A stretch of 64,000 nt of DNA from an uncultured delta proteobacterium. Lineage in GTDB: Bacteria > Desulfobacterota > Zymogenia > Zymogenales > Zymogenaceae. Under the pieces are notes generated by a model. That model had not been told where the DNA came from. It searched no databases and saw nothing but the letters and a program-made list of their open reading frames with translations. The number at the start of each line of letters is the position of its first letter. Position 1 is the first letter of the stretch. The position numbers and the translations under genes were made by a program. Of this stretch, positions 1-64,000 are shown in pieces. The DNA is taken from the NCBI GenBank assembly GCA_963735595.1, contig CAVTLK010000002.1, forward strand, positions 128,001 through 192,000. The letters are read 5' to 3'.

Positions 1-1181
1 GAGGGCTTGTAGCGTGCGACGAGCCGGGAGGTCGTGCCCGACGAGGTGGGCGTAATGATGGCGGCGGCGTTCAGGTGCTGGGCCGTGTGGTAGGCCGCGT
101 GGCAGACGGCCCGGGTGATGTCGTCCTCCCGGTAGGCATAGGACTTGATCGGCCATTGCACGGGAAAGGGCGCAACGGCGGCCGCGGCAATCCGCGCCAT
201 GACGGCCACCACGAGGGCCGGGTTCTTGCCCACGGCAGTCTCCTCGGAGAGCATGACGGCGTCCGTCCCATCCATAACGGCGTTGGCGACGTCGGCCACC
301 TCCGCCCGTGTCGGCCGCTGCTCCTGCACCATGCTTTCGAGCATCTGCGTTGCGGTGATAACGGGTTTGCCGACGGCGTTGGCAAGATCGATCAGCCGTT
401 TCTGGACGTGCGGCACCTCTTCCAGGGGTGTCTCCACGCCCAGGTCGCCCCGGGCTATCATCAGGCCGTCGGCGGCCTCGATGATCGCCTCGATGTCGGC
501 CACCGCCTCGGCCTTCTCGATCTTGGCGATAACGTGTGTTCGTTTATTATGGGACGCGATGATATCCTTGACCCGCGTGATGTCGGCGGCCGACCGCACA
601 AACGAGACGGAGACCCAGTCGACGCCGGCCGCGAGCCCGAAGGCGAGGTCCTCTTCGTCCTTTTTCGTCAGGGACGGCGCCGAAAGCGCCGTGTCCGGGA
701 AGTTGACCCCCTTTCGCGACGTGACAAGGCCGCCTTCCACAACATGGGCGGTCACGTGACCCGCCGTCACGTCCTCTACCCGGAGCTCGATTGTCCCGTC
801 GGCAATGAATATCCGGTGTTTCGGTTTCACCTCCCGGGCGAGCGGATAGGAGATCGGGATGATCGTCTGTCCGCCTGCCTCCTCGTCGGACGAGTCCGAC
901 CCCCTGAGGATAACGGTCTGGCCTTCTTTTAGCTCGATCTTCCGCTCGCCGATATCACCCACGCGGATCTTGGGGCCGGCAAGGTCCATCATGATCCCGA
1001 GGGGGCGTTTGAGGATTTGCTCGACCTGCCTGACGTGGTCTATGGTTTGCTGATGATCACCGTGGGTGCCGTGAGAGAAGTTGATACGCGCACAGTCCAT
1101 CCCGGCGCGCGCCATCTCTTCGATCATCTCCCGTGATCGGGAAGCGGGACCGATAGTACAGACGATCTTGGTGGGTCTCAT
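1..1181 (-). CDS. pyk: Pyruvate kinase (runs off the window start)
   Basis: Hand translation from ATG at 1181: MRPTKIVCTIGPASRSREMIEEMARAGMDCARINFSHGTH, later MDLAGPKIR, IAKIEK, ARGDLG, ATQMLESM. ATGA overlap with the lgt stop. Missing from the ORF track because there is no stop in the window. Confidence 0.97.
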   Translation of the reverse strand, partial: MRPTKIVCTIGPASRSREMIEEMARAGMDCARINFSHGTHGDHQQTIDHVRQVEQILKRPLGIMMDLAGPKIRVGDIGERKIELKEGQTVILRGSDSSDEEAGGQTIIPISYPLAREVKPKHRIFIADGTIELRVEDVTAGHVTAHVVEGGLVTSRKGVNFPDTALSAPSLTKKDEEDLAFGLAAGVDWVSVSFVRSAADITRVKDIIASHNKRTHVIAKIEKAEAVADIEAIIEAADGLMIARGDLGVETPLEEVPHVQKRLIDLANAVGKPVITATQMLESMVQEQRPTRAEVADVANAVMDGTDAVMLSEETAVGKNPALVVAVMARIAAAAVAPFPVQWPIKSYAYREDDITRAVCHAAYHTAQHLNAAAIITPTSSGTTSRLVARYKP

Positions 1182-2044
1182 CGCCGTTCGCCTTTCTTAT
1201 GCGGTTTTGGTGCTCCCTTCTTCGTAAGGGCTTCCTTCTTCATGGGAGACTCTTTCTTCGCGGGGACTTCTTTCTTCGTGAGGACAAAGGCGACCATGAC
1301 GGCGCCCAGAAGGATCATCGGCGCCGAGAGGACCTGCCCCATGGTCAGGGGACCGACGATGAACCCGAGCTGGGCGTCCGGCTCCCGAAAGAACTCGTTG
1401 ATGAACCGGAAGAGCCCGTAGAAGAGGAAGAAGGACCAGAAGGGGATACCCCGCCGTGCGCCGCGCACGTTCATGAGAAAGAGGATCAGAAACAGGAGAA
1501 ACCCCTCGGTCAGCGATTCGTAGAGCTGCGACGGGTGGCGGCAGACCGGGCCACCCCCGGGGAAGACCATGCACCAGGGGACGTCGGTAGCCCTCCCGAA
1601 CAGCTCACCGTTGATGAAGTTTCCGATCCTGCCCAGCCCGATCCCGATGGGGGCGCCGGCCACGACGATATCAGCGACGTCTAGGAACGGGACCTTTTTC
1701 TTCCACGAGTAGTAGATCGTCCCGATAAAGACGCCGATAAAACCCCCGTGGAAAGACATCCCCCCCTCCCAGAGGGCGAGTATCTTGAGGGGATTGACGA
1801 GATAGAAGCCGGGGGCGTAGAAGAGGCAATAGCCGATCCTCCCCCCCACGATGACGCCCAGCATCGCGTAAAAGATGAAGTCCCAGAGATCGTCACCGGA
1901 CAGCTTTACCTTCTTCCTGACGGCAAGGTACTGCATGACAAGAAAGCCGATGATAAACCCGAGCAGGTACATCATCCCGTACCAGCGGATCTGGATCTTC
2001 CATATCGAGAATATAATCGGGTCTATGTTGGGATAGGGTATCAT
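1178..2044 (-). CDS. lgt: Prolipoprotein diacylglyceryl transferase
   Basis: IRWYG, GGRIGY, GGMSFHGG, GRIGNFINGELFGR and HPSQLYE motifs; multiple TM segments. Confidence 0.97.
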   Translation of the reverse strand: MIPYPNIDPIIFSIWKIQIRWYGMMYLLGFIIGFLVMQYLAVRKKVKLSGDDLWDFIFYAMLGVIVGGRIGYCLFYAPGFYLVNPLKILALWEGGMSFHGGFIGVFIGTIYYSWKKKVPFLDVADIVVAGAPIGIGLGRIGNFINGELFGRATDVPWCMVFPGGGPVCRHPSQLYESLTEGFLLFLILFLMNVRGARRGIPFWSFFLFYGLFRFINEFFREPDAQLGFIVGPLTMGQVLSAPMILLGAVMVAFVLTKKEVPAKKESPMKKEALTKKGAPKPHKKGERR

Positions 2045-2126
2045 GGCTATTCCTTGTTCAATAGTAACGGTGATAAGAAATCCGACCCGCCTGCGGGGGT
2101 TTGTCCCGGACGAATCGCCGCGCGGG

Positions 2127-3527
2127 CTATGACCCCGCCCGCTCCCGGAAGCGGGCGTAGGAGACCAGCGCCCGTGCGGCCCAGACGGCCCTGCCGGGGT
2201 CGGGGAATACCGGTATCCGCCGCTGCTCGAACGCGGCGTACCATCTCAGGAAGATCGAGCTCTCACCCCCCATAAAACACGCGATGACCGGTTTCCCGGG
2301 ATGCTCGTCACTAATCCGTGAGACGACGCCGGCGGCGTCGAAATCCGACTCCGGTATGAGGGTGAAGATGAGGATGAGTATATCCACGTCGGCCTGGCCG
2401 ATAAGCGCCCGGGCGATGACTTCGTAGGCCCGTTCGGGCCCGACGTTCTCGATGGCAAACCACATGTCCACGGGGTTCTTTACCCGCGCCCAGGCGGGGA
2501 AGACCGTTTCCATCGTTCGCCTGGTCTCTTCGGTCAGGGGAGGTGTCGTCAGGCTCGTTTCGCCGAGGGCGTCGGCCGTCAGGACGCACCCCACGCCGGT
2601 GATGGAGACCACGCCGATGCGCCCGCCGCGGGGAAGTGCGCAGAACGAAAAAACCTTCAGGGCGTCATAGAACCGGTCAAAGTCCGTCGCCCGGGTGGTC
2701 CCGAGAGACGCAAAGAGGCCGTCGTATATCGCGTCGTCCCCGGCCAGGCTGCCGGTATGGGAGGAGATGGCGTCGGCCCCCCGCTCGGTCCTGCCCGACT
2801 TGAGGGCCACGACCGGCTTTTTCTCCGAGACGGCGCGGACGGTCTCGAGGAAGCGCCTCCCGTCCCGGACTCCCTCCAGGTAGACGCCCACCACGTCGGT
2901 GGCGTGATCGTTCCCGAGAAACGATAATACTTCCGTCTCGTCCACGTCGGCCTTGTTGCCGAGGCAGGCCACCTTGGCAACGGAGAAGTTCTGGGACGAT
3001 GTAATCCAGCGGAAGAACCCGGAGGCAAACATGCCGGTCTGCCCGAAAAACGATACCGTCCCCGGGCCGGGCTTTTCCAGGGTCGTGATGGACGTAACGA
3101 ACCGGTCTTTGACGTTTACCGTCCCGATGCTGTTGGGCCCCATGAGCCGCATATTAAACCGCGCCGCGATATCGACCACCTCGCGCTCGAGCCGCCTTCC
3201 CACCTCGTCGCCGGAGTCGGAAAAGCCGGCCGTGGAGATGATGACGCCCCTCACCCCCTTGGCGCCGCACTCTTCCATCGCCTTCGGCACCAGGTCGCGC
3301 GGGATGGCCATCATGGCCAGTTCAAGATCGCCGGGGACGTCCAGGACGCTCGGGTAGGTATCGTGGCCGAGGATTGTTCCGCCGCGCGGATTGATCGGAT
3401 AAATCGAACCTTCCCACCCGAACTCGTGGAGGTTCTGGATGACGATGTTTCCCCCCTTCTTGGGATTGTCCGATGCCCCGATGATCGCAAAACTCGCGGG
3501 GTTAAAGAAGATGTCGACGGGATACAT
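2127..3527 (-). CDS. Acetate/acyl-CoA ligase (ADP-forming) alpha-subunit family, CoA-binding protein
   Basis: AIIGASDNPKKGG, GPNSIG, LGNKADV, YLEG, LKSGRT, SHTGSLAG (phospho-His) and NPVD motifs. Confidence 0.88.
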   Translation of the reverse strand: MYPVDIFFNPASFAIIGASDNPKKGGNIVIQNLHEFGWEGSIYPINPRGGTILGHDTYPSVLDVPGDLELAMMAIPRDLVPKAMEECGAKGVRGVIISTAGFSDSGDEVGRRLEREVVDIAARFNMRLMGPNSIGTVNVKDRFVTSITTLEKPGPGTVSFFGQTGMFASGFFRWITSSQNFSVAKVACLGNKADVDETEVLSFLGNDHATDVVGVYLEGVRDGRRFLETVRAVSEKKPVVALKSGRTERGADAISSHTGSLAGDDAIYDGLFASLGTTRATDFDRFYDALKVFSFCALPRGGRIGVVSITGVGCVLTADALGETSLTTPPLTEETRRTMETVFPAWARVKNPVDMWFAIENVGPERAYEVIARALIGQADVDILILIFTLIPESDFDAAGVVSRISDEHPGKPVIACFMGGESSIFLRWYAAFEQRRIPVFPDPGRAVWAARALVSYARFRERAGS

Positions 3528-3641
3528 AAACGGTAGCTGCTCCTCGACAATATACGGGTGATAGAGCCGTCATGTCCTTTTTCGTCCGTAGCATGGGGTG
3601 ATATATGCACCGGCGCCGGCGCGCCCGTCCTGCTCCATTGC

Positions 3642-4322
3642 CTACGGCGTTGTCCTGTCCTTGTTTTCTATCGTCTCGTTGACCCGGTCGATCGCGGCGC
3701 CGAGCGTCGTCTTATCGGGCAACGGCGTGGCCGGATTATAGGCCCGGAGCTTTTCCACGATCCTTTCAGCGCCCTTGGTATCGCCCGTCCCGGCGTATCC
3801 CTCCGCCATAAGGCAGGCCGCCAGGAGTCCGTAGGGCTCAAGCTCTCTTGCGTGGGACGAGAGTATGGGGTCTTCGGAAAGCTCCGTAATGTCGGCCGAC
3901 AGGCGGCCCGAAGCGTCTATGAGGGCGGCGTAGTAACCGGCCTTTCTTATGGCGACGAGGTTCTTAACCGCACGGTCGGCGTAGTCGACCAGCTCATCCG
4001 CTGTAAAAATGCGGGCGAGCCCCCGGCCGCCCGTAGACGGGGCGATGAACTGCCCGAAGACCCAGCCGGCCTTGCCCCGGTAGTTGATGCCGTACCAGTA
4101 GTCGCTGAAACCCTCTACCCGGTCCGGCGCGGGCTTTCGGCCGAGGATCTCCACCGCGACGCCCTCTCCCAGAAGCCCGACGGTTGGGGAATCTCCCGCC
4201 GCCGACTCATGTATCTGCACGCGGGAGCCGATGACGACCGCGCTTCGCTCGATCGCGGGGCAGTAGCCCGCCGCGATTGCGACGATACCGATGACAAGGA
4301 GTAGGGTGATTAACTGCTTCAT
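3642..4322 (-). CDS. Secreted protein with bacterial SH3 domain
   Basis: Signal peptide; VEILGR...YWYGINYRGKAGWVFGQFI SH3b-like pattern. Confidence 0.7.
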   Translation of the reverse strand: MKQLITLLLVIGIVAIAAGYCPAIERSAVVIGSRVQIHESAAGDSPTVGLLGEGVAVEILGRKPAPDRVEGFSDYWYGINYRGKAGWVFGQFIAPSTGGRGLARIFTADELVDYADRAVKNLVAIRKAGYYAALIDASGRLSADITELSEDPILSSHARELEPYGLLAACLMAEGYAGTGDTKGAERIVEKLRAYNPATPLPDKTTLGAAIDRVNETIENKDRTTP

Positions 4323-5143
4323 GGTACGCTCCTATTCTTACGCGCCGAGACGGCCGGCGTCATATCGGGGACCTTCCCATACCACGACTGAATCTCACAG
4401 AAGAGGATGGTTGCGCCGACGACGGTCAGGGGAATGACGACGAAATTGAAAAACGGAATCACGACCGATACAAGCGCCCCCGCCCCGAAACCGAGGCACG
4501 AGGCGCTGTGCCGGAAGATAAACCGACATTTCACGGCAAACGGGAGCCTCCTCCTGGCCAGGGAATAGTCGAGGTTATCGTACGCGAGAAAGAACATCGT
4601 GATGATATTGCCGAAGACCAGATAGAATATCTTGCCGATGATGGGAATGAGAAAGATGATAAGCAGAAACAGCAGGAGCAGCAGCATAACGGCCGTCCGC
4701 TTGAGCTCGTTCTTCATTGAGATGATTATGTCTTTAGTCAGGAGGCGAAACGAAAAGGGTTCTTCCCGCCGTACCCCCTCGAATACCTGTTCGGTTTTCT
4801 GGGAGAGCACCTCGTTAAACGGCACGCAGATAATGCCGGCCAGTATGTAAAAAACCAATGCGCCGAAAAGGACGAGCGCCAGCACCAGCATAATCTGGAT
4901 CGCATGGGACAGGACCACCCAGTACCACTGATCCTGTGCCGGTATGATACGGTCGGCCAGGCTTTCTGAAAGATGCATCCCCACGAAGAAGACCGCCAGG
5001 ACCAGGACGATGTTGATGAGGGTGGGAAACACGGCGTACGCGAGGAGCCGCGGGTGCGCTAGGAGGAACCGCAATCCTCGTATGGGGGCAAAGAGCCCCC
5101 CGACGAACCTGCGGATAATTCCCGGGGGATGCGCCGCGCTCAT
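4319..5143 (-). CDS. EI24/CysZ-family membrane protein
   Basis: Hydrophobic; PFNEVLSQKTE, YDNLDYSLARR and GFG...IPFFNFVVIPLTVVGAT resemble CysZ. Confidence 0.8.
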   Translation of the reverse strand: MSAAHPPGIIRRFVGGLFAPIRGLRFLLAHPRLLAYAVFPTLINIVLVLAVFFVGMHLSESLADRIIPAQDQWYWVVLSHAIQIMLVLALVLFGALVFYILAGIICVPFNEVLSQKTEQVFEGVRREEPFSFRLLTKDIIISMKNELKRTAVMLLLLLFLLIIFLIPIIGKIFYLVFGNIITMFFLAYDNLDYSLARRRLPFAVKCRFIFRHSASCLGFGAGALVSVVIPFFNFVVIPLTVVGATILFCEIQSWYGKVPDMTPAVSARKNRSVP

Positions 5144-6462
5144 CCGGCAACCTCCGGGGCTATGAAGACCAGGCGGATATCCATAACGTTGGTCCTCGTA
5201 GGGCCGGTAACTATCAGGTCGTCGAGTGCTTTGAAAAAGGTATACGAATCGTTGCTATTGAGATACGTCGCCGCGTCCAGTCCCTTTTCCCTTGCCCGGG
5301 CGACGGTGTCAGGCGCCGTAAAGGCGCCGGCGGCGTCGGTCGGCCCGTCGGTTCCGTCGCTGCCGCAAAACAGGCCGAAGACGCCGGGCACTGCCTCGGT
5401 CTCCCGCGCGAACGCGAGGGCGCATTCGGTGTTCCTGCCTCCGACGCCCAACCCCATGACCGTGACCGTGGTCTCCCCGCCCGAAATGAGGCAGGCCGGG
5501 GGCGCGACCGGCCGGCCGTAACGCGCGACCTCCCGGGCGACGGCGGCGTGAAAACGGGCCAGTTCGTGGGTATCTCCGGCAAACGATGATGAAAGAACGA
5601 CGGAGGCATATCCGAGGGCGCCTGCGCGGTTATGCGCCGCGGTGAGCGCCGCCGCGGCGTTCCCGATAACGGTATTGGTGACGCCGTCAAAGACGGCGTC
5701 GCCCGGCTTGGGAGTTTCGGGGATGTCCGATTTTGCGCCTGCGGCCAGGTGCCGCGTGACGGAATGCGGGACCCGCTCGCCGAGCCCGTATCGCGCCAGA
5801 ACCGCCAACGCTTCGGCAAAGGTGGTCGGGTCGGGGGCGGTGGGGCCGGATGCGATGACGGAGATGTCGTCGCCGACCACGTCCGAAAGGATGAGCGACA
5901 CCAGCCGGGCGGGGTGGGCATGACGGGCGAGCCTGCCCCCCGAGAAGGCGGAGAGGTGCTTGCGCACGGTGTTGATCTCGTGTATGTCGGCCGATGATTC
6001 GATGAGGAGCCGGTTGGTTTCGGCAAGATCGGGCAGCGTCAGGCCGTCGGCGGGAAGACTCGTCAGCGCCGAGCCGCCGCCTGATATCAGCACGAGCACG
6101 AGGTCCTCCCGGGATCTCCCCGTGACCATGTCAATGATCCGTTGTGTTGCGGCGGCCCCGTTTTCGTCCGGTATGGGGTGGCCGGCCTCGAGGATCTCAA
6201 AACGCGCCGCCGGATCACCGTGGCCGTACTTGGTCACGGCGATGCATCCGGCGATGCGATCCCCCATGATCTCGGTTACCGCCTCGACCATCGGCAGGGC
6301 CGCCTTACCAAGCCCGACCACATAGACGCGGCGGTACACGCCGATTGTTTCGGCGAGATCCGAGAGAGCCCGCCTGACCACCGCCTTCGGATCGACGCTC
6401 GCCACACAGCTCCGAAAGATATCGAGGGCCTGTTGTTTCACTCGCCGGTGCGCGTCATTCAT
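5140..6462 (-). CDS. Glycerate 2-kinase (MOFRL/TtuD family)
   Basis: GLGKAA, EAGHPIPD, LISGGGSAL, SDVVGDD, IASGPT, GGETTV, GGRN, DGTDG and TGPTRTNVMD motifs. Confidence 0.93.
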   Translation of the reverse strand: MNDAHRRVKQQALDIFRSCVASVDPKAVVRRALSDLAETIGVYRRVYVVGLGKAALPMVEAVTEIMGDRIAGCIAVTKYGHGDPAARFEILEAGHPIPDENGAAATQRIIDMVTGRSREDLVLVLISGGGSALTSLPADGLTLPDLAETNRLLIESSADIHEINTVRKHLSAFSGGRLARHAHPARLVSLILSDVVGDDISVIASGPTAPDPTTFAEALAVLARYGLGERVPHSVTRHLAAGAKSDIPETPKPGDAVFDGVTNTVIGNAAAALTAAHNRAGALGYASVVLSSSFAGDTHELARFHAAVAREVARYGRPVAPPACLISGGETTVTVMGLGVGGRNTECALAFARETEAVPGVFGLFCGSDGTDGPTDAAGAFTAPDTVARAREKGLDAATYLNSNDSYTFFKALDDLIVTGPTRTNVMDIRLVFIAPEVAG

Positions 6463-6511
6463 GGTATGGTGGAATCCGAAAAGGGTTTGGGCGGCGTTAC
6501 CGTTAAAAACC

Positions 6512-6540
6512 TTGATTTTTCGACGACGATTTCCTATAAT
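6512..6540 (+). promoter_or_regulatory. sigma70-type promoter upstream of the zinc-ribbon gene cluster
   Basis: TTGATT-N17-TATAAT. Confidence 0.6.
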
Positions 6541-6611
6541 GAGGCAATTCTTGCATAACCGAGGGGCAAAATCAATAGTTAAATTCTTCCGGTGACGGTT
6601 GGGGGTGTGTT

Positions 6612-7919
6612 ATGAAGATCACCTGCCCGCATTGCGGCCTCGTCGGTAATATCGGCGAGGAAAAGCTACAGGCCTCCTCGGGAAGTGTCAGATGCCCGCG
6701 CTGCCATAAGGCCTTTGCCCCCGGCGGCGAAAAACCCTCCGCAGGGGCCGACGGCCCGCCCAAAGGGCGAGGTGCTCCTCCCGGCAAGAAAACGGCAAAG
6801 AAAGCCCCCGTCCTCTTCGGCGCCCGTTCGGGCGACGATATCCCCTTTACCAAGATCATGGAAGAAAGCCAGTTGATATCGGATCAGGACCTCACCATCG
6901 AGATCGAGGAGGTGGAGGCGATCGATATACCGGAGGAGATCGGCGCCGAAGAGGTCATCTCGCTCGGGGAGGATGACATTGTCCCGGACTCCGGCGCCTG
7001 GCGCGACCGCGGGCAGGGCAACGTCGGAGATGAAGCGGCCGATATCCCCGTCGACGATATCGTCGGGTCGATGACAGGCGACATCCCCGATTCGCCGATC
7101 CCGGCGGTATTGGAAGACGCCCCGGTAGTGGAGCCGGCAAAACCGCACACAGGTCTTTCCGGCCTCTTCGGTGCCGGACGGAAGGAATCGGTCGATGTAC
7201 GGCCTCCCCTATCGGTGCGGCCGGCGCCCCGGGTGGCGGGCCTGAGAAAGGGATTTGTCCTTTTCCTGATCATCGTCCTGGCCCTGTGGGGGGGGTATTG
7301 GTTCTTTTCCACTTACTGGCCGCCCTACGCCCAGGAAAAGGGATTCCTCTCCGATTCGCGGGCCCTGTTTGATAAATACCACGAGCTGCGGGTATATCTT
7401 AAGGTCGGGATGCCCGATCCGGTCTTTGCCACGAAGGTGGCCGAGGCCGCCTATTACTGGGAGGTCTACCGGGAGAAGCACGAGGCGAATTATCAGAAAG
7501 ACCCGTTGTTTGCCTCACTGATGGTTATGGGGAGGCTTTTCCTGACCATCAAGGAGCTCCTGGACAGGGACATGTACCCGGATAATTACCTGGGGCTCGA
7601 ATGGGGCGAGGGTTTTGCCTTCCCGATGAAGGAAGACTATGTCAATGCGATGGTGGCGGGTATACCGATCTGCATCAGCGCGGCCGAGGAGAACTTCGTC
7701 TTTTCAAAGAAGATACTCGATCACACGGGCGGCCTTACGTTCATCTCCATGACCGCCGCCGATATCCTCAACACGCCCGTCGGGCCGTCCCGGGCGGACT
7801 ATGCCGCCGACCTGAAGCGCGCAAACAAGGTGTTCATTGGCCTTGATACGCAGATGCCCGTCCTCGCGAAGGCGGTTGCCGATGTGCGGATTATTTTGAA
7901 CAAGCTTCCGGGCAAATGA
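6612..7919 (+). CDS. MJ0042-type zinc-ribbon membrane protein
   Basis: N-terminal CPHC...VRCPRC, acidic disordered linker, one TM helix, periplasmic helical domain. Confidence 0.75.
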   Translation: MKITCPHCGLVGNIGEEKLQASSGSVRCPRCHKAFAPGGEKPSAGADGPPKGRGAPPGKKTAKKAPVLFGARSGDDIPFTKIMEESQLISDQDLTIEIEEVEAIDIPEEIGAEEVISLGEDDIVPDSGAWRDRGQGNVGDEAADIPVDDIVGSMTGDIPDSPIPAVLEDAPVVEPAKPHTGLSGLFGAGRKESVDVRPPLSVRPAPRVAGLRKGFVLFLIIVLALWGGYWFFSTYWPPYAQEKGFLSDSRALFDKYHELRVYLKVGMPDPVFATKVAEAAYYWEVYREKHEANYQKDPLFASLMVMGRLFLTIKELLDRDMYPDNYLGLEWGEGFAFPMKEDYVNAMVAGIPICISAAEENFVFSKKILDHTGGLTFISMTAADILNTPVGPSRADYAADLKRANKVFIGLDTQMPVLAKAVADVRIILNKLPGK

Positions 7920-7920
7920 G

Positions 7921-8733
7921 GTGACGATGGTGAAAACCGGGACTATACTGTCGGTCTGGGCGACTCTGTTACTGTTGCTTTGGGGGGGGGCGGCTTCGGC
8001 GGGCGGGTATGATGACATGGTGCTGGTTCCCGGTGGGGAGTTCGTCATGGGCAGCTCAACGGGTGATCTGGATGAGCAGCCGGAACACCGGGTCTTCGTA
8101 AAGGATTTTTTTATCGACTGTTTCGAGGCGACCAACGATGAGTACGCGGCCTTCCTCAACGCGATGGGAAATGTATCGGGAGCCGGCGTGCAGTATCTAT
8201 TCGTCGACAGCCCCGACTGCAGGATTTACCGGGCAAAGGGCACGTTTGTCGCGGAGGAGGGGTATGGCGACCACCCGGTGACTTTGGTGTCCTACTATGG
8301 AGCCGAGGCCTACGCGGGCTGGGCCGGGAAACGGCTTCCCACCGAGGCGGAGTGGGAGAAGGCGGCGCGCGGGGGGCTGGCGGACAAACAATACCCGTGG
8401 GGGGACGATATCACCACGCTCTCGGCCAATTTTGGAAGGAAGCGCATGGGGACGACCCCCGTTGGAACGTTTGCCCCGAACTCGTTGGGGCTTTACGATA
8501 TGTCGGGCAACGTCGCCGAGATGGTCGCCGACTACTACGCCGAGCGCTACTATCGAACGTCTCCCCCAGCCGATCCGAAGGGGCCGGAGACGGGAGAGGT
8601 GCACGCCGTCAGGGGCGGAAGCTGGCTCTCTGCGGCCGATGGAGTCGGTGTTTATGTTCGTGAGGCCGGGGCGCTTCCCTACATCTCTCTGCCGAACGTC
8701 GGATTTCGATGCGCTAAAGACGCCCCGTTATGA
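7921..8733 (+). CDS. Formylglycine-generating-enzyme (SUMF1/FGE-sulfatase) domain protein, secreted
   Basis: GEFVMGS, HPVTLVSY, RLPTEAEWEKAARGG, LYDMSGNVAE, RGGSW and GFRC motifs. Confidence 0.9.
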   Translation: MTMVKTGTILSVWATLLLLLWGGAASAGGYDDMVLVPGGEFVMGSSTGDLDEQPEHRVFVKDFFIDCFEATNDEYAAFLNAMGNVSGAGVQYLFVDSPDCRIYRAKGTFVAEEGYGDHPVTLVSYYGAEAYAGWAGKRLPTEAEWEKAARGGLADKQYPWGDDITTLSANFGRKRMGTTPVGTFAPNSLGLYDMSGNVAEMVADYYAERYYRTSPPADPKGPETGEVHAVRGGSWLSAADGVGVYVREAGALPYISLPNVGFRCAKDAPL

Positions 8734-8782
8734 TCCGGGGGGGCCGAACGACTCGCGCGATCCTCTTGAATATCAGTTCTGA

Positions 8783-9538
8783 TTGTCCTCATTTCAATTG
8801 AAACGGCCTGGCGTGCATACCATCGGCATCATCGCCGCCCTCAGGCAAGAAGTCGAGCCCTTCATCGAGGGCCTGGAAACCTCCCGCTCAATAACCGCCC
8901 GCCGGCTTGTGATCCATCAGGGAGAGATCTCGGGGCGGCCGGTCTCTCTGGTCATCTCCGGCGTTGGAAGAAAGGCGGCGGTAAATGCTACCGAGTCCCT
9001 CATCGAGTCATCCCGGCCGGCTCTCATCATTTCGACCGGCTTTGCCGGGGGGCTGGCGGAAGAAGCGGTGGCCGGTACCGCCGTTTACGGCAGTGATCTG
9101 GTCGACGATGCCGGAGGGCGTGTGACGTTTGGCGTTCCCGACGGGTTCGCGCTCCCGGAAGGGGGGGTGTGGGGCGTCATCCTCACGTCGCGGTATTTTA
9201 TTTCGGCCGTCGACCACCGGAGGCGGCTCCGGGATCGATTCGGGGCGGTGGCGGTCGATATGGAGAGCATCCACATCGGCCGGGTCGCCCGGGCGGCAGG
9301 GGTCCCCGTTATTGTCGCCCGTGTCATATCCGACGACCTCTCGGCAGAGCTCCCCGTCATGGGGTCGGTCATGGCCGGCGACGGACGGCTTGCAATCGGG
9401 CGGGCAATCGTATATTTCGCCCGCCATCCCGGCACGATTATCGGTTTCGTTCGGTTCATTGGTAACCTCACCGCCCACGCCCGTACGCTTGACGGTTGCC
9501 TCAGGCGGCTGATCGTGTCGCTGCCAACCGGGGGATAG
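8783..9538 (+). CDS. Nucleoside phosphorylase / MTA-SAH nucleosidase-like protein (PNP_UDP family)
   Basis: IGIIAAL..E, SGVG, TGFAGGL, AVDMES and RVISDD motifs; start codon uncertain. Confidence 0.8.
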   Translation: MSSFQLKRPGVHTIGIIAALRQEVEPFIEGLETSRSITARRLVIHQGEISGRPVSLVISGVGRKAAVNATESLIESSRPALIISTGFAGGLAEEAVAGTAVYGSDLVDDAGGRVTFGVPDGFALPEGGVWGVILTSRYFISAVDHRRRLRDRFGAVAVDMESIHIGRVARAAGVPVIVARVISDDLSAELPVMGSVMAGDGRLAIGRAIVYFARHPGTIIGFVRFIGNLTAHARTLDGCLRRLIVSLPTGG

Positions 9539-9638
9539 CGCGGGACGGCCTGAGGCGAAGGGACGCCGCGTGCGGTTATACGACCGGGAACCAACCGTAC
9601 GTACCGCATACGTACTGCGTACGTGCCCTGGGACGCAC

Positions 9639-9875
9639 ATGGATACCATCCAAAAATACTATCGGATCGACAGAAACGGCATAGCCATGCTCAAGTTCAT
9701 CCTGGAATCTTACGACAACGCTGCCCTGATGCGAACCGTTGACAAGGGGGGCTCGATCGTCGAACTCTCGGTGTCCCCCGGCTTTCTTTATGACGTGGAG
9801 GCGGTAATCGCCGAGCTCAGGGACGAGTTCAACATTCGGGAGGTTGAACGTCCCGAAGGCCTGGAGCCGTTATAA
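9639..9875 (+). CDS. DUF4911-like small protein
   Basis: MDTIQKYYRIDRNGIAMLKFILESYDNAALMRTVD pattern; ATG at 9639. Confidence 0.7.
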   Translation: MDTIQKYYRIDRNGIAMLKFILESYDNAALMRTVDKGGSIVELSVSPGFLYDVEAVIAELRDEFNIREVERPEGLEPL

Positions 9876-9889
9876 CAGGAGGCGGTGCC

Positions 9890-10450
9890 ATGGGTGAAAT
9901 GACGTTTTCCGATCAACAGAAAAAGAAGCTGCTTGCCCTGGCGCGCAGGACGATCGAGGAGGGGGCGCGCGGCAAGAAGAAGCCGAAGGCAGAGCCGGAT
10001 GATACCCAACTGGCAATACCGGCCGGCGCCTTCGTATCGCTCCACAAGCGGGGGGGGCTCAGGGGCTGCATCGGCAGGTTCGAGGCCGATTCACCCCTTT
10101 ACCAGACCGTTGCCGATATGGCATGGGCCGCGTCGAAGAACGACCCGCGTTTCAACGAAGTCGGGAAGGAAGAGCTTCCCGATATCGATATCGAGATATC
10201 GGTACTCTCTCCCCTGAGAAAGATCTCGAACGTCAAAGAAATCGAAGTGGGCAGGCACGGGATATACATCATCCGGGGGGGGCGGCGCGGGACGCTCCTG
10301 CCCCAGGTGGCCCTGGAACAGGGGTGGGACCGGGAGGCCTTCCTGCGCCATACCTGCATGAAGGCGGGACTGCCGCCGGATGCGTATAAAGACGAGGGGA
10401 CCGAGATCTATATATACGACGCGCTGGTCTTCGGGGAAAAGGATCGGTGA
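9890..10450 (+). CDS. amrA: AmmeMemoRadiSam system protein A (AMMECR1 domain)
   Basis: LRGCIG, DPRF, EISVLSP, GRHG, LLPQVA and CMKAG motifs; GGAGG RBS. Confidence 0.93.
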   Translation: MGEMTFSDQQKKKLLALARRTIEEGARGKKKPKAEPDDTQLAIPAGAFVSLHKRGGLRGCIGRFEADSPLYQTVADMAWAASKNDPRFNEVGKEELPDIDIEISVLSPLRKISNVKEIEVGRHGIYIIRGGRRGTLLPQVALEQGWDREAFLRHTCMKAGLPPDAYKDEGTEIYIYDALVFGEKDR

Positions 10451-10475
10451 ACTTTCCGCGTCAGCCGCGGGGCAT

Positions 10476-10516
10476 AAAAAACGGCGGGAAGCGATATTTA
10501 CTATCACTTCCCGCCG
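10476..10516 (-). terminator. Intrinsic terminator between convergent units
   Basis: CGGCGGGAAG...CTTCCCGCCG stem; A6 at 10476-10481 gives a U-tract on the minus strand. Confidence 0.75.
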
Positions 10517-10594
10517 AATCTCGTTCTACTCTATCAGCCGGATACCGGCGACCTTTCGCACACCCTCTATATACAGGCCGGCAACGGCCGGCGT

Positions 10595-11179
10595 CTATTT
10601 AGAGGGGCTGATCGAATCGCCGTGGACCACTCCTCCCCCGCCGCTGTTGGGCTTCGCGTCGTCGCCGCCGTCATTGCCGCCGTGGTAGATCACATCGTTA
10701 CCCGCGCCGAACTGGATCTCCTCCGTATCACGGACGAATATCAGCACCACGTCCCCCGCGCCCACAGTAATGGGCCTTTCGGTCTTGAGTGTGCGCCCGG
10801 CGTAGTCGATGACGACCTCATCGTCGACCCTGGTGATCTTCCCTTCCGGGGTTACCACCACAATATCGAATCCACCCGGGTACTCGGCGTATTTCAGGGA
10901 GACGAAGTCGAGCTTTTCCTCCGGGGCAATACTGCTCGTAATCGTCATTGCACCGCCCTCAGTCGTCACGACCAGGTCCTTGAGGGCAGGAAATATCTCG
11001 GGATTCTGTGCTATCGAAAGCCGCGACAGGATCACCAGGCCCTTGGGGCCGATCATGGTCTTATCGCCGATGGCGCTGGTATTGACGATCCGAACGGGAT
11101 CGCCGGCGGCCCCGGCGACAACGGGCAGCGCCATTGAGATCACAGCAACGACCGCGATGATTCCAATCACTCGTTTCAT
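10595..11179 (-). CDS. Hypothetical secreted protein
   Basis: AGGAGG RBS, signal peptide, Gly/Asp-rich C-terminus. Confidence 0.7.
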   Translation of the reverse strand: MKRVIGIIAVVAVISMALPVVAGAAGDPVRIVNTSAIGDKTMIGPKGLVILSRLSIAQNPEIFPALKDLVVTTEGGAMTITSSIAPEEKLDFVSLKYAEYPGGFDIVVVTPEGKITRVDDEVVIDYAGRTLKTERPITVGAGDVVLIFVRDTEEIQFGAGNDVIYHGGNDGGDDAKPNSGGGGVVHGDSISPSK

Positions 11180-11278
11180 GATGCACCTCCTTGACGTAAA
11201 GGCCGGGAAGTTTTATATTGGACCCCGGGCGTTGCCGCCCGGGATAGCAGGACAGTACCTCCGGATCGAGGGCAGGCC

Positions 11279-12478
11279 TTATCCGAGCTTCCTGACCGCC
11301 TCCCCGATTCTCCTGACCCCCTCGGTGATCTCGGCGACGGAGGCGGCGTAGGAGAGACGCACGCAGTTGTCGTCACCGAACTCCACCCCCGGCACCAGCG
11401 CCACCTTCGCCTCCGAAAGGAGGAAGGCGGAAAAGTCGATCGAGCCGGCGATCTTCGCGCCCGCGTATGACTTACTGTAGATCCCCGATACGTCGGGGAA
11501 GGCGTAGAAGGCGCCCTCGGGGTTGCGGCACGTAACGCCCGGTATCGCGTTGAGACCGTCGACGATAAGTTTCCTCCTCGCCTCGAACTCGCGCCTCATC
11601 CGCTCCACTTCGTCCTGCGGGCCTATGAGCGCTTCGACGGCCGCCCATTGGGCGACGGAAGAGGCGTTGGTGGTGCTCTGGCTCTGTATCTTTGTCATGG
11701 CCGAGATGAGCGCCTCGGGACCGGCGGCATACCCGATGCGCCAGCCGGTCATGGCGTACGTCTTGGAGACGCCGTTGACGATGACGGTCAGCTGCCTGAT
11801 GTCGTCTCCGATTGATGCGATGCTGGTATGTGTGAAGCCGTCGTAGACCAGCTTCTCGTAGATCTCGTCCGAGACAACATAGACGGAGTTCTTGACACAG
11901 AACCCGGCGATGTCGGAAAGCTCGCCTGTCGTGTACGACACCCCGGAGGGATTGGACGGGTAATTGAGGATGAGGGCCTTGGTCTTCGGGGTCGTATAGC
12001 GGGCGAGGTCATCCGAGTCGATCTTGAAGTCCTTGTCTTTTCCGGTGGGGATGATGACCGGCGTCGCGCCGGCGAGCTCCACCATCGGGGGATACGAGAC
12101 CCAGTAGGGGGCGGGGACCAATACTTCGTCGCCGGGCTCGAAAAAGGCCATGCACAGGTTGTAGAGAGAGTGCTTGCCCCCGCACGACACGATGATTTCG
12201 GAGGGCTTATACGTAACGCCGTTGTCGCGCTTGAACTTCTCGATGACTGCGGCCTTGAGCTCCTTGATCCCCCCCACGTCGGTATACTTGGTCTTGCCGG
12301 CCTGGATGGATTTGATGCCCGATTCCTTGATGTTTGCCGGCGTATCGAAATCCGGTTCCCCGACCCCAAAACCGATGACGTTTTCACCCCTGGCCTTAAG
12401 CTCGTTGGCCTTGGCGGCGATCGCCAGCGTCGCGGACGGCTTGAGGCTGATGACGCGGTCAGACAGCTTTCGTTTCAT
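11279..12478 (-). CDS. aspC: Aspartate aminotransferase (PLP, class I)
   Basis: GEPDF, PSNPSG, DEIY, SKTYAMTGWRIG and GAFY motifs. Confidence 0.92.
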   Translation of the reverse strand: MKRKLSDRVISLKPSATLAIAAKANELKARGENVIGFGVGEPDFDTPANIKESGIKSIQAGKTKYTDVGGIKELKAAVIEKFKRDNGVTYKPSEIIVSCGGKHSLYNLCMAFFEPGDEVLVPAPYWVSYPPMVELAGATPVIIPTGKDKDFKIDSDDLARYTTPKTKALILNYPSNPSGVSYTTGELSDIAGFCVKNSVYVVSDEIYEKLVYDGFTHTSIASIGDDIRQLTVIVNGVSKTYAMTGWRIGYAAGPEALISAMTKIQSQSTTNASSVAQWAAVEALIGPQDEVERMRREFEARRKLIVDGLNAIPGVTCRNPEGAFYAFPDVSGIYSKSYAGAKIAGSIDFSAFLLSEAKVALVPGVEFGDDNCVRLSYAASVAEITEGVRRIGEAVRKLG

Positions 12479-12485
12479 CGTGTCT

Positions 12486-12986
12486 TTACCTCTTCTGATA
12501 TGCTTCCTTGAATTTTTCCTTGAGTTTATCGGCGACGTAGTCGGTCACCAGGTCCTCTACCGACCCCCCCGCCATGGCGGTGGCCTTGATAATATTGGAG
12601 CTGACGTAGAGGTAACGGTAGCCGGTCATCATGAAGAAGGTCTCTATGTTCCGGTTGAGCTTCCGGTTCAGCAGCGCCAGCTGGAGCTCATACTCGAAAT
12701 CAGAAACCGCCCTCAGGCCCCGGATGATCGCCTTGGCCTTGACAGAAGCGGCGTAGTCGACCAACAGTCCCTCGAACGTATCGACGATGATCCGGTCGCT
12801 GTGTTCGGCGAGGCCCTGTTTGATCATGTCCATCCGCTCCTCGGGCGAAAACAGCGTGACCTTGTAGGGATTGACGCCGATGGCGATGATGATCTTGTCG
12901 AAGATCTTAACCGCCCGCTCGGCCAGATCGATGTGCCCCATCGTGATGGGATCAAACGTCCCCGGGAGAATAGCAAGGCTGGGCAT
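12486..12986 (-). CDS. coaD: Pantetheine-phosphate adenylyltransferase
   Basis: PGTFDPITMGH and RGLRAVSDFEYE; likely start MPSLA at 12986. Confidence 0.97.
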   Translation of the reverse strand: MPSLAILPGTFDPITMGHIDLAERAVKIFDKIIIAIGVNPYKVTLFSPEERMDMIKQGLAEHSDRIIVDTFEGLLVDYAASVKAKAIIRGLRAVSDFEYELQLALLNRKLNRNIETFFMMTGYRYLYVSSNIIKATAMAGGSVEDLVTDYVADKLKEKFKEAYQKR

Positions 12987-12994
12987 GGTCCACC

Positions 12995-13555
12995 TCATGC
13001 TCGTGTGAAAAAGGTAATCCCCGTATCGCCATAGAATCTTGTAGGGTCTGATTGCAGGTCCCCATAGGATGACCCCGGGACCGTCTTTGCGCTGTGCTGC
13101 CAGATAAGCGTCCCCCCCGGCGGGACGATGCCGTGCTCAAGAAAAGAAAAGATGAGCTCCCCCGTGCGGACGTAGGCATAGGGGGGGTCCAGGAAAACAA
13201 TATCCGCCGAAACGCCGAGCTTGCCGAGGGCCTTGATTCCCTTGATGGCGTCAAGGGTCATCACAGAAACGCGGTCGGCAAGCCCGAGGTTCTTCACGTT
13301 TCTCTTGAGGATTTCGACCACCCGGGGATTGCGCTCGATGAAGAACGCATGTTCAGCTCCCCGGCTGACGGCTTCTATGCCGATATTTCCCGTTCCCGAA
13401 AAACAATCCACGAAGGTGGTGCCGATGATGCCGTCGCCGAGAATGGAAAAGAGGGCCTCCTTGACGCGCGACCCGGTCGGCCTGACCATTGTCCCCGCGG
13501 GATTGATGAGACGTCTTCCTTTGAGATCCCCTGAAATAACCTTCATCGTCCGCAT
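12995..13555 (-). CDS. rsmD: 16S rRNA m2G966 methyltransferase
   Basis: RPT..RVKEALF, FSGTG.IGIEAVSRGA and DPPY; usual position next to coaD. Confidence 0.95.
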   Translation of the reverse strand: MRTMKVISGDLKGRRLINPAGTMVRPTGSRVKEALFSILGDGIIGTTFVDCFSGTGNIGIEAVSRGAEHAFFIERNPRVVEILKRNVKNLGLADRVSVMTLDAIKGIKALGKLGVSADIVFLDPPYAYVRTGELIFSFLEHGIVPPGGTLIWQHSAKTVPGSSYGDLQSDPTRFYGDTGITFFTRA

Positions 13556-13558
13556 GTC

Positions 13559-14383
13559 CTATACCCTGACCGGCACCCCGCGATCCCGCAAGTATTCTTT
13601 GGCCTGGCGTATCGAATACTCGCGGAAGTGAAAGATGGAGGCCGCCAGCGCCGCGTCCGCCCCGGCGACGGTGAGCCCCTCGACAATGTGATCCAGGGTG
13701 CCCACCCCCCCCGAGGCGATGACGGGGATGGCCACGCGGTCGACCACCGCCCGGGTGAGCACCAGGTCATAGCCTTCCTTGGTCCCGTCAAAGTCCATGG
13801 AGGTCAGGAGTATCTCGCCGGCCCCCAGCTCTTCCATTTTGATCACCCACTCGAGGGCGTCGATGCCCGTGACCTGCCGCCCGCCGTGGGTCACCACTTC
13901 CCATGAAAGGCCGTCGTGGCCCGCGTTGTCCGGTATCCTGCGTCGGCTCTCCTTCATGTGGCGGCCCCACTCATCGGGCCTCCTGCGCTTTGCGTCGACG
14001 GCCACGACGATGCACTGGGAGCCGAAGCGCTGGGCCGCCTCGAACACAAAATCCGGGTCGTTTACGGCGGCGGTATTGATGGAGACCTTGTCGGCGCCGG
14101 CCGATAGCAGCATCCTGATATCCTCCAGCGACCTGATCCCCCCCCCGACCGTCAGCGGCATGAAGATTTCCTCGGCCGTTCTTCTGACCACGTCCAGGAT
14201 GATATCCCGCTTGTCGGAGGAGGCGGTGATGTCCAGAAACGTCAGCTCATCGGCCCCCTCACGGTCATAGAATGTGGCGTTCTCGACGGGGTCCCCGGCG
14301 TCGGTCAGGTCTATGAAATTTACCCCCTTGACGACACGTCCGTCTTTTACGTCGAGGCAGGGGATGATTCGTTTGGTCAGCAT
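13559..14383 (-). CDS. hisF: Imidazole glycerol phosphate synthase, cyclase subunit
   Basis: [35 protein letters not shown] and IASGG. Confidence 0.98.
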
Positions 14384-14454
14384 ACCTATTCCGTTGCCCG
14401 TTTGGCTAAAAACCTCAGATACACGACGATCGCGCCTCCTTGATCCGGCGGCCG

Positions 14455-15201
14455 TTATGCCTCCGGGACGATCTTTTCGGCCGCGGCGTTGGCCCCGGCG
14501 AGGTCTACCGTGCCTTCGTAGAGCGCCCGTCCCACGATTACGCCGATCACCCCGTCCGTGTATAACCGGGCGGCAGCCTCGACGTCCGAGACGTCCCTGA
14601 CACCCCCGGAGGCGATCACCGGTATCGCGCCCTCGCGCGCCATCCGGCGCGTCCCCTCCGTGTCGATTCCCGTTCCCACCCCGTCCCGGGCGATATCGGT
14701 GTAGATGACGGCCGCAACCCCCGTACCGGCGTAGGAACGGGCAAGCTCAACGGCCGAGACCCCTCCCGCGTCGTGCCACGCCTTCGTCCTGACCATGCCG
14801 TCCCGGGCGTCGATACCCAGGATGATCCGGCCGGGGTAGCGGCGCGACGCCGAGAGGACGAAATCGCGGTCCTCGACGGCGGCGGTCCCCACGACGACCC
14901 ATTGGACCCCGGAGGTCAGATACCCCTCTACCGCTTCCATCGTACGGATGCCGCCCCCGACTTCTACGGGAACCGGCAGCGTCCGGGCGATCTGTTCGAT
15001 CACCTCCCGGTGGACGGGAGACCCGCCCTTTGCCGCGTCAAGATCAACCAGGTGGAGGCGCCGGGCCCCCATCTGAACCCAGCGCCGGGCCGCCTCGACG
15101 GGGTCGTCGAAATAACGGGTCTCGCGGTTAAAATCGCCCTCCGAGAGCCTGACGGCCTTGCCCCCCCGCATATCGACGGCCGGAATAACTACGAATCCCA
15201 T
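14455..15201 (-). CDS. hisA: ProFAR isomerase
   Basis: [23 protein letters not shown] and YTDIARDG. Confidence 0.97.
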
Positions 15202-15827
15202 CGGTCGACCAACGCCGCGAAAGATTTAAGGATCGAAAGCCCCTTTTGCTGGCTCTTTTCCGGGTGAAACTGGGTTGCGAAGATGTTGTCTTTCTTCAGC
15301 GCCGAAACGAATGGTACGCCGTAATCGGTTATCCCGGCCGCGGTATCCGGGTCTTCGGGCACGACGTAATACGAGTGCACGAAATAAAAATAGTCCCTGC
15401 CCCCGACGGCGTCAAACGGGGGCTCCTGCGTATTCCAGCGCACCCGGTTCCACCCCATGTGGGGGATCTTGAGGCGATCCTTACCGTCGAAGGGCGGCCC
15501 GGAAAACCTGATCACGCTCCCCTTGATGACCCCCAGACCTTCATGCCTGCCGAACTCAAAGCCCTCGGTAAAGAGGAGCTGAAGGCCCAGACAGATCCCG
15601 AAAAACGGCCTGCCGGTAGCAATGAAGTCGATAATCGGCCGGGTGAGGTGGAAGCGGTCGAGGTTCTTCATGCAGTCGGCAAACGCGCCGACGCCGGGAA
15701 GCACCATCCCCGCGCTGTCTGCGATGACGCCGGCGTCCGACGTGACAACCGCGTCGGCCCCGACATTCTCCAGCGCCTTGGCGACACTCCTGAGGTTTCC
15801 CATCCCGTAATCGACGACGGCGATCAA
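15189..15827 (-). CDS. hisH: Imidazole glycerol phosphate synthase, glutaminase subunit
   Basis: DYGMGNLRSV, PGVG, GICLG, PHMGWN, YFVHSY and QFHPEKS; TTG start at 15827 overlaps the upstream TGA. Confidence 0.96.
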   Translation of the reverse strand: MIAVVDYGMGNLRSVAKALENVGADAVVTSDAGVIADSAGMVLPGVGAFADCMKNLDRFHLTRPIIDFIATGRPFFGICLGLQLLFTEGFEFGRHEGLGVIKGSVIRFSGPPFDGKDRLKIPHMGWNRVRWNTQEPPFDAVGGRDYFYFVHSYYVVPEDPDTAAGITDYGVPFVSALKKDNIFATQFHPEKSQQKGLSILKSFAALVDRWDS

Positions 15828-16996
15828 TCGGCCCCCTCGCAGAATTTCCCTATCTCGTCCACGACGTATTGCTGCATCTCTGCCGTCAGCTCGGGGTATA
15901 TGGGCAGCGCCAGGCTCCTTAGTGCGGCGGTCTCTGAATGGGGGAAATCTCCCGTGCGATAACCGAGGTACCGGTAGCACTCCTGCAGGTGCAGCGGCAC
16001 GGGGTAGTAGACCTCCGTCCCCACGCCGGCCCGTGTCAAATGATCGCGCAGGTCGTCGCGCCGGTCCACGGTGATGACGAACTGATTATAGATGTGACGA
16101 TAGCCGTCGACCGCCACAGGCAGGCCGATCGGCCCCGCGGGGGAGGTGAGCCCCCGGGCGGAGAAAAGCTCCCGATAGCGCGCGGCATTAGATTTTCTTT
16201 TTTCGCTCCAGCTGTCAAGATGCTTGAGCTTCACCCTCAGAACCGCCGCCTGCAGCGCGTCGAGCCTGCTGTTGACGCCGACCAGCCGATGATAGTACTT
16301 CGGTTTGCTGCCGTGGTTTCTCAGGACCTTCAGTCCTTCGGCAGTTTGTTCGGACGATGCCGTGATCATACCGCCGTCGCCGAAGCCGCCGAGGTTCTTG
16401 CTGGGGAAGAAGGAAAAGCACCCCATGTCCCCCATGGAGCCGGCGCTTCCCGCGGGGCTGCGCGACCCGATGGCCTGGGCGGCGTCTTCCACCACGAAGA
16501 GGCCGAACCGGGAGGCGGTACGTTTGATGGCGGCCATGTCGGCCGTCTGGCCGAAGAGGTGTACCGGCATCACACCACGGACGGCTGCGCCGTCCGGGGT
16601 TATGGGGGATTCGGATTTTTCTGTAAGGCGCCCCATGAGGTCTTCGAAGAGACCGGGGTCCATGTTAAAGGTCACGGGATCGATGTCAACAAAGATTACC
16701 GAGGCGCCGGTCCGCGTAATGGAGCCGGCCGTGGCAAAAAAGGAGTAGGGGGTAGTAACCACGGCATCGCCGGGCCCCAGGTCCAGCTGCATCATCGCCA
16801 GCAGTATTGCGTCGCTTCCGGACGCCACGCCGACCCCGTACCGGGCGCCCGTGTACGCGGCGATCTCGGCCTCCAGCGCTTCTACCTCGGGGCCGAGGAT
16901 GAAATACTGGGATGAGACCACGCGGTCGACGGCCTCCCGAATTTCGTCTTGGATCGTGGCGTGCTGAGCCTTCAGATCAAGCAAGGGGACGTTCAT
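15824..16996 (-). CDS. DegT/DnrJ/EryC1/StrS sugar aminotransferase (WbpE-like)
   Basis: Start MNVPLLDL at 16996; VHLFGQ, EDAAQAIG, SFFPSKNLGGFGDGG and NSRLD motifs. Confidence 0.93.
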   Translation of the reverse strand: MNVPLLDLKAQHATIQDEIREAVDRVVSSQYFILGPEVEALEAEIAAYTGARYGVGVASGSDAILLAMMQLDLGPGDAVVTTPYSFFATAGSITRTGASVIFVDIDPVTFNMDPGLFEDLMGRLTEKSESPITPDGAAVRGVMPVHLFGQTADMAAIKRTASRFGLFVVEDAAQAIGSRSPAGSAGSMGDMGCFSFFPSKNLGGFGDGGMITASSEQTAEGLKVLRNHGSKPKYYHRLVGVNSRLDALQAAVLRVKLKHLDSWSEKRKSNAARYRELFSARGLTSPAGPIGLPVAVDGYRHIYNQFVITVDRRDDLRDHLTRAGVGTEVYYPVPLHLQECYRYLGYRTGDFPHSETAALRSLALPIYPELTAEMQQYVVDEIGKFCEGAD

Positions 16997-17009
16997 GGCT
17001 ATATATTCC

Positions 17010-17597
17010 TTATCCTTTCTCGTGGGTAACCACGCCGCTTTGCTGCCGGTACTCGCGGGCGCACTCGGGGCATGCGGCGCGGCCCGATCGGTCAAACTCG
17101 ATCGATACGCCGCACATGCAGGCCCAGCCCGCCGGGCGGGCGGGCCCCCCCATGACGACGGCAAAATCGGCGACATCCTTTGTAACCACGGCGCCTGCCG
17201 CCACCAGGCAGTAGTCGCCCAGCGCCGTCCCGCAGACAATCGTGGCGTTGGCCCCGATCGTCGCACCCCGGCCGACACGCGTCTTCTCGTACCGGCCTTT
17301 CCTCGGGAATTGGCTGCGGGGCGTCCGGACGTTGGTGAAGACGCAGGACGGCCCCAGGAAGGCGAAGTCCCCGACGACGACCCCGTCATACACGGAAACA
17401 TTGTTCTGTATCTTCACGCCGTTTCCGATAACCGCGGTCGGGGCGATGTAGACGTTCTGGCCTATGGTCACGTTGCTTCCGACCGTCGCGCCGGACGCGA
17501 CGTGGGAAAAGTGCCAGACCTTCGTCCCGGCGCCGATTACGGCGCCGTCATCAACTACCGCCGTCGGGTGGATGAAGATATCGTCTGTGCGTGTCAC
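17010..17597 (-). CDS. Hexapeptide N-acetyltransferase (WbpD-like)
   Basis: KVWHF, GQNV, KIQNNVSVY, GPSCVFTN and GANATIVCG; C-terminal CMCG...CPEC. Confidence 0.9.
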   Translation of the reverse strand: MTRTDDIFIHPTAVVDDGAVIGAGTKVWHFSHVASGATVGSNVTIGQNVYIAPTAVIGNGVKIQNNVSVYDGVVVGDFAFLGPSCVFTNVRTPRSQFPRKGRYEKTRVGRGATIGANATIVCGTALGDYCLVAAGAVVTKDVADFAVVMGGPARPAGWACMCGVSIEFDRSGRAACPECAREYRQQSGVVTHEKG

Positions 17598-17621
17598 GGT
17601 CCTCTCCGCCGCCCGGCCGGT

Positions 17622-18503
17622 TTACTGCTTCCTGCCCCGGAAGATCAACGGCACCCCGGCGGTGATCCAAAGGCCGATGAGACAATACCGTACGACATGG
17701 GATACCGGTACGTCCGGGAGCAGCATCTTTACGACGATCTTGATCAGAAAAATTACGGCAACACCCGCGACCACTTTGACGATCTGATACCACCAGACCG
17801 ATTTCGGATCAAAGAGGATATATTCCTCCTCGATGATGAAGCCGATTGACATGCCGGTGAGCGTTCCGATCACCCGAACGGCGGTATCGCCGGAATGGAT
17901 GAAGAACATGACCGCGGCAAGAGCGAGAACAAGGACGATCAGGGGGACGGTCTTGGGGCTGATCCCCCGCAACGGGTGGGTCGTGTCGTAGATGAAGTAG
18001 AGCCCCAGAATCACGGCGCCGATAGCCCACCCGCCGGCCACGTCGATGGGCCAGTGGACGCCGAGGTAGAGGCGGGAAATGCCGACGGCGATGATAATGA
18101 TCAAGGCTGCGATCCATGCCCATGCCTTTTTTAACTGCCAGGCGATAGTCCCCCAGAAGACGGTCGCCCCCTGGGAGTGACCGCTCGGGAACGCGTACCC
18201 CCCGCCCGACTCGGGGTAGATTACCCTGACTACGGCGGGATCGGGCCTCGGCGTCTGGAATATTTCTTTCAGAAGGTCGTTGACGTAGGCCGAAAGGAGA
18301 AACAGGACGCCGAGCTTGAAGGCGAACTTTTTATCCACGCACCAGTAGAGGATCGGAACGGCGATCAGGTAAAACTCTTCGTTGCCCAGAAAGGTCACGG
18401 CAACAAAAAACCAATCGAGCACGGGGGCCGCTATTTGTTGAATCCAGAGAATAATGTCGGGACGTGATAGATATTCCATGAAATGGTTCTCCATGAAAGA
18501 CAT
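17622..18503 (-). CDS. PAP2-family membrane phosphatase
   Basis: K.....PRP, FPSGHSQ and SRLYLGVHWPID motifs. Confidence 0.92.
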   Translation of the reverse strand: MSFMENHFMEYLSRPDIILWIQQIAAPVLDWFFVAVTFLGNEEFYLIAVPILYWCVDKKFAFKLGVLFLLSAYVNDLLKEIFQTPRPDPAVVRVIYPESGGGYAFPSGHSQGATVFWGTIAWQLKKAWAWIAALIIIIAVGISRLYLGVHWPIDVAGGWAIGAVILGLYFIYDTTHPLRGISPKTVPLIVLVLALAAVMFFIHSGDTAVRVIGTLTGMSIGFIIEEEYILFDPKSVWWYQIVKVVAGVAVIFLIKIVVKMLLPDVPVSHVVRYCLIGLWITAGVPLIFRGRKQ

Positions 18504-18562
18504 AAGAGCTTCTTATACACTGTTTCGGTAGAAACGGCAACGAATTTTTGCGGTAGGAATAG

Positions 18563-19485
18563 TCAGCGGACGCCGAACAGCGAGGTAATATATTCGAAGT
18601 TTGCCGTGATCCGGAGCCGTTTCGTGCCGATTGAAGCGGGGATGGGATTAAAGGGAGAGGCGTACCTCACCGCTTTGATCGCGTACTCATCGAGGATCTG
18701 GTATCCGGATGATCTGATGAGCGTGACGCTCGATACATTTCCGCCGGACTCGATCGTAAATACAAGGGTGAGCCTCCCCCCTCGTCGCGTTTCTGCGCCT
18801 CATAGGGGTAGCTCCATGCCAACTCGATTTGCCGCTTGATGTGGGCGAAATAGGCATAGTACTTAAACTCGGCCGTGTTGAGAGAGACCTCCTCCTCCTC
18901 GGTGACTCCCGGAGCGGTCGTACCAAACGGCTGATCGAGCCGTCCCGAGCCGCTACGGCCCGTCGTCAGGTCCTCAACGGTAAGGCGCTCCTTGTCGGGG
19001 CGGGGAACCGATTCATCCGGCTTGATGGCCGGTTCCGGGCGCGTCTGTTTTCTGGCGACGAGCCGATCATCGACCGCCGGTTTATCGCTATTCTCATTCT
19101 TGTCGGGTTGGTCGGGTTTGGCCGGCGGAGAGAGGACCGCGCCCGGCGGTTGCGGGGCGCCGCCGCCGAGCGGCGTCCCGCGTCGAACGGTCTCGCGATC
19201 TACCAGCCGGTTCTTGTCGGAAAGCCGGGGGGAATCCACTTCCCTGTCGGTCTCGTTTTTCTGGGGGAAGTCGTTGAACTCGTAGGATTGGTTATCCCGA
19301 TCTTCGGCGAGTTCGATCACGAGGGGTTTGTCCGGCTTTGAGGCTGTGTCGATCGTGAGGAGGGAGAAGAGCCCCAGCAGGATGACATGAAAGAGGACAG
19401 AGCATACCAGAAAGACCTCGGCCCTCCTGGCCGAATCCTTTCGTTCTCGTTTCTTTTTAAGAGAATACTCCGATTCGGTAACCAT
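18563..19485 (-). CDS. TonB-family energy transducer (apparent single-base frameshift at C6 run 18776-18781)
   Basis: TM anchor with S..FH and a Pro-rich linker. Adding one G to the minus-strand G6 run restores the TonB_C end RLTLVFTIESGGNVSSVTLIRSSGYQILDEYAIKAVRYASPFNPIP...FGVR, with stop at 18563. Confidence 0.85.
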
Positions 19486-19520
19486 TACAGCCGCCACCGC
19501 TTTAAAAATCCACACATTTT

Positions 19521-19549
19521 ATTATACGTGAAGGGTGCCGCGGTGTCAA
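19521..19549 (-). promoter_or_regulatory. Consensus sigma70 promoter for the tonB-led minus-strand gene run
   Basis: Exact TTGACA-N17-TATAAT on the minus strand. Confidence 0.85.
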
Positions 19550-19575
19550 CGGCAAAGCCCCCGTCCGATCTGTCC

Positions 19576-19604
19576 TTGACAACCGACGGCGCATCCTCTA
19601 CAAT
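19576..19604 (+). promoter_or_regulatory. Divergent sigma70 promoter for the sirtuin gene
   Basis: TTGACA-N17-TACAAT. Confidence 0.75.
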
Positions 19605-19718
19605 CAAAAACATCGGGACGGCGATAGGGAGGGGTGTGCAGCGTGCCTTATACAGGTGCGGGAATGATCGTGATGGCCCTGACGGCCGGCCTTTCGGACG
19701 GCGCGGCAGTGAACAGAG

Positions 19719-20492
19719 GTGAACGGCATGTTTGAGCGGATCCGCCGCTGTGCGCAGTTGATCTACTTTTCGAAAAATACGCTCGCCCTGACCGGGGCGG
19801 GAGTGTCCACGGAAAGCGGTATCCCCGATTTCCGGAGCGACAAGAGCCTGCTCTGGGAGCGGATTCACGCGTACCGGTTTATGCCCATCGATGCGTATCG
19901 AGACGGCGTGGATAATTATATCGGGATGTTCTGGCGCTACTGGTTTCCCCTCCTGCTGCCGATGATACATGCCAGGCCCAACATAAACCATCACTTTTTG
20001 GCGCGCCTGTCGGCACTGGACCTCCTTTCGACCGTCATTACCCAGAACACCGACGGGCTCCACGGCAAGGCCGGCAGCGCGGATGTCCTCGAGATCCACG
20101 GAAACATCCGCGGCGGCCGCTGTTTTTCCTGCGGGGCGGCCTGTAGTATGGACTATATCATGGGCGAGATCCAGGCGGCGCGCATACCGCCGGCATGCGC
20201 CGAATGTGGAGGGATCGTGGGGCCCGATATCGTGTTTGCCTTCGAGCGGACGCCCGATTACGACAGGGCGCTGGAACGCGCGCGGCGCGCCCAACTCCTG
20301 CTCGTGTTGGGCTCGTCACTCCTGGTTGATCACGTCAAGGAGGTCGTCCTGGGCGCGATTACCAACGGCGCACACCTGATCATCATAAACAACCAGCCCA
20401 CCCCATTTGACGACGCGGCCGACGTGGTGATCCACGAGCGCCTCTCTCAAGTCACTAGGACGTTGTGGGAGACGATGGAGTGCTATCTTTAG
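19719..20492 (+). CDS. Sir2-family NAD-dependent protein deacylase
   Basis: TGAGVSTESGIPDFR, TQNTDGLH, HG, CxxC..CxxC, GSSL and IIN motifs. Confidence 0.92.
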   Translation: MNGMFERIRRCAQLIYFSKNTLALTGAGVSTESGIPDFRSDKSLLWERIHAYRFMPIDAYRDGVDNYIGMFWRYWFPLLLPMIHARPNINHHFLARLSALDLLSTVITQNTDGLHGKAGSADVLEIHGNIRGGRCFSCGAACSMDYIMGEIQAARIPPACAECGGIVGPDIVFAFERTPDYDRALERARRAQLLLVLGSSLLVDHVKEVVLGAITNGAHLIIINNQPTPFDDAADVVIHERLSQVTRTLWETMECYL

Positions 20493-20626
20493 TCGATCCC
20501 GCCGCCCGGAAACGGACGGTGCTATAATAATATACGGCGGCTTGCCGTGATCCGAGATTTCGAGCCTGCCGGTAGCAGGCAGCGTACGCGGAGACGGTGC
20601 CGCGAAAATCCTGAGACGGGTATGAC

Positions 20627-21355
20627 ATGGTTGATTTAAGAGAAACGGTCTCGTACTACCTCTTCTCGAAACACGCCGTTAAGGAAGACCTTAGACAGGT
20701 AATCCGCTGGCCGCTGACCATGTTGCTCAACCACCTGATCTTCCCCCGCCGCTCCTGGTACGCCGCGGCTGCCCGGGGCACGATCATCAATGCAATCAAC
20801 GGGAGGGCACGGGTCGCACTCGTCTATAAAGACGTGGAGGCCTCCTCCTACCGCGAGCTTCGTCTCGGGAAGGACTCCGTCATCGAGGAAGGGACGACGA
20901 TCCTGGGCGAATTGACGCTCGGGGACCTTGCAGTTATCGGGAGGCGGGTATCGATCGAGGGTCCGGTGACCCTCGGGTACGGCGCTTCGATCCGGGAGGG
21001 GTGTATAGCCATCAGCCATACCACCTTCGAAGACTGGGTGGGGATATCGTCCAACGTCCATTTCATCACCTTCACCCACGACATCGGCGACGTTACGCGG
21101 CGGGTGGGGAAGATAAAATTCAAACCGATCCTGGTCCGTGCCGGAACCTGGATCGGAACCCGGACGACGGTGCTTCCGGGCGTAACGATCGGGGTGGGGT
21201 GCGTTATCGGGGCCGGATCGCTGGTGACCAGGGATATCCCGGATAACTCGCTTGCCGTAGGCCGCCCCGCCCAGGTGATACGAAAGCTCGGCCCCGGCCC
21301 CGGCGGCGGCCTGCCGCCCGAGTTGGAGAAATCATGGAGATGGGAAAAGTGGTAG
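20627..21355 (+). CDS. Hexapeptide-repeat sugar O-acyltransferase
   Basis: WIG..TTVLPGVTIG.GCVIGAGSLVTRDIP...GRPA left-handed beta-helix. Confidence 0.85.
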   Translation: MVDLRETVSYYLFSKHAVKEDLRQVIRWPLTMLLNHLIFPRRSWYAAAARGTIINAINGRARVALVYKDVEASSYRELRLGKDSVIEEGTTILGELTLGDLAVIGRRVSIEGPVTLGYGASIREGCIAISHTTFEDWVGISSNVHFITFTHDIGDVTRRVGKIKFKPILVRAGTWIGTRTTVLPGVTIGVGCVIGAGSLVTRDIPDNSLAVGRPAQVIRKLGPGPGGGLPPELEKSWRWEKW

Positions 21356-21440
21356 GGACGATGCGCGATTATCACGGCGCACGGCGGCAACGCCGGCGGT
21401 GTTCGGGCCCGCGGGCGCGGGGATGGGTTAATACGGGACT

Positions 21441-22298
21441 ATGAAAGATACAACCGGGAAAACCCCGGTCCTCCCCGGCGATACGGCGAAGGACGGCGGG
21501 CTCGACAAAAAGATCGCGGAGGCCCGGAAGATGCTGGCCCGTCTCCGGAGGGTGGTCGTCGCTTTTTCCGGGGGGGTGGACAGCACGCTGCTGCTCGCAC
21601 TGGCTGCAGACGTCCTGGGCACGGAAAACGTCCTTGCAGCCGTCGGGATCTCGCCGAGCATACCCGACCGGGAACGTGAAGAGGCCCGGCGGCTTGCGAA
21701 GACGGCGGGCGTGGAACTGATCGAATTCGAGTCGCGCGAGTTTGACGACCCCAATTTTACCCGAAATCCCGTGGACCGCTGTTACCACTGCAAGAGCGCC
21801 CTGTTCGCCCAAATATGGATGATCGCGCGGGAGCGCGGCTTTGTATCGGTCATCAGCGGGGCGAACGCCGACGACCCGGGCGACTACCGGCCGGGCCTCG
21901 ATGCGGGGATGAGGGCGGGGGTCGTAAATCCCCTCATGGAGGCCGGACTCACCAAAGCCGACATCAGGGCCGCGTCCCGGATCATGGGGCTTGTCACATG
22001 GGATAAACCGGCGATGGCCTGCCTTGCCAGCCGCATTCCGTATAACAGCCCGATCACGCCCGAGCGCCTTGCCCGGGTCGGGCGGGCGGAGGATGCGCTG
22101 CGCGGACTCGGGTTTGGGGAGTGCCGTGTCAGGGATTACGAGACGCTCGCGCGCATCGAGGTGCCGCGAGACTCCCTGGAGCGGGCCGTTCTGGAGCGGG
22201 AGGCGATCGTCTCGTCGCTCAAGGCGCTCGGGTACGTCTACGTTACGCTGGATCTGGCGGGCCTGAGAAGCGGATCGATGAACGAGGTCCTCCGGTAG
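21441..22298 (+). CDS. larE: ATP-dependent sacrificial sulfur transferase (LarE family)
   Basis: AFSGGVDS PP-loop, RCYHCK, DYRPG, ACLASRIPY, RVR, ARIEV and G.RSGSMN. Confidence 0.92.
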   Translation: MKDTTGKTPVLPGDTAKDGGLDKKIAEARKMLARLRRVVVAFSGGVDSTLLLALAADVLGTENVLAAVGISPSIPDREREEARRLAKTAGVELIEFESREFDDPNFTRNPVDRCYHCKSALFAQIWMIARERGFVSVISGANADDPGDYRPGLDAGMRAGVVNPLMEAGLTKADIRAASRIMGLVTWDKPAMACLASRIPYNSPITPERLARVGRAEDALRGLGFGECRVRDYETLARIEVPRDSLERAVLEREAIVSSLKALGYVYVTLDLAGLRSGSMNEVLR

Positions 22299-22541
22299 GA
22301 GGGCCGAACTGCCGCCTGTCGTTCGGGGCCGACCCCGGGTCCAAAAACCCGCGACTTTGACCGCTTCCTCACGACGTCAGGCTCGTTTCATACATCTCTC
22401 ACGTGTTATATAATCAAGCGCGCAAAGGAAGCCTTCATGACCCTTGGCGTATATCCGCTTCATGGGTGCCGGGTTGCGGGCTCCCATGGCCGTGTGTTGG
22501 TATACCCTATCTGCCCGTCTCGAATATTTCAACCTTCTTGC

Positions 22542-22570
22542 TTGTCAAGTGCCACGTTCGATGGTATTAT
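22542..22570 (+). promoter_or_regulatory. sigma70-type promoter upstream of the HD-GYP gene
   Basis: TTGTCA-N17-TATTAT with TGn extension. Confidence 0.55.
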
Positions 22571-22787
22571 TAGTCAATCGTATTCCGGTCGCCAGCGAAC
22601 GCGAATCTGCATGAGCAAAAGGACACGATCCCATTCCGGGTACGCTTTTCCCCCCGGCGGGCCCGACCGCCTGTAGACGCAGGCGCCGCGGCTTCGCGCG
22701 CATGAACGGCGGGTATGCCGGGGCGTCCCTTCTGTGTTGAGACCCGTACGGCAGCCGGATTCGGCTTGCCGAGAAGGGAGGCATCAG

Positions 22788-23807
22788 ATGCAGGAGCTGC
22801 AGGATACAGCCGAGCACGCGAGCACCATCCTGGTTGCCGATGACGAACCGAACGTCCGTGATGTCATCAGACTCATGCTTGCCGAAGAAGGGCACCGGCT
22901 GGTCTTTGCGGAAAACGGGGCGGAGGCCTTTGAAAAGGCGTACGAACTGGTCCCCGACCTGATCCTCCTGGACGTCATGATGCCGAAGATGGACGGCTAC
23001 GAGGTATGCCGGAAGCTTCGCAGCGAGCCGACGATTGCCCAGGTGCCGATTATCATGATCACCGCCCTCGGGGATACCGCATCACGAATACGCGGCATCA
23101 ACAGCGGGGCCGACGACTTCATATCGAAACCGTTTGACTTCGCCGAACTCACGGCCAAGATACGAAATATCATCAGGCTCAACCGTTTTCGCCAGATCCT
23201 CACCGAGCGGGAGAACCTCAAGCGCGCCCATATCGACCTACAAAAGGCCTATGACGCCACCCTCGAGGGTTGGGCGAACGCCCTCGAATTGAGGGACTCC
23301 GAGACCCAGGGACATTCGGTGCGCGTTACCCAGAAGACGCTGGAGCTGGCCCGGGTGATGGGCATTACGGACGGCGATCTCGACCACGTTCGCCGAGGCG
23401 CCCTGCTGCACGATATCGGAAAGATGGGGATCCCGGATGCCGTTCTCCAAAAGCCCGGCCCACTCACCGCCGAAGAATGGACGGTGATGAAAAGACATCC
23501 CGAATACGCCTACCGGCTCCTGTCTCCGATAGACTACCTTCGGCCCGCCCTGGATATCCCTTATTGTCACCATGAACGGTGGGATGGAACGGGTTACCCA
23601 CGGGGGCTGAAGGGGGAAGATATCCCGCTGTCGGCCCGTATCTTTACGGTGGTGGACGTATATGACGCGCTGGGCACCGACCGGCCCTACCGCCCGGCCT
23701 TCTCGATGGATAAAATCAACGCGTATCTTACGGACAACGCCGGGTCTCATTTCGACCCCGGGGTCCTGGAGGCGTTCAACCGAATGATCAGTCGTGACGG
23801 TTCGTGA
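22788..23807 (+). CDS. Response regulator with HD-GYP c-di-GMP phosphodiesterase domain (RpfG-like)
   Basis: REC domain (ADDE, LLDVMMP, KP) plus LHDIGK and HHERWDGTGYP; ATG 22788 follows a GGAGG RBS. Confidence 0.93.
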   Translation: MQELQDTAEHASTILVADDEPNVRDVIRLMLAEEGHRLVFAENGAEAFEKAYELVPDLILLDVMMPKMDGYEVCRKLRSEPTIAQVPIIMITALGDTASRIRGINSGADDFISKPFDFAELTAKIRNIIRLNRFRQILTERENLKRAHIDLQKAYDATLEGWANALELRDSETQGHSVRVTQKTLELARVMGITDGDLDHVRRGALLHDIGKMGIPDAVLQKPGPLTAEEWTVMKRHPEYAYRLLSPIDYLRPALDIPYCHHERWDGTGYPRGLKGEDIPLSARIFTVVDVYDALGTDRPYRPAFSMDKINAYLTDNAGSHFDPGVLEAFNRMISRDGS

Positions 23808-23922
23808 TATACTCCCGGCTCCGCCGTATCTCCCACCGACCGATTTATCGTGCCGTTCTATAACCGTAACGCGGGCCGTGACGCGGGCCGGGAAAAGGGA
23901 CGGGCGCCGGGATTTCGATGCA

Positions 23923-24732
23923 TCACGTGTTTAGCGACCGTAAGGGAGCCTTGAGCGCCGAGACAAGGCGGCCGACCTCTCTCAACAACTCCTCCCGATT
24001 ACCGCCGTTTCGTTCGATAACGCTCACAAGGGCGCTTCCTACCACCACCCCGTCGGCTACCGCGCCGACCCGGCGGGCCGTTTGAGGATCTGCTATCCCG
24101 AAACCCACCGTCACGGGCAGATCAGTTATGTTCCTGATTGCCGCTATCCGCTCCTCCATGTCGCCGGGCAGGGTATCCCTCGCCCCGGTCACCCCCGTTA
24201 CTGATATGTAGTAGAGAAACCCCGAGGCCCCCTTGACGACCCTTTGAAGGCGCGCTCCGGCGCTTACCGGAGAGATCAGATTGATAAAATCGATACCCGC
24301 CCGATCGGTATATCGCCGCAACTCGCCGGCCTCCTCAAACGGGAGATCGACCACGAGGATGCCGTCCACCCCCGCCCGACGGGCACGGTCGGAAAACCGC
24401 GCGACCCCATACTTCATGAACGGATTGAAATACCCGAAAAGGACAAGCGGGATCGAGAGGCGCGGCCTGAGCCGTTCGACCATATCGAGGATAGCGTCGA
24501 GCGTTGTCCCGTTTCGGAGTGAGCGCATCGAGGCCCGTTGGATCGTGGGTCCGTCGGCCGTAGGATCGGAAAAGGGAACCCCGATCTCAATGATATCGGC
24601 GCCCGCCTGCTGGACGGCCACGAGAAGCTCGCCGGTTGCATCGAGGCTCGGGTCGCCGGCAGTGAGGTATGCTACCAGCGCCCTGTGGCCGTCGGCCCGT
24701 ATAGCCCGGAACGCGTCGCTGATTCTGCTCAT
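23923..24732 (-). CDS. trpA: Tryptophan synthase alpha chain
   Basis: [21 protein letters not shown] and GFGI. Confidence 0.98.
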
Positions 24733-25925
24733 TTGAGTGAAACCTCCATGAGGGAGGCGATCGTGTTGATGTCCTTATCGCCTCTCCCCGACAGGTTGAC
24801 GATGATATCTCCCTTCTTGCCGATACCCTGCGCAATGTTAATTGCCGCGGCCACGGCGTGGGCGCTTTCCAGCGCGGGGATGATTCCCTCCAGCTGCGTC
24901 AGCGTATGAAACGCCTCGATGGCCGCCTCGTCGTCAACGGCCTGGTATGAGACCCGCCCGCTGTCGGCAAGCAGGCTGTGTTCCGGTCCAACCCCCGGGT
25001 AGTCAAGGCCGGCGGAAATGGAGTGGGTTTCGGTAATCTGGCCGTGTTCATCCTGCAGCACGTAGGTCTTGGCGCCGTGCAGGACTCCCTGGCTGCCGCC
25101 GCAGATCGACGCGGCATGCCGAGATGACTCAATGCCGTCGCCGGCGGCCTCGACGCCGACCATGGCGACGGTGTCATCACCCAGGAACGGATAGAAAAGC
25201 CCCATAGCGTTAGACCCTCCTCCGACACACGCCACCAGACAATCGGGCAGCCGGCCGATGGCCTGCCTGATCTGGCGTTTGGCCTCACGCCCGATGACGG
25301 CCTGGAAATCCCGCACCATCATTGGATAGGGGTGCGGACCGGCCACGGTGCCGATAACGTAAAAAGTGTCCCGGACGGTGCCGACCCAGTCCCGCATGGC
25401 CTCGTTCATTGCGTCCTTTAGGGTCGCCGATCCCGAATCGACGGGCCGAACGTTCGCCCCCAATAGTTTCATGCGAAATACGTTGAGGGATTGGCGATCG
25501 ATATCGGTCGTTCCCATAAATATCTCGCACGACATTCCGAAGAGGGCCGCCACCGTGGCGGTGGCGACCCCATGCTGGCCGGCCCCCGTCTCCGCAATAA
25601 GGCGTGACTTCCCCATCCGGCGCGCGAGGATTGCCTGACCCAGCGTGTTGTTGATCTTGTGGGCGCCCGTATGGCAGAGATCCTCCCGTTTGAGCCAGAT
25701 GCGCGCCCCGCCCGTGTGTTCCGTGAGGCGACGGGCGAGCCAGAGGGGGGTGGGCCTGCCCGCGTATCGGGTCAGGTAGGGGCCGATTTCGGAAAACAGT
25801 CCCCTCTCCCGTTTCTCGTGCCTGTAGGACTGTTCAAGCTCGATCAGGGCGGGCATCAGGGTTTCCGCGACGTACCTGCCCCCGTATTTCCCGAAATGAC
25901 CGTTGACGTCGGGATTTCTCGTCAT
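24729..25925 (-). CDS. trpB: Tryptophan synthase beta chain
   Basis: [24 protein letters not shown] and [11 protein letters not shown]. Confidence 0.99.
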
Positions 25926-26554
25926 GGGTTATGACCTCCATGGCGCCGAATCACCTGGATGAAGCGGCGCATCTTGATATGATCCTTGATACCCGGACTT
26001 TGCTCCACCCCCGAGGCTACGTCCACCCCGAAGGGCTGAAAATGACCCAGCGCATCGGCGACGTTCTCGGGGGTCAGGCCGCCGGCGATGATAATCCGGC
26101 ACGGGCCGATACCGCCGTCAAGCAAGTCCCAGTCGAACGGTATGCCGGTGCCGCCGTAGGAACCGGGGACACATGTATCCAGCACGAACGTGGTGGCGGC
26201 CGGGAAGGCGGCAAGCCTTCGGAGGTCTTCCCTCTGCCTGACGCGGACGGCCCTGATGACGGGAAACGGGACCCCGGCCAGGAAATCCGCCGGTTCATCT
26301 CCGGAAAGCTGCACTGCCGAGAGGCCGCATAGCGAAACCGTTTCGACGATAGACTTCTCGTCCCGGTTTACGAAGACGCCGACCCGCCCGAGAAACGGGG
26401 AGAGCTTCCGGCAGATCGCCCGGGCGTCTTCGGGGGAGATAGAGCGGGGACTTTCGGGATGAAAGACGAAACCGAGGGCGTCGGCCCCGAGCTTTTCCGC
26501 GGCCAGGGCGTCGGTGCAATTGGTTATACCGCATATCTTTATACGCACGGGCAT
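25922..26554 (-). CDS. trpF: Phosphoribosylanthranilate isomerase
   Basis: [23 protein letters not shown] and GVDVASGVE; start at 26554 after a GAGGAGG RBS. Confidence 0.96.
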
Positions 26555-26577
26555 GGCTGCCTCCTCATGATCGGCCG

Positions 26578-27402
26578 TCAGATTGTTTTCCCGGCCAGCG
26601 CCCGCATTGCGCGGCCCATATCGCCGATATCCGGTACCTGCATCAGGGCCTGGCCGACCAGGAAACAACGGATGCCGACCCGCATATAGCCGTCGATATC
26701 GGCCCGGGACCGGATTCCGCTCATGGCGACCGCCGTGACGCCCTGCGGGACAAGCCTGCCCAGGCGCGCGGCCGTGCCCCGATCGACCGCCAGCGTTTCG
26801 AGGTTTCGGTTATTTATCCCGATCAGATCCGCTCCCGACGCAAGCGCCGTTTCAAGCTCGTATTCGTTATTCACTTCCACGAGGGCGTCCAATCCCACGT
26901 CACGGGCCGTCCCCACGAGATCGACCAGGAGGGGGCGATCAACAATCTTGACGATGATCAGCAGGGCGTCGGCCCCCATTACCCTGGATTCATATACCTG
27001 ATAGGGGTCCACGATAAAGTCTTTTCTTAAAAGCGGCAGGCTTGCCGAGCGACGGGCCTGCCCCAGGTACGCGGGGTCCCCGAAGAAGAAGTCGGGCTCG
27101 GTCAGGACGGAAAGGGCGGCAGCGCCGTTTTCGGCAAGACAACGGGCCAGATCGGCAGGGGTAAAGTCGTTCCTGATAACACCCCGCGAAGGGCTGCCCT
27201 TTTTCAACTCCGCTATGACCGCCACGTCCGGTCCGGCGGGGGAAACGGAGGTTAAAAATCCCCTCGTTGGTTCCAGGTCACCTATTCGGCTCAGGAAGTC
27301 GCGCGTGGCAGTCCGCCGCCGGGCGTCCCGGATGCTGCGCCGCCGGCCTTCTACGATCCGCTGCAGGATCGGACCAGAGTCTGTTGAGTGAGTTGTGCTC
27401 AT
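26578..27402 (-). CDS. trpC: Indole-3-glycerol phosphate synthase
   Basis: IAELKKGSPS, LSVLT, LRKDF and GINNRNL; start approximate. Confidence 0.96.
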   Translation of the reverse strand: MSTTHSTDSGPILQRIVEGRRRSIRDARRRTATRDFLSRIGDLEPTRGFLTSVSPAGPDVAVIAELKKGSPSRGVIRNDFTPADLARCLAENGAAALSVLTEPDFFFGDPAYLGQARRSASLPLLRKDFIVDPYQVYESRVMGADALLIIVKIVDRPLLVDLVGTARDVGLDALVEVNNEYELETALASGADLIGINNRNLETLAVDRGTAARLGRLVPQGVTAVAMSGIRSRADIDGYMRVGIRCFLVGQALMQVPDIGDMGRAMRALAGKTI

Positions 27403-27421
27403 TGGTACGTATCTCCCGCCG

Positions 27422-28444
27422 TCAATTGGCATCGGTCGTGATTTCGCGTAAGGCACAGAGCTTCCGGTAGGCGGCCCCGCTGTCGATTGACTCTTCCGCC
27501 TTGACGAGCCCCTCCTCGAACCCTTCGCTCAGCCCGCTGACCAGGAGGGCCGCGGCGGCGTTAAGCAGCATCACGTCCCGTTTTGGACCGCGCAAACCCC
27601 TGAGCAGGTCTTCGACTATCCGGGCGTTTTCGACGGGCGTGCCGCCCATGAGCTCCTCAATGCGCGACGTCCCTATCCCGTACAGTCCGGGTTCTATGAC
27701 CGTCTCGTCGATCGCCCCGTTATGAACGTATGAGATAGTGGTGGGCCCGGTGGTCGTGATCTCGTCCAGCCCGCTCCCGTGGACGATCATTGCCCGCTTT
27801 GTCCCGAGCATGATGAGCGCTTCGGCCATTACGCGGCACAGGGCGGGGTCGTAGACCCCCAACAGCTGGACGTCTGCCCCGGCCGGGTTGGTGAGGGGAC
27901 CCAGGATATTAAAGATCGTGCGAAAACCCAGCTGCTTACGCGGTTCGCTCACGTGCTTCATGGCGGAATGCAGCTGCGGTGCAAATAGAAACCCGATGCC
28001 GATTTCCTCGATACACCTCTGGACCAGAGCCGGCCCGGCGGTGATATCTACGCCGAGGGCCTCCAGGACATCGGCGCTGCCCGATTTGCTCGATACCCCC
28101 CGATTGCCGTGCTTTGCCACCACGGCGCCTGCGCCGGCCGCCACGAAGGCCGCTGCCGTTGAGATGTTGAACGTCTGGCTTCGGTCGCCCCCGGTCCCGC
28201 AGGTATCCAGCAGCGCGTTGCCGTTGGGCAGGCGCGGCGTTATCCTGACGGCTTTTTTTCTCATGGTGGACGCGGCGCCGGCGATTTCCTCGACCGTCTC
28301 GCCCTTCAGGCGGAGCCCGGTCACGAACGCGCCGATCTGGGCCTGCGAGGCCTGGCCGGTCATGATACACTCCATGGCCGTCTCCATCTCCTCAAAGGTG
28401 AGGTCCGTGGCATCGGCCACCTTCTGCAAAAGGGATCTAATCAT
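27422..28444 (-). CDS. trpD: Anthranilate phosphoribosyltransferase
   Basis: DTCGTGGD, FNIST, KHGNR and GSADVLE. Confidence 0.98.
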   Translation of the reverse strand: MIRSLLQKVADATDLTFEEMETAMECIMTGQASQAQIGAFVTGLRLKGETVEEIAGAASTMRKKAVRITPRLPNGNALLDTCGTGGDRSQTFNISTAAAFVAAGAGAVVAKHGNRGVSSKSGSADVLEALGVDITAGPALVQRCIEEIGIGFLFAPQLHSAMKHVSEPRKQLGFRTIFNILGPLTNPAGADVQLLGVYDPALCRVMAEALIMLGTKRAMIVHGSGLDEITTTGPTTISYVHNGAIDETVIEPGLYGIGTSRIEELMGGTPVENARIVEDLLRGLRGPKRDVMLLNAAAALLVSGLSEGFEEGLVKAEESIDSGAAYRKLCALREITTDAN

Positions 28445-29012
28445 GAGTGCCTCCTATCAGTAAAAAGTTCTTAAGGATCTGTCTGCCGTATTCGGTCATT
28501 ATCGACTCGGGATGGAACTGGATGCCGAATATTGGGTGCTGCCGGTGCCGCACACCCATGATCTCGTCATCGTCGGTCGTCGCGGTGATTTCGAGGCAGT
28601 CGGGAACCGAACCGGGATCGATGACCAGCGAGTGATACCGCACCGCCGAAAAGGGCTTCGGGACGTTCATGAAGACGCCCCCCCGATCGTGGTAGACGGG
28701 GGAGCATTTGCCGTGCATGATCCGCTTTGCCCTGACGATCCGTGCGCCGAATGCGGCGCCGATAGCCTGATGGCCGAGACATACCCCGAGAATCGGTATG
28801 CCGGCACAGCGCCTGATGAGGTCAACCGAGATCCCGGCGTCGTGCGGGGTGCCGGGGCCCGGGGAGATTACGATATAGTCGGGCGAGAGGTCCCGGGCAC
28901 GGTCGGCCGTTATTGCGTCGTTACGGAATACGGCCGGCGTCGTTCCCATCTCCCCGAGGTATTGGACAAGGTTATAGGTAAACGAATCGTAATTATCGAT
29001 CACCAGGATCAT
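28437..29012 (-). CDS. trpG: Anthranilate synthase component II
   Basis: IDNYDSFTYNL, SPGPG, GVCLGHQ and QFHPES. Confidence 0.97.
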   Translation of the reverse strand: MILVIDNYDSFTYNLVQYLGEMGTTPAVFRNDAITADRARDLSPDYIVISPGPGTPHDAGISVDLIRRCAGIPILGVCLGHQAIGAAFGARIVRAKRIMHGKCSPVYHDRGGVFMNVPKPFSAVRYHSLVIDPGSVPDCLEITATTDDDEIMGVRHRQHPIFGIQFHPESIMTEYGRQILKNFLLIGGTHD

Positions 29013-29022
29013 GGGAGCCCCC

Positions 29023-30510
29023 CTATCTGTATTCCATATTGTCGGCCGCCATCTGTATGGCCCTGATCATGCCCTTGGCTTTATCGGTGGTTTCCTGATA
29101 CTCCCGATCGGGGTCGGAGTCGTAGACGATCCCGGCGCCGGTCTGGACATAAACCGCCCCATCCCTGACCACCATGGTGCGAATCGTGATGCACATGTCC
29201 ATGTTCCCCGAGAACCCGAGATATCCCACCGAGCCGCCGTACAGCCCGCGGCGGTGCGGCTCCAGTTCGTCGATGATCTCCATGGCGCGGATCTTCGGCG
29301 CGCCGGTCAGCGTACCGGCGGGAAAGGCGGCCCGCAGGACGTCGAAGGCGTCCTTGCCGGCGGCGAGCTTTCCCTCGATGTCGGAAACGATATGCATTAC
29401 GTGGGAGTACTTCTCCACCCTCATCAACTCGGTTACGGCGACGCTGCCGTATTCGGATACCCGCCCGAGGTCGTTTCTCCCCAGGTCAACGAGCATGATA
29501 TGCTCGGCCAGCTCCTTCGGATCGGCCAGGAGTTCGCGGGACAAACGAACGTCCTCGGCGGGACTCTTGCCCCTGGGCCGGGTGCCGGCGATGGGCCTGA
29601 GCTCGACCTTCTGCCCGTCCAGCCGGACGAGGACCTCGGGGGATGAGCCGACAAGGGTTACCGCGTCGAACTTCAGGTAGAAAAGATAGGGTGAAGGATT
29701 GATGGTTCTCAGGGCACGGTAGAGATCGAAAGGGTCGGCGGCGGTCCTGACCATGAGACGCCGTGAGAGAACGACCTGGATAACGTCGCCGCTCTCGATG
29801 TATTGTTTTCCACGGGCGACCGTCCTGAGAAAATCGTCCCGCGTGGTGAGGGAAACCGGCGACTGCGGCGCCTGCGTTTCCCCCGGCGAGACGCCCACAT
29901 CCAACGGTCGATCGAGGCGTCCCTTTATGGTATCGATCTGGTGCGCCGCCTCCCGGTACGCGGCGGTTGTGTCGGTATCGTCTTCGAGGAAGACATTGAC
30001 CGTTACCTTGATGGTATTCTTGACGTTGTCGAAGATGACAATCGTATGGGCTATCACAAAATACATGTCATAGGCCATCGGGTCATCTCCGTCCTTTTCG
30101 GGGAGGCGTTCCATGAAACGAACCATGTCATAGCCGATATAACCGACGGCGCCGCCGAAAAAGCGGGGCAGCCCCTCGACTTCCACCGGCCGATACCGCC
30201 CCATGAACTCCCTCAGTTTTTCGAGGGGGTCGTCGACCGGGCCTTCAAAGATCGTCCGGCCGAGACGTTTGATCTCTACGTATCGCCCCCGGCTGCGGAA
30301 AATGATGCAGGGCCCGATGCCGATGAAGCTGTAGCGCCCCCATTTCTCTCCCCCCTCTACGCTTTCAAGGAGAAAGGAATGATACGGGCCGTCCAGTTTC
30401 CTGAAAGCGGTTACAGGGGTTTCCATATCGGCCAGGAACTCCCGATAGACCGGTATGAGATTGCCGGTCCGGGAGAGCCGGTCAAATTCGGGAAATGACG
30501 GGGTAAGCAT
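29023..30510 (-). CDS. trpE: Anthranilate synthase component I
   Basis: LLES, NPSPY, PIAGT, EHIMLVDLGRND and GTLTGAPK; ATG at 30510 with GGAGG RBS. Confidence 0.97.
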   Translation of the reverse strand: MLTPSFPEFDRLSRTGNLIPVYREFLADMETPVTAFRKLDGPYHSFLLESVEGGEKWGRYSFIGIGPCIIFRSRGRYVEIKRLGRTIFEGPVDDPLEKLREFMGRYRPVEVEGLPRFFGGAVGYIGYDMVRFMERLPEKDGDDPMAYDMYFVIAHTIVIFDNVKNTIKVTVNVFLEDDTDTTAAYREAAHQIDTIKGRLDRPLDVGVSPGETQAPQSPVSLTTRDDFLRTVARGKQYIESGDVIQVVLSRRLMVRTAADPFDLYRALRTINPSPYLFYLKFDAVTLVGSSPEVLVRLDGQKVELRPIAGTRPRGKSPAEDVRLSRELLADPKELAEHIMLVDLGRNDLGRVSEYGSVAVTELMRVEKYSHVMHIVSDIEGKLAAGKDAFDVLRAAFPAGTLTGAPKIRAMEIIDELEPHRRGLYGGSVGYLGFSGNMDMCITIRTMVVRDGAVYVQTGAGIVYDSDPDREYQETTDKAKGMIRAIQMAADNMEYR

Positions 30511-30529
30511 CGCCGGATACCTCCAAGAC

Positions 30530-30560
30530 AAAAAAAGCCGCGGGTGTTTTCACCCGCGGC
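30530..30560 (-). terminator. trp attenuator terminator (trpE-proximal)
   Basis: Minus strand GCCGCGGGTG-AAAA-CACCCGCGGC-TTTTTTT: perfect 10-bp stem plus U7, about 20 nt before the trpE start. Confidence 0.9.
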
Positions 30561-30566
30561 AGGCTG

Positions 30567-30608
30567 AATAAAGAAAGGCCGCGGGTTTTGAGATTCAACC
30601 GCGGCCTT
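30567..30608 (-). terminator. Second (upstream) attenuator hairpin with U-rich tail
   Basis: Minus strand AAGGCCGCGG-N14-CCGCGGCCTT followed by TCTTTATT. Confidence 0.65.
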
Positions 30609-30637
30609 ACATTATCTTTCTATATGGGAAGATGAGA

Positions 30638-30733
30638 CTATGGGGCGGACGAACCTCCTCGTATGGTATCGCGCCACACCCACCAGATGCCGTTAGCTGC
30701 TGTCTTAAGCACTATTGAAGGAGTCTTGCCCAT
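30638..30733 (-). CDS. trpL: trp operon leader peptide (31 aa)
   Basis: Hand translation MGKTPSIVLKTAANGIWWVWRDTIRGGSSAP*; three Trp codons at 30685-30674; lies between the promoter and the attenuator hairpins. Too short for the ORF track. Confidence 0.88.
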   Translation of the reverse strand: MGKTPSIVLKTAANGIWWVWRDTIRGGSSAP

Positions 30734-30780
30734 GGTTAATCGATCAGTCGATAATGAAAATAGTACATAAACTTTGCGCC

Positions 30781-30808
30781 ACTATATCACGAGGCAAGTA
30801 TCTGTCAA
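30781..30808 (-). promoter_or_regulatory. trp operon promoter
   Basis: TTGACA-N16-TATAGT with TGn extension, about 47 nt upstream of the leader ATG. Confidence 0.75.
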
Positions 30809-30885
30809 CTATTTTTTTAAGTTATGAAAAATTATTTAAAAACAAACCTGATTTTCCGGCTTCCCCGGGCCGGCGGGGGCGTACT

Positions 30886-32385
30886 TTACCCCGGGATTCG
30901 GTCGAGGAGGGGGCCGAGCTTCACGAACCGCTCGTACAGCGCATCGTAGACCTCTCTGCCGCCGGACGGCCCTATGGTTCGGGAAAAGAAGTCGATACCC
31001 GAGAGCGCCTCGTTGTGATCCCGGAAGACTCCCAGCCCTATGAATCCGAAGATCGCCGCGCCGACGACCGTGTTCTCCGACTGCCGGGTCAGGCGGATGG
31101 GTATATCGAGGACGTCGGCCCTGATTCGGTTGAGCAGCTCGTTTCGCGACCCCCCGCCCACTATGGTCAGACGGGAGAATCTCTCTCCGGAAAGCGTCGA
31201 AAGCAGCGTCATCGCCTCGCGTAGCTGAAACGCCAATCCCTCCAAGAACGCCCGATAGATTGCGCCGCGGCTGCTTGCCAGGGTCAGGCCCGTGATCGCG
31301 CCCGCGGCATCGTACCTCTTGGCAATACCCGATCCTCGAATGAAGGAGGGATAGACCATGATTCCCTGTGCGCCGGGGTCTACGCGCCCGGCCTCGGCGA
31401 TCATCAGGTCGTACCCCCTTTTTTTTGCTTTTGCCGCCCCAAAGAAGGCGCCGGCGGCCCATTCCAACGCCCCCGATCCTATCCATTGAAAGCCGGAGTC
31501 GAAAAGCCCCGCGACGGCGTCGCACTCGTTCTTGAGCCCGAGCGCACGTGCCCGGGCCGACGTATCGGGAGCGGTCCGGCGCACGAAGAGGACCTCCCAG
31601 GTACCCGAGCTCAGTATCGCCTCTCCGGGAGGGCAGCCGGAGCCGGCGATCGCAAACTGGGTGTCGTGGCCGGCCGCAACCACCGGCACGCCGGCGGGGA
31701 GCCCGAGCCCGTGAGCGGCCCGGCGAGTCAGCGTCCCGATGATAGTCCCCGGCTCAACGAGCGGAGGGAAGAGTGACGGGTCGAGACCGGCCCGATTAAT
31801 CAAACCTTTCGAATAGTCGCGCCGGCGTATGTCCAACAGCATCATGCTGTCGGCGGTGGTGGGGTCGTTGGTCATGCGGCCGGTCAAGCGGAAATTTATA
31901 ATCCCGGGTGTCATGAGGTAGGCGTACGCATGGTCGAGCGCCTGAGGGGCGTTGGCTTTGAGCCAGAAGAGGCGAAGGAGGGTGTGCTGGCTCATGACCT
32001 GCTCGCCGGTGATACGAAAGAGGTCGGAAGACGGGATGTAGTCGTCAATCCGGTCGGCAATATCGACCGTGCGGGGGCACTGCCAGGAAATGACGGGATA
32101 GAGCAGTTTACCGTTTCTGTCCACGGGGGCGCCGTCGTCCGAAAAAGCGGTGACGACGACCGCCCGTACCGCGTCTTTTCCCACTGCGGCCGCCGTCTTC
32201 CTTCCGCACGTGATCAGCTTTCTCCAGACGGTATCGATGTCCCAGATGAGCCAGTCCTTGCCCGGCTCCTGGCGCACCGGCGCGTTGGGGAGCGCCTCCC
32301 GGTGTACGATATCGCCCTGTTGGCTAACCGCGATCGCACGGATGTTTGTGGCGCCGCAGTCAAAAACGAGCATGAGCTGCTTCAT
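30886..32385 (-). CDS. fucK: FGGY-family sugar kinase, L-fuculokinase-like
   Basis: N-terminus LVFDCGATNIRAIAV, PVISWQCPRT, AGHDTQFA and LSSGTWE closely follow FucK; substrate is inferred. Confidence 0.78.
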   Translation of the reverse strand: MKQLMLVFDCGATNIRAIAVSQQGDIVHREALPNAPVRQEPGKDWLIWDIDTVWRKLITCGRKTAAAVGKDAVRAVVVTAFSDDGAPVDRNGKLLYPVISWQCPRTVDIADRIDDYIPSSDLFRITGEQVMSQHTLLRLFWLKANAPQALDHAYAYLMTPGIINFRLTGRMTNDPTTADSMMLLDIRRRDYSKGLINRAGLDPSLFPPLVEPGTIIGTLTRRAAHGLGLPAGVPVVAAGHDTQFAIAGSGCPPGEAILSSGTWEVLFVRRTAPDTSARARALGLKNECDAVAGLFDSGFQWIGSGALEWAAGAFFGAAKAKKRGYDLMIAEAGRVDPGAQGIMVYPSFIRGSGIAKRYDAAGAITGLTLASSRGAIYRAFLEGLAFQLREAMTLLSTLSGERFSRLTIVGGGSRNELLNRIRADVLDIPIRLTRQSENTVVGAAIFGFIGLGVFRDHNEALSGIDFFSRTIGPSGGREVYDALYERFVKLGPLLDRIPG

Positions 32386-32620
32386 GAACGGCCTTTACTC
32401 CTCTCGAAGAAATAATACGTCACTACGGTGGAATTATCCATATAAAAAGGAGAGAGATCCGGTATAGTCTGCCGGGGAGTCCGCGTTTTCTTGCACCTGG
32501 CAGCTCTTTCTCCCACACGCCGTTCTCAAGGGCCGGTTGCGCCGCCGGGGCCGTGCATCCGGGACATACGCCCCCTGTTGACGAGAATCCTTCGGAATTG
32601 CAGGAGAACCAAGAAAATAC

Positions 32621-32652
32621 TTGACTCGTCGAATGTACAAATATATAGTACA
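32621..32652 (+). promoter_or_regulatory. sigma70-type promoter overlapped by a palindromic operator-like site
   Basis: TTGACT-N17-TATAGT (32621-32649); TGTAC-N9-GTACA at 32634-32652. Confidence 0.55.
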
Positions 32653-32860
32653 AACGCATTGCAAGGGTAATATTAATTAACATTAAGATGCTCTAACGTA
32701 ATAATGTATTTATGGTGACGGTTCTTCGGGACGTTCCGGGAGATGAGTAGCTGAGCTCGACGTCGGTTTGACATTCCCCGTCTTTTTTCCCGTAAGACGG
32801 CCGGTTTCTCCGGGAGGAAGCCCCCTTCCTTTATCCCTGAGTCCTCTGACGTTGTCGGTG

Positions 32861-32909
32861 CGATAGGCGATAGGTAATAGGCAATAGGCGGTAAGCCGTG
32901 GGCCGCAGG
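32861..32909 (+). repeat. Degenerate heptamer tandem repeat
   Basis: CGATAGG CGATAGG TAATAGG CAATAGG CGGTAAG CCGTGGG CCGCAGG. Confidence 0.7.
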
Positions 32910-33138
32910 GCAACGCCACATTTCGGGAAGGTCCCCTCATGTTCAGTCCACGTCGGGTGGAACGCTATTTCGCCGCGGCTTATGATTCCCGTGATGACGG
33001 AAACGACTAACAACGACTGAAACGATAATGTTTCATTTGTGTAACGTGGGCCGAAGACCACCAGAGGTTACCGCGAACTAAGGCGGCGTAATATATTGCT
33101 ATCACTGGAAATTTTGGGAGCGCCGTTTAGGGCGGGAT

Positions 33139-33155
33139 TTGGAATAGTTTTTGCA
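33139..33155 (+). promoter_or_regulatory. Putative sigma54 (-24/-12) promoter of the surface-protein locus
   Basis: TTGGAATAGTTTTTGCA: GG(33141-2)-N10-GC(33153-4), about 85 nt before the first gene. Confidence 0.65.
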
Positions 33156-33239
33156 TTTAATATAAAAGTTTAACGTTCTCATGCAACATGACCACAGCGT
33201 ACAGTACGCGTTATCTGACTGCGGGAGGTATGCACGATA

Positions 33240-35675
33240 GTGAAAAGAATCAGGATTACCGGACGAATCTCGAAGGTGCTCTTATTCTGCGTTCTGCTGT
33301 TTTTACTGCCCGTATTGACATACGCGGTCAGGATCGAGGATGAGGATACCGGGACCGACGTCCTCCTTATGGGGCTGGGAATTCTCAGGGTCAACTACAC
33401 ATCGGTGGAGGGCAACCCCATCATCTTTGAGGACAGCGACCGTGGGCTTCCCGAGTTCTTCTCCAATTCTTCCAGGGCGGATCTTCTGGTCGACGGAACC
33501 GTATATCATAATTACCAGGTGGAAGGCTACCTTCATTACAGAGACATTACCTATAACCTCGAGCCGAACCTTTCGGTGTACCTGAAGATCAAAAGAGATC
33601 TCAATTACCTATCCGTCGGTGATCACCAGGAAGGCGTATTTACCGATACCCTCTTTACCCGTTTCGAACCGGAATTCCGGGGCGCATTGCTCCATATCGA
33701 AGACAAGAACTATGGGCTGGAGGTCTTTGGCGGGGCGGTGCGCGGTAACCAGACCGAAGACGAGATCGATGCCGACGGCAACTCGGGGCCGTATTATACG
33801 TCGTTCTCCCCCGTGATGGCGGCCACCGAATCGGTCTTCATTCGTGTCCGCGATAAGAATAACCCCGCTCTCATACTTAAGAACGATAAGCAGCAGCGGG
33901 GAATCGACTATACTATCGATTATGATACCGGGAAAATAGTATTCACCTACCCGGTGGACTCCACGGACTTCTCCGGAAACCCGATTTCGATCGTGGTCAC
34001 CTATCAGTATGATGATCCCGAAGGCGCCTACAGCCGGTACGTGGCGGGGGGGCGCGTATGGTTCCTGCCCCACGAATATATAAAGATGGGGATGACCTAC
34101 CTCACCAACGGCCCCGTTGACGATACGCTCAATGAAAGCTTCGAAAACCGAATCCAGATCTACGGCACGGATCTAACCATCGATAATAAGAACTCCTTCT
34201 ACCTCGGCGCCGAATTCGCGGCAAGCGACATACCGAACGGCGGCTCGCCGACGGATTTAGCCTACCGGGGGAATTTTACGTGGAGGCCGAGCGCGGATCT
34301 CCGCTTCTGGGGCGGCTACTATCGCGTGGATAAGGATTTTCCGACGTTTGGCTCCACGAGCTTTGATATCGAAAAGATCGTCAAGGAAATTCGATACGAT
34401 GTTCCCTTCGATTTCAGGTCGGGGACCGATATCTATGATCTGAACCCTGACGTTGACGTCGGCCTGGGGACGGATGAGGAATCCTGGGGACTGGCCGGGG
34501 AATACCTGTTTGCACCTAACCACACGCTGACCGCCGGCTATCGCGAGATCAGGGATAATATCCCTTACGACGGGGACCTTCCCCGCACGACGTCCCGCGA
34601 CGTCTACGCGTCTTACCGGTATAATCCGGTGGACCGATTCAACTATTTCGTGGGCGCGCAGTGGATCAAGAGCTTTGACGACCAGAGCCCCCGGCTCGCC
34701 GATACCGAAACCTACCGCCTCATAATGGGGATGAAAGGCCCCCTTGGAAGCTCGCGGATCACCGGCCCGGCCAAGATCGAGGCGGCTTACGTGTATGACG
34801 ATTTCAGGGATCTTGTTGACCATACCGAGAACGAGGCAACCCATTACCTGCTGGCCCGCGTGGACTTCATGCCGGTTCCCGATCTGACGTTTTTCATCGA
34901 GCAGAACGAAATGCTGGTCGCGGGACGGGGAGAGGACGGCGTCGTGCTCAGGGGCGACGCGACCTGGCTTGGGGTAGACTACCGCCGCAAGAGATTACGG
35001 GCCGAGGCGTACTATAAATTCCTGCAGGAGTACGATTATACGTTGGGGCGGGAGGTTACCCGGGAGCACCTGGCTTCTGCGATCGTTACCTACAAGCCGA
35101 CCGATACGGTGGGCGTACGCCTAAAGCTCGAGGTCGGGTTCAACACCGATGCATCGACCCTTCCCGAAACCACGAGCACCGATTACATCGCCGAGGCCGA
35201 GATCGTCTGGGATATCAGGCCGGACCTGGTCCTTTCCGTATCATACGCGCTGGACACCTCCGCCGATGAAACCGGCGGCGCCGGCGACGAGGCTCTGGAA
35301 GACGAGGCGGTGGTCATGATCGAGTACTCTCCCGATCCGGGCGATCTATCCCTCTACGGCGAGTACCGGTTCGAGCGAAGCTACCTGAAGACCGATCCGC
35401 TGTCCGCCGAGGAAACCAGGACCAACACCTACATTATCGGGGGGCGGTATCAATTCCTCCCCAAGTGGGAAGTCGTCGGCGGATTCAAATACGCCGGGAC
35501 AAACGGCGCCCTCGAGAGCCATAAAATGGATACGTTCGTTGAGGTCGGGTACGATCTCTTCGACTGGCTGAAGATGTCTCTCGGATACGAATACCAGGAA
35601 ATGACCGACCGCGAGGCGCCCGATACCGATTACACCGCCAATATCGGCTACCTGAAAGCAACGGGTAAGTTTTAA
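33240..35675 (+). CDS. Putative outer-membrane beta-barrel protein with SprA-like motif
   Basis: Signal peptide; GPYY...SVFIRVRD...RGIDYTIDYDTGKIVF...NPISIVVTYQY; long run of amphipathic aromatic-rich strands; C-terminal Phe (GYLKATGKF). Confidence 0.75.
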   Translation: MKRIRITGRISKVLLFCVLLFLLPVLTYAVRIEDEDTGTDVLLMGLGILRVNYTSVEGNPIIFEDSDRGLPEFFSNSSRADLLVDGTVYHNYQVEGYLHYRDITYNLEPNLSVYLKIKRDLNYLSVGDHQEGVFTDTLFTRFEPEFRGALLHIEDKNYGLEVFGGAVRGNQTEDEIDADGNSGPYYTSFSPVMAATESVFIRVRDKNNPALILKNDKQQRGIDYTIDYDTGKIVFTYPVDSTDFSGNPISIVVTYQYDDPEGAYSRYVAGGRVWFLPHEYIKMGMTYLTNGPVDDTLNESFENRIQIYGTDLTIDNKNSFYLGAEFAASDIPNGGSPTDLAYRGNFTWRPSADLRFWGGYYRVDKDFPTFGSTSFDIEKIVKEIRYDVPFDFRSGTDIYDLNPDVDVGLGTDEESWGLAGEYLFAPNHTLTAGYREIRDNIPYDGDLPRTTSRDVYASYRYNPVDRFNYFVGAQWIKSFDDQSPRLADTETYRLIMGMKGPLGSSRITGPAKIEAAYVYDDFRDLVDHTENEATHYLLARVDFMPVPDLTFFIEQNEMLVAGRGEDGVVLRGDATWLGVDYRRKRLRAEAYYKFLQEYDYTLGREVTREHLASAIVTYKPTDTVGVRLKLEVGFNTDASTLPETTSTDYIAEAEIVWDIRPDLVLSVSYALDTSADETGGAGDEALEDEAVVMIEYSPDPGDLSLYGEYRFERSYLKTDPLSAEETRTNTYIIGGRYQFLPKWEVVGGFKYAGTNGALESHKMDTFVEVGYDLFDWLKMSLGYEYQEMTDREAPDTDYTANIGYLKATGKF

Positions 35676-35696
35676 ACACCAAATGGGTTTTGATAT

Positions 35697-38623
35697 ATGA
35701 AATCACTCAATACCATCCACCATTGGCGTCGTTCTTCTCGCCGTTGGATTGATGCTCTTTCCCGTACGCCGCTCGTCTCGCACGCCGGGACAACGGCGGG
35801 GCTCGTCGGACAATGCGGTATCACGACGGTGTGCGCTGTCAGACCAAAGTTTCGATCTGTCGGCCGACCCGGCCGCAACGCGACCATCGAAGCAGGCAGA
35901 TCCGAGCCATCACCTTTTTTCACCGTTGATGTCGAAGGGACAGCCACTTCTACGGCTCGGTTATGCTCTCGGTGTCCGGACTGCCTTCCCAGTGACGGCG
36001 ACCTTCGACGATAACCCACTAGGGGGCGACGACAACGAGCCTAATTACGTCGGGTGGACACGACGACGGGTGCGGCTGCAGCAATTATGAGACGAAGCTG
36101 CGTATCGACCTCCACCGGCGACGCGTGCCCGGGGACCTATACGCTGACGATAAGCGGAACGAACGAGGAAATCGGTACGAGACGGACGACCGTCACCCTG
36201 GTGGTGGATAGGGAGCGGGGGAGGGGACTTTCACCTCTCGGCGTCCCCGTCTCTGATGGAAGTTCGGCGGGAGAGACCGCCGAGTATACGGTTACCGGGG
36301 TCTTTTCCGGATGCGACCGCTCCGTCGGCGGACTTGTCGGCAGAGGGGCTCCCGTCGGAGGCGTCCGCGTCGTTTGACCCCCAAACGATTAGCAGGGAGG
36401 CTGATTCGTCCGCGCTTACCATCCGGACCGGCTTAGCGACGCCTGCCGGGACGTATACCGTTACCATCGTCGGTCTGAGCGGGGATCTGCGACGGACGAC
36501 GACGGTAATCCTGAAGGTCACCAAGCCGCAGAACTTTGCACTCTTGGCTAAGCCGACCAAGCTGGAAATCAAGTGGAGATAAGGCCGATTTTGCGGTTAT
36601 CGGTGAATTTACCGAAGGTTTACGGGCGAGGTGAAACTCTCTCTTAAAGATACACCGTCCGGCCCGTCGGATCGCTTCAGCCGGAATCGATATCTCCCAA
36701 GGTCATCGACTCCGTCCTGACGATTACCACCACGCGGATACCGAACCCGGCACGTACGAGATCACCAAAAAGGATCAGCGATCGCAGGGCGACCGGACGA
36801 CACGGTGACGCTCACCGTCACGGAGGGGGAGGGAATTTTACGCTCTCGTCCGACCCGACGTCGCGGAGATTGAGGCAGGCGACATTGCCGACTATACGAT
36901 TACCGGTACGTTCGACGGGTGTTTCGGCGGGCCGGTCGAGCTGGTGGTTGACCGGGAGAAGTTAACACTCCCGGACGGCGCCACGTGGTTCTTCCAGCCC
37001 GATGCGTCCATAGACAAGACCGATCCCTCGGCTGTCCTGAAGATAGTGACCGACAAGAAGACACCCGCAGGCACCTACCCGATCCGTATCGTCGACGCCG
37101 AGACCGGGAAAAAGGAGATCTGGGTTGACCTCGTCGTAAAGGAAGTTATTCAGGACTTCTCGCTTTCGGCAAATCCGACCTCCCGTGGTATCGAACCGGG
37201 AGAGACCGCCACGTACACGATCACGGTCAACGAGGGCGGGTCGCTGCCTCCCTATGAGGTGAGCTTCCCCGAGCCCTCGGTCACCGACGGGCTGACGGCG
37301 ACGATAGACCCGATGTCGCTGCCCCCGACCTCGAACACCAACTCGGTAACCCTCACCGTCCAGACGGACGCGACCGTCGAGGAAGGGATATACTCCATCA
37401 CCGTGGAAGCAAGCGGGGGCGGGCATACGGCAAACGTCACCGTGACCCTCGCGATAAATGAGCCGCCCGTTATCGAATCCGCGGGCCTCTCCGTGGATAA
37501 ATCGGTTAGCCCGTCGTCGGCCAAGGTAGGCGGGATGCTGCTCTATACGGTAGAGATCAGAAACACCGGCCGCGGTGTGCTCAAAGAAATCGTCGTTCGG
37601 GACCACATGCCGGCCGGCGTCGGTTACGTGAAGGGAAGCACCACCATTGACGGGAGAAAGGCCACCGAGCCTTCCGGGACAACGACGCTCATCTGGGAAA
37701 TCGACGAGATCGACGGGGGGGACAGCGTAACCCTGAAGTATCACGGGGTGGTCAAGCCCAATATATCCCGGGGAAAAAGCACCAACACGGTCACGATAAG
37801 CGGAACGGACGCGACCGGCAGGACGCTCACCGCCAGGGCGAGCGCCGATCTTGGCGTCTCGTCGGAGACGCTGGATAGAAAAGGAAAGATAAAGGGGAAG
37901 GTCTTCATCGACGAGAACGGCAACGGCCTGAAGAACGTCGACGAGGAAGGGATCGCCGGCGTCTGGATCATCATGGAATCGGGAGAGCGCACCAGCACCG
38001 ACGAAGAGGGCATGTTCCAGTTCGACGAGGTAGACTCCGGCCAGCACCTGGTCGCCGTTGACGTGCGCAAGCTCTCCAAGAAGTACTTCGTCGTCGGAGA
38101 CTCCTCCAAGATCGTCTCGCTCTTTTCCGGCGGTACCGGGAGGACCTATTTCGGCCTCGGACGGACCGGCCCCACGAAAGAGGAGCTGGAGGCGCTGAAA
38201 AAGACCGAGGAGGAGAAGTTAAAGAAGGAGGAAGAGGCCCGCAAGGAGGAGGAAAAGAAGAAGGCAGAGGAGGAAAAGGAGAGAAACGCCCCGAAGGGGA
38301 CCCTCTTCGGCAATGTCTTCGTAGACGCCAACGACAATAATATATGCAACCCCGGGGAAAAGCGCCTCGAAAAGGTGACGGTGCTTCTGGACTCCGGGAA
38401 GAGGTCGGTGACCGACAATGTGGGCAATTACCGCTTCGACAAGGTAAAGGAAGGGCGGCATACCCTCTCCATCCGGGAGGATCAGGAGTTCAAGAAGAGT
38501 TACCGGCTGTCAAAGAAAGAAAAGATCACCGTGAACGTGAAGGCTTCCACGAACAACAGGAAGGATATTCCGGTGTTGGACAAGAGTAAGCTGAAAATCA
38601 ATATCGAGTTAACCGTACGATAA
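35697..38623 (+). CDS. Ig-like repeat + DUF11 + two SdrD-B-like domains protein (5' part heavily frameshifted)
   Basis: Intact frame 36944-38623 has FSLSANPTSR..PGETATYTITV, a DUF11 domain (LSVDK..YTVEIRN..VRDHMP..YVKGST) and two GxVFxDxNxN..GE SdrD-B motifs. Fragments of the same F.LSA.P/TPAGTY repeat occur in shifting frames from 35697. Confidence 0.75.
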
Positions 38624-38642
38624 AGCCCGTTGAGGATATTTA

Positions 38643-41600
38643 ATGGATACGATTAGATTCAAACCGGTCACCATGCTTCGGATAACGGGGATACTCCTCG
38701 TGCTCCTGCTCGGGGTCTTCTCCCTGGCGCAGGATATCGGCCTGACGGGCCCGTCGGGGCTGGAGGTCAGCGTCTGCGGCGACGGCCAATTCACTATCAC
38801 GGTTGAAAACGGCGATACCGACATTTCGAATCTGGACATCTACGCGGCCGTTGTGACGGGCGGCGGCAGCGTCATACCCACCAGCGATTTTACGCTGGTA
38901 TATGAATCCGGCACGCCTAATCCCGCGCCCGACTCCCATACGCTCACCCCGGCGACGGTGACATGGTCGGATCGGACCCTTGCCGCGGATGCGACCTGGA
39001 CCGGGAGCCTTACCGTCAGCCCGCACTGCGACGCGTTCTCCAACCGGGAGCTGGTCGTCATGGTCAGCTACGACTACTTCGACGGTGTGGACGTAGTGCA
39101 CGTCGTGGAGACCCCGGTTTACTCGGGCTCCCTGCAGGTGCTCATGCCCAACCTGGTCGTTGAGCTTGACCCCGAGGTCCTCTACGGCATCGCCCCGGGC
39201 GAGACCGCCAGCTGGCCGGTGTACGTATCCAACACCGGCGACGGTGTCCTTTCCGACGGAACGCTGACGGCCGTGCTCGCCCCCGGCGGGGGGTTAGATA
39301 ACCTTACCTTCACCCCGCCCAGCGGCAGCCCGGCGCCGTTGGCGGCGCCCATACCGATGCCTGATCTTATTGCGGGAGCGCCCAGGACGTTCCTGGGCAC
39401 GGTGTCTGCCGATCTCACGGTGGGCACCGCCACCTCCTGCCGGGACATCTACGTTACCTTTACCGGCAACTTCGGGTGCGAGAGCCTCAACTGCCAGCCG
39501 GACGTCGTAGTCACCGGCAGCGTCAACCTGGAATACCGGACGCCCAACCTGACCTATTCCTTCAGCCCGGACCCCATATCTACAATACCCTACTGCGGCA
39601 GCACCAGCGTTACCGTCACCATCGAAAACCCCGGGGCAACCGCGGGCAACATCGTCGGCCTGCAAATGACGGTGGACGCCTTCGGCATGGAATACACCGT
39701 CACGGGTGACACCTCCTCCGAGGTCGACGTGCTGGTCGATACCGGCTCGAACATTTTCAGGTTCGTCGATGCCGCCAACCATAGTCTGCCGGCGGTCATC
39801 GGCCCGGACGACGAGTTCGATTTCACCTTCGATGTCTCGCGCGACGGGTGCGCCACGCTGGACTGCCGGTCATTAATATTCATACCGCAATTCTATGACG
39901 ACTGCGGCGACGTGTTCGAGCCGCCAATCCAGGAACTGCAGATCTCGGCCTACCCGCCGGCCACGTCGGACTATGACCTCACCGTAACACCGGACGCGGG
40001 CAATCCGGCCATCCCGGACGAGGGGGCCACACTCGGCTACACGGTCACGGCGGTCTATAACGCCGAGTCCGGCGAGACGGACGCGACGGCCGACATCGTC
40101 GTAACCTACCCCGCGACCTTTTCGATCGCGGCCGGCACGGACACCGGCTACACGGTCACGGGCGCAAACGAGATAACGTGGGAAGACGAGGACTTCAGCC
40201 CGACGGGCTGGTCGGTTGCCAAGCGGCTGGTACTAACGGCGCATTACGCCGGCACCAGCTGCAACAGCGATTTCACGCTCCACTTCGCCGTGGAGCCGAC
40301 CTCCGGCATGTGCGAGGGAGAGTGCCCGCCCGAGGGGGCCACCGCCAACCTGGGCCTGCTGAGCGATACGATGCTGGTTGTCATCAAGACCGCCGCGGGC
40401 GGGGGCGACGGCATTATATATGTCGGCGAACCTCTGGATTTCACCATCAACGTCTACTATTACGGGCCGCGGCTTTTGATCGGCGGCAGCCTCGTTACGC
40501 CGCCCGCTTTCGTTACAGATACGCTGCCGGCCGGCTTCTGGCTCGAAGAAAGCCTCCCGCCTGACCCGCCTGACCCCGTGGTGAGCCCGGACCCGGTCGA
40601 CACTACCGCCAATCCGCTAACCTGGTGCCTGGACGCGGGCGATCTATCGCAGACCGGTCCGGTCACGTTCACCTACTCGCTGGAGCCGATCCCGTTGGGC
40701 TACCCGGGCTACGATCTCTGCCTCTGCGGTCATACGATCACCAACACCGCGACGGCAACGCTCAATACCACCGGGGCGGCGCCCTGCGCCGTGCCCAATA
40801 CCTCCCCGTTTGGCTGCAGCGACGAGGCGGTGTTGAGCTTCGCCTATAACTGCGATTACGGCACTCCGGCCACGGGCTTTGAGGTCGAGAAGACGGCCGC
40901 GCCGGCCTCCGCGGAGCGGTGCGACTACGAAAACGGGATCACGTTCACGAACACAATCACCTTCAATCAGGCCTACTCGAGCTGGAACGACATCACGTTC
41001 ACTGATAACGGCAACGTCATCGGCATGGCCTTTAGTGAAGCGATACCCCTGAGCGGCACAGCCAATTTCTCCATCACCGCCGGGCCTTCGGCCGGTGCGG
41101 ACGAGGATTACCTAATAACCCTCGGGAACCCAGTAGTGTTGGGTTCAAGCGGCGTTGGACTGACCGGCGGACCCCAGGCCGGCGACGTCCTGGAGATCAC
41201 CTATACCCTCTACTTCTCGAGCGCCGCTAATACTACGGGGACCACCGTCGTCAACTGGTCCGATTATACCGTTGCCACGGTTCCCACGGTGTGTGACGAC
41301 GGCACCAACGAGTTTCACGCCGGGGCGTGGGTGACGCCGATAAACCCGGCCCCCACGGTGACTATCTCTGACTACTGCCACTACGACGACGAGGGACACT
41401 GCACGTTCGTCGTCAACCGGTGCGACAGTTCGACCTTCAGGCTCTATCTCACCAGCACCAGGGTCGAGCGCGACGTTATCGTCCGGATTGAGCTGCTGGA
41501 CAACTACACCTTTGACAGCGCCGTACCAACGTCCTTCGTCAATATAAACAGGCCGGACGGAAGCCCGGTTGCCGCCTTTGCACCCGACACCTCCACGCCG

Positions 41601-44600
41601 GGAGAAGTCACGTGGAACCTCGGCGACCTGGGCGCGATGGGCAGCGACAGCTACCTCCTGTTCAACCTTATGACTGCGTGCTCCGGCGGCACCGAGACGA
41701 ACGCCACCGTCGAGAGCAGCGGGTGGTGCGGGGACTACGACTATTCCAGCAGTCTGTCCTACCGGGCCTCGCGGGGCGAGCGGGAAGGAAAGCTCCTCCT
41801 CAAGAAGACGCCCGACGTCATCTATATCAAGGACCGGGGGGCCAACCTCCCCTGGACGATCTACGTCACCAACCCCGGCAGCGGGCCGGCAACCAACGTC
41901 GTCGTGACCGATACGCTGGGCGCGGGCATCAGCTATGTCGACGGCTCGGCGACGCTCGACGGCGCCCCGGTAACCCCGGTGGTTGTCCCTTCGGCGTACG
42001 CCAGCGGCGTGGAAACTACCGTCACGTTCACCATCGATGAGCTTGCCCCCGGGACAACCGCGACGATCACGCTGACGGGCCACGTGGAGGACTGCGAGAA
42101 CAGGACCAACCGCGTCCGGGCGACGTGGGGATGCTACGACGAGGTAACCGGCTTTGACTACTGCGGCGAAGCCCTGGCCGGCCCGGTGACCGTCCAGGAC
42201 CTCGGCACGCGGGTAATCATCAACCGGCACCAGGCGGACGACATCAACACCTGCGGCGGGACCTCGTTCGTAACGGTCGTGTTCAAGAATATCGGCAAGG
42301 CCTACGCCTACGACATGCTGCTGACCGAGACGCTGCCCCTGGGCGTCGAGTACGATACGGCCTATCCCGGCGGCTGGACCGCAGTGGATGCATTCGGCAA
42401 CAACCTGGCCGCCTACCTGGCCTTTGCCGACGGCAGCAATCACACGACGGGCGGCGGCACCCTTACCTGGACCTTTACAAACAGCATGAAGCCGGTGGAC
42501 AACAGCGGCGAGGGAGACGAGTTCACCATCCGATTCCCGGTAAAGATCGTCGGCTGCGACTATACGAGCGGCGCCTCGATGATGGCCAACCTCAATTACG
42601 ATACCCCGTGCAGCACGGCTACCACCCCCGCGCAGGACACCGTCTCGACCGTGTCGGCTCCGGTACTGGAGGTCACCAAGGGACCGGATATCACCGCGGG
42701 CGACCCGAGCGACCCGATCATCTGGGATATCGAGATCACCAACCCGTCCGGTTACACGGCCATGGCCGTTTTCCTCTGGGACATTCCCGCCCCGGCGAGC
42801 TACTTTTCCAGCGTTACCATCAACGGGCTTTCCGGCTCCGGCACCGAGATCGACCCCTGGGATATCGGGAATATTGCTCCCGGCGACAGCATGCTGTTTA
42901 CGGCACGGGGGATCCTGAGCGACTGCTACCCCACCACGACGGGCAGCAACACCGCCTGGGTCGAGTGGTGCGAGGACTGCAAAACCAGCGCCTCCAGCAA
43001 TATCTCCATGATAAACTCCACGCCCCATGTCACGCCCGGCATCGACCTGGACGTGGACTACTGCGGGGGGAGCGTCACCATCACGCTGGTAAACACCGGC
43101 TCCCGGGCCTACGACATTGTGCTGACGGACGTCTTCCCGGCGGGCTTCGAATATACCGTGGGCTCCGCGGAAATCACGTCGTCGGAGGGAAGGACGTTTA
43201 GCGAGGCGAACGAAGAGCCGCACTACGACGTGCCGACCCGGACACTGACCTGGGACAGCAACGCGGCTACCGCGCCGGTCTTCATGGATACGGCCGGCAA
43301 TACCTATATAGAGAAACTCGAAACCCTGACCATCACGTTCAATCTCGAAAACGAGATGGAGGCGGGAGAACAGTGCACGTCAACCTTCGGGGATACGCAT
43401 ACCGTTTCCATCCACTATGAGGACGCCTGCGACGATACGTATGACGAGACGACGACCGGAACCGCCACGATCCCGGCCTATCCGAACCTGACCGTAACCA
43501 AGGAGCTGGACCCCGTCTACGGGGTAATCGGGGAGACCGACCCCGCCCTGTGGCACGTCACGATAGACAACAACGGCGGTCCGGCCTACGGCACCATCAC
43601 CATCGTGGATACGTTCGGGTCAGGCTGGGACATGACAACAGTCAACGCCCCGGCCACCGTAAACGGCACCGGCACGCGGACGATAGACACCGGCGCGCGC
43701 ACCGTCACCTGGAGCGGCGTGAGCCTTGATACAGGCCCCAGCTCCGAGACGATCGACATATGGGTCCAGCCTCTCAGCACCAGCCCCGAGTCCGACCTGA
43801 GCAACTCCGTGATGGTAACCGGCGCCTGCATCGGCGGATGTAACTACGAATCGGCCGGCGCCACCCAGAACATCGTCCCCGGCCACAGCGAGATCGAAAA
43901 GGTCTACGACAGGGCTACCGCCACGATCGGGGAAACGGTCCACGTGACGATTACCGCGAGCTATTTTGGCGCCGGTACACCCTACGAAGACGTCCTGGTC
44001 GTCGACACGCTGCCGACAGGCCTTACCTACGCCGGCAACCTCACGATAAACGGGACCCCGTCGTCGATCACGCCGGTCGGCCAAACCCTTACCTGGGACC
44101 TCGGGGATTTTCCCGGAACCCAGGCCTATGTTATCGAATTCGATACGTTTGTAGCCAACACCGCCGATACCGACAACGGAGACACGCTGCCCAACACGGC
44201 GACGACCACCTACCTTGTCGGGGCGACGTCGTACACGGATTCTTCCACGACCACCCTGACCATCACCGAGGCGCTGCTGACGATCGACAAGACCTACGCG
44301 GTGGTAGGGGGCGGCCCGGTGGAGGGAAGTGCGGTCATCGAGTATACCCTGACGCTGGCAAACACCGGAACGAGCACGGCGTTTGACATAGACGTCGCCG
44401 ATACGCTGGGCGCGGGGCTCACCAGTCCGACCTGGGTATCGGGCGGCAACAGCCACGATTTCTCCGGCTTCCCGGGATCTGCGCTGCTGTGGCACGTCAA
44501 CAGCCTTGCCGTGGGCGCGTCGACGACGCTCGTCTACCGGGTAACGGTAGAAGACAGCGTGACGCCCTGTTCGATGCTGAACAACGAGGCGATAGTGACC

Positions 44601-47600
44601 TGGACGAGCCTCAACGGGACCCCCACCTTGCCCGCCGAGGAGCGGACGGGCAGCGGGACCCCGGCATACAACGACTACCGGACCAGCGACACGCTCCAGG
44701 TGCCGGTGGACACGGTCGCGTCCATCACCAAGAGCCTGGTGCCCCCAACGGACGGTTACTGGACGATCGGCTCGGAGGTGAACTACCTGATCCGGGTGAT
44801 GCTGCCGCGGACCACTATTTCTGACCTGACGGTTACCGACGTCATCGGCCTCAGCGGTAATAACAGAAACGGCCTGAGATACGAGGGAGCTACCTTCGTG
44901 GCCCCGGGCGGCGGGGCCCTTCCCACCGCGCCGGGCGAGAGCGTTTCTTCGCCCAACGACGGGACGGCCCCGGTCACCGTGACCTGGACGTTTAGTAATA
45001 TCCCCGGGTACGACGCGGCGGCAAGCGGCCCCGACCGGTACCTGTGGATCGCGGTGGAGGCGGTGGTGACCAACGTTGCCGAGAACAACGACGGCGACGT
45101 CATCCCCAACAGGGTCACGGCGACCGACAGCGGCGCGTGCCTGACCTGGCCGGGCGGCAACAGCGCCAGCTCGGCAAACGTGACCGTTCGGGAGGCGGGC
45201 CTGACGATCGACAAGACCTACGCGGTGATAGGGGCGACTCCCGTTGAGGCGGGCGCGGTCATCCGGTATACGCTGACGCTGAGAAACACGAGCACCGTCT
45301 GCACGGCCCATGATATAGACGTGGAAGACACGCTTGGCGCGGGGCTCGCCAGCCCGGCCTACGTATCCGGGGACGTCGCCGGCAATATCTCGCACGATTT
45401 CTCCGGCTTCCCGGGGTCTGCGCTCTTGTGGCATATCAACAGCCTCGCCCCGCTTGCGTCGGTGACGCTGGTTTACGACGTGACGGTAGAAGACACCGTG
45501 ACGCCCTGTTCGATGCTGAACAACGAGGCGGTGGTGACCTGGACGAGCCTGAACGGGTCGCCCGCCGAAGAGCGGACCGGCAGCGGGACGCCGGCGTGGA
45601 ACGACTACCGGACGAGCGACACGCTTTCGATACCGGTGGACACGGTTGCGTCCATCACGAAGGACCTGGTGCCCCCGGCGGACGGTTACTGGACGATCGG
45701 TTCGGAGGTGAACTACCTTATCCGCGTGATGCTGCCTCGGGCGGAGATTTCTGACCTGACGGTGACCGACGTCATCGGCACGGCGGGCCCCACGAACAAC
45801 GGCCTGAGATACGTCGGCGCTACCTTCGTGGCCCCGGGCGGCGGGGCTCTTCCCACCGCGCCGGGCGAGAGCGTTTCTTCACCCAACGACGGGACGGCCC
45901 CGGTGACGGTTACCTGGACGTTTGCCAACATACCCGGGCACCTGGCGGACCCGGACGAAGCCGATAACGACCGGTACCTGTGGATCGCGGTGGAGGCGGT
46001 GGTGACCAATGTTGCCGAGAACAACAACGGCGACAGCATACCCAACAGGGTTACGGCCACGAGCAGCGGCGCGTGCCTGACGTGGCCGGGCGGCAACAGC
46101 GCCAGCTCGGCAAATGTCCTGGTGCGCGAGGCCAACATTACAATTGACAAGACCTACGCGGTGATAGGGGCGACTCCCGTTGAGGCGGGTGCGGTCATCC
46201 GGTATACCCTGACGCTGAGAAACACGAGCGCCGTCTGCACGGCCTACGACATAGACGTCGAAGATACTCTGGGCGCGGGGCTCACCGGTCCGACCTACGT
46301 ATCGGGGGACGTCGCCGGGAATATCACGCACGATTTCTCCGGCTTCCCGGGATCTGCGCTCTGTGGCATATCAACAGCCTCGCCCCGCTTGCGTCGGTGA
46401 CGCTGGTTTACGACGTGACGGTGAGAAGACACGCGTGACGCCCTGCTCGATGCTGAACAACGAGGCGGTGGTGACCTGGACGAGCCTGAACGGGTCGCCC
46501 GCCGAGGAGCGGACCGGCAGCGGGACGCCGGCGTGGAACGACTACCGGACCAGCGATACGCTTTCGATACCGGTGGACACGGTTGCGTCCATCACGAAGG
46601 ACCTGCAGCCCCCGGCGGACGGTTACTGGACGATCGGCTCGGACGTCTACTACCAGATCCGGGTGATGCTGCCGCGGGCGGACGATTTCGGACCTGACGG
46701 TGACCGACGTCATCGGGACGGCGGGTAACGCCAACAACGGCCTGAGATACGAGGGTGCAACCTTTGTGGCCCCGGGCGGCGGGAGTATCTCGCCCACGTC
46801 AACCAATATTTCGACGCCGAACGACGGGACGGTACCGGTGACGGTGACATGGGAGTTTGCCAACATACCGGGATACGACGCGGCGGCAAGCGGCCCCGAT
46901 CGGTACCTGTGGATTATAGTGCACGCGGTGGTGACGAACGTCGACCAGAACAACGACGGCGACAGCATCCCCAACACCGTCACGGCGACGGATACGGGCT
47001 CGTGCCTTACCTGGCCGGGCGGCAACAGCGCCAGCTCGTCCAACGTGATCGTGCGCGAGGCGGGCCTGACGATCGACAAGACCTACGCGGTTATATCGGC
47101 CTCCGGCCTTGTGGAAGCGGGCGCGGTCATCCGGTATACCCTGACGCTGGAAAACGAGAGCACCGTCTGCACGGCTTACGACATAGAAGTGGAAGACACG
47201 CTGGGGCCGGGACTCACCGGTCCGACCCATGTATCCGGCGGTGACAGCCACGATTTCTCCGGCATCCCTATTACGTTCCATATAAACAGCCTCGCCCCGG
47301 GCGCCTCGACGACGCTCGTCTATGACGTGACGGTAGACAGCTAACTCCGACGTGGTGGCCTGCTCGACACTGGACAACGAGGCGATGGTGACCTGGACGA
47401 GCCTCAACGGGTCGCCCGCAGAAGAGCGGACGGGCAGCGGGACGCCGGCGTGGAACGACTACCGGACCAGCGATACGCTCCAGGTGCCGGTCAATACGGA
47501 CGCGGCTATCACCAAGACGCTCACGTCCGACCCGACCGTGACGATCGGTTCGACGGCGACCTACGACATCACCGTTACGCTGCCGCAGGCCCAGATCACG

Positions 47601-50600
47601 GACCTGACCGTTGCCGACGTGATCGGCGTGGCCGGTGACGCCAACAACGGCCTGAGATACGTCAGCTCTACCATCGAGGTGCCGGGCGGCGGGGCCATTA
47701 CGCTTACCCCCACCGTCTCCACGCCGAACGACGGGACGGGCCCGGTCACCGTGACCTGGGAGTTTACCAACATCCCCGGGTACCTGGCGACCCCGGCCGC
47801 CCGCGACCTGGTGATCCACGTCACCACGGACGTGCCGGACGTCGTTGAGAACAAGGACGGCGACGTCATCCCCAACACCGTCACGGCCACGGATACCGCT
47901 TCGTGCCTGATCTGGCCCGGCGGTAACAGCGCCAGCTCGGCAGATGTGACGGTGCGCGTGCCGGCCCTGACGATAGAAAAGAGCGTGACCGAGATACTCG
48001 GCGCCGACGGCGTGCCGCGCGCCACCGTCGAGCCGGGCAGCGTGGTGACCTACACGATCACCGTCAACAACGTCGGCAGCGGGGAGGCCAGAAACGTTAC
48101 CGTCTCCGACACCCTGCTGCCCGAGTTCGAGAACCCGCTCCACGTCTCCGGCGGGGACAGCCACAATTTCTCCGGCAACCCGCTCACGTGGACCGTCAAC
48201 AGCATACCGGGCAACAGCTCGGCAACGGTAGTCTTCTCCGTGACGGCGACCAGCGCCATCACCGAGGGCGGCCTCTACATTAACTGCGCCTCGGTCGTCG
48301 GCGAGGATATCCTGGGCAACGTGATACCGGCCGACAACACCGACCATGTCTCGGCCGACACGTACGACACCGCCACCGGCACCGACAGGTCCTGTGCGCA
48401 GGTAACCGGGGCGGTCCCGACGCTGACGCTCGACAAGGAGATACTCTCGGTCAACGGCGTCGCGTATACCAGCGACATGACCGTTCAGCCCGGCGATTAC
48501 GTCATATACCGCGTCACCGTCACCAACACCGGGACGGGCACGGCCTACGACCTTAACGTAACCGATACCTTATCCGAGGGGCTTGGCTACGGCGATTACC
48601 TGGCGCCGCTAAGCGATACGCCGCCGACCCTGGGGACCGGAACGTATACGAGCGCCACATGGAGCGACTACTACGACGCGACGACGTAACCCCGGTACCG
48701 GCAGGATCGCTTACCGCCCATACCCATGGTAACGCCCCGGAGGACACCGGCGGCACGGTTCCCGCGACCATCGGCACGCTCATCTGGGACGGCTCGGACA
48801 TCCGTCCGCTCTCGCTCCCGTCCTCGTTCGCCGAACCCGAACGTTACCGGCATCGTGCTGCCGGGCGGCCAGACCTACACGATCGAGTACGTCGCCTACG
48901 TAAACGGATCGATTATCCAGCATTCGGTGGCTGAAAACCTGGCCGATGCCGAGGCAAAGGACGGATGGGGGACGACGGTGCCGTGTAATGAAGACCACAC
49001 GTCTATCAACACGCGCGAGCCGTTCTTCGTCACCGAAAAGACCATCACCCAGATCGACGGCGATCCCACAAACACGCTGGTGGCTGTGGTCGGCAGCATC
49101 ATCGACTACTCGTTTACCATAACCAACGTCGGTGAGGGCGACGCCCACAACGTCAACATCTTCGACACGCTGCCGATCGGGTTTGTATACGTCCCGGGCA
49201 GCGCCAACATCGGCGAACCGACGATCTCGCTTGACGAGCGAGACCTCACCTGGCTTGTCAACGCGGACATCGCCTCGGGCGGGATCTATACTGTCACGTT
49301 CCAGGCGGAGGTGACCGACGGCACGTCGGGCGGCACCATGTACAACGTGATGTGGGTCGAGGGGCTGGACCTCAGCGATCAGCCGGTCACCAAGGACGGA
49401 TCGGGGATCACACCGCTCGATACCGACGCCGACGACCTGGACGACGTACCGGTCGAGGTCGATATCCCGAACGTGCCGCTCATCCTCGTGAAAGACGTAA
49501 CACCCCGCAGTGTCAGCGCCGGCGCGGTCGTGCACTACACGGTTACCTTTACCAACAACCGGAAGATCAGCTTCTATGATGCGACTATCACAGATACGAT
49601 GCCGCACGGCTTCACGTATCTACCCGGCACGACCCTGCTCGATGGCGTGCTCATCGCCGATCCGACCGGGAACAACCCCTACGTGTTCTCTATCGGAACG
49701 GTTGGGCCGGAGAGCGTGGCGAGGCTTGATTATTACGTGCTGGTGTCGCAGCTGCCCGTCACGGCGCGAACGTCAACTGGGCCGTGCTCAACGCCCACGA
49801 CGGCGCGGGCAAGCCCATCAGCCTCAAGGATCGGGCGACGGTAACGGTAACGGACGACAGCTTCTTTGATTTCGAGAAGTTCCCGTTCCTGCCCCGGTTC
49901 TCCCGGCCGACGGCCGCGCCCGAGGTTCCCCGCGTGCCGGAGAAAGGAACGTCCGCGTCCCGAGTGCTGCCTGGTCGTGACGGCGATTCCCGTTCGCTCC
50001 CAGGATTTCGGCGATACGGTGCCGGGCCGCCCGGAGATCTACTACCAGACCGACATAGCGATGTACGCCGCAACGGAGCTCCTGGTGACCGAAAAGAGGA
50101 TGACGCCGTGGCTTGAAGTGCAGGGATTTGACCCCGAGCGCACATACCTTATGACCGGCCTCTACAACCGGATGATCACCAAGCTCGGCGAGTACGCCCA
50201 GTATAACCTCGGGAACGTTGTCATGGAATCGCTCCTGGGTATCCCCCTTGAGTACGCACCGGGTGTCCTGGAGAAGGCCCGCCGCGAGGGCACGACGCCG
50301 GAGCGGGCGGGAATCGAACTCACCAGGGACCTCGCCGAAAGCGGCGGGCCTGTCCGCGGTTCCCGACATCCAGCCGATATTCCTCGAATACTTCGGTTCC
50401 TACCCCTACCTGCATGAGCGGATAGCCGAAGACAAGCTCGCCTGGGAAGAGGGGCTGATGGATAAGAACATCATGCCGGCCGCCCTCGGCTTTACGCTGC
50501 TCCGGGAGGCGGGCCAGATCGAGATGTTCCTGGCCAGCACCGATCCCACCGAGCGGTTCTTCGGCCTGCTGCTGCTGACCCAGGCGATCGAAAAGACCAG

Positions 50601-53600
50601 GTCCATATCGACGGACCTGGCGAAGACCGCGGAGTTCTCGCCGCCGGTAAAATACCTGCCTCACTTCAGCAGGATCGAGGTCGAAAAGGGCAGGGGCCTG
50701 ACGTGGCGCACGACCGACGAGACCAGCACGCTCTATGACCATGCGTCGGTCCTCTGGGGCCTTTCCAAGCTCAGGAGCGTGGCACTGCATTCGGCCGACC
50801 CCGATGTCAGGGCGCTGGTGCCCCAGATCACCGAGCGGATGAACGAGATCTACCGGGCCATCGAGGCGATACACTACGATGAACAGAGCAAGGGCTTCGT
50901 GAGCGTTCATGCCCCCGGGAAGGGAGATGATGAAAAGAGCATAGCCGCCAAGGACCTCGCCTTTACGATCCTGGCGATGCGGTCGGTCCTGTTTGACAAC
51001 CGCGACCTGTCGATCAATACGATCGACCCGAAACGCAAGATCGTCGAGATCGCCGATTTCATGATCGAAGAGCTCATGAGCGACGATGGAGGCGTCTATA
51101 CCGCATACAATTACGCCGACGGAACCCCCGTCGTGGGAGTGAAGCGGAACCTGGTCGACAACGCCCTGGCAGTCCGGGCGCTCCTTTCGGCTTACGTCGT
51201 CACCGAGGACAGGAAATATAGGAACGCCGCGCTCAGGGTCTACGCGTTCATGGTCAAGGAACTCTGGTATGAAGACCTCATGATCTTCATCGACGAGGAG
51301 GACCCGGACTACGAGGTGGTGCTGACCCCGCAGTCCATCGGCGCGCTGATAGGGGCCCTCAGGGATCTGGTGCTTTACGGCGACCCGAAAATGCGGCACG
51401 ACTATCTTGACCGGATGTCGTACACGACCGACCGGGTGCTCGACCAGTCCCAGCTTCAGCTCTACGAGAACCGGTTCTTCCCGTGGCATGCGCCTATCAC
51501 GATCGTCCCGAAAGACCCCAACGGGAGGTCCTACATCAAGCCGATCGTCACGACGATCCGCGACAAGGGGATATCCCACGACCTTGCCCCGATCCTCGTG
51601 CGCAAGATGGTCCTCAACATAACGCCTACCGGCGCCATTGCGTCCGGCAACGAAGACGCAGTCTCCGACTGGAACAAGTGGAAGGCCGACCTGCGCTACG
51701 AAGTCCCCGACGTCATTGCGAGCGCGGTTATTGACGACACGTTTGTAACCGACGAAGGCATGTACTTCACGACGCTCACGCGGGATTATCAGCAGAACCT
51801 GAACGCGGACCTCCCGGCGTTTAACCCGTATCATACGGACCCGGGCATCCAGGTCTACGGCGCGTTCGTGGGAGGCGAGGTAAGCAGCTACAACGTGAAG
51901 AACCTGACCCTCAATTCCGGTATGGGGATCGGCCTTTCCGAGTCCGAGCTGGTCAGGAGGCTTGCGAAGAAGGCCGGCAAGAGCCCGGAGAAGTACCTGA
52001 CCGATTACGTGGGAGCGCGGGCGCCGAAAGACGCCGCGGGAGATGATATCCTTTCACGGTTCATTAACAGGGTGAAGGGCGCGGTTGGGCTTGCCGCGGG
52101 CGGGCGGTTCACCGATATTATCTACCTTGAATATACCTCATCCAAGCCCTTCTATACCGAAGGTATCTCCGACGGGTGGGACGAGAAGACCTTTGATGAG
52201 AAGCTTACGGTCTCCTCCATGTCCTCGACGATGGTGCGGCAGATCATGTTCATCGTGGATAGCAACGGACGCACCGATCTGTCGGCGTCGGATAGGTTCG
52301 TGAACGACGTGATAACGATGTCGGTTGCGGCAAAGCGTGTCGTTCTCGGCGAGATCATCCGCAATGCCCAGAAAGACGGAATCGCCGGCGTCCCCCACAG
52401 CTACATGATGGTCCCGGATGAGAAGGAAAAACGCTCAGCCGTCACAATCGCGGAAAAGAAATCGACCCTCTTTGACGACACGTTCGCGATCTGGGCCGTG
52501 GCCCTCTTTATGGATGCCGAAAAGCAGGGACTCTTTGACGACTACCGCGCGGTCATGACGGACGTGACCGACGACGAAGCGGTCCTTGCCGCGCTCATCG
52601 ACGCGCTCATCGCCCACCATTACAACGCCGAGTACGGTACGCTGGTGACCGGCAGTGTCAACACCGTGGAGGTCTCAAAGGCCCTTGACATGCTGACGAG
52701 AGCCGCCGAAGTAATGGATGACGGGCCGGCCAAGGAGAAGCTCACGGGCCTGATCACGGAAACAGGCGGACTTCATCATGACACGGCTTGCGACCGATAC
52801 GGGATTTGAACCCATGATCGGGCTGGGCGGCGAGACAATCCCCGCCGACCTCTGCGAGATGGAGACCCTCGGGACGAACGTCTTCCCGATTCTTGCCCTC
52901 GTCCGAACGTGGGAGGTTACCGGCGACGAGAAGTACCTGAACAGGGCCCTTGTCTTCTTCGATCGTTTCGACGAAAGCAAGTGGGACCAGGAAATCGGGC
53001 TCTATCTCTCTTCAGGGACTATCTATAAGGCGACCGATGTGTCCAAGCTTGAGCTCAACTACAATAACCAGGAGCTCATCGCGGCGGTACTCCTGATCTC
53101 CAAGCTTCAACCGCACCTTTCCGGGGAACGGAAGATACTGTCGGCCTACCACATGACGACCTTTATGAACCGTATCATGGAGATCGCCAGCGTCGAGCGC
53201 TACCCGGGCAACGAAGACTCAGGCAATACGATCTACTCGCCCGAGATTATCAGGAGCGTCAAGATAGTCCTGTCCGAATCCAGGGGAGTCGGTAAGCCGG
53301 GAGACATATTCACCAACCGGATCGTTATCGACAACGACTGCTACGACGGGATCAGCCGGCCGCTTTCGCGCATCAGGATCGAACAGACACTGCCCGACGG
53401 CTTCCACTACGTGCCCGGCAGCACCCGGTTCAACGGGGCGGCCGGTCCCGATCCGATCGGCAGAAAGACCCTCAACTGGTACTACCCGCTGCTGAACGGC
53501 AGGAACCGGCTGGTTATCGATTACCAGGTCGTGGCCGATCCGACCATCGCTGAAGGCTCATATACGGCCACCCTTGACGTTATGGCGTTTTCGGGATACG

Positions 53601-53731
53601 GAGGCGACTACGTCCTCTGTGAGGATCGTGACATAGCGGCAACGACCCTTATTGTCGCAGACCCCTTTGCCGAAGTAGTGGAAAAGGCGTGTGTGCCGTG
53701 CGATGTCGGCAGGAGGGCCCTCTCGCGATAG
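38643..53731 (+). CDS. Giant secreted DUF11-repeat surface protein with C-terminal duplicated alpha/alpha-toroid-like domains (about 5,000 aa; multiple frameshifts after 46360)
   Basis: Signal peptide; ORFs 38643-46400, 46363-46728, 46700-47344, 47352-48689, 48659-48934, 48726-49844, 49784-50116, 49866-50417, 50218-52809 and 52778-53731 overlap or abut, and several resume mid-domain. The single-gene interpretation is inferred. Confidence 0.72.
44277..47966 (+). repeat. Four tandem intragenic repeats of about 0.9 kb, each encoding two DUF11-like domains
   Basis: Units start at 44277, 45201, 46137 and 47066 (xTIDKTY) and share long identical stretches such as AEERTGSGTPA(W/Y)NDYRTSDTL and WPGGNSASS. 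Confidence 0.92.
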
Positions 53732-53772
53732 ATGTTCCTGCCGCACCGCGTGGTATGACGTATGGTTCTTTC

Positions 53773-53806
53773 AAGGCGGGCGCCCCAGACGGGCGCCCGC
53801 CTTTTT
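53773..53806 (+). terminator. Intrinsic terminator ending the surface-protein locus
   Basis: AAGGCGGGCGCCC-CAGAC-GGGCGCCCGCCTT-TTT. Confidence 0.9.
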
Positions 53807-53881
53807 GTCCGCAGCCACCGTTTCTTCCGGTGGCGCGGCTCGCCTTGACGGTTTCCGGGGGTGGACAGACCCGGCTTCTGC

Positions 53882-53910
53882 TTGACAAATGACCCATCGG
53901 TGTTTAGATT
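53882..53910 (+). promoter_or_regulatory. clpB promoter
   Basis: TTGACA-N17-TAGATT. Confidence 0.7.
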
Positions 53911-53959
53911 AAAAGGGAAAGAGACTACGCCGTATGTAAGAGAGGTAGAAGAATAACCA

Positions 53960-56551
<2,592 letters not shown>

Positions 56552-56561
56552 TCCCGGCAGT

Positions 56562-56593
56562 AGAAGGGGGCCGCATCGGATGACCCCTTTTCT
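56562..56593. terminator. Possible terminator hairpin between convergent clpB and bcp
   Basis: AGAAGGGGG...CCCCTTTTCT imperfect inverted repeat. Confidence 0.5.
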
Positions 56594-56629
56594 GTGACGT
56601 CTCGGGGCGATCGAGACCCGGTGCAAACG

Positions 56630-57094
56630 CTACCGGAGCGACCGCAACCGCTCCAGCACGTCCGCGGCATGGTTTTGCACGCTCACCTTGTCCCAGACAT
56701 CCTGCACCGTTCCCTCCGGATCGATGAGAAAGGTCGAGCGGATAGTCCCCTCATACTCTCTCCCGTAGAGCTTCTTCTTTCCCCAGACGCCCCATTCGGA
56801 GACCGCCCGGCGCTCCGTATCGGAAAGGAGCGTGATGGTCAGGGCGTGTTTTTTTATGAAGGCCCGGTGGCTGTCAGCCGAATCGACGCTCACACCGATG
56901 ATCTCGGCGTTCAGCGCCCTGAACTCGTCTTTAAGCCTGGAAAAGTCGGACGCCTCTATCGTGCATCCGCTGGTGTTATCCTTCGGATAGAAGTAGAGGA
57001 CTACCCACTTCCCACGAAGATCCGTGAGGCAGGTTTCTTTTTCGTCCGTATCGGGCAGGCACAGGTCAGGAGCTTTTTGTCCTGCGGTGATCAT
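56630..57094 (-). CDS. bcp: Peroxiredoxin, BCP/PrxQ type
   Basis: VVLYFYPKDNTSGCT, GVSVD and RSTFLIDP. Confidence 0.93.
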   Translation of the reverse strand: MITAGQKAPDLCLPDTDEKETCLTDLRGKWVVLYFYPKDNTSGCTIEASDFSRLKDEFRALNAEIIGVSVDSADSHRAFIKKHALTITLLSDTERRAVSEWGVWGKKKLYGREYEGTIRSTFLIDPEGTVQDVWDKVSVQNHAADVLERLRSLR

Positions 57095-57223
57095 TGTATC
57101 CTCCTTCGTTCGTCATCTCGGTCGTTACCCTCTCGTGTGTGTATCACCGATCTCTCTTACTATTAGATGACCAAACGGACCGCAGGTATCGCCCCGCGCC
57201 GGGAAATCTGCTATACTCATGCT

Positions 57224-58102
57224 ATGATTTGCAACCTCTGTCCCCATGAATGCGGCGTGGACCGATCGGTTACGCCCGGGCGGTGCGGCGCGCCGAACCG
57301 CCTGAAGGCGGCGCTGGCCCTCCCGTTTTTCTTCGAGGAGCCGCCGATAAGCGGGGTGCGGGGCAGCGGAGCCGTCTTCTTTTCCCACTGCAACCTTTCA
57401 TGCGCCTTCTGCCAGAACCACGAGATCTCGGCCGACGGTTTCGGCAAAGAGATCACGGGTGACGAGCTTGTCGCGATACTCTTACACCTCACAGAAAAGG
57501 GGGTCCATACCATCAACATGGTGTCGCCGACCCCGTATACCGACCTGGTTGCCGGTGTGCTCCGGGATGTCCGGGAAAAGCCGCTGCCGCCGGTGGTCTG
57601 GAACTCCAACGGCTACGAGAAACCGGAGACCCTGGCGATGCTGGAAGGGCTGGTCGACGTCTACCTGCCCGATCTGAAATACACGAGCGAGGCGGCGGCC
57701 CTGCGCTGTTCGGGTGCGCCGGATTACCCGGCGGCCGCCGCGGCGGCGATCGGGGAGATGAAGCGGCAGGCCGGTGATTTAGTCCTCGATGAGGACGGCG
57801 TGGCCGTACGGGGGACCATGATCCGCCACCTGGTGCTGCCGGGGATGATCGACGAGTCCAAACGGGTCCTCCTGTGGATAGCCGAACACCTCGGCCCCCA
57901 GACGCACATCAGCCTCATGTCGCAGTACTATCCGGCCCACCGGGCGCGGCTTATAGCCGGACTCGATCGGCCGGTCTCTAACGCCGAGTATGAAGAGGTC
58001 TGCCGATATGCTGTTGCGCTTGGTTTTGAGAACGGCTGGTTCCAGGAAGAAGGGTCGCCGGACCCGGAATTCACTCCCCGGTTCGACCTGCGCGGCGTAT
58101 AG
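57224..58102 (+). CDS. Radical SAM protein, PflX-like
   Basis: CNLCPHECGVDR, EEPPISG..GSG, CNLSCAFCQN, YLPDLKY, RHLVLPG and MSQYYP. Confidence 0.9.
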   Translation: MICNLCPHECGVDRSVTPGRCGAPNRLKAALALPFFFEEPPISGVRGSGAVFFSHCNLSCAFCQNHEISADGFGKEITGDELVAILLHLTEKGVHTINMVSPTPYTDLVAGVLRDVREKPLPPVVWNSNGYEKPETLAMLEGLVDVYLPDLKYTSEAAALRCSGAPDYPAAAAAAIGEMKRQAGDLVLDEDGVAVRGTMIRHLVLPGMIDESKRVLLWIAEHLGPQTHISLMSQYYPAHRARLIAGLDRPVSNAEYEEVCRYAVALGFENGWFQEEGSPDPEFTPRFDLRGV

Positions 58103-58116
58103 CGAACGAGGGGGGA

Positions 58117-58758
58117 TCAGACGGCCAGGGCGGCCATGATACGGGCGGTCACCTGATCGGGGACGGCCGCTCCGTCGACCTCGCGGAGCTTGCCGGCATT
58201 TCGATAATAGTCGACGAGCGGGAGGGTCTCCCTGGCGTATTCGTCCATTCGTACCCGCACCTTTGGTTTCTCGTCGTCGGGCCGGGTGAAGAGGGCGCCG
58301 CTGCAAAGATCGCAGGTGCCCGGTATTTTCGGCGGTGCGTCGGTGCTGTGGTAGATCGCCCCGCACGAGCAGGACAGACGCCCCGAGATCCGGCGAATGA
58401 CCTCATCGGTACTAACCGAGATATAGACCACCGCGTCGGGAAGCCCCAGGCCTGTCAGCATTTGAGCCTGCGGGAGTGTTCGCGGGAAACCGTCCAGGAC
58501 GCAGTGCTTACCTTCCGCAGACAGCACCGCAAGGCGATCCCTCACCATGTCGGTGACCAAATGCGTTGGGCCGAGCTCTCCCTTTGCGGTTGCTTCCTGG
58601 AAGGCCATGCCGATTTTCGTTTTCCCGCGGATGTTTTCCCGGATGATGTCGCCCGATGAGAGATGAACAAGCCCCAGCCGCTCTGCAAGAATCCGAGCCT
58701 GGGTCCCCTTACCGCATCCGGGCGGGCCCATGAGGGCGATGGTGGAAGGATGATTCAT
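58117..58758 (-). CDS. adk: Adenylate kinase
   Basis: GPPGCGKGTQ, SSGDIIR, LDGFPRT and a Cys-containing lid. Confidence 0.93.
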   Translation of the reverse strand: MNHPSTIALMGPPGCGKGTQARILAERLGLVHLSSGDIIRENIRGKTKIGMAFQEATAKGELGPTHLVTDMVRDRLAVLSAEGKHCVLDGFPRTLPQAQMLTGLGLPDAVVYISVSTDEVIRRISGRLSCSCGAIYHSTDAPPKIPGTCDLCSGALFTRPDDEKPKVRVRMDEYARETLPLVDYYRNAGKLREVDGAAVPDQVTARIMAALAV

Positions 58759-58896
58759 CTCGGCGCTTTCTCCCGGTTATCTTTTATTTCTCTTTGGACA
58801 GAGTTTCCGGCATGAACATGGCCTGTTCATCAATGCCAATAGGCATGCCGGTATGAAATAATTGACCCCGGCCCTATAGGCGACGGCCCGCGGGTA

Positions 58897-59820
58897 CTAA
58901 AAATTATAGGCGGTTAGGAACGCCCTCAGGGACCGCTCGTATTCGGACCGCATCTCCCGGAACCCCCGATGGTGTCCGAGACCCTCAAAGATGAGCGACT
59001 CCTTTGGGCCGCTATAGGCATCCAGCAGTCGTTTCTGGTCATCGAACGGCACGACCTCATCCCCGGAGCACATGATGTACAGGACTGGGGTCGAAAGGTC
59101 CGCCGTATGGGCTATCGGGTTTGCATCCTCAAAATCCGCGCCGCTTCTCAGGCCGGCCAGGACAAGCGCGCCGGGAAGTAGAAACGGCGTCGCACCCCCG
59201 ACGACCTTCTCAGAATTAGTACGGATGCTGTTCGGAACATCGGCAATGCCCGAATCGAAGACAAGCAGATCCAGTGATGAGGGATCTGACTTCGCGGCCT
59301 CCATCGCTGCCAGGTAAGCGGCGGTCGCCCCCATGGATAGTGCTAAGCACCCAACCTTCTTTTCCGGACCAATTCCCTTTTCGGCGAGGAAGTCCAGCGC
59401 CCCCAGGATGTCGTTTCGCTCCTTGTCTCCAAAGGTTACGAAGGCCGGGGTGCTCTCACCGTGTCCCCTCAAGTCCAGCATGAGGACCGATATCCCTCGA
59501 TCGACAAACAGGGGTGCATAACCCACCAGCGCCTTCTTATTCGTGCCGCGTCCGTGGACGAGGACAAAGGCGCGGTCTGCGCCGGGGACCTCGATCCACC
59601 ACCCGGAAAGGGTAATGTCGCCGTCCCGGGACGGAAATGTAACTGATTCGACCTCCAACCCCACTTCCGCGGGGATAATCGGACCGTACTCCGCCTTCAA
59701 CTCCTCGTCGGTAAGGAGGGACGGAAAGAGGAGCTGATTGGAAAAGTAATAGGATATGCCAAGGTACGCGCCGACGATAACCAGCGCCAGTATCACGAGG
59801 GGCAGAATGATTTTTTTCAT
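58897..59820 (-). CDS. Membrane-anchored/secreted alpha/beta hydrolase
   Basis: LVHG, DLRGHGES, ALSMG nucleophile elbow, D..VP and GHH. Confidence 0.88.
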   Translation of the reverse strand: MKKIILPLVILALVIVGAYLGISYYFSNQLLFPSLLTDEELKAEYGPIIPAEVGLEVESVTFPSRDGDITLSGWWIEVPGADRAFVLVHGRGTNKKALVGYAPLFVDRGISVLMLDLRGHGESTPAFVTFGDKERNDILGALDFLAEKGIGPEKKVGCLALSMGATAAYLAAMEAAKSDPSSLDLLVFDSGIADVPNSIRTNSEKVVGGATPFLLPGALVLAGLRSGADFEDANPIAHTADLSTPVLYIMCSGDEVVPFDDQKRLLDAYSGPKESLIFEGLGHHRGFREMRSEYERSLRAFLTAYNF

Positions 59821-59822
59821 GG

Positions 59823-60017
59823 TTATACGGCCTTCTCATAGACCCGAACACCATAGACCTTCTCATACGCCCGGCAGTAGGGGCAGAAAAGGCGCTCTAT
59901 CTTCATCAGCTGGTACATCAGACCCCTGCCCTTTTGGCGGCCCTTAGTGCAACCGGGGCATTGGTCGCGGCAGAAGGCGGCGTTCTTGAGGGTCTTTGCG
60001 TCGAATTTCTTTTTCAC
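59823..60017 (-). CDS. Small Cys-rich hypothetical protein
   Basis: AAGGAG RBS, GTG start, CxxxCPxC...CPYCRAYEKVYG; stop lies 2 nt from the next ATG. Confidence 0.65.
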   Translation of the reverse strand: MKKKFDAKTLKNAAFCRDQCPGCTKGRQKGRGLMYQLMKIERLFCPYCRAYEKVYGVRVYEKAV

Positions 60018-60174
60018 GGCAACGGCTCCTTTGAAATTTCGCCAATCCTATCATGCCGGCGTGCCGTTTTCAATTATAAAAAAGATATTGCAGTTGTCCG
60101 AACGTGCCCGATCCGGATTTGATGAGCGTTATGGGATTGTTAGAGGAGAAGAAGCAGGCAAAACTGACGGTAGA

Positions 60175-60292
60175 AAAGGGAAACCCCCATCGTTTTCGAG
60201 CTGTAGTCTCGTGAGGTCAGGTCCGGTCCGGTTTGAGACTTTTTCTGTTCCGCTTCCAGTTGTACCGATGGGGGTGAGGGTTCTTATCTTTT
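60175..60292 (-). ncRNA. Candidate structured small RNA or leader (unassigned family)
   Basis: Nested inverted repeats ACCCCCATCG/CGATGGGGGT and AGTCTC/GAGACT, directly downstream of a minus-strand promoter, with a pyrimidine tail. Confidence 0.4.
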
Positions 60293-60298
60293 GATCGT

Positions 60299-60326
60299 AG
60301 TATAGCATCCCCAAAAAGGATGTCAA
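60299..60326 (-). promoter_or_regulatory. sigma70 promoter reading into the structured non-coding segment
   Basis: TTGACA-N16-TATACT with TGn extension. Confidence 0.65.
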
Positions 60327-60572
60327 GAAAAAAATGAATGAGTACCCATTCAGGAGCGATTTTTTTTGACGCCTTTGACTAAATGCGCGCACGGTTTGAA
60401 AAAAGCGGGGGAAAGGTCGTCATGCGGACGGGGGATCTCCTGGGGTGGTAACCCGCTTGGGACCGGGCGAGGCGTCACCGCGAAGCACGGGGGCGGCGGC
60501 GAAGCGCCTACAACCCGAATCGGAGACGAGGCGTGCCCCGGACAATTTTGAAACGCGTATTCACTATTTTTC

Positions 60573-60624
60573 TTGACGATTGTCTGTTGATTCGATAAAA
60601 TAGACAAATTAGGGTAAATGTCTA
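60573..60624 (+). promoter_or_regulatory. TetR-gene promoter with palindromic operator
   Basis: TTGACG-N17-TAAAAT (60573-60601); TAGACA-N12-TGTCTA (60601-60624) covers the expected transcription start. Confidence 0.7.
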
Positions 60625-60666
60625 ATTGTCTTACGGGAAACAAGGCGACAGCGACAACGGTTTTCG

Positions 60667-61299
60667 ATGAAAGACAGGACCAAAAATATAATCCTCGACG
60701 TGTCAAAGCGCCTCTTCGCCGAACGCGGTCTGGATAAGACGAAGGTTGAGGATATCGTCCAGGAGGGCCGGATATCAAGGGCGACGTTCTACAACTATTT
60801 CCACAATAAGGAGGAAATCTTCTTCTATCTTATCGAGGCGGAGATCAACCAAATACAGACGGACGCAGACAGAGGGATCGAAGCGGAAACCGATCCTTAC
60901 CGAAAGATAAAGATTTACTGCTTGAAGGTCATCCTCGGTGCGCGGGAAATGACCCGGCTCCTGGGCTTAAACGGCGAGGGATTTGAGACACTACCTCCTG
61001 CGCCGAAGAAGATGGTCGAGACGAGCTACCAGAGGAGTATCGCCACCATTACGAAGATCCTCAATAGCGGGGTTGAGACCGGTGCCTTTATCATATCAAA
61101 TACCGAGCTGACCGCACATATCATCCTCAGTGCCCTGGAAATCTATATCAACCCGAGCAAGCTGGGCGGCATCCGGGAAGAGTCCATCGAGGACCAACTC
61201 GATGAGCTCATGGAGGTGCTCTTTTACGGTTTCTCGAAGAAGGAGAAGGCGGAATCCGGCCGGGCGGTTGAAAAAGGTGGGAAGACCAGGACGGGGTAA
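60667..61299 (+). CDS. TetR/AcrR-family transcriptional regulator
   Basis: ILDVSKRLFAERG...EDIV....SRATFYNYFHNKEEI HTH. Confidence 0.93.
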   Translation: MKDRTKNIILDVSKRLFAERGLDKTKVEDIVQEGRISRATFYNYFHNKEEIFFYLIEAEINQIQTDADRGIEAETDPYRKIKIYCLKVILGAREMTRLLGLNGEGFETLPPAPKKMVETSYQRSIATITKILNSGVETGAFIISNTELTAHIILSALEIYINPSKLGGIREESIEDQLDELMEVLFYGFSKKEKAESGRAVEKGGKTRTG

Positions 61300-61428
61300 G
61301 TCCCCGTAAGGACAACAGACGGCTGGAGCCCGCATGATTAATAGCGGGCCGCTTCCCGAGTACGTACGAGCAAGAGATACAAGTATCGGATATATGGAAT
61401 AAATTCCCCAGATTTGTGGAGTCAGAAA

Positions 61429-62526
61429 ATGAAGATCCCGTGGCGTTTTACCAGAAAACAAACGATCATAGGCGTATGTTGCCTTCTGGTCGTATTTTTT
61501 ATTACCGCCAGGATCTACGGCTATATCGTCAAGGAGCCGGTCGTTTCGCTGGAAGAGATCTATAGGACCGAGGGTATCCCGGTTGAGGTGGCCGACGTCT
61601 CCCGAGGGCAGATGGATATCTGGAAGACCTATTCCGGGGAGCTCAAGGGAATCCTGCAGGCGGAGCTTACCTCCAACCTGAGCACACGCGTGATCAAGCT
61701 CCTCCATACGGTCGGCGATCCGGTGAAGAAGGGGGATATCATCATGAAGATAGACCCGAGTGATCCCTCCAGTATGACGGTCAATTTCCGACAGGACCAG
61801 GAGCTCTACCTGAAATCCCTTCGTGATTTCGAGCGGATGAAGATCCTCTATGAGGCGGGGGCCGTGTCCAAACAGGATTTCGAGAACGCCAGGACCGCCT
61901 ACGATATCGCGTTGTCAGATTTCAACGCATCTAAAGAATCGGTGGAGATCCCCGCCCCATTTGACGGGACGTTGACCGATATCAACGTCAACGAAGGCGA
62001 CCGCATTTCCACCGGGATGGTGCTCGGCACGGTGGCGGTCACCGACCGGATGCGGGTGGACCTCACGCTGTCGGAGGAAAAGGCGCGAATGATCGCCAAG
62101 GGGCAGCCGGCGCGCATTACCGTGCCGTCTCCCTCCGGCAGGGACGTCACGGTATCGGGCACGGTGGAGTCCGTGTCGCTTTCGGCCGATCCGGTAGCCG
62201 GGCTCTTCGGCGTCAGGGTCTCCTTCGACAACCCGGACGGCATCCTGATCCCCGGTACCGTCACCAGGGTCCAGATCCTCGTCTTCTCGGCCCCCGACGC
62301 CCTGGTCATCCCGGCATCAGCCCTGATAACCGAGGGCGATAATAGTTTTGTCTGGGTCGTGGATACAAAAAAGATCGCTACAAAACGTAAGACCACCATA
62401 GGCTGGCAGGGTGATGAATCCGTCGAGATCGTTGCCGGCGTTAACGTGGGCGACCGGATTGTCAGCAAGGGGCAGAACAGGCTGACCGATAACGCGCTCG
62501 TCAAAATCCTCAACCCGGAGAAATAG
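61429..62526 (+). CDS. RND efflux periplasmic adaptor (membrane fusion protein)
   Basis: N-terminal TM, GDPVKKGD lipoyl-like motif, helical hairpin, IPAPFDG and LVIPASA. Confidence 0.92.
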   Translation: MKIPWRFTRKQTIIGVCCLLVVFFITARIYGYIVKEPVVSLEEIYRTEGIPVEVADVSRGQMDIWKTYSGELKGILQAELTSNLSTRVIKLLHTVGDPVKKGDIIMKIDPSDPSSMTVNFRQDQELYLKSLRDFERMKILYEAGAVSKQDFENARTAYDIALSDFNASKESVEIPAPFDGTLTDINVNEGDRISTGMVLGTVAVTDRMRVDLTLSEEKARMIAKGQPARITVPSPSGRDVTVSGTVESVSLSADPVAGLFGVRVSFDNPDGILIPGTVTRVQILVFSAPDALVIPASALITEGDNSFVWVVDTKKIATKRKTTIGWQGDESVEIVAGVNVGDRIVSKGQNRLTDNALVKILNPEK

Positions 62527-62528
62527 CA

Positions 62529-64000
62529 ATGAACCTCATCGAGATTTCCGTCAAGCGCCCGGTCCTCACCGTTATGCTCATCACGGTTCTCGTGGTCATC
62601 GGCATTTTTTCCTTCACGCGCCTGACCATCGACCTCTTTCCGAAGGTCGATATTCCCGTGGTCACCATCAGCACCATCTACGAGGGAGCCGGTCCTAAAG
62701 AGGTGGAAAGCCAGGTGACCGAGAAGATCGAGGACGAGGTATCCACCGTCAGCAACGTCAAGTCCATCAGCTCCACGTCAATGGAGTATGTTTCGTACGT
62801 TATCGTCGAGTTTGAGGTGGGAACCGACGTTGATATGGCCGCGATAGAGGTTAAGGACAAAGTAGACGCCATCCTTGGTTCCCTGCCGGAAGACGTCGAC
62901 CGCCCCAAGATCGTCAAATTTGATATTAACGCCCTGCCAATCATGAACCTGTCGCTTTCGGCCGACCGCCCCCTCAACGAGGTCTATGACATAGGTGATA
63001 ACCAGGTCAGGGACCGGCTCAACCGGATCGACGGGCTGGCGTCTATCGAGATCGTCGGGGGACTAAAACGGGAAATCCAGGTGAACGTCAGCAAGGAGGC
63101 GTTGATCCGTTACGGGCTTTCCGTTACTGACGTGGCGGCAGTCATCGGTGCTGAAAACGTGAACGTACCCGTAGGGCGCCTGACACAAAACCAGGACGAA
63201 TATACCCTCCGGGTCCAGGGAGAGTTCTCCTCCCTTGCGGAACTGGCCGCCGCCACTATCACCACGCCGGCCGGCGGCACGGTGACGATCGGGGATATCG
63301 CCCGGGTCGAGGATTCTTTCGAGGAGCGGCGGGACTCGGCAACTTTCAACGGAAAGCCGTCGGTCGGCCTTATCGTCTACAAGCGCTCCGACGCCAACAC
63401 CGTCGAGGTCGCCACGGAGATATATAAGGCCATCGGCGACCTGGGCACGATATTGCCGGAGGGCTACGAGATAGGCATCGCCCGGGATACCTCGGCGTTT
63501 ATCGTCTCTTCGGTCAGAGACGTCATCAGTAACATTATCCTCGGCATCCTGATAACCGCGTTCTTCCTTTACATCTTCCTCCACGATTTCAGGTTTACTA
63601 TAATCGCCTCGCTCACGATCCCCGCGTCAATCATCGCTACTTTCATACTGATCTATGCCGCGGATTTTACCCTCAATATTATGAGCCTCATGGCCCTCGG
63701 TATCTCCATCGGGACACTGGTTACCAACTCGCTCCTTGTGTTGGAGAATATCGACCGCCACATTGCCCTGGGGGTGGAGCCCGTGGCTGCCGCGAACAAA
63801 GGGGCATCCGAGATCGCGCTGGCGGTGTCGGCCTCGGCGTTGACCAATGTCGTGGTCTTTACTCCGATCGCCTATATGCAGGGGATCATCGGGCAGTTCT
63901 TCAAGCAGTTCGGCATGACGGTCGTTTTTGCCACGGTCATCTCTCTGTTCATTTCGTTTACCCTGACCCCGATGCTTGCCGCAAAGTTCCTCGGCCCTAA
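62529..64000 (+). CDS. RND efflux permease, AcrB family (runs off the window end)
   Basis: MNLIEISVKRPV...DLFPKVDIPVV...EVESQVTEKIED; later FTLNIMSLMAL, VLENI, GIIGQFFKQFG and TLTPML. Confidence 0.95.
   Translation, partial: MNLIEISVKRPVLTVMLITVLVVIGIFSFTRLTIDLFPKVDIPVVTISTIYEGAGPKEVESQVTEKIEDEVSTVSNVKSISSTSMEYVSYVIVEFEVGTDVDMAAIEVKDKVDAILGSLPEDVDRPKIVKFDINALPIMNLSLSADRPLNEVYDIGDNQVRDRLNRIDGLASIEIVGGLKREIQVNVSKEALIRYGLSVTDVAAVIGAENVNVPVGRLTQNQDEYTLRVQGEFSSLAELAAATITTPAGGTVTIGDIARVEDSFEERRDSATFNGKPSVGLIVYKRSDANTVEVATEIYKAIGDLGTILPEGYEIGIARDTSAFIVSSVRDVISNIILGILITAFFLYIFLHDFRFTIIASLTIPASIIATFILIYAADFTLNIMSLMALGISIGTLVTNSLLVLENIDRHIALGVEPVAAANKGASEIALAVSASALTNVVVFTPIAYMQGIIGQFFKQFGMTVVFATVISLFISFTLTPMLAAKFLGP

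Follow-up and report, generated by a model that had tools for sequence, protein, structure and literature searches.

The three-gene operon described here, which lies in a stretch of 64,000 nucleotides analysed as a whole (the window), likely encodes a surface-display system in which a SprA-related barrel of about 34 predicted strands lets a giant fibre out and a partner protein carrying a linking module holds the fibre at the pore (probability about 0.58). Based on the current evidence, the best reading is a motor-less system in which gene 2 would link the barrel and the fibre; we infer the export, the binding, and the orientation. A broader proposal is about as probable as not: the locus would represent, in its simplest form, a translocon family that spans several phyla and has not been described, shares an ancestor with SprA, has no T9SS motor or shuttles, and exports folded, isopeptide-stabilised DUF11 fibres through a barrel of about 34 strands by means of a DUF11+SdrD-B module. 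Such a family would constitute a new type of secretion and show, in living bacteria, how the T9SS may have arisen.

The genes are co-oriented, with gaps of 21 and 19 nt, and are bounded by a sigma54-type site and a strong terminator (Table 1), in agreement with the operon proposed in the original prediction. That prediction also holds for gene 1 and for the DUF11 and SdrD_B domains, but not for the frames of genes 2 and 3, which are broken in this copy. The genome possesses rpoN (contig C1). When 120 nt upstream were read by eye in eight relatives, the GG-N10-GC spacing was present in four (G001, G002, G003, G005) and not seen in the others (G004, G006, G007, G008). Judged from sequence, most members of this widespread system have only one or two genes, and the three-gene arrangement is a less common version in which the parts are split.

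Table 1. Features of the display locus, in window coordinates.
Feature	Position	Strand	Basis
Sigma54-type -24/-12 promoter site (GG-N10-GC), predicted	33139..33155	+	Sequence
Gene 1, stand-alone outer-membrane beta-barrel, 811 aa, C-terminal Phe	33240..35675	+	AF2 model; amphipathic strands
SprA-related N-terminal part of barrel (aa 40-185 and 181-356)	33357..34307	+	hhalign against 24 SprA
Gene 2, partner protein, span of ~975 codons	35697..38623	+	Domain scans; intact in relatives
DUF11+SdrD-B linking module of gene 2	37484..38110	+	201 bits to profile from fused homologues
Gene 3, giant fibre, ~5,029 codons	38643..53731	+	Domain scans; intact, 4,389 aa, in G007
Two Cys-containing N-terminal Ig domains, candidate docking end	38730..39647	+	Common to giants of other three-gene loci
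Tandem DNA repeats, about four, ~930 nt, 74-81% identical	44267..48000	+	Self-blastn and frame map
Head, two predicted tandem (alpha/alpha)6 toroids, GH105/AGE/GH76-like fold	49959..53224	+	Model of G007 orthologue; internal repeat
Final DUF11 domain, after head	53279..53581	+	Domain match
Intrinsic terminator, 13-bp hairpin and T run	53773..53806	+	Fold -30 kcal/mol; sequence

The frame of gene 1 is intact. A signal-peptide-like N-terminal stretch, 783 mature residues, and the C-terminus ...KATGKF bear out the expected signal-peptide barrel ending in Phe. About 34 membrane strands are predicted from the DSSP list of an AF2 model (pLDDT 73.8, pTM 0.58). Neither the barrel sequence nor a 14-sequence barrel profile had a match in the PDB. 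A known porin or TonB-dependent receptor was considered and rejected: the predicted barrel is far larger than the 16-18 strands of a porin or the 22 strands of a TonB-dependent receptor, Pfam and NCBIfam scans of the locus pieces matched no TonB plug family, and the Porin_4 match, at 27.5 bits, barely clears the cut-off of 27 and is confined to aa 615-787, the last strands. The best-aligned TonB-dependent receptors and porins have an rmsd of 8-15 Å to the model over 220-410 residues.

A full HMMER search places the barrel in a family of 2,147 clusters at 50% identity, compared with the 16 proteins returned by a word-indexed search. Desulfobacterota, Proteobacteria, and Cyanobacteria all have members, some of which have been automatically annotated as 'TonB-dependent receptor', and Armatimonadota have look-alikes in the Atlas. 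Eight of the nine genomes of the organism's own family carry the barrel. Across its phylum 29 genomes matched, and the removal of nine (E > 1e-30, signature region missed) left 20 positive genomes out of 151. In a FastTree of 117 barrel modules, the window barrel falls within a clade of 16, mostly stand-alone (support 0.84, midpoint root).

Profile and model comparisons indicate that the barrel is distantly related to SprA, the translocon of the T9SS, and is more compact. An hhalign comparison with 24 SprA gave two colinear matches (P 95.9; E 5e-9 and 1.6e-3), from SprA position 136, compared with a best E of 0.087 in the reversed control. The similarity spans about 320 of the 783 mature residues and includes a small insert domain (GPY...SE.V.IR.RD...RG.DY.IDY..G), which together with the N-terminal strands follows the SprA order; the C-terminal strands have no significant profile match to SprA by hhalign. 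When the barrel model was compared with solved structures, SprA (Z 16.4, 509 residues, rmsd 7.4 Å, SprA range starting at 132) had the longest alignment and lowest rmsd among the 50 matches listed. MtrB scored slightly above SprA (Z 17.8), but with an rmsd of 11.9. The only TIGR04189 match in the genome falls at 33894-33995, inside gene 1, and is weak (E 0.043, 11.4 bits, profile positions 619-650 only), while the homologue P0027 matches at E 2e-6. Gene 1 does not reach the > 200-bit TIGR04189 cut-off that marks a full-length SprA/Sov translocon.

SprA/Sov (PDB 6H3I; TIGR04189) is also a very large single-chain barrel, with 36 strands as given in passages of PMC10994853, compared with about 34 predicted here. 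However, SprA/Sov comprises about 2,400 aa, and gene 1 lacks the insert of about 400 residues that separates the two matched blocks in SprA, along with most of the other SprA insertions; judged by length, the cap-forming insertions seem to be absent as well. Moreover, the barrel described here shares its locus, or its polypeptide chain, with its own putative cargo. Neither a native PorP-family carrier (TIGR03519) nor a type A CTD (TIGR04183, at E 1) was found in the genome, which is 93% complete, and the system differs from the T9SS in this respect as well. The sole TIGR03519 match above the cut-off lies in a block of contig C4 with 41-45% GC and was rejected as foreign DNA because of this low GC and because none of 40 relatives has one. 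ORFs resembling porKLMN were recognised, by eye only, on the same foreign block. According to 10.64898/2026.03.07.710327 and published abstracts, the T9SS is confined to Bacteroidota or to the FCB group. The original prediction had the module fitting no named secretion type; no full named system was recognised, but the relationship of the barrel to SprA had been missed.

The second line of evidence is the coupling of the barrel to a DUF11+SdrD-B module. Gene 2, which is intact in relatives at 748-967 aa (G001 967, G002 862, G006 748), consists of a signal peptide, Ig repeats, the module, a K/E linker, a second SdrD-B domain, and a terminal beta strand. Pfam and NCBIfam scans matched both predicted families, and all 12 DUF11 matches in the genome fall inside this locus. 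Of 90 long homologues, 85 carry the full module in the same chain ahead of the barrel, and DUF11 was present in 21 of 21 long homologues scanned. At barrel-selected loci the module is fused or adjoining in 38 of 43 cases (25/28 and 13/15), the adjacency that the original prediction proposed to score. Three of the remaining five loci are cut by contig ends, and L038 and L042 have no module nearby. These counts leave out the plasmid loci L058, L059, and L061, which were found with a module-containing query, L045, a duplicate of L018, and G004, whose contig stops just past the barrel. Of 14 plasmid matches, 11 were examined; L061 (Thermus) has no match above 25 bits to the barrel profile. Culturable organisms with a related locus include Thermus thermophilus HB8 (pTT27, TTH_RS10905-10925, with a 1,795-aa gene as candidate barrel) and Sinorhizobium meliloti T073, and the fused homologues include a 2,040-aa protein of G014. 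Overall, the comparative sequence data strongly support barrel-module coupling. The earlier view of a translocon, adaptor, and stalk module therefore stands in part, in this coupling and in the size of the barrel, but it has to be revised for the kinship with SprA and the minority status of the three-gene form.

Gene 3 encodes the fibre. It had been described as a signal-peptide protein of about 5,000 aa, and while its span, signal-peptide-like hydrophobic N-terminus, and DUF11 repeats agree with this, it is not one open frame here. The giant is complete in G007 and reaches at least 4,269 aa in G002, where it is cut by the contig end. Domain scans also found isopeptide-type matches (TIGR04226). 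In published work DUF11 is described as building the stalks of adhesins on the cell surface, and a DUF11 protein of 6,596 aa has been proposed to form a grappling-hook filament. The N-terminal Ig domains score 65-103 bits in five of five giants from other lineages, compared with at most 37 for internal repeats. Both this N-terminus and the C-terminus of gene 2 are conserved in the organism's own family, at Desulfobacterales-labelled loci, and in family f15, and the isolated conserved beta strand at the end of gene 2 could, by analogy, act as a donor strand.

The other end of the giant bears a head whose fold was modelled in the G007 orthologue (pLDDT 59). Its first half aligns with solved enzymes by VIA-align (Z 22-24, rmsd 3.3-3.8), and model residues 24-550 match the toroid fold of GH105, GH88, GH76, and AGE enzymes at Z 20-24, with 8-13% identity to solved enzymes; a second toroid is predicted from an internal repeat (P 99.3). 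By sequence the best PDB match has E 0.085. Most neighbours in the structural search are glycan-active enzymes; the modelled head is probably glycan-binding or glycan-modifying. It occurs in seven of nine genomes of the family and in none of 31 other genomes of the phylum, and it is 45-59% identical between G007 and G002, compared with 39-44% for the N-terminal stalk. It is also richer in Lys and Glu than the stalk and nearly free of Cys. A search covering 30-398 aa found three fragments as shorter homologues, and P0019 is a single-copy relative of 727 aa.

The fold of the head, along with the marginal Porin_4 match and the receptor annotation of some homologues, would suit an import channel for large solutes or glycans, with the fibre and glycosidase-like head capturing or processing polysaccharide at the surface in a SusCD-like manner. 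This is very improbable, because there is no plug family match in the locus, the operon holds no transporter or catabolic genes, and most family members have varied adhesin stalks in place of such a head.

Conservation of the head and its Lys/Glu richness would also fit a periplasmic anchor. In that arrangement the export system would be the same and the polarity reversed: the N-terminal stalk would lie outside, the last stalk DUF11 in the pore, and the double toroid would be a periplasmic stopper retaining the fibre. Of all the repeats in the giant, that last DUF11 is indeed the one that most resembles the barrel-linked module (71 bits in the window and 89-103 in relatives, compared with at most 67 for other repeats), and fused homologues often have OmpA or SLH domains after the module. 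Alphaproteobacterial two-gene loci place the fibre N-terminal to the module, the opposite polarity. Reversal is nevertheless unlikely here, since the head is limited to one family, whereas the N-terminus is common to all three-gene giants examined; L040 encodes a gene-2-like module followed by the fibre in one frame, and the fold neighbours of the head are mostly glycan-active.

For a barrel that exports the fibre head outward, the following series of steps may be proposed. All three proteins, which have signal-peptide-like N-termini, would cross the inner membrane by Sec, and the barrel, with its C-terminal Phe, would be inserted by BAM; the single Omp85 gene of the genome is on contig C5, outside the locus. 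The gene 2 module would then bind the barrel, in the way that fused homologues join the two in cis, and the conserved N-terminal domains of the giant would dock on the C-terminal SdrD-B domain and terminal strand of gene 2. The DUF11 stalk would project outward with the double (alpha/alpha)6 head at its tip. Because no motor or PorV-type shuttle is apparently needed, the process would be a one-off display rather than energised, repeated secretion.

Several fused homologues combine adhesin-type N-terminal domains (F5/8 type C, CBM96, CshA repeat) with peptidoglycan-binding OmpA or SLH domains beside the barrel. OmpA, SLH, AMIN, SH3, and LysM fusions in the family raise the alternative that the barrel is only an anchor or envelope scaffold, with the fibre either getting to the cell exterior by other means (type II secretion or vesicles) or serving as a periplasmic envelope tether. 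The locus has no energy-coupling gene and the genome has one secretin gene, both as this alternative would have it. It is quite improbable, however, because a predicted pore of about 34 strands, related to an established protein translocon, greatly exceeds the size that an anchor would require, and the secretin match is split across two frames. A fibre of more than 20 Ig domains is also unlikely to fit across the periplasm.

Scans of the locus pieces against Pfam and NCBIfam matched no autotransporter, POTRA/ShlB, usher, chaperone, TolC, or CTD family, so that the predicted lack of T1SS, TpsB, autotransporter, usher, and CTD genes was upheld. Type V secretion (Va, Vb) resembles the system in having no obvious motor and in joining signal peptide, passenger, and C-terminal barrel in one chain, or in pairing the barrel gene with that of a neighbouring giant adhesin. 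Type V barrels have 12 or 16 strands, far from the number predicted here; moreover, the passenger here consists of a DUF11 Ig stalk and can be separated from the barrel by an OmpA domain of periplasmic type, and Omp85 is likewise unmatched in the locus. Chaperone-usher pili also pair a dedicated large barrel with Ig-fold fibre proteins, but the fibre here is one polypeptide, and the usher FimD fits the barrel model at Z 14.0 and rmsd 11.3. In contrast to type I giant-adhesin secretion, the locus pieces include no ABC, MFP, or TolC genes and the giant has a signal-peptide-like N-terminus. DUF11/CLIPPER fibrillar adhesins and grappling hooks (Litorilinea GhlA, 10.1101/2025.08.19.671072; survey, 10.1101/2025.04.25.650565) share the giant beads-on-a-string stalk and isopeptide-type domains; the passages concerned mention no dedicated barrel and, in the former, give GhlA as lacking a signal peptide, unlike the giant here. 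The double toroid head is specific to the organism's own family.

No description of a barrel-partner-fibre system was found in the literature covered, which lies outside subscription journals and bioRxiv supplements. The passages concerned of 10.64898/2026.03.07.710327 describe SprA as the largest known barrel and report a recent barrel census that set 27-40-strand predictions aside as errors or unlikely. Because the barrel-plus-partner unit recurs across many bacterial phyla, it is a candidate for a new protein export route. Many DUF11 adhesins of Gram-negative bacteria have no known sorting signal; a family of giant barrels related to SprA, with more than 2,000 clusters, would account for their arrival at the surface, and it would offer a testable route to the origin of the T9SS. 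The present locus is useful in that its barrel stands alone and its linking module has a gene of its own, so that the limits of the domains are visible and a small structural target is at hand.

The condition of genes 2 and 3 is a separate question. Gene 3 is open for 2,585 codons (38643-46400) and then changes frame nine times up to 52762, while gene 2 is garbled in its 5' third, from 35697 to about 36810, with a longest open piece of 604 aa. The 5,000-aa protein is therefore a reconstruction across frameshifts in the assembly. None of the sequencing runs contains more than 22% of the words, and the four compared are from other strains and do not cover 35750-36790. About 15 or more frame changes across the two genes, compared with one in 12 ordinary orthologues (traced to the query genome), could mean that this copy is a decaying pseudogene rather than an assembly artefact. 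We consider this rather unlikely. The breaks in gene 2 cluster in a hypervariable 5' repeat region and those in gene 3 begin inside the 930-nt repeats; G003 (seven contigs) and G005 are broken at other places, whereas the frames are open in G001, G002, G006, and G007, and short-read relatives are intact. In a short-read contig from a different strain the absence of one base at 35711 brings the signal peptide back into frame, and the barrel, the promoter, the terminator, and the open part of gene 3 are all intact.

The three co-oriented genes form a real and conserved operon within contig C2 of a 3.63 Mb genome assembled in 5 contigs. Gaps of about 20 nt had been predicted, and they measure 21 nt between the gene 1 stop and gene 2 and 19 nt between the gene 2 stop and gene 3. 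In relatives G001, G002, G006 and G007 the genes stand in identical order with their frames open. The predicted sigma54-like promoter is supported by a sigma54-type site and by the presence of rpoN in the genome, and the predicted strong terminator by a hairpin of -30 kcal/mol and a T run that close the unit. Gene 1 likewise ends in Phe and is predicted to be a barrel, as expected.

Features of the operon and its flanks in the window
Feature	Position	Strand	Description
Sugar-kinase-like gene	30886-32385		499 aa, divergent, before the promoter; presumed from sequence recognition
sigma54-type GG-N10-GC site	33139-33155		Equal spacing in 4/8 relatives, read by eye
Gene 1 (barrel)	33240-35675	+	811 aa, intact, C-terminal Phe
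Gene 2 (partner)	35697-38623	+	
DUF11+SdrD-B module	37484-38110		Part of gene 2
Gene 3 (giant)	38643-53731	+	
ClpB-like gene	53960-56551		863 aa, intact, after the terminator; presumed from sequence recognition

The assembled copies of genes 2 and 3 are damaged. The original prediction of a protein of about 5,000 aa holds in part: gene 3 is readable here for 2,585 codons, followed by 9 frame changes, and the complete giant of relative G007 has 4,389 aa. Gene 2 contains repeated frame jumps in its 5' third, and the copies in G003 and G005 are broken too, at other positions. The frame breaks are probably, but not certainly, an assembly artefact, since ordinary genes of the genome are mostly free of frame changes and a search among sequencing runs found no reads of the strain.

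Gene 1 has only marginal barrel matches in Pfam and no barrel match in NCBIfam. An AF2 model from a 14-sequence alignment (pLDDT 73.8, pTM 0.58) contains 34 long strands, together with a small inserted beta domain (aa 170-257) and a long loop (aa 364-412). Hydrophobic residues alternate in most strands, and a barrel of 32-36 strands is predicted. In a comparison of the model with 48,161 solved chains, the two leading matches were MtrB (Z 17.8, rmsd 11.9, 454 aligned) and the T9SS translocon SprA (Z 16.4, rmsd 7.4, 509 aligned, model 36-811 on SprA 132-2401). Among the best 50 matches listed, SprA has the longest alignment and the lowest rmsd. Two barrel-like frames of 544 and 571 aa (C1:278117-278893 and C5:527805-528587) match the barrel profile weakly outside its signature region.

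The SprA family model has a single match in the whole genome, inside gene 1 (E 0.043). In a profile-profile comparison of 117 barrel modules with 24 SprA proteins, two colinear blocks were aligned, barrel aa 40-185 on SprA 136-279 (E 1.6e-3) and aa 181-356 on SprA 685-869 (P 95.9, E 5e-9); the best E of the reversed-profile control was 0.087. As judged from sequence, this similarity agrees independently with the match of the modeled structure. Over its C-terminal two thirds, gene 1 has no significant SprA match in this comparison. The barrel is thus a distant, compact relative of SprA rather than its orthologue. Both are bridged by a family of unannotated proteins, about 1,150 aa long, from genomes that carry SprA (P 99.5 to the barrel family, P 94.4 to SprA), whose signature insert domain is common to SprA and the barrel family. 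This family, found at loci L090-L097 (e.g., L097:5846-9373, minus strand), is possibly a third giant-barrel branch.

The proposal that the module fits no named secretion type stands to the extent that, by the features tested, the system belongs to none of T9SS, T5SS, T1SS and chaperone-usher; its barrel is nevertheless related to the T9SS pore. The T9SS searches of the genome covered the SprA model, the PorP family and the type A CTD, and the last had no match. The sole PorP-family gene, beside porKLMN-like ORFs recognized by eye, was rejected as a native T9SS part and regarded as foreign DNA, since it lies in a contig C4 block of 41-45% GC, against contig averages of 55-58%, and is present in 0/40 relatives. 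This block (C4:1-60000), which also holds a second rpoN at 31946-33370, probably represents Bacteroidota DNA that was mis-binned or mis-joined into the genome. The genome has a single secretin match, at C2:36239-36719, and it is spread over two frames. No published description of the barrel family was found in the literature searched, and the SprA-related system is apparently undescribed. A barrel census left out barrels of more than 26 strands (10.64898/2026.03.07.710327). Two reports already describe DUF11 stalks and a grappling hook made of a DUF11 protein (10.1101/2025.08.19.671072; 10.1101/2025.04.25.650565).

A 14-sequence barrel profile retrieved 2,147 clusters with E values no higher than 0.001. 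Of the best 150, 147 allowed placement of the signature motif, with a median of 644 residues after it and, in 92 members, 700 or more before it. A domain scan covering 28/150 homologues found DUF11 in 21/21 long members, SdrD_B in 17 and OmpA or SLH in several, and the gene 2 DUF11+SdrD-B profile placed this unit upstream of the barrel in 85/90 long members. The predicted synteny was confirmed at loci picked with barrel-only queries, where the module is fused or in an adjacent gene at 38/43; the five misses comprise three contig ends, L038, which lacks the module, and L042, which is interrupted. At L042:7678-12112, the N-terminal piece of the homologue is split off by a 574-aa ORF, which we take to resemble a transposase, with no module gene nearby. 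The loci include Vibrio, Sinorhizobium, Phyllobacterium, Pelagibacterium, Novosphingobium, Eleftheria and two cyanobacteria, and the barrel is often annotated as hypothetical or as a TonB-dependent receptor. Full barrels occur in 8/9 Zymogenaceae genomes and 20/151 genomes of the phylum. Kin among the counted loci are not independent, but the barrel-module link spans phyla.

L037, L041, L043, G094 and G127 likewise have the barrel, the module gene and a giant in this order. Together with the module's position in most homologues, this indicates by sequence comparison that gene 2 corresponds to the front part of a barrel protein that is usually fused and has here become separate. The finding supports the proposed role of gene 2 as an adaptor, with binding presumed. 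Its N-terminal Ig repeats (L016, L018, L026, L039, L041) match part of NCBIfam NF058595 'invert_tail'; their number varies among genomes, and total length is about 630-1,300 aa. In Thermus thermophilus HB8 pTT27, a five-gene DUF11 cluster (L061, TTH_RS10905-10925) carries the linking module along with a hypothetical gene of 1,795 aa. The barrel profile has no match at L061, and the SprA model weakly matches somewhere in T. thermophilus.

The operon proteins would cross the inner membrane by Sec, and the barrel would be inserted by BAM, Omp85 being present in the genome. The gene 2 protein may bind both barrel and fibre, and the fibre may pass through the pore and function in adhesion or on glycans. 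Substrate loading by SprA is reported to proceed without energy, and release to need it (PMC10994853). Cargo kept in or on the pore would make a motor unnecessary, which would fit the parts missing here, and the barrel plausibly works like a motor-less translocon and anchor.

The giant consists of a signal peptide and a DUF11 stalk, followed by a head (about 1,100 aa) and a final DUF11. Docking by the N-terminus, with the head at the tip, is favoured by sequence features at both partners: the first two domains are common to five giants of other three-gene lineages (65-103 bits, against <=37 for internal repeats), and the last SdrD-B domain and terminal strand of gene 2 are conserved across the same loci. 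It is also favoured by L040:7533-16931, where a stand-alone barrel is followed directly by one frame, 3,133 aa or longer, that joins module, LysM and DUF11/SdrD fibre. The giant may instead have the reverse polarity, as its last stalk domain bears the best resemblance to barrel-linked DUF11, no part of it is more conserved within the family than the head, and fibres of alphaproteobacterial loci have the module at their end. The stalk is T/G/P/V-rich and Cys-paired, with isopeptide-type domain matches. The head comprises two tandem repeats (P 99.3), the first predicted to adopt the (alpha/alpha)6 toroid fold also seen in GH105, cellobiose 2-epimerase and GH76 (Z 22-24, rmsd 3.3-3.8, 8-13% identity; model pLDDT 59). 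It occurs in 7/9 family genomes and 0/31 others. P0019, a 727-aa signal-peptide protein, contains a single copy of the head toroid at 23% identity.
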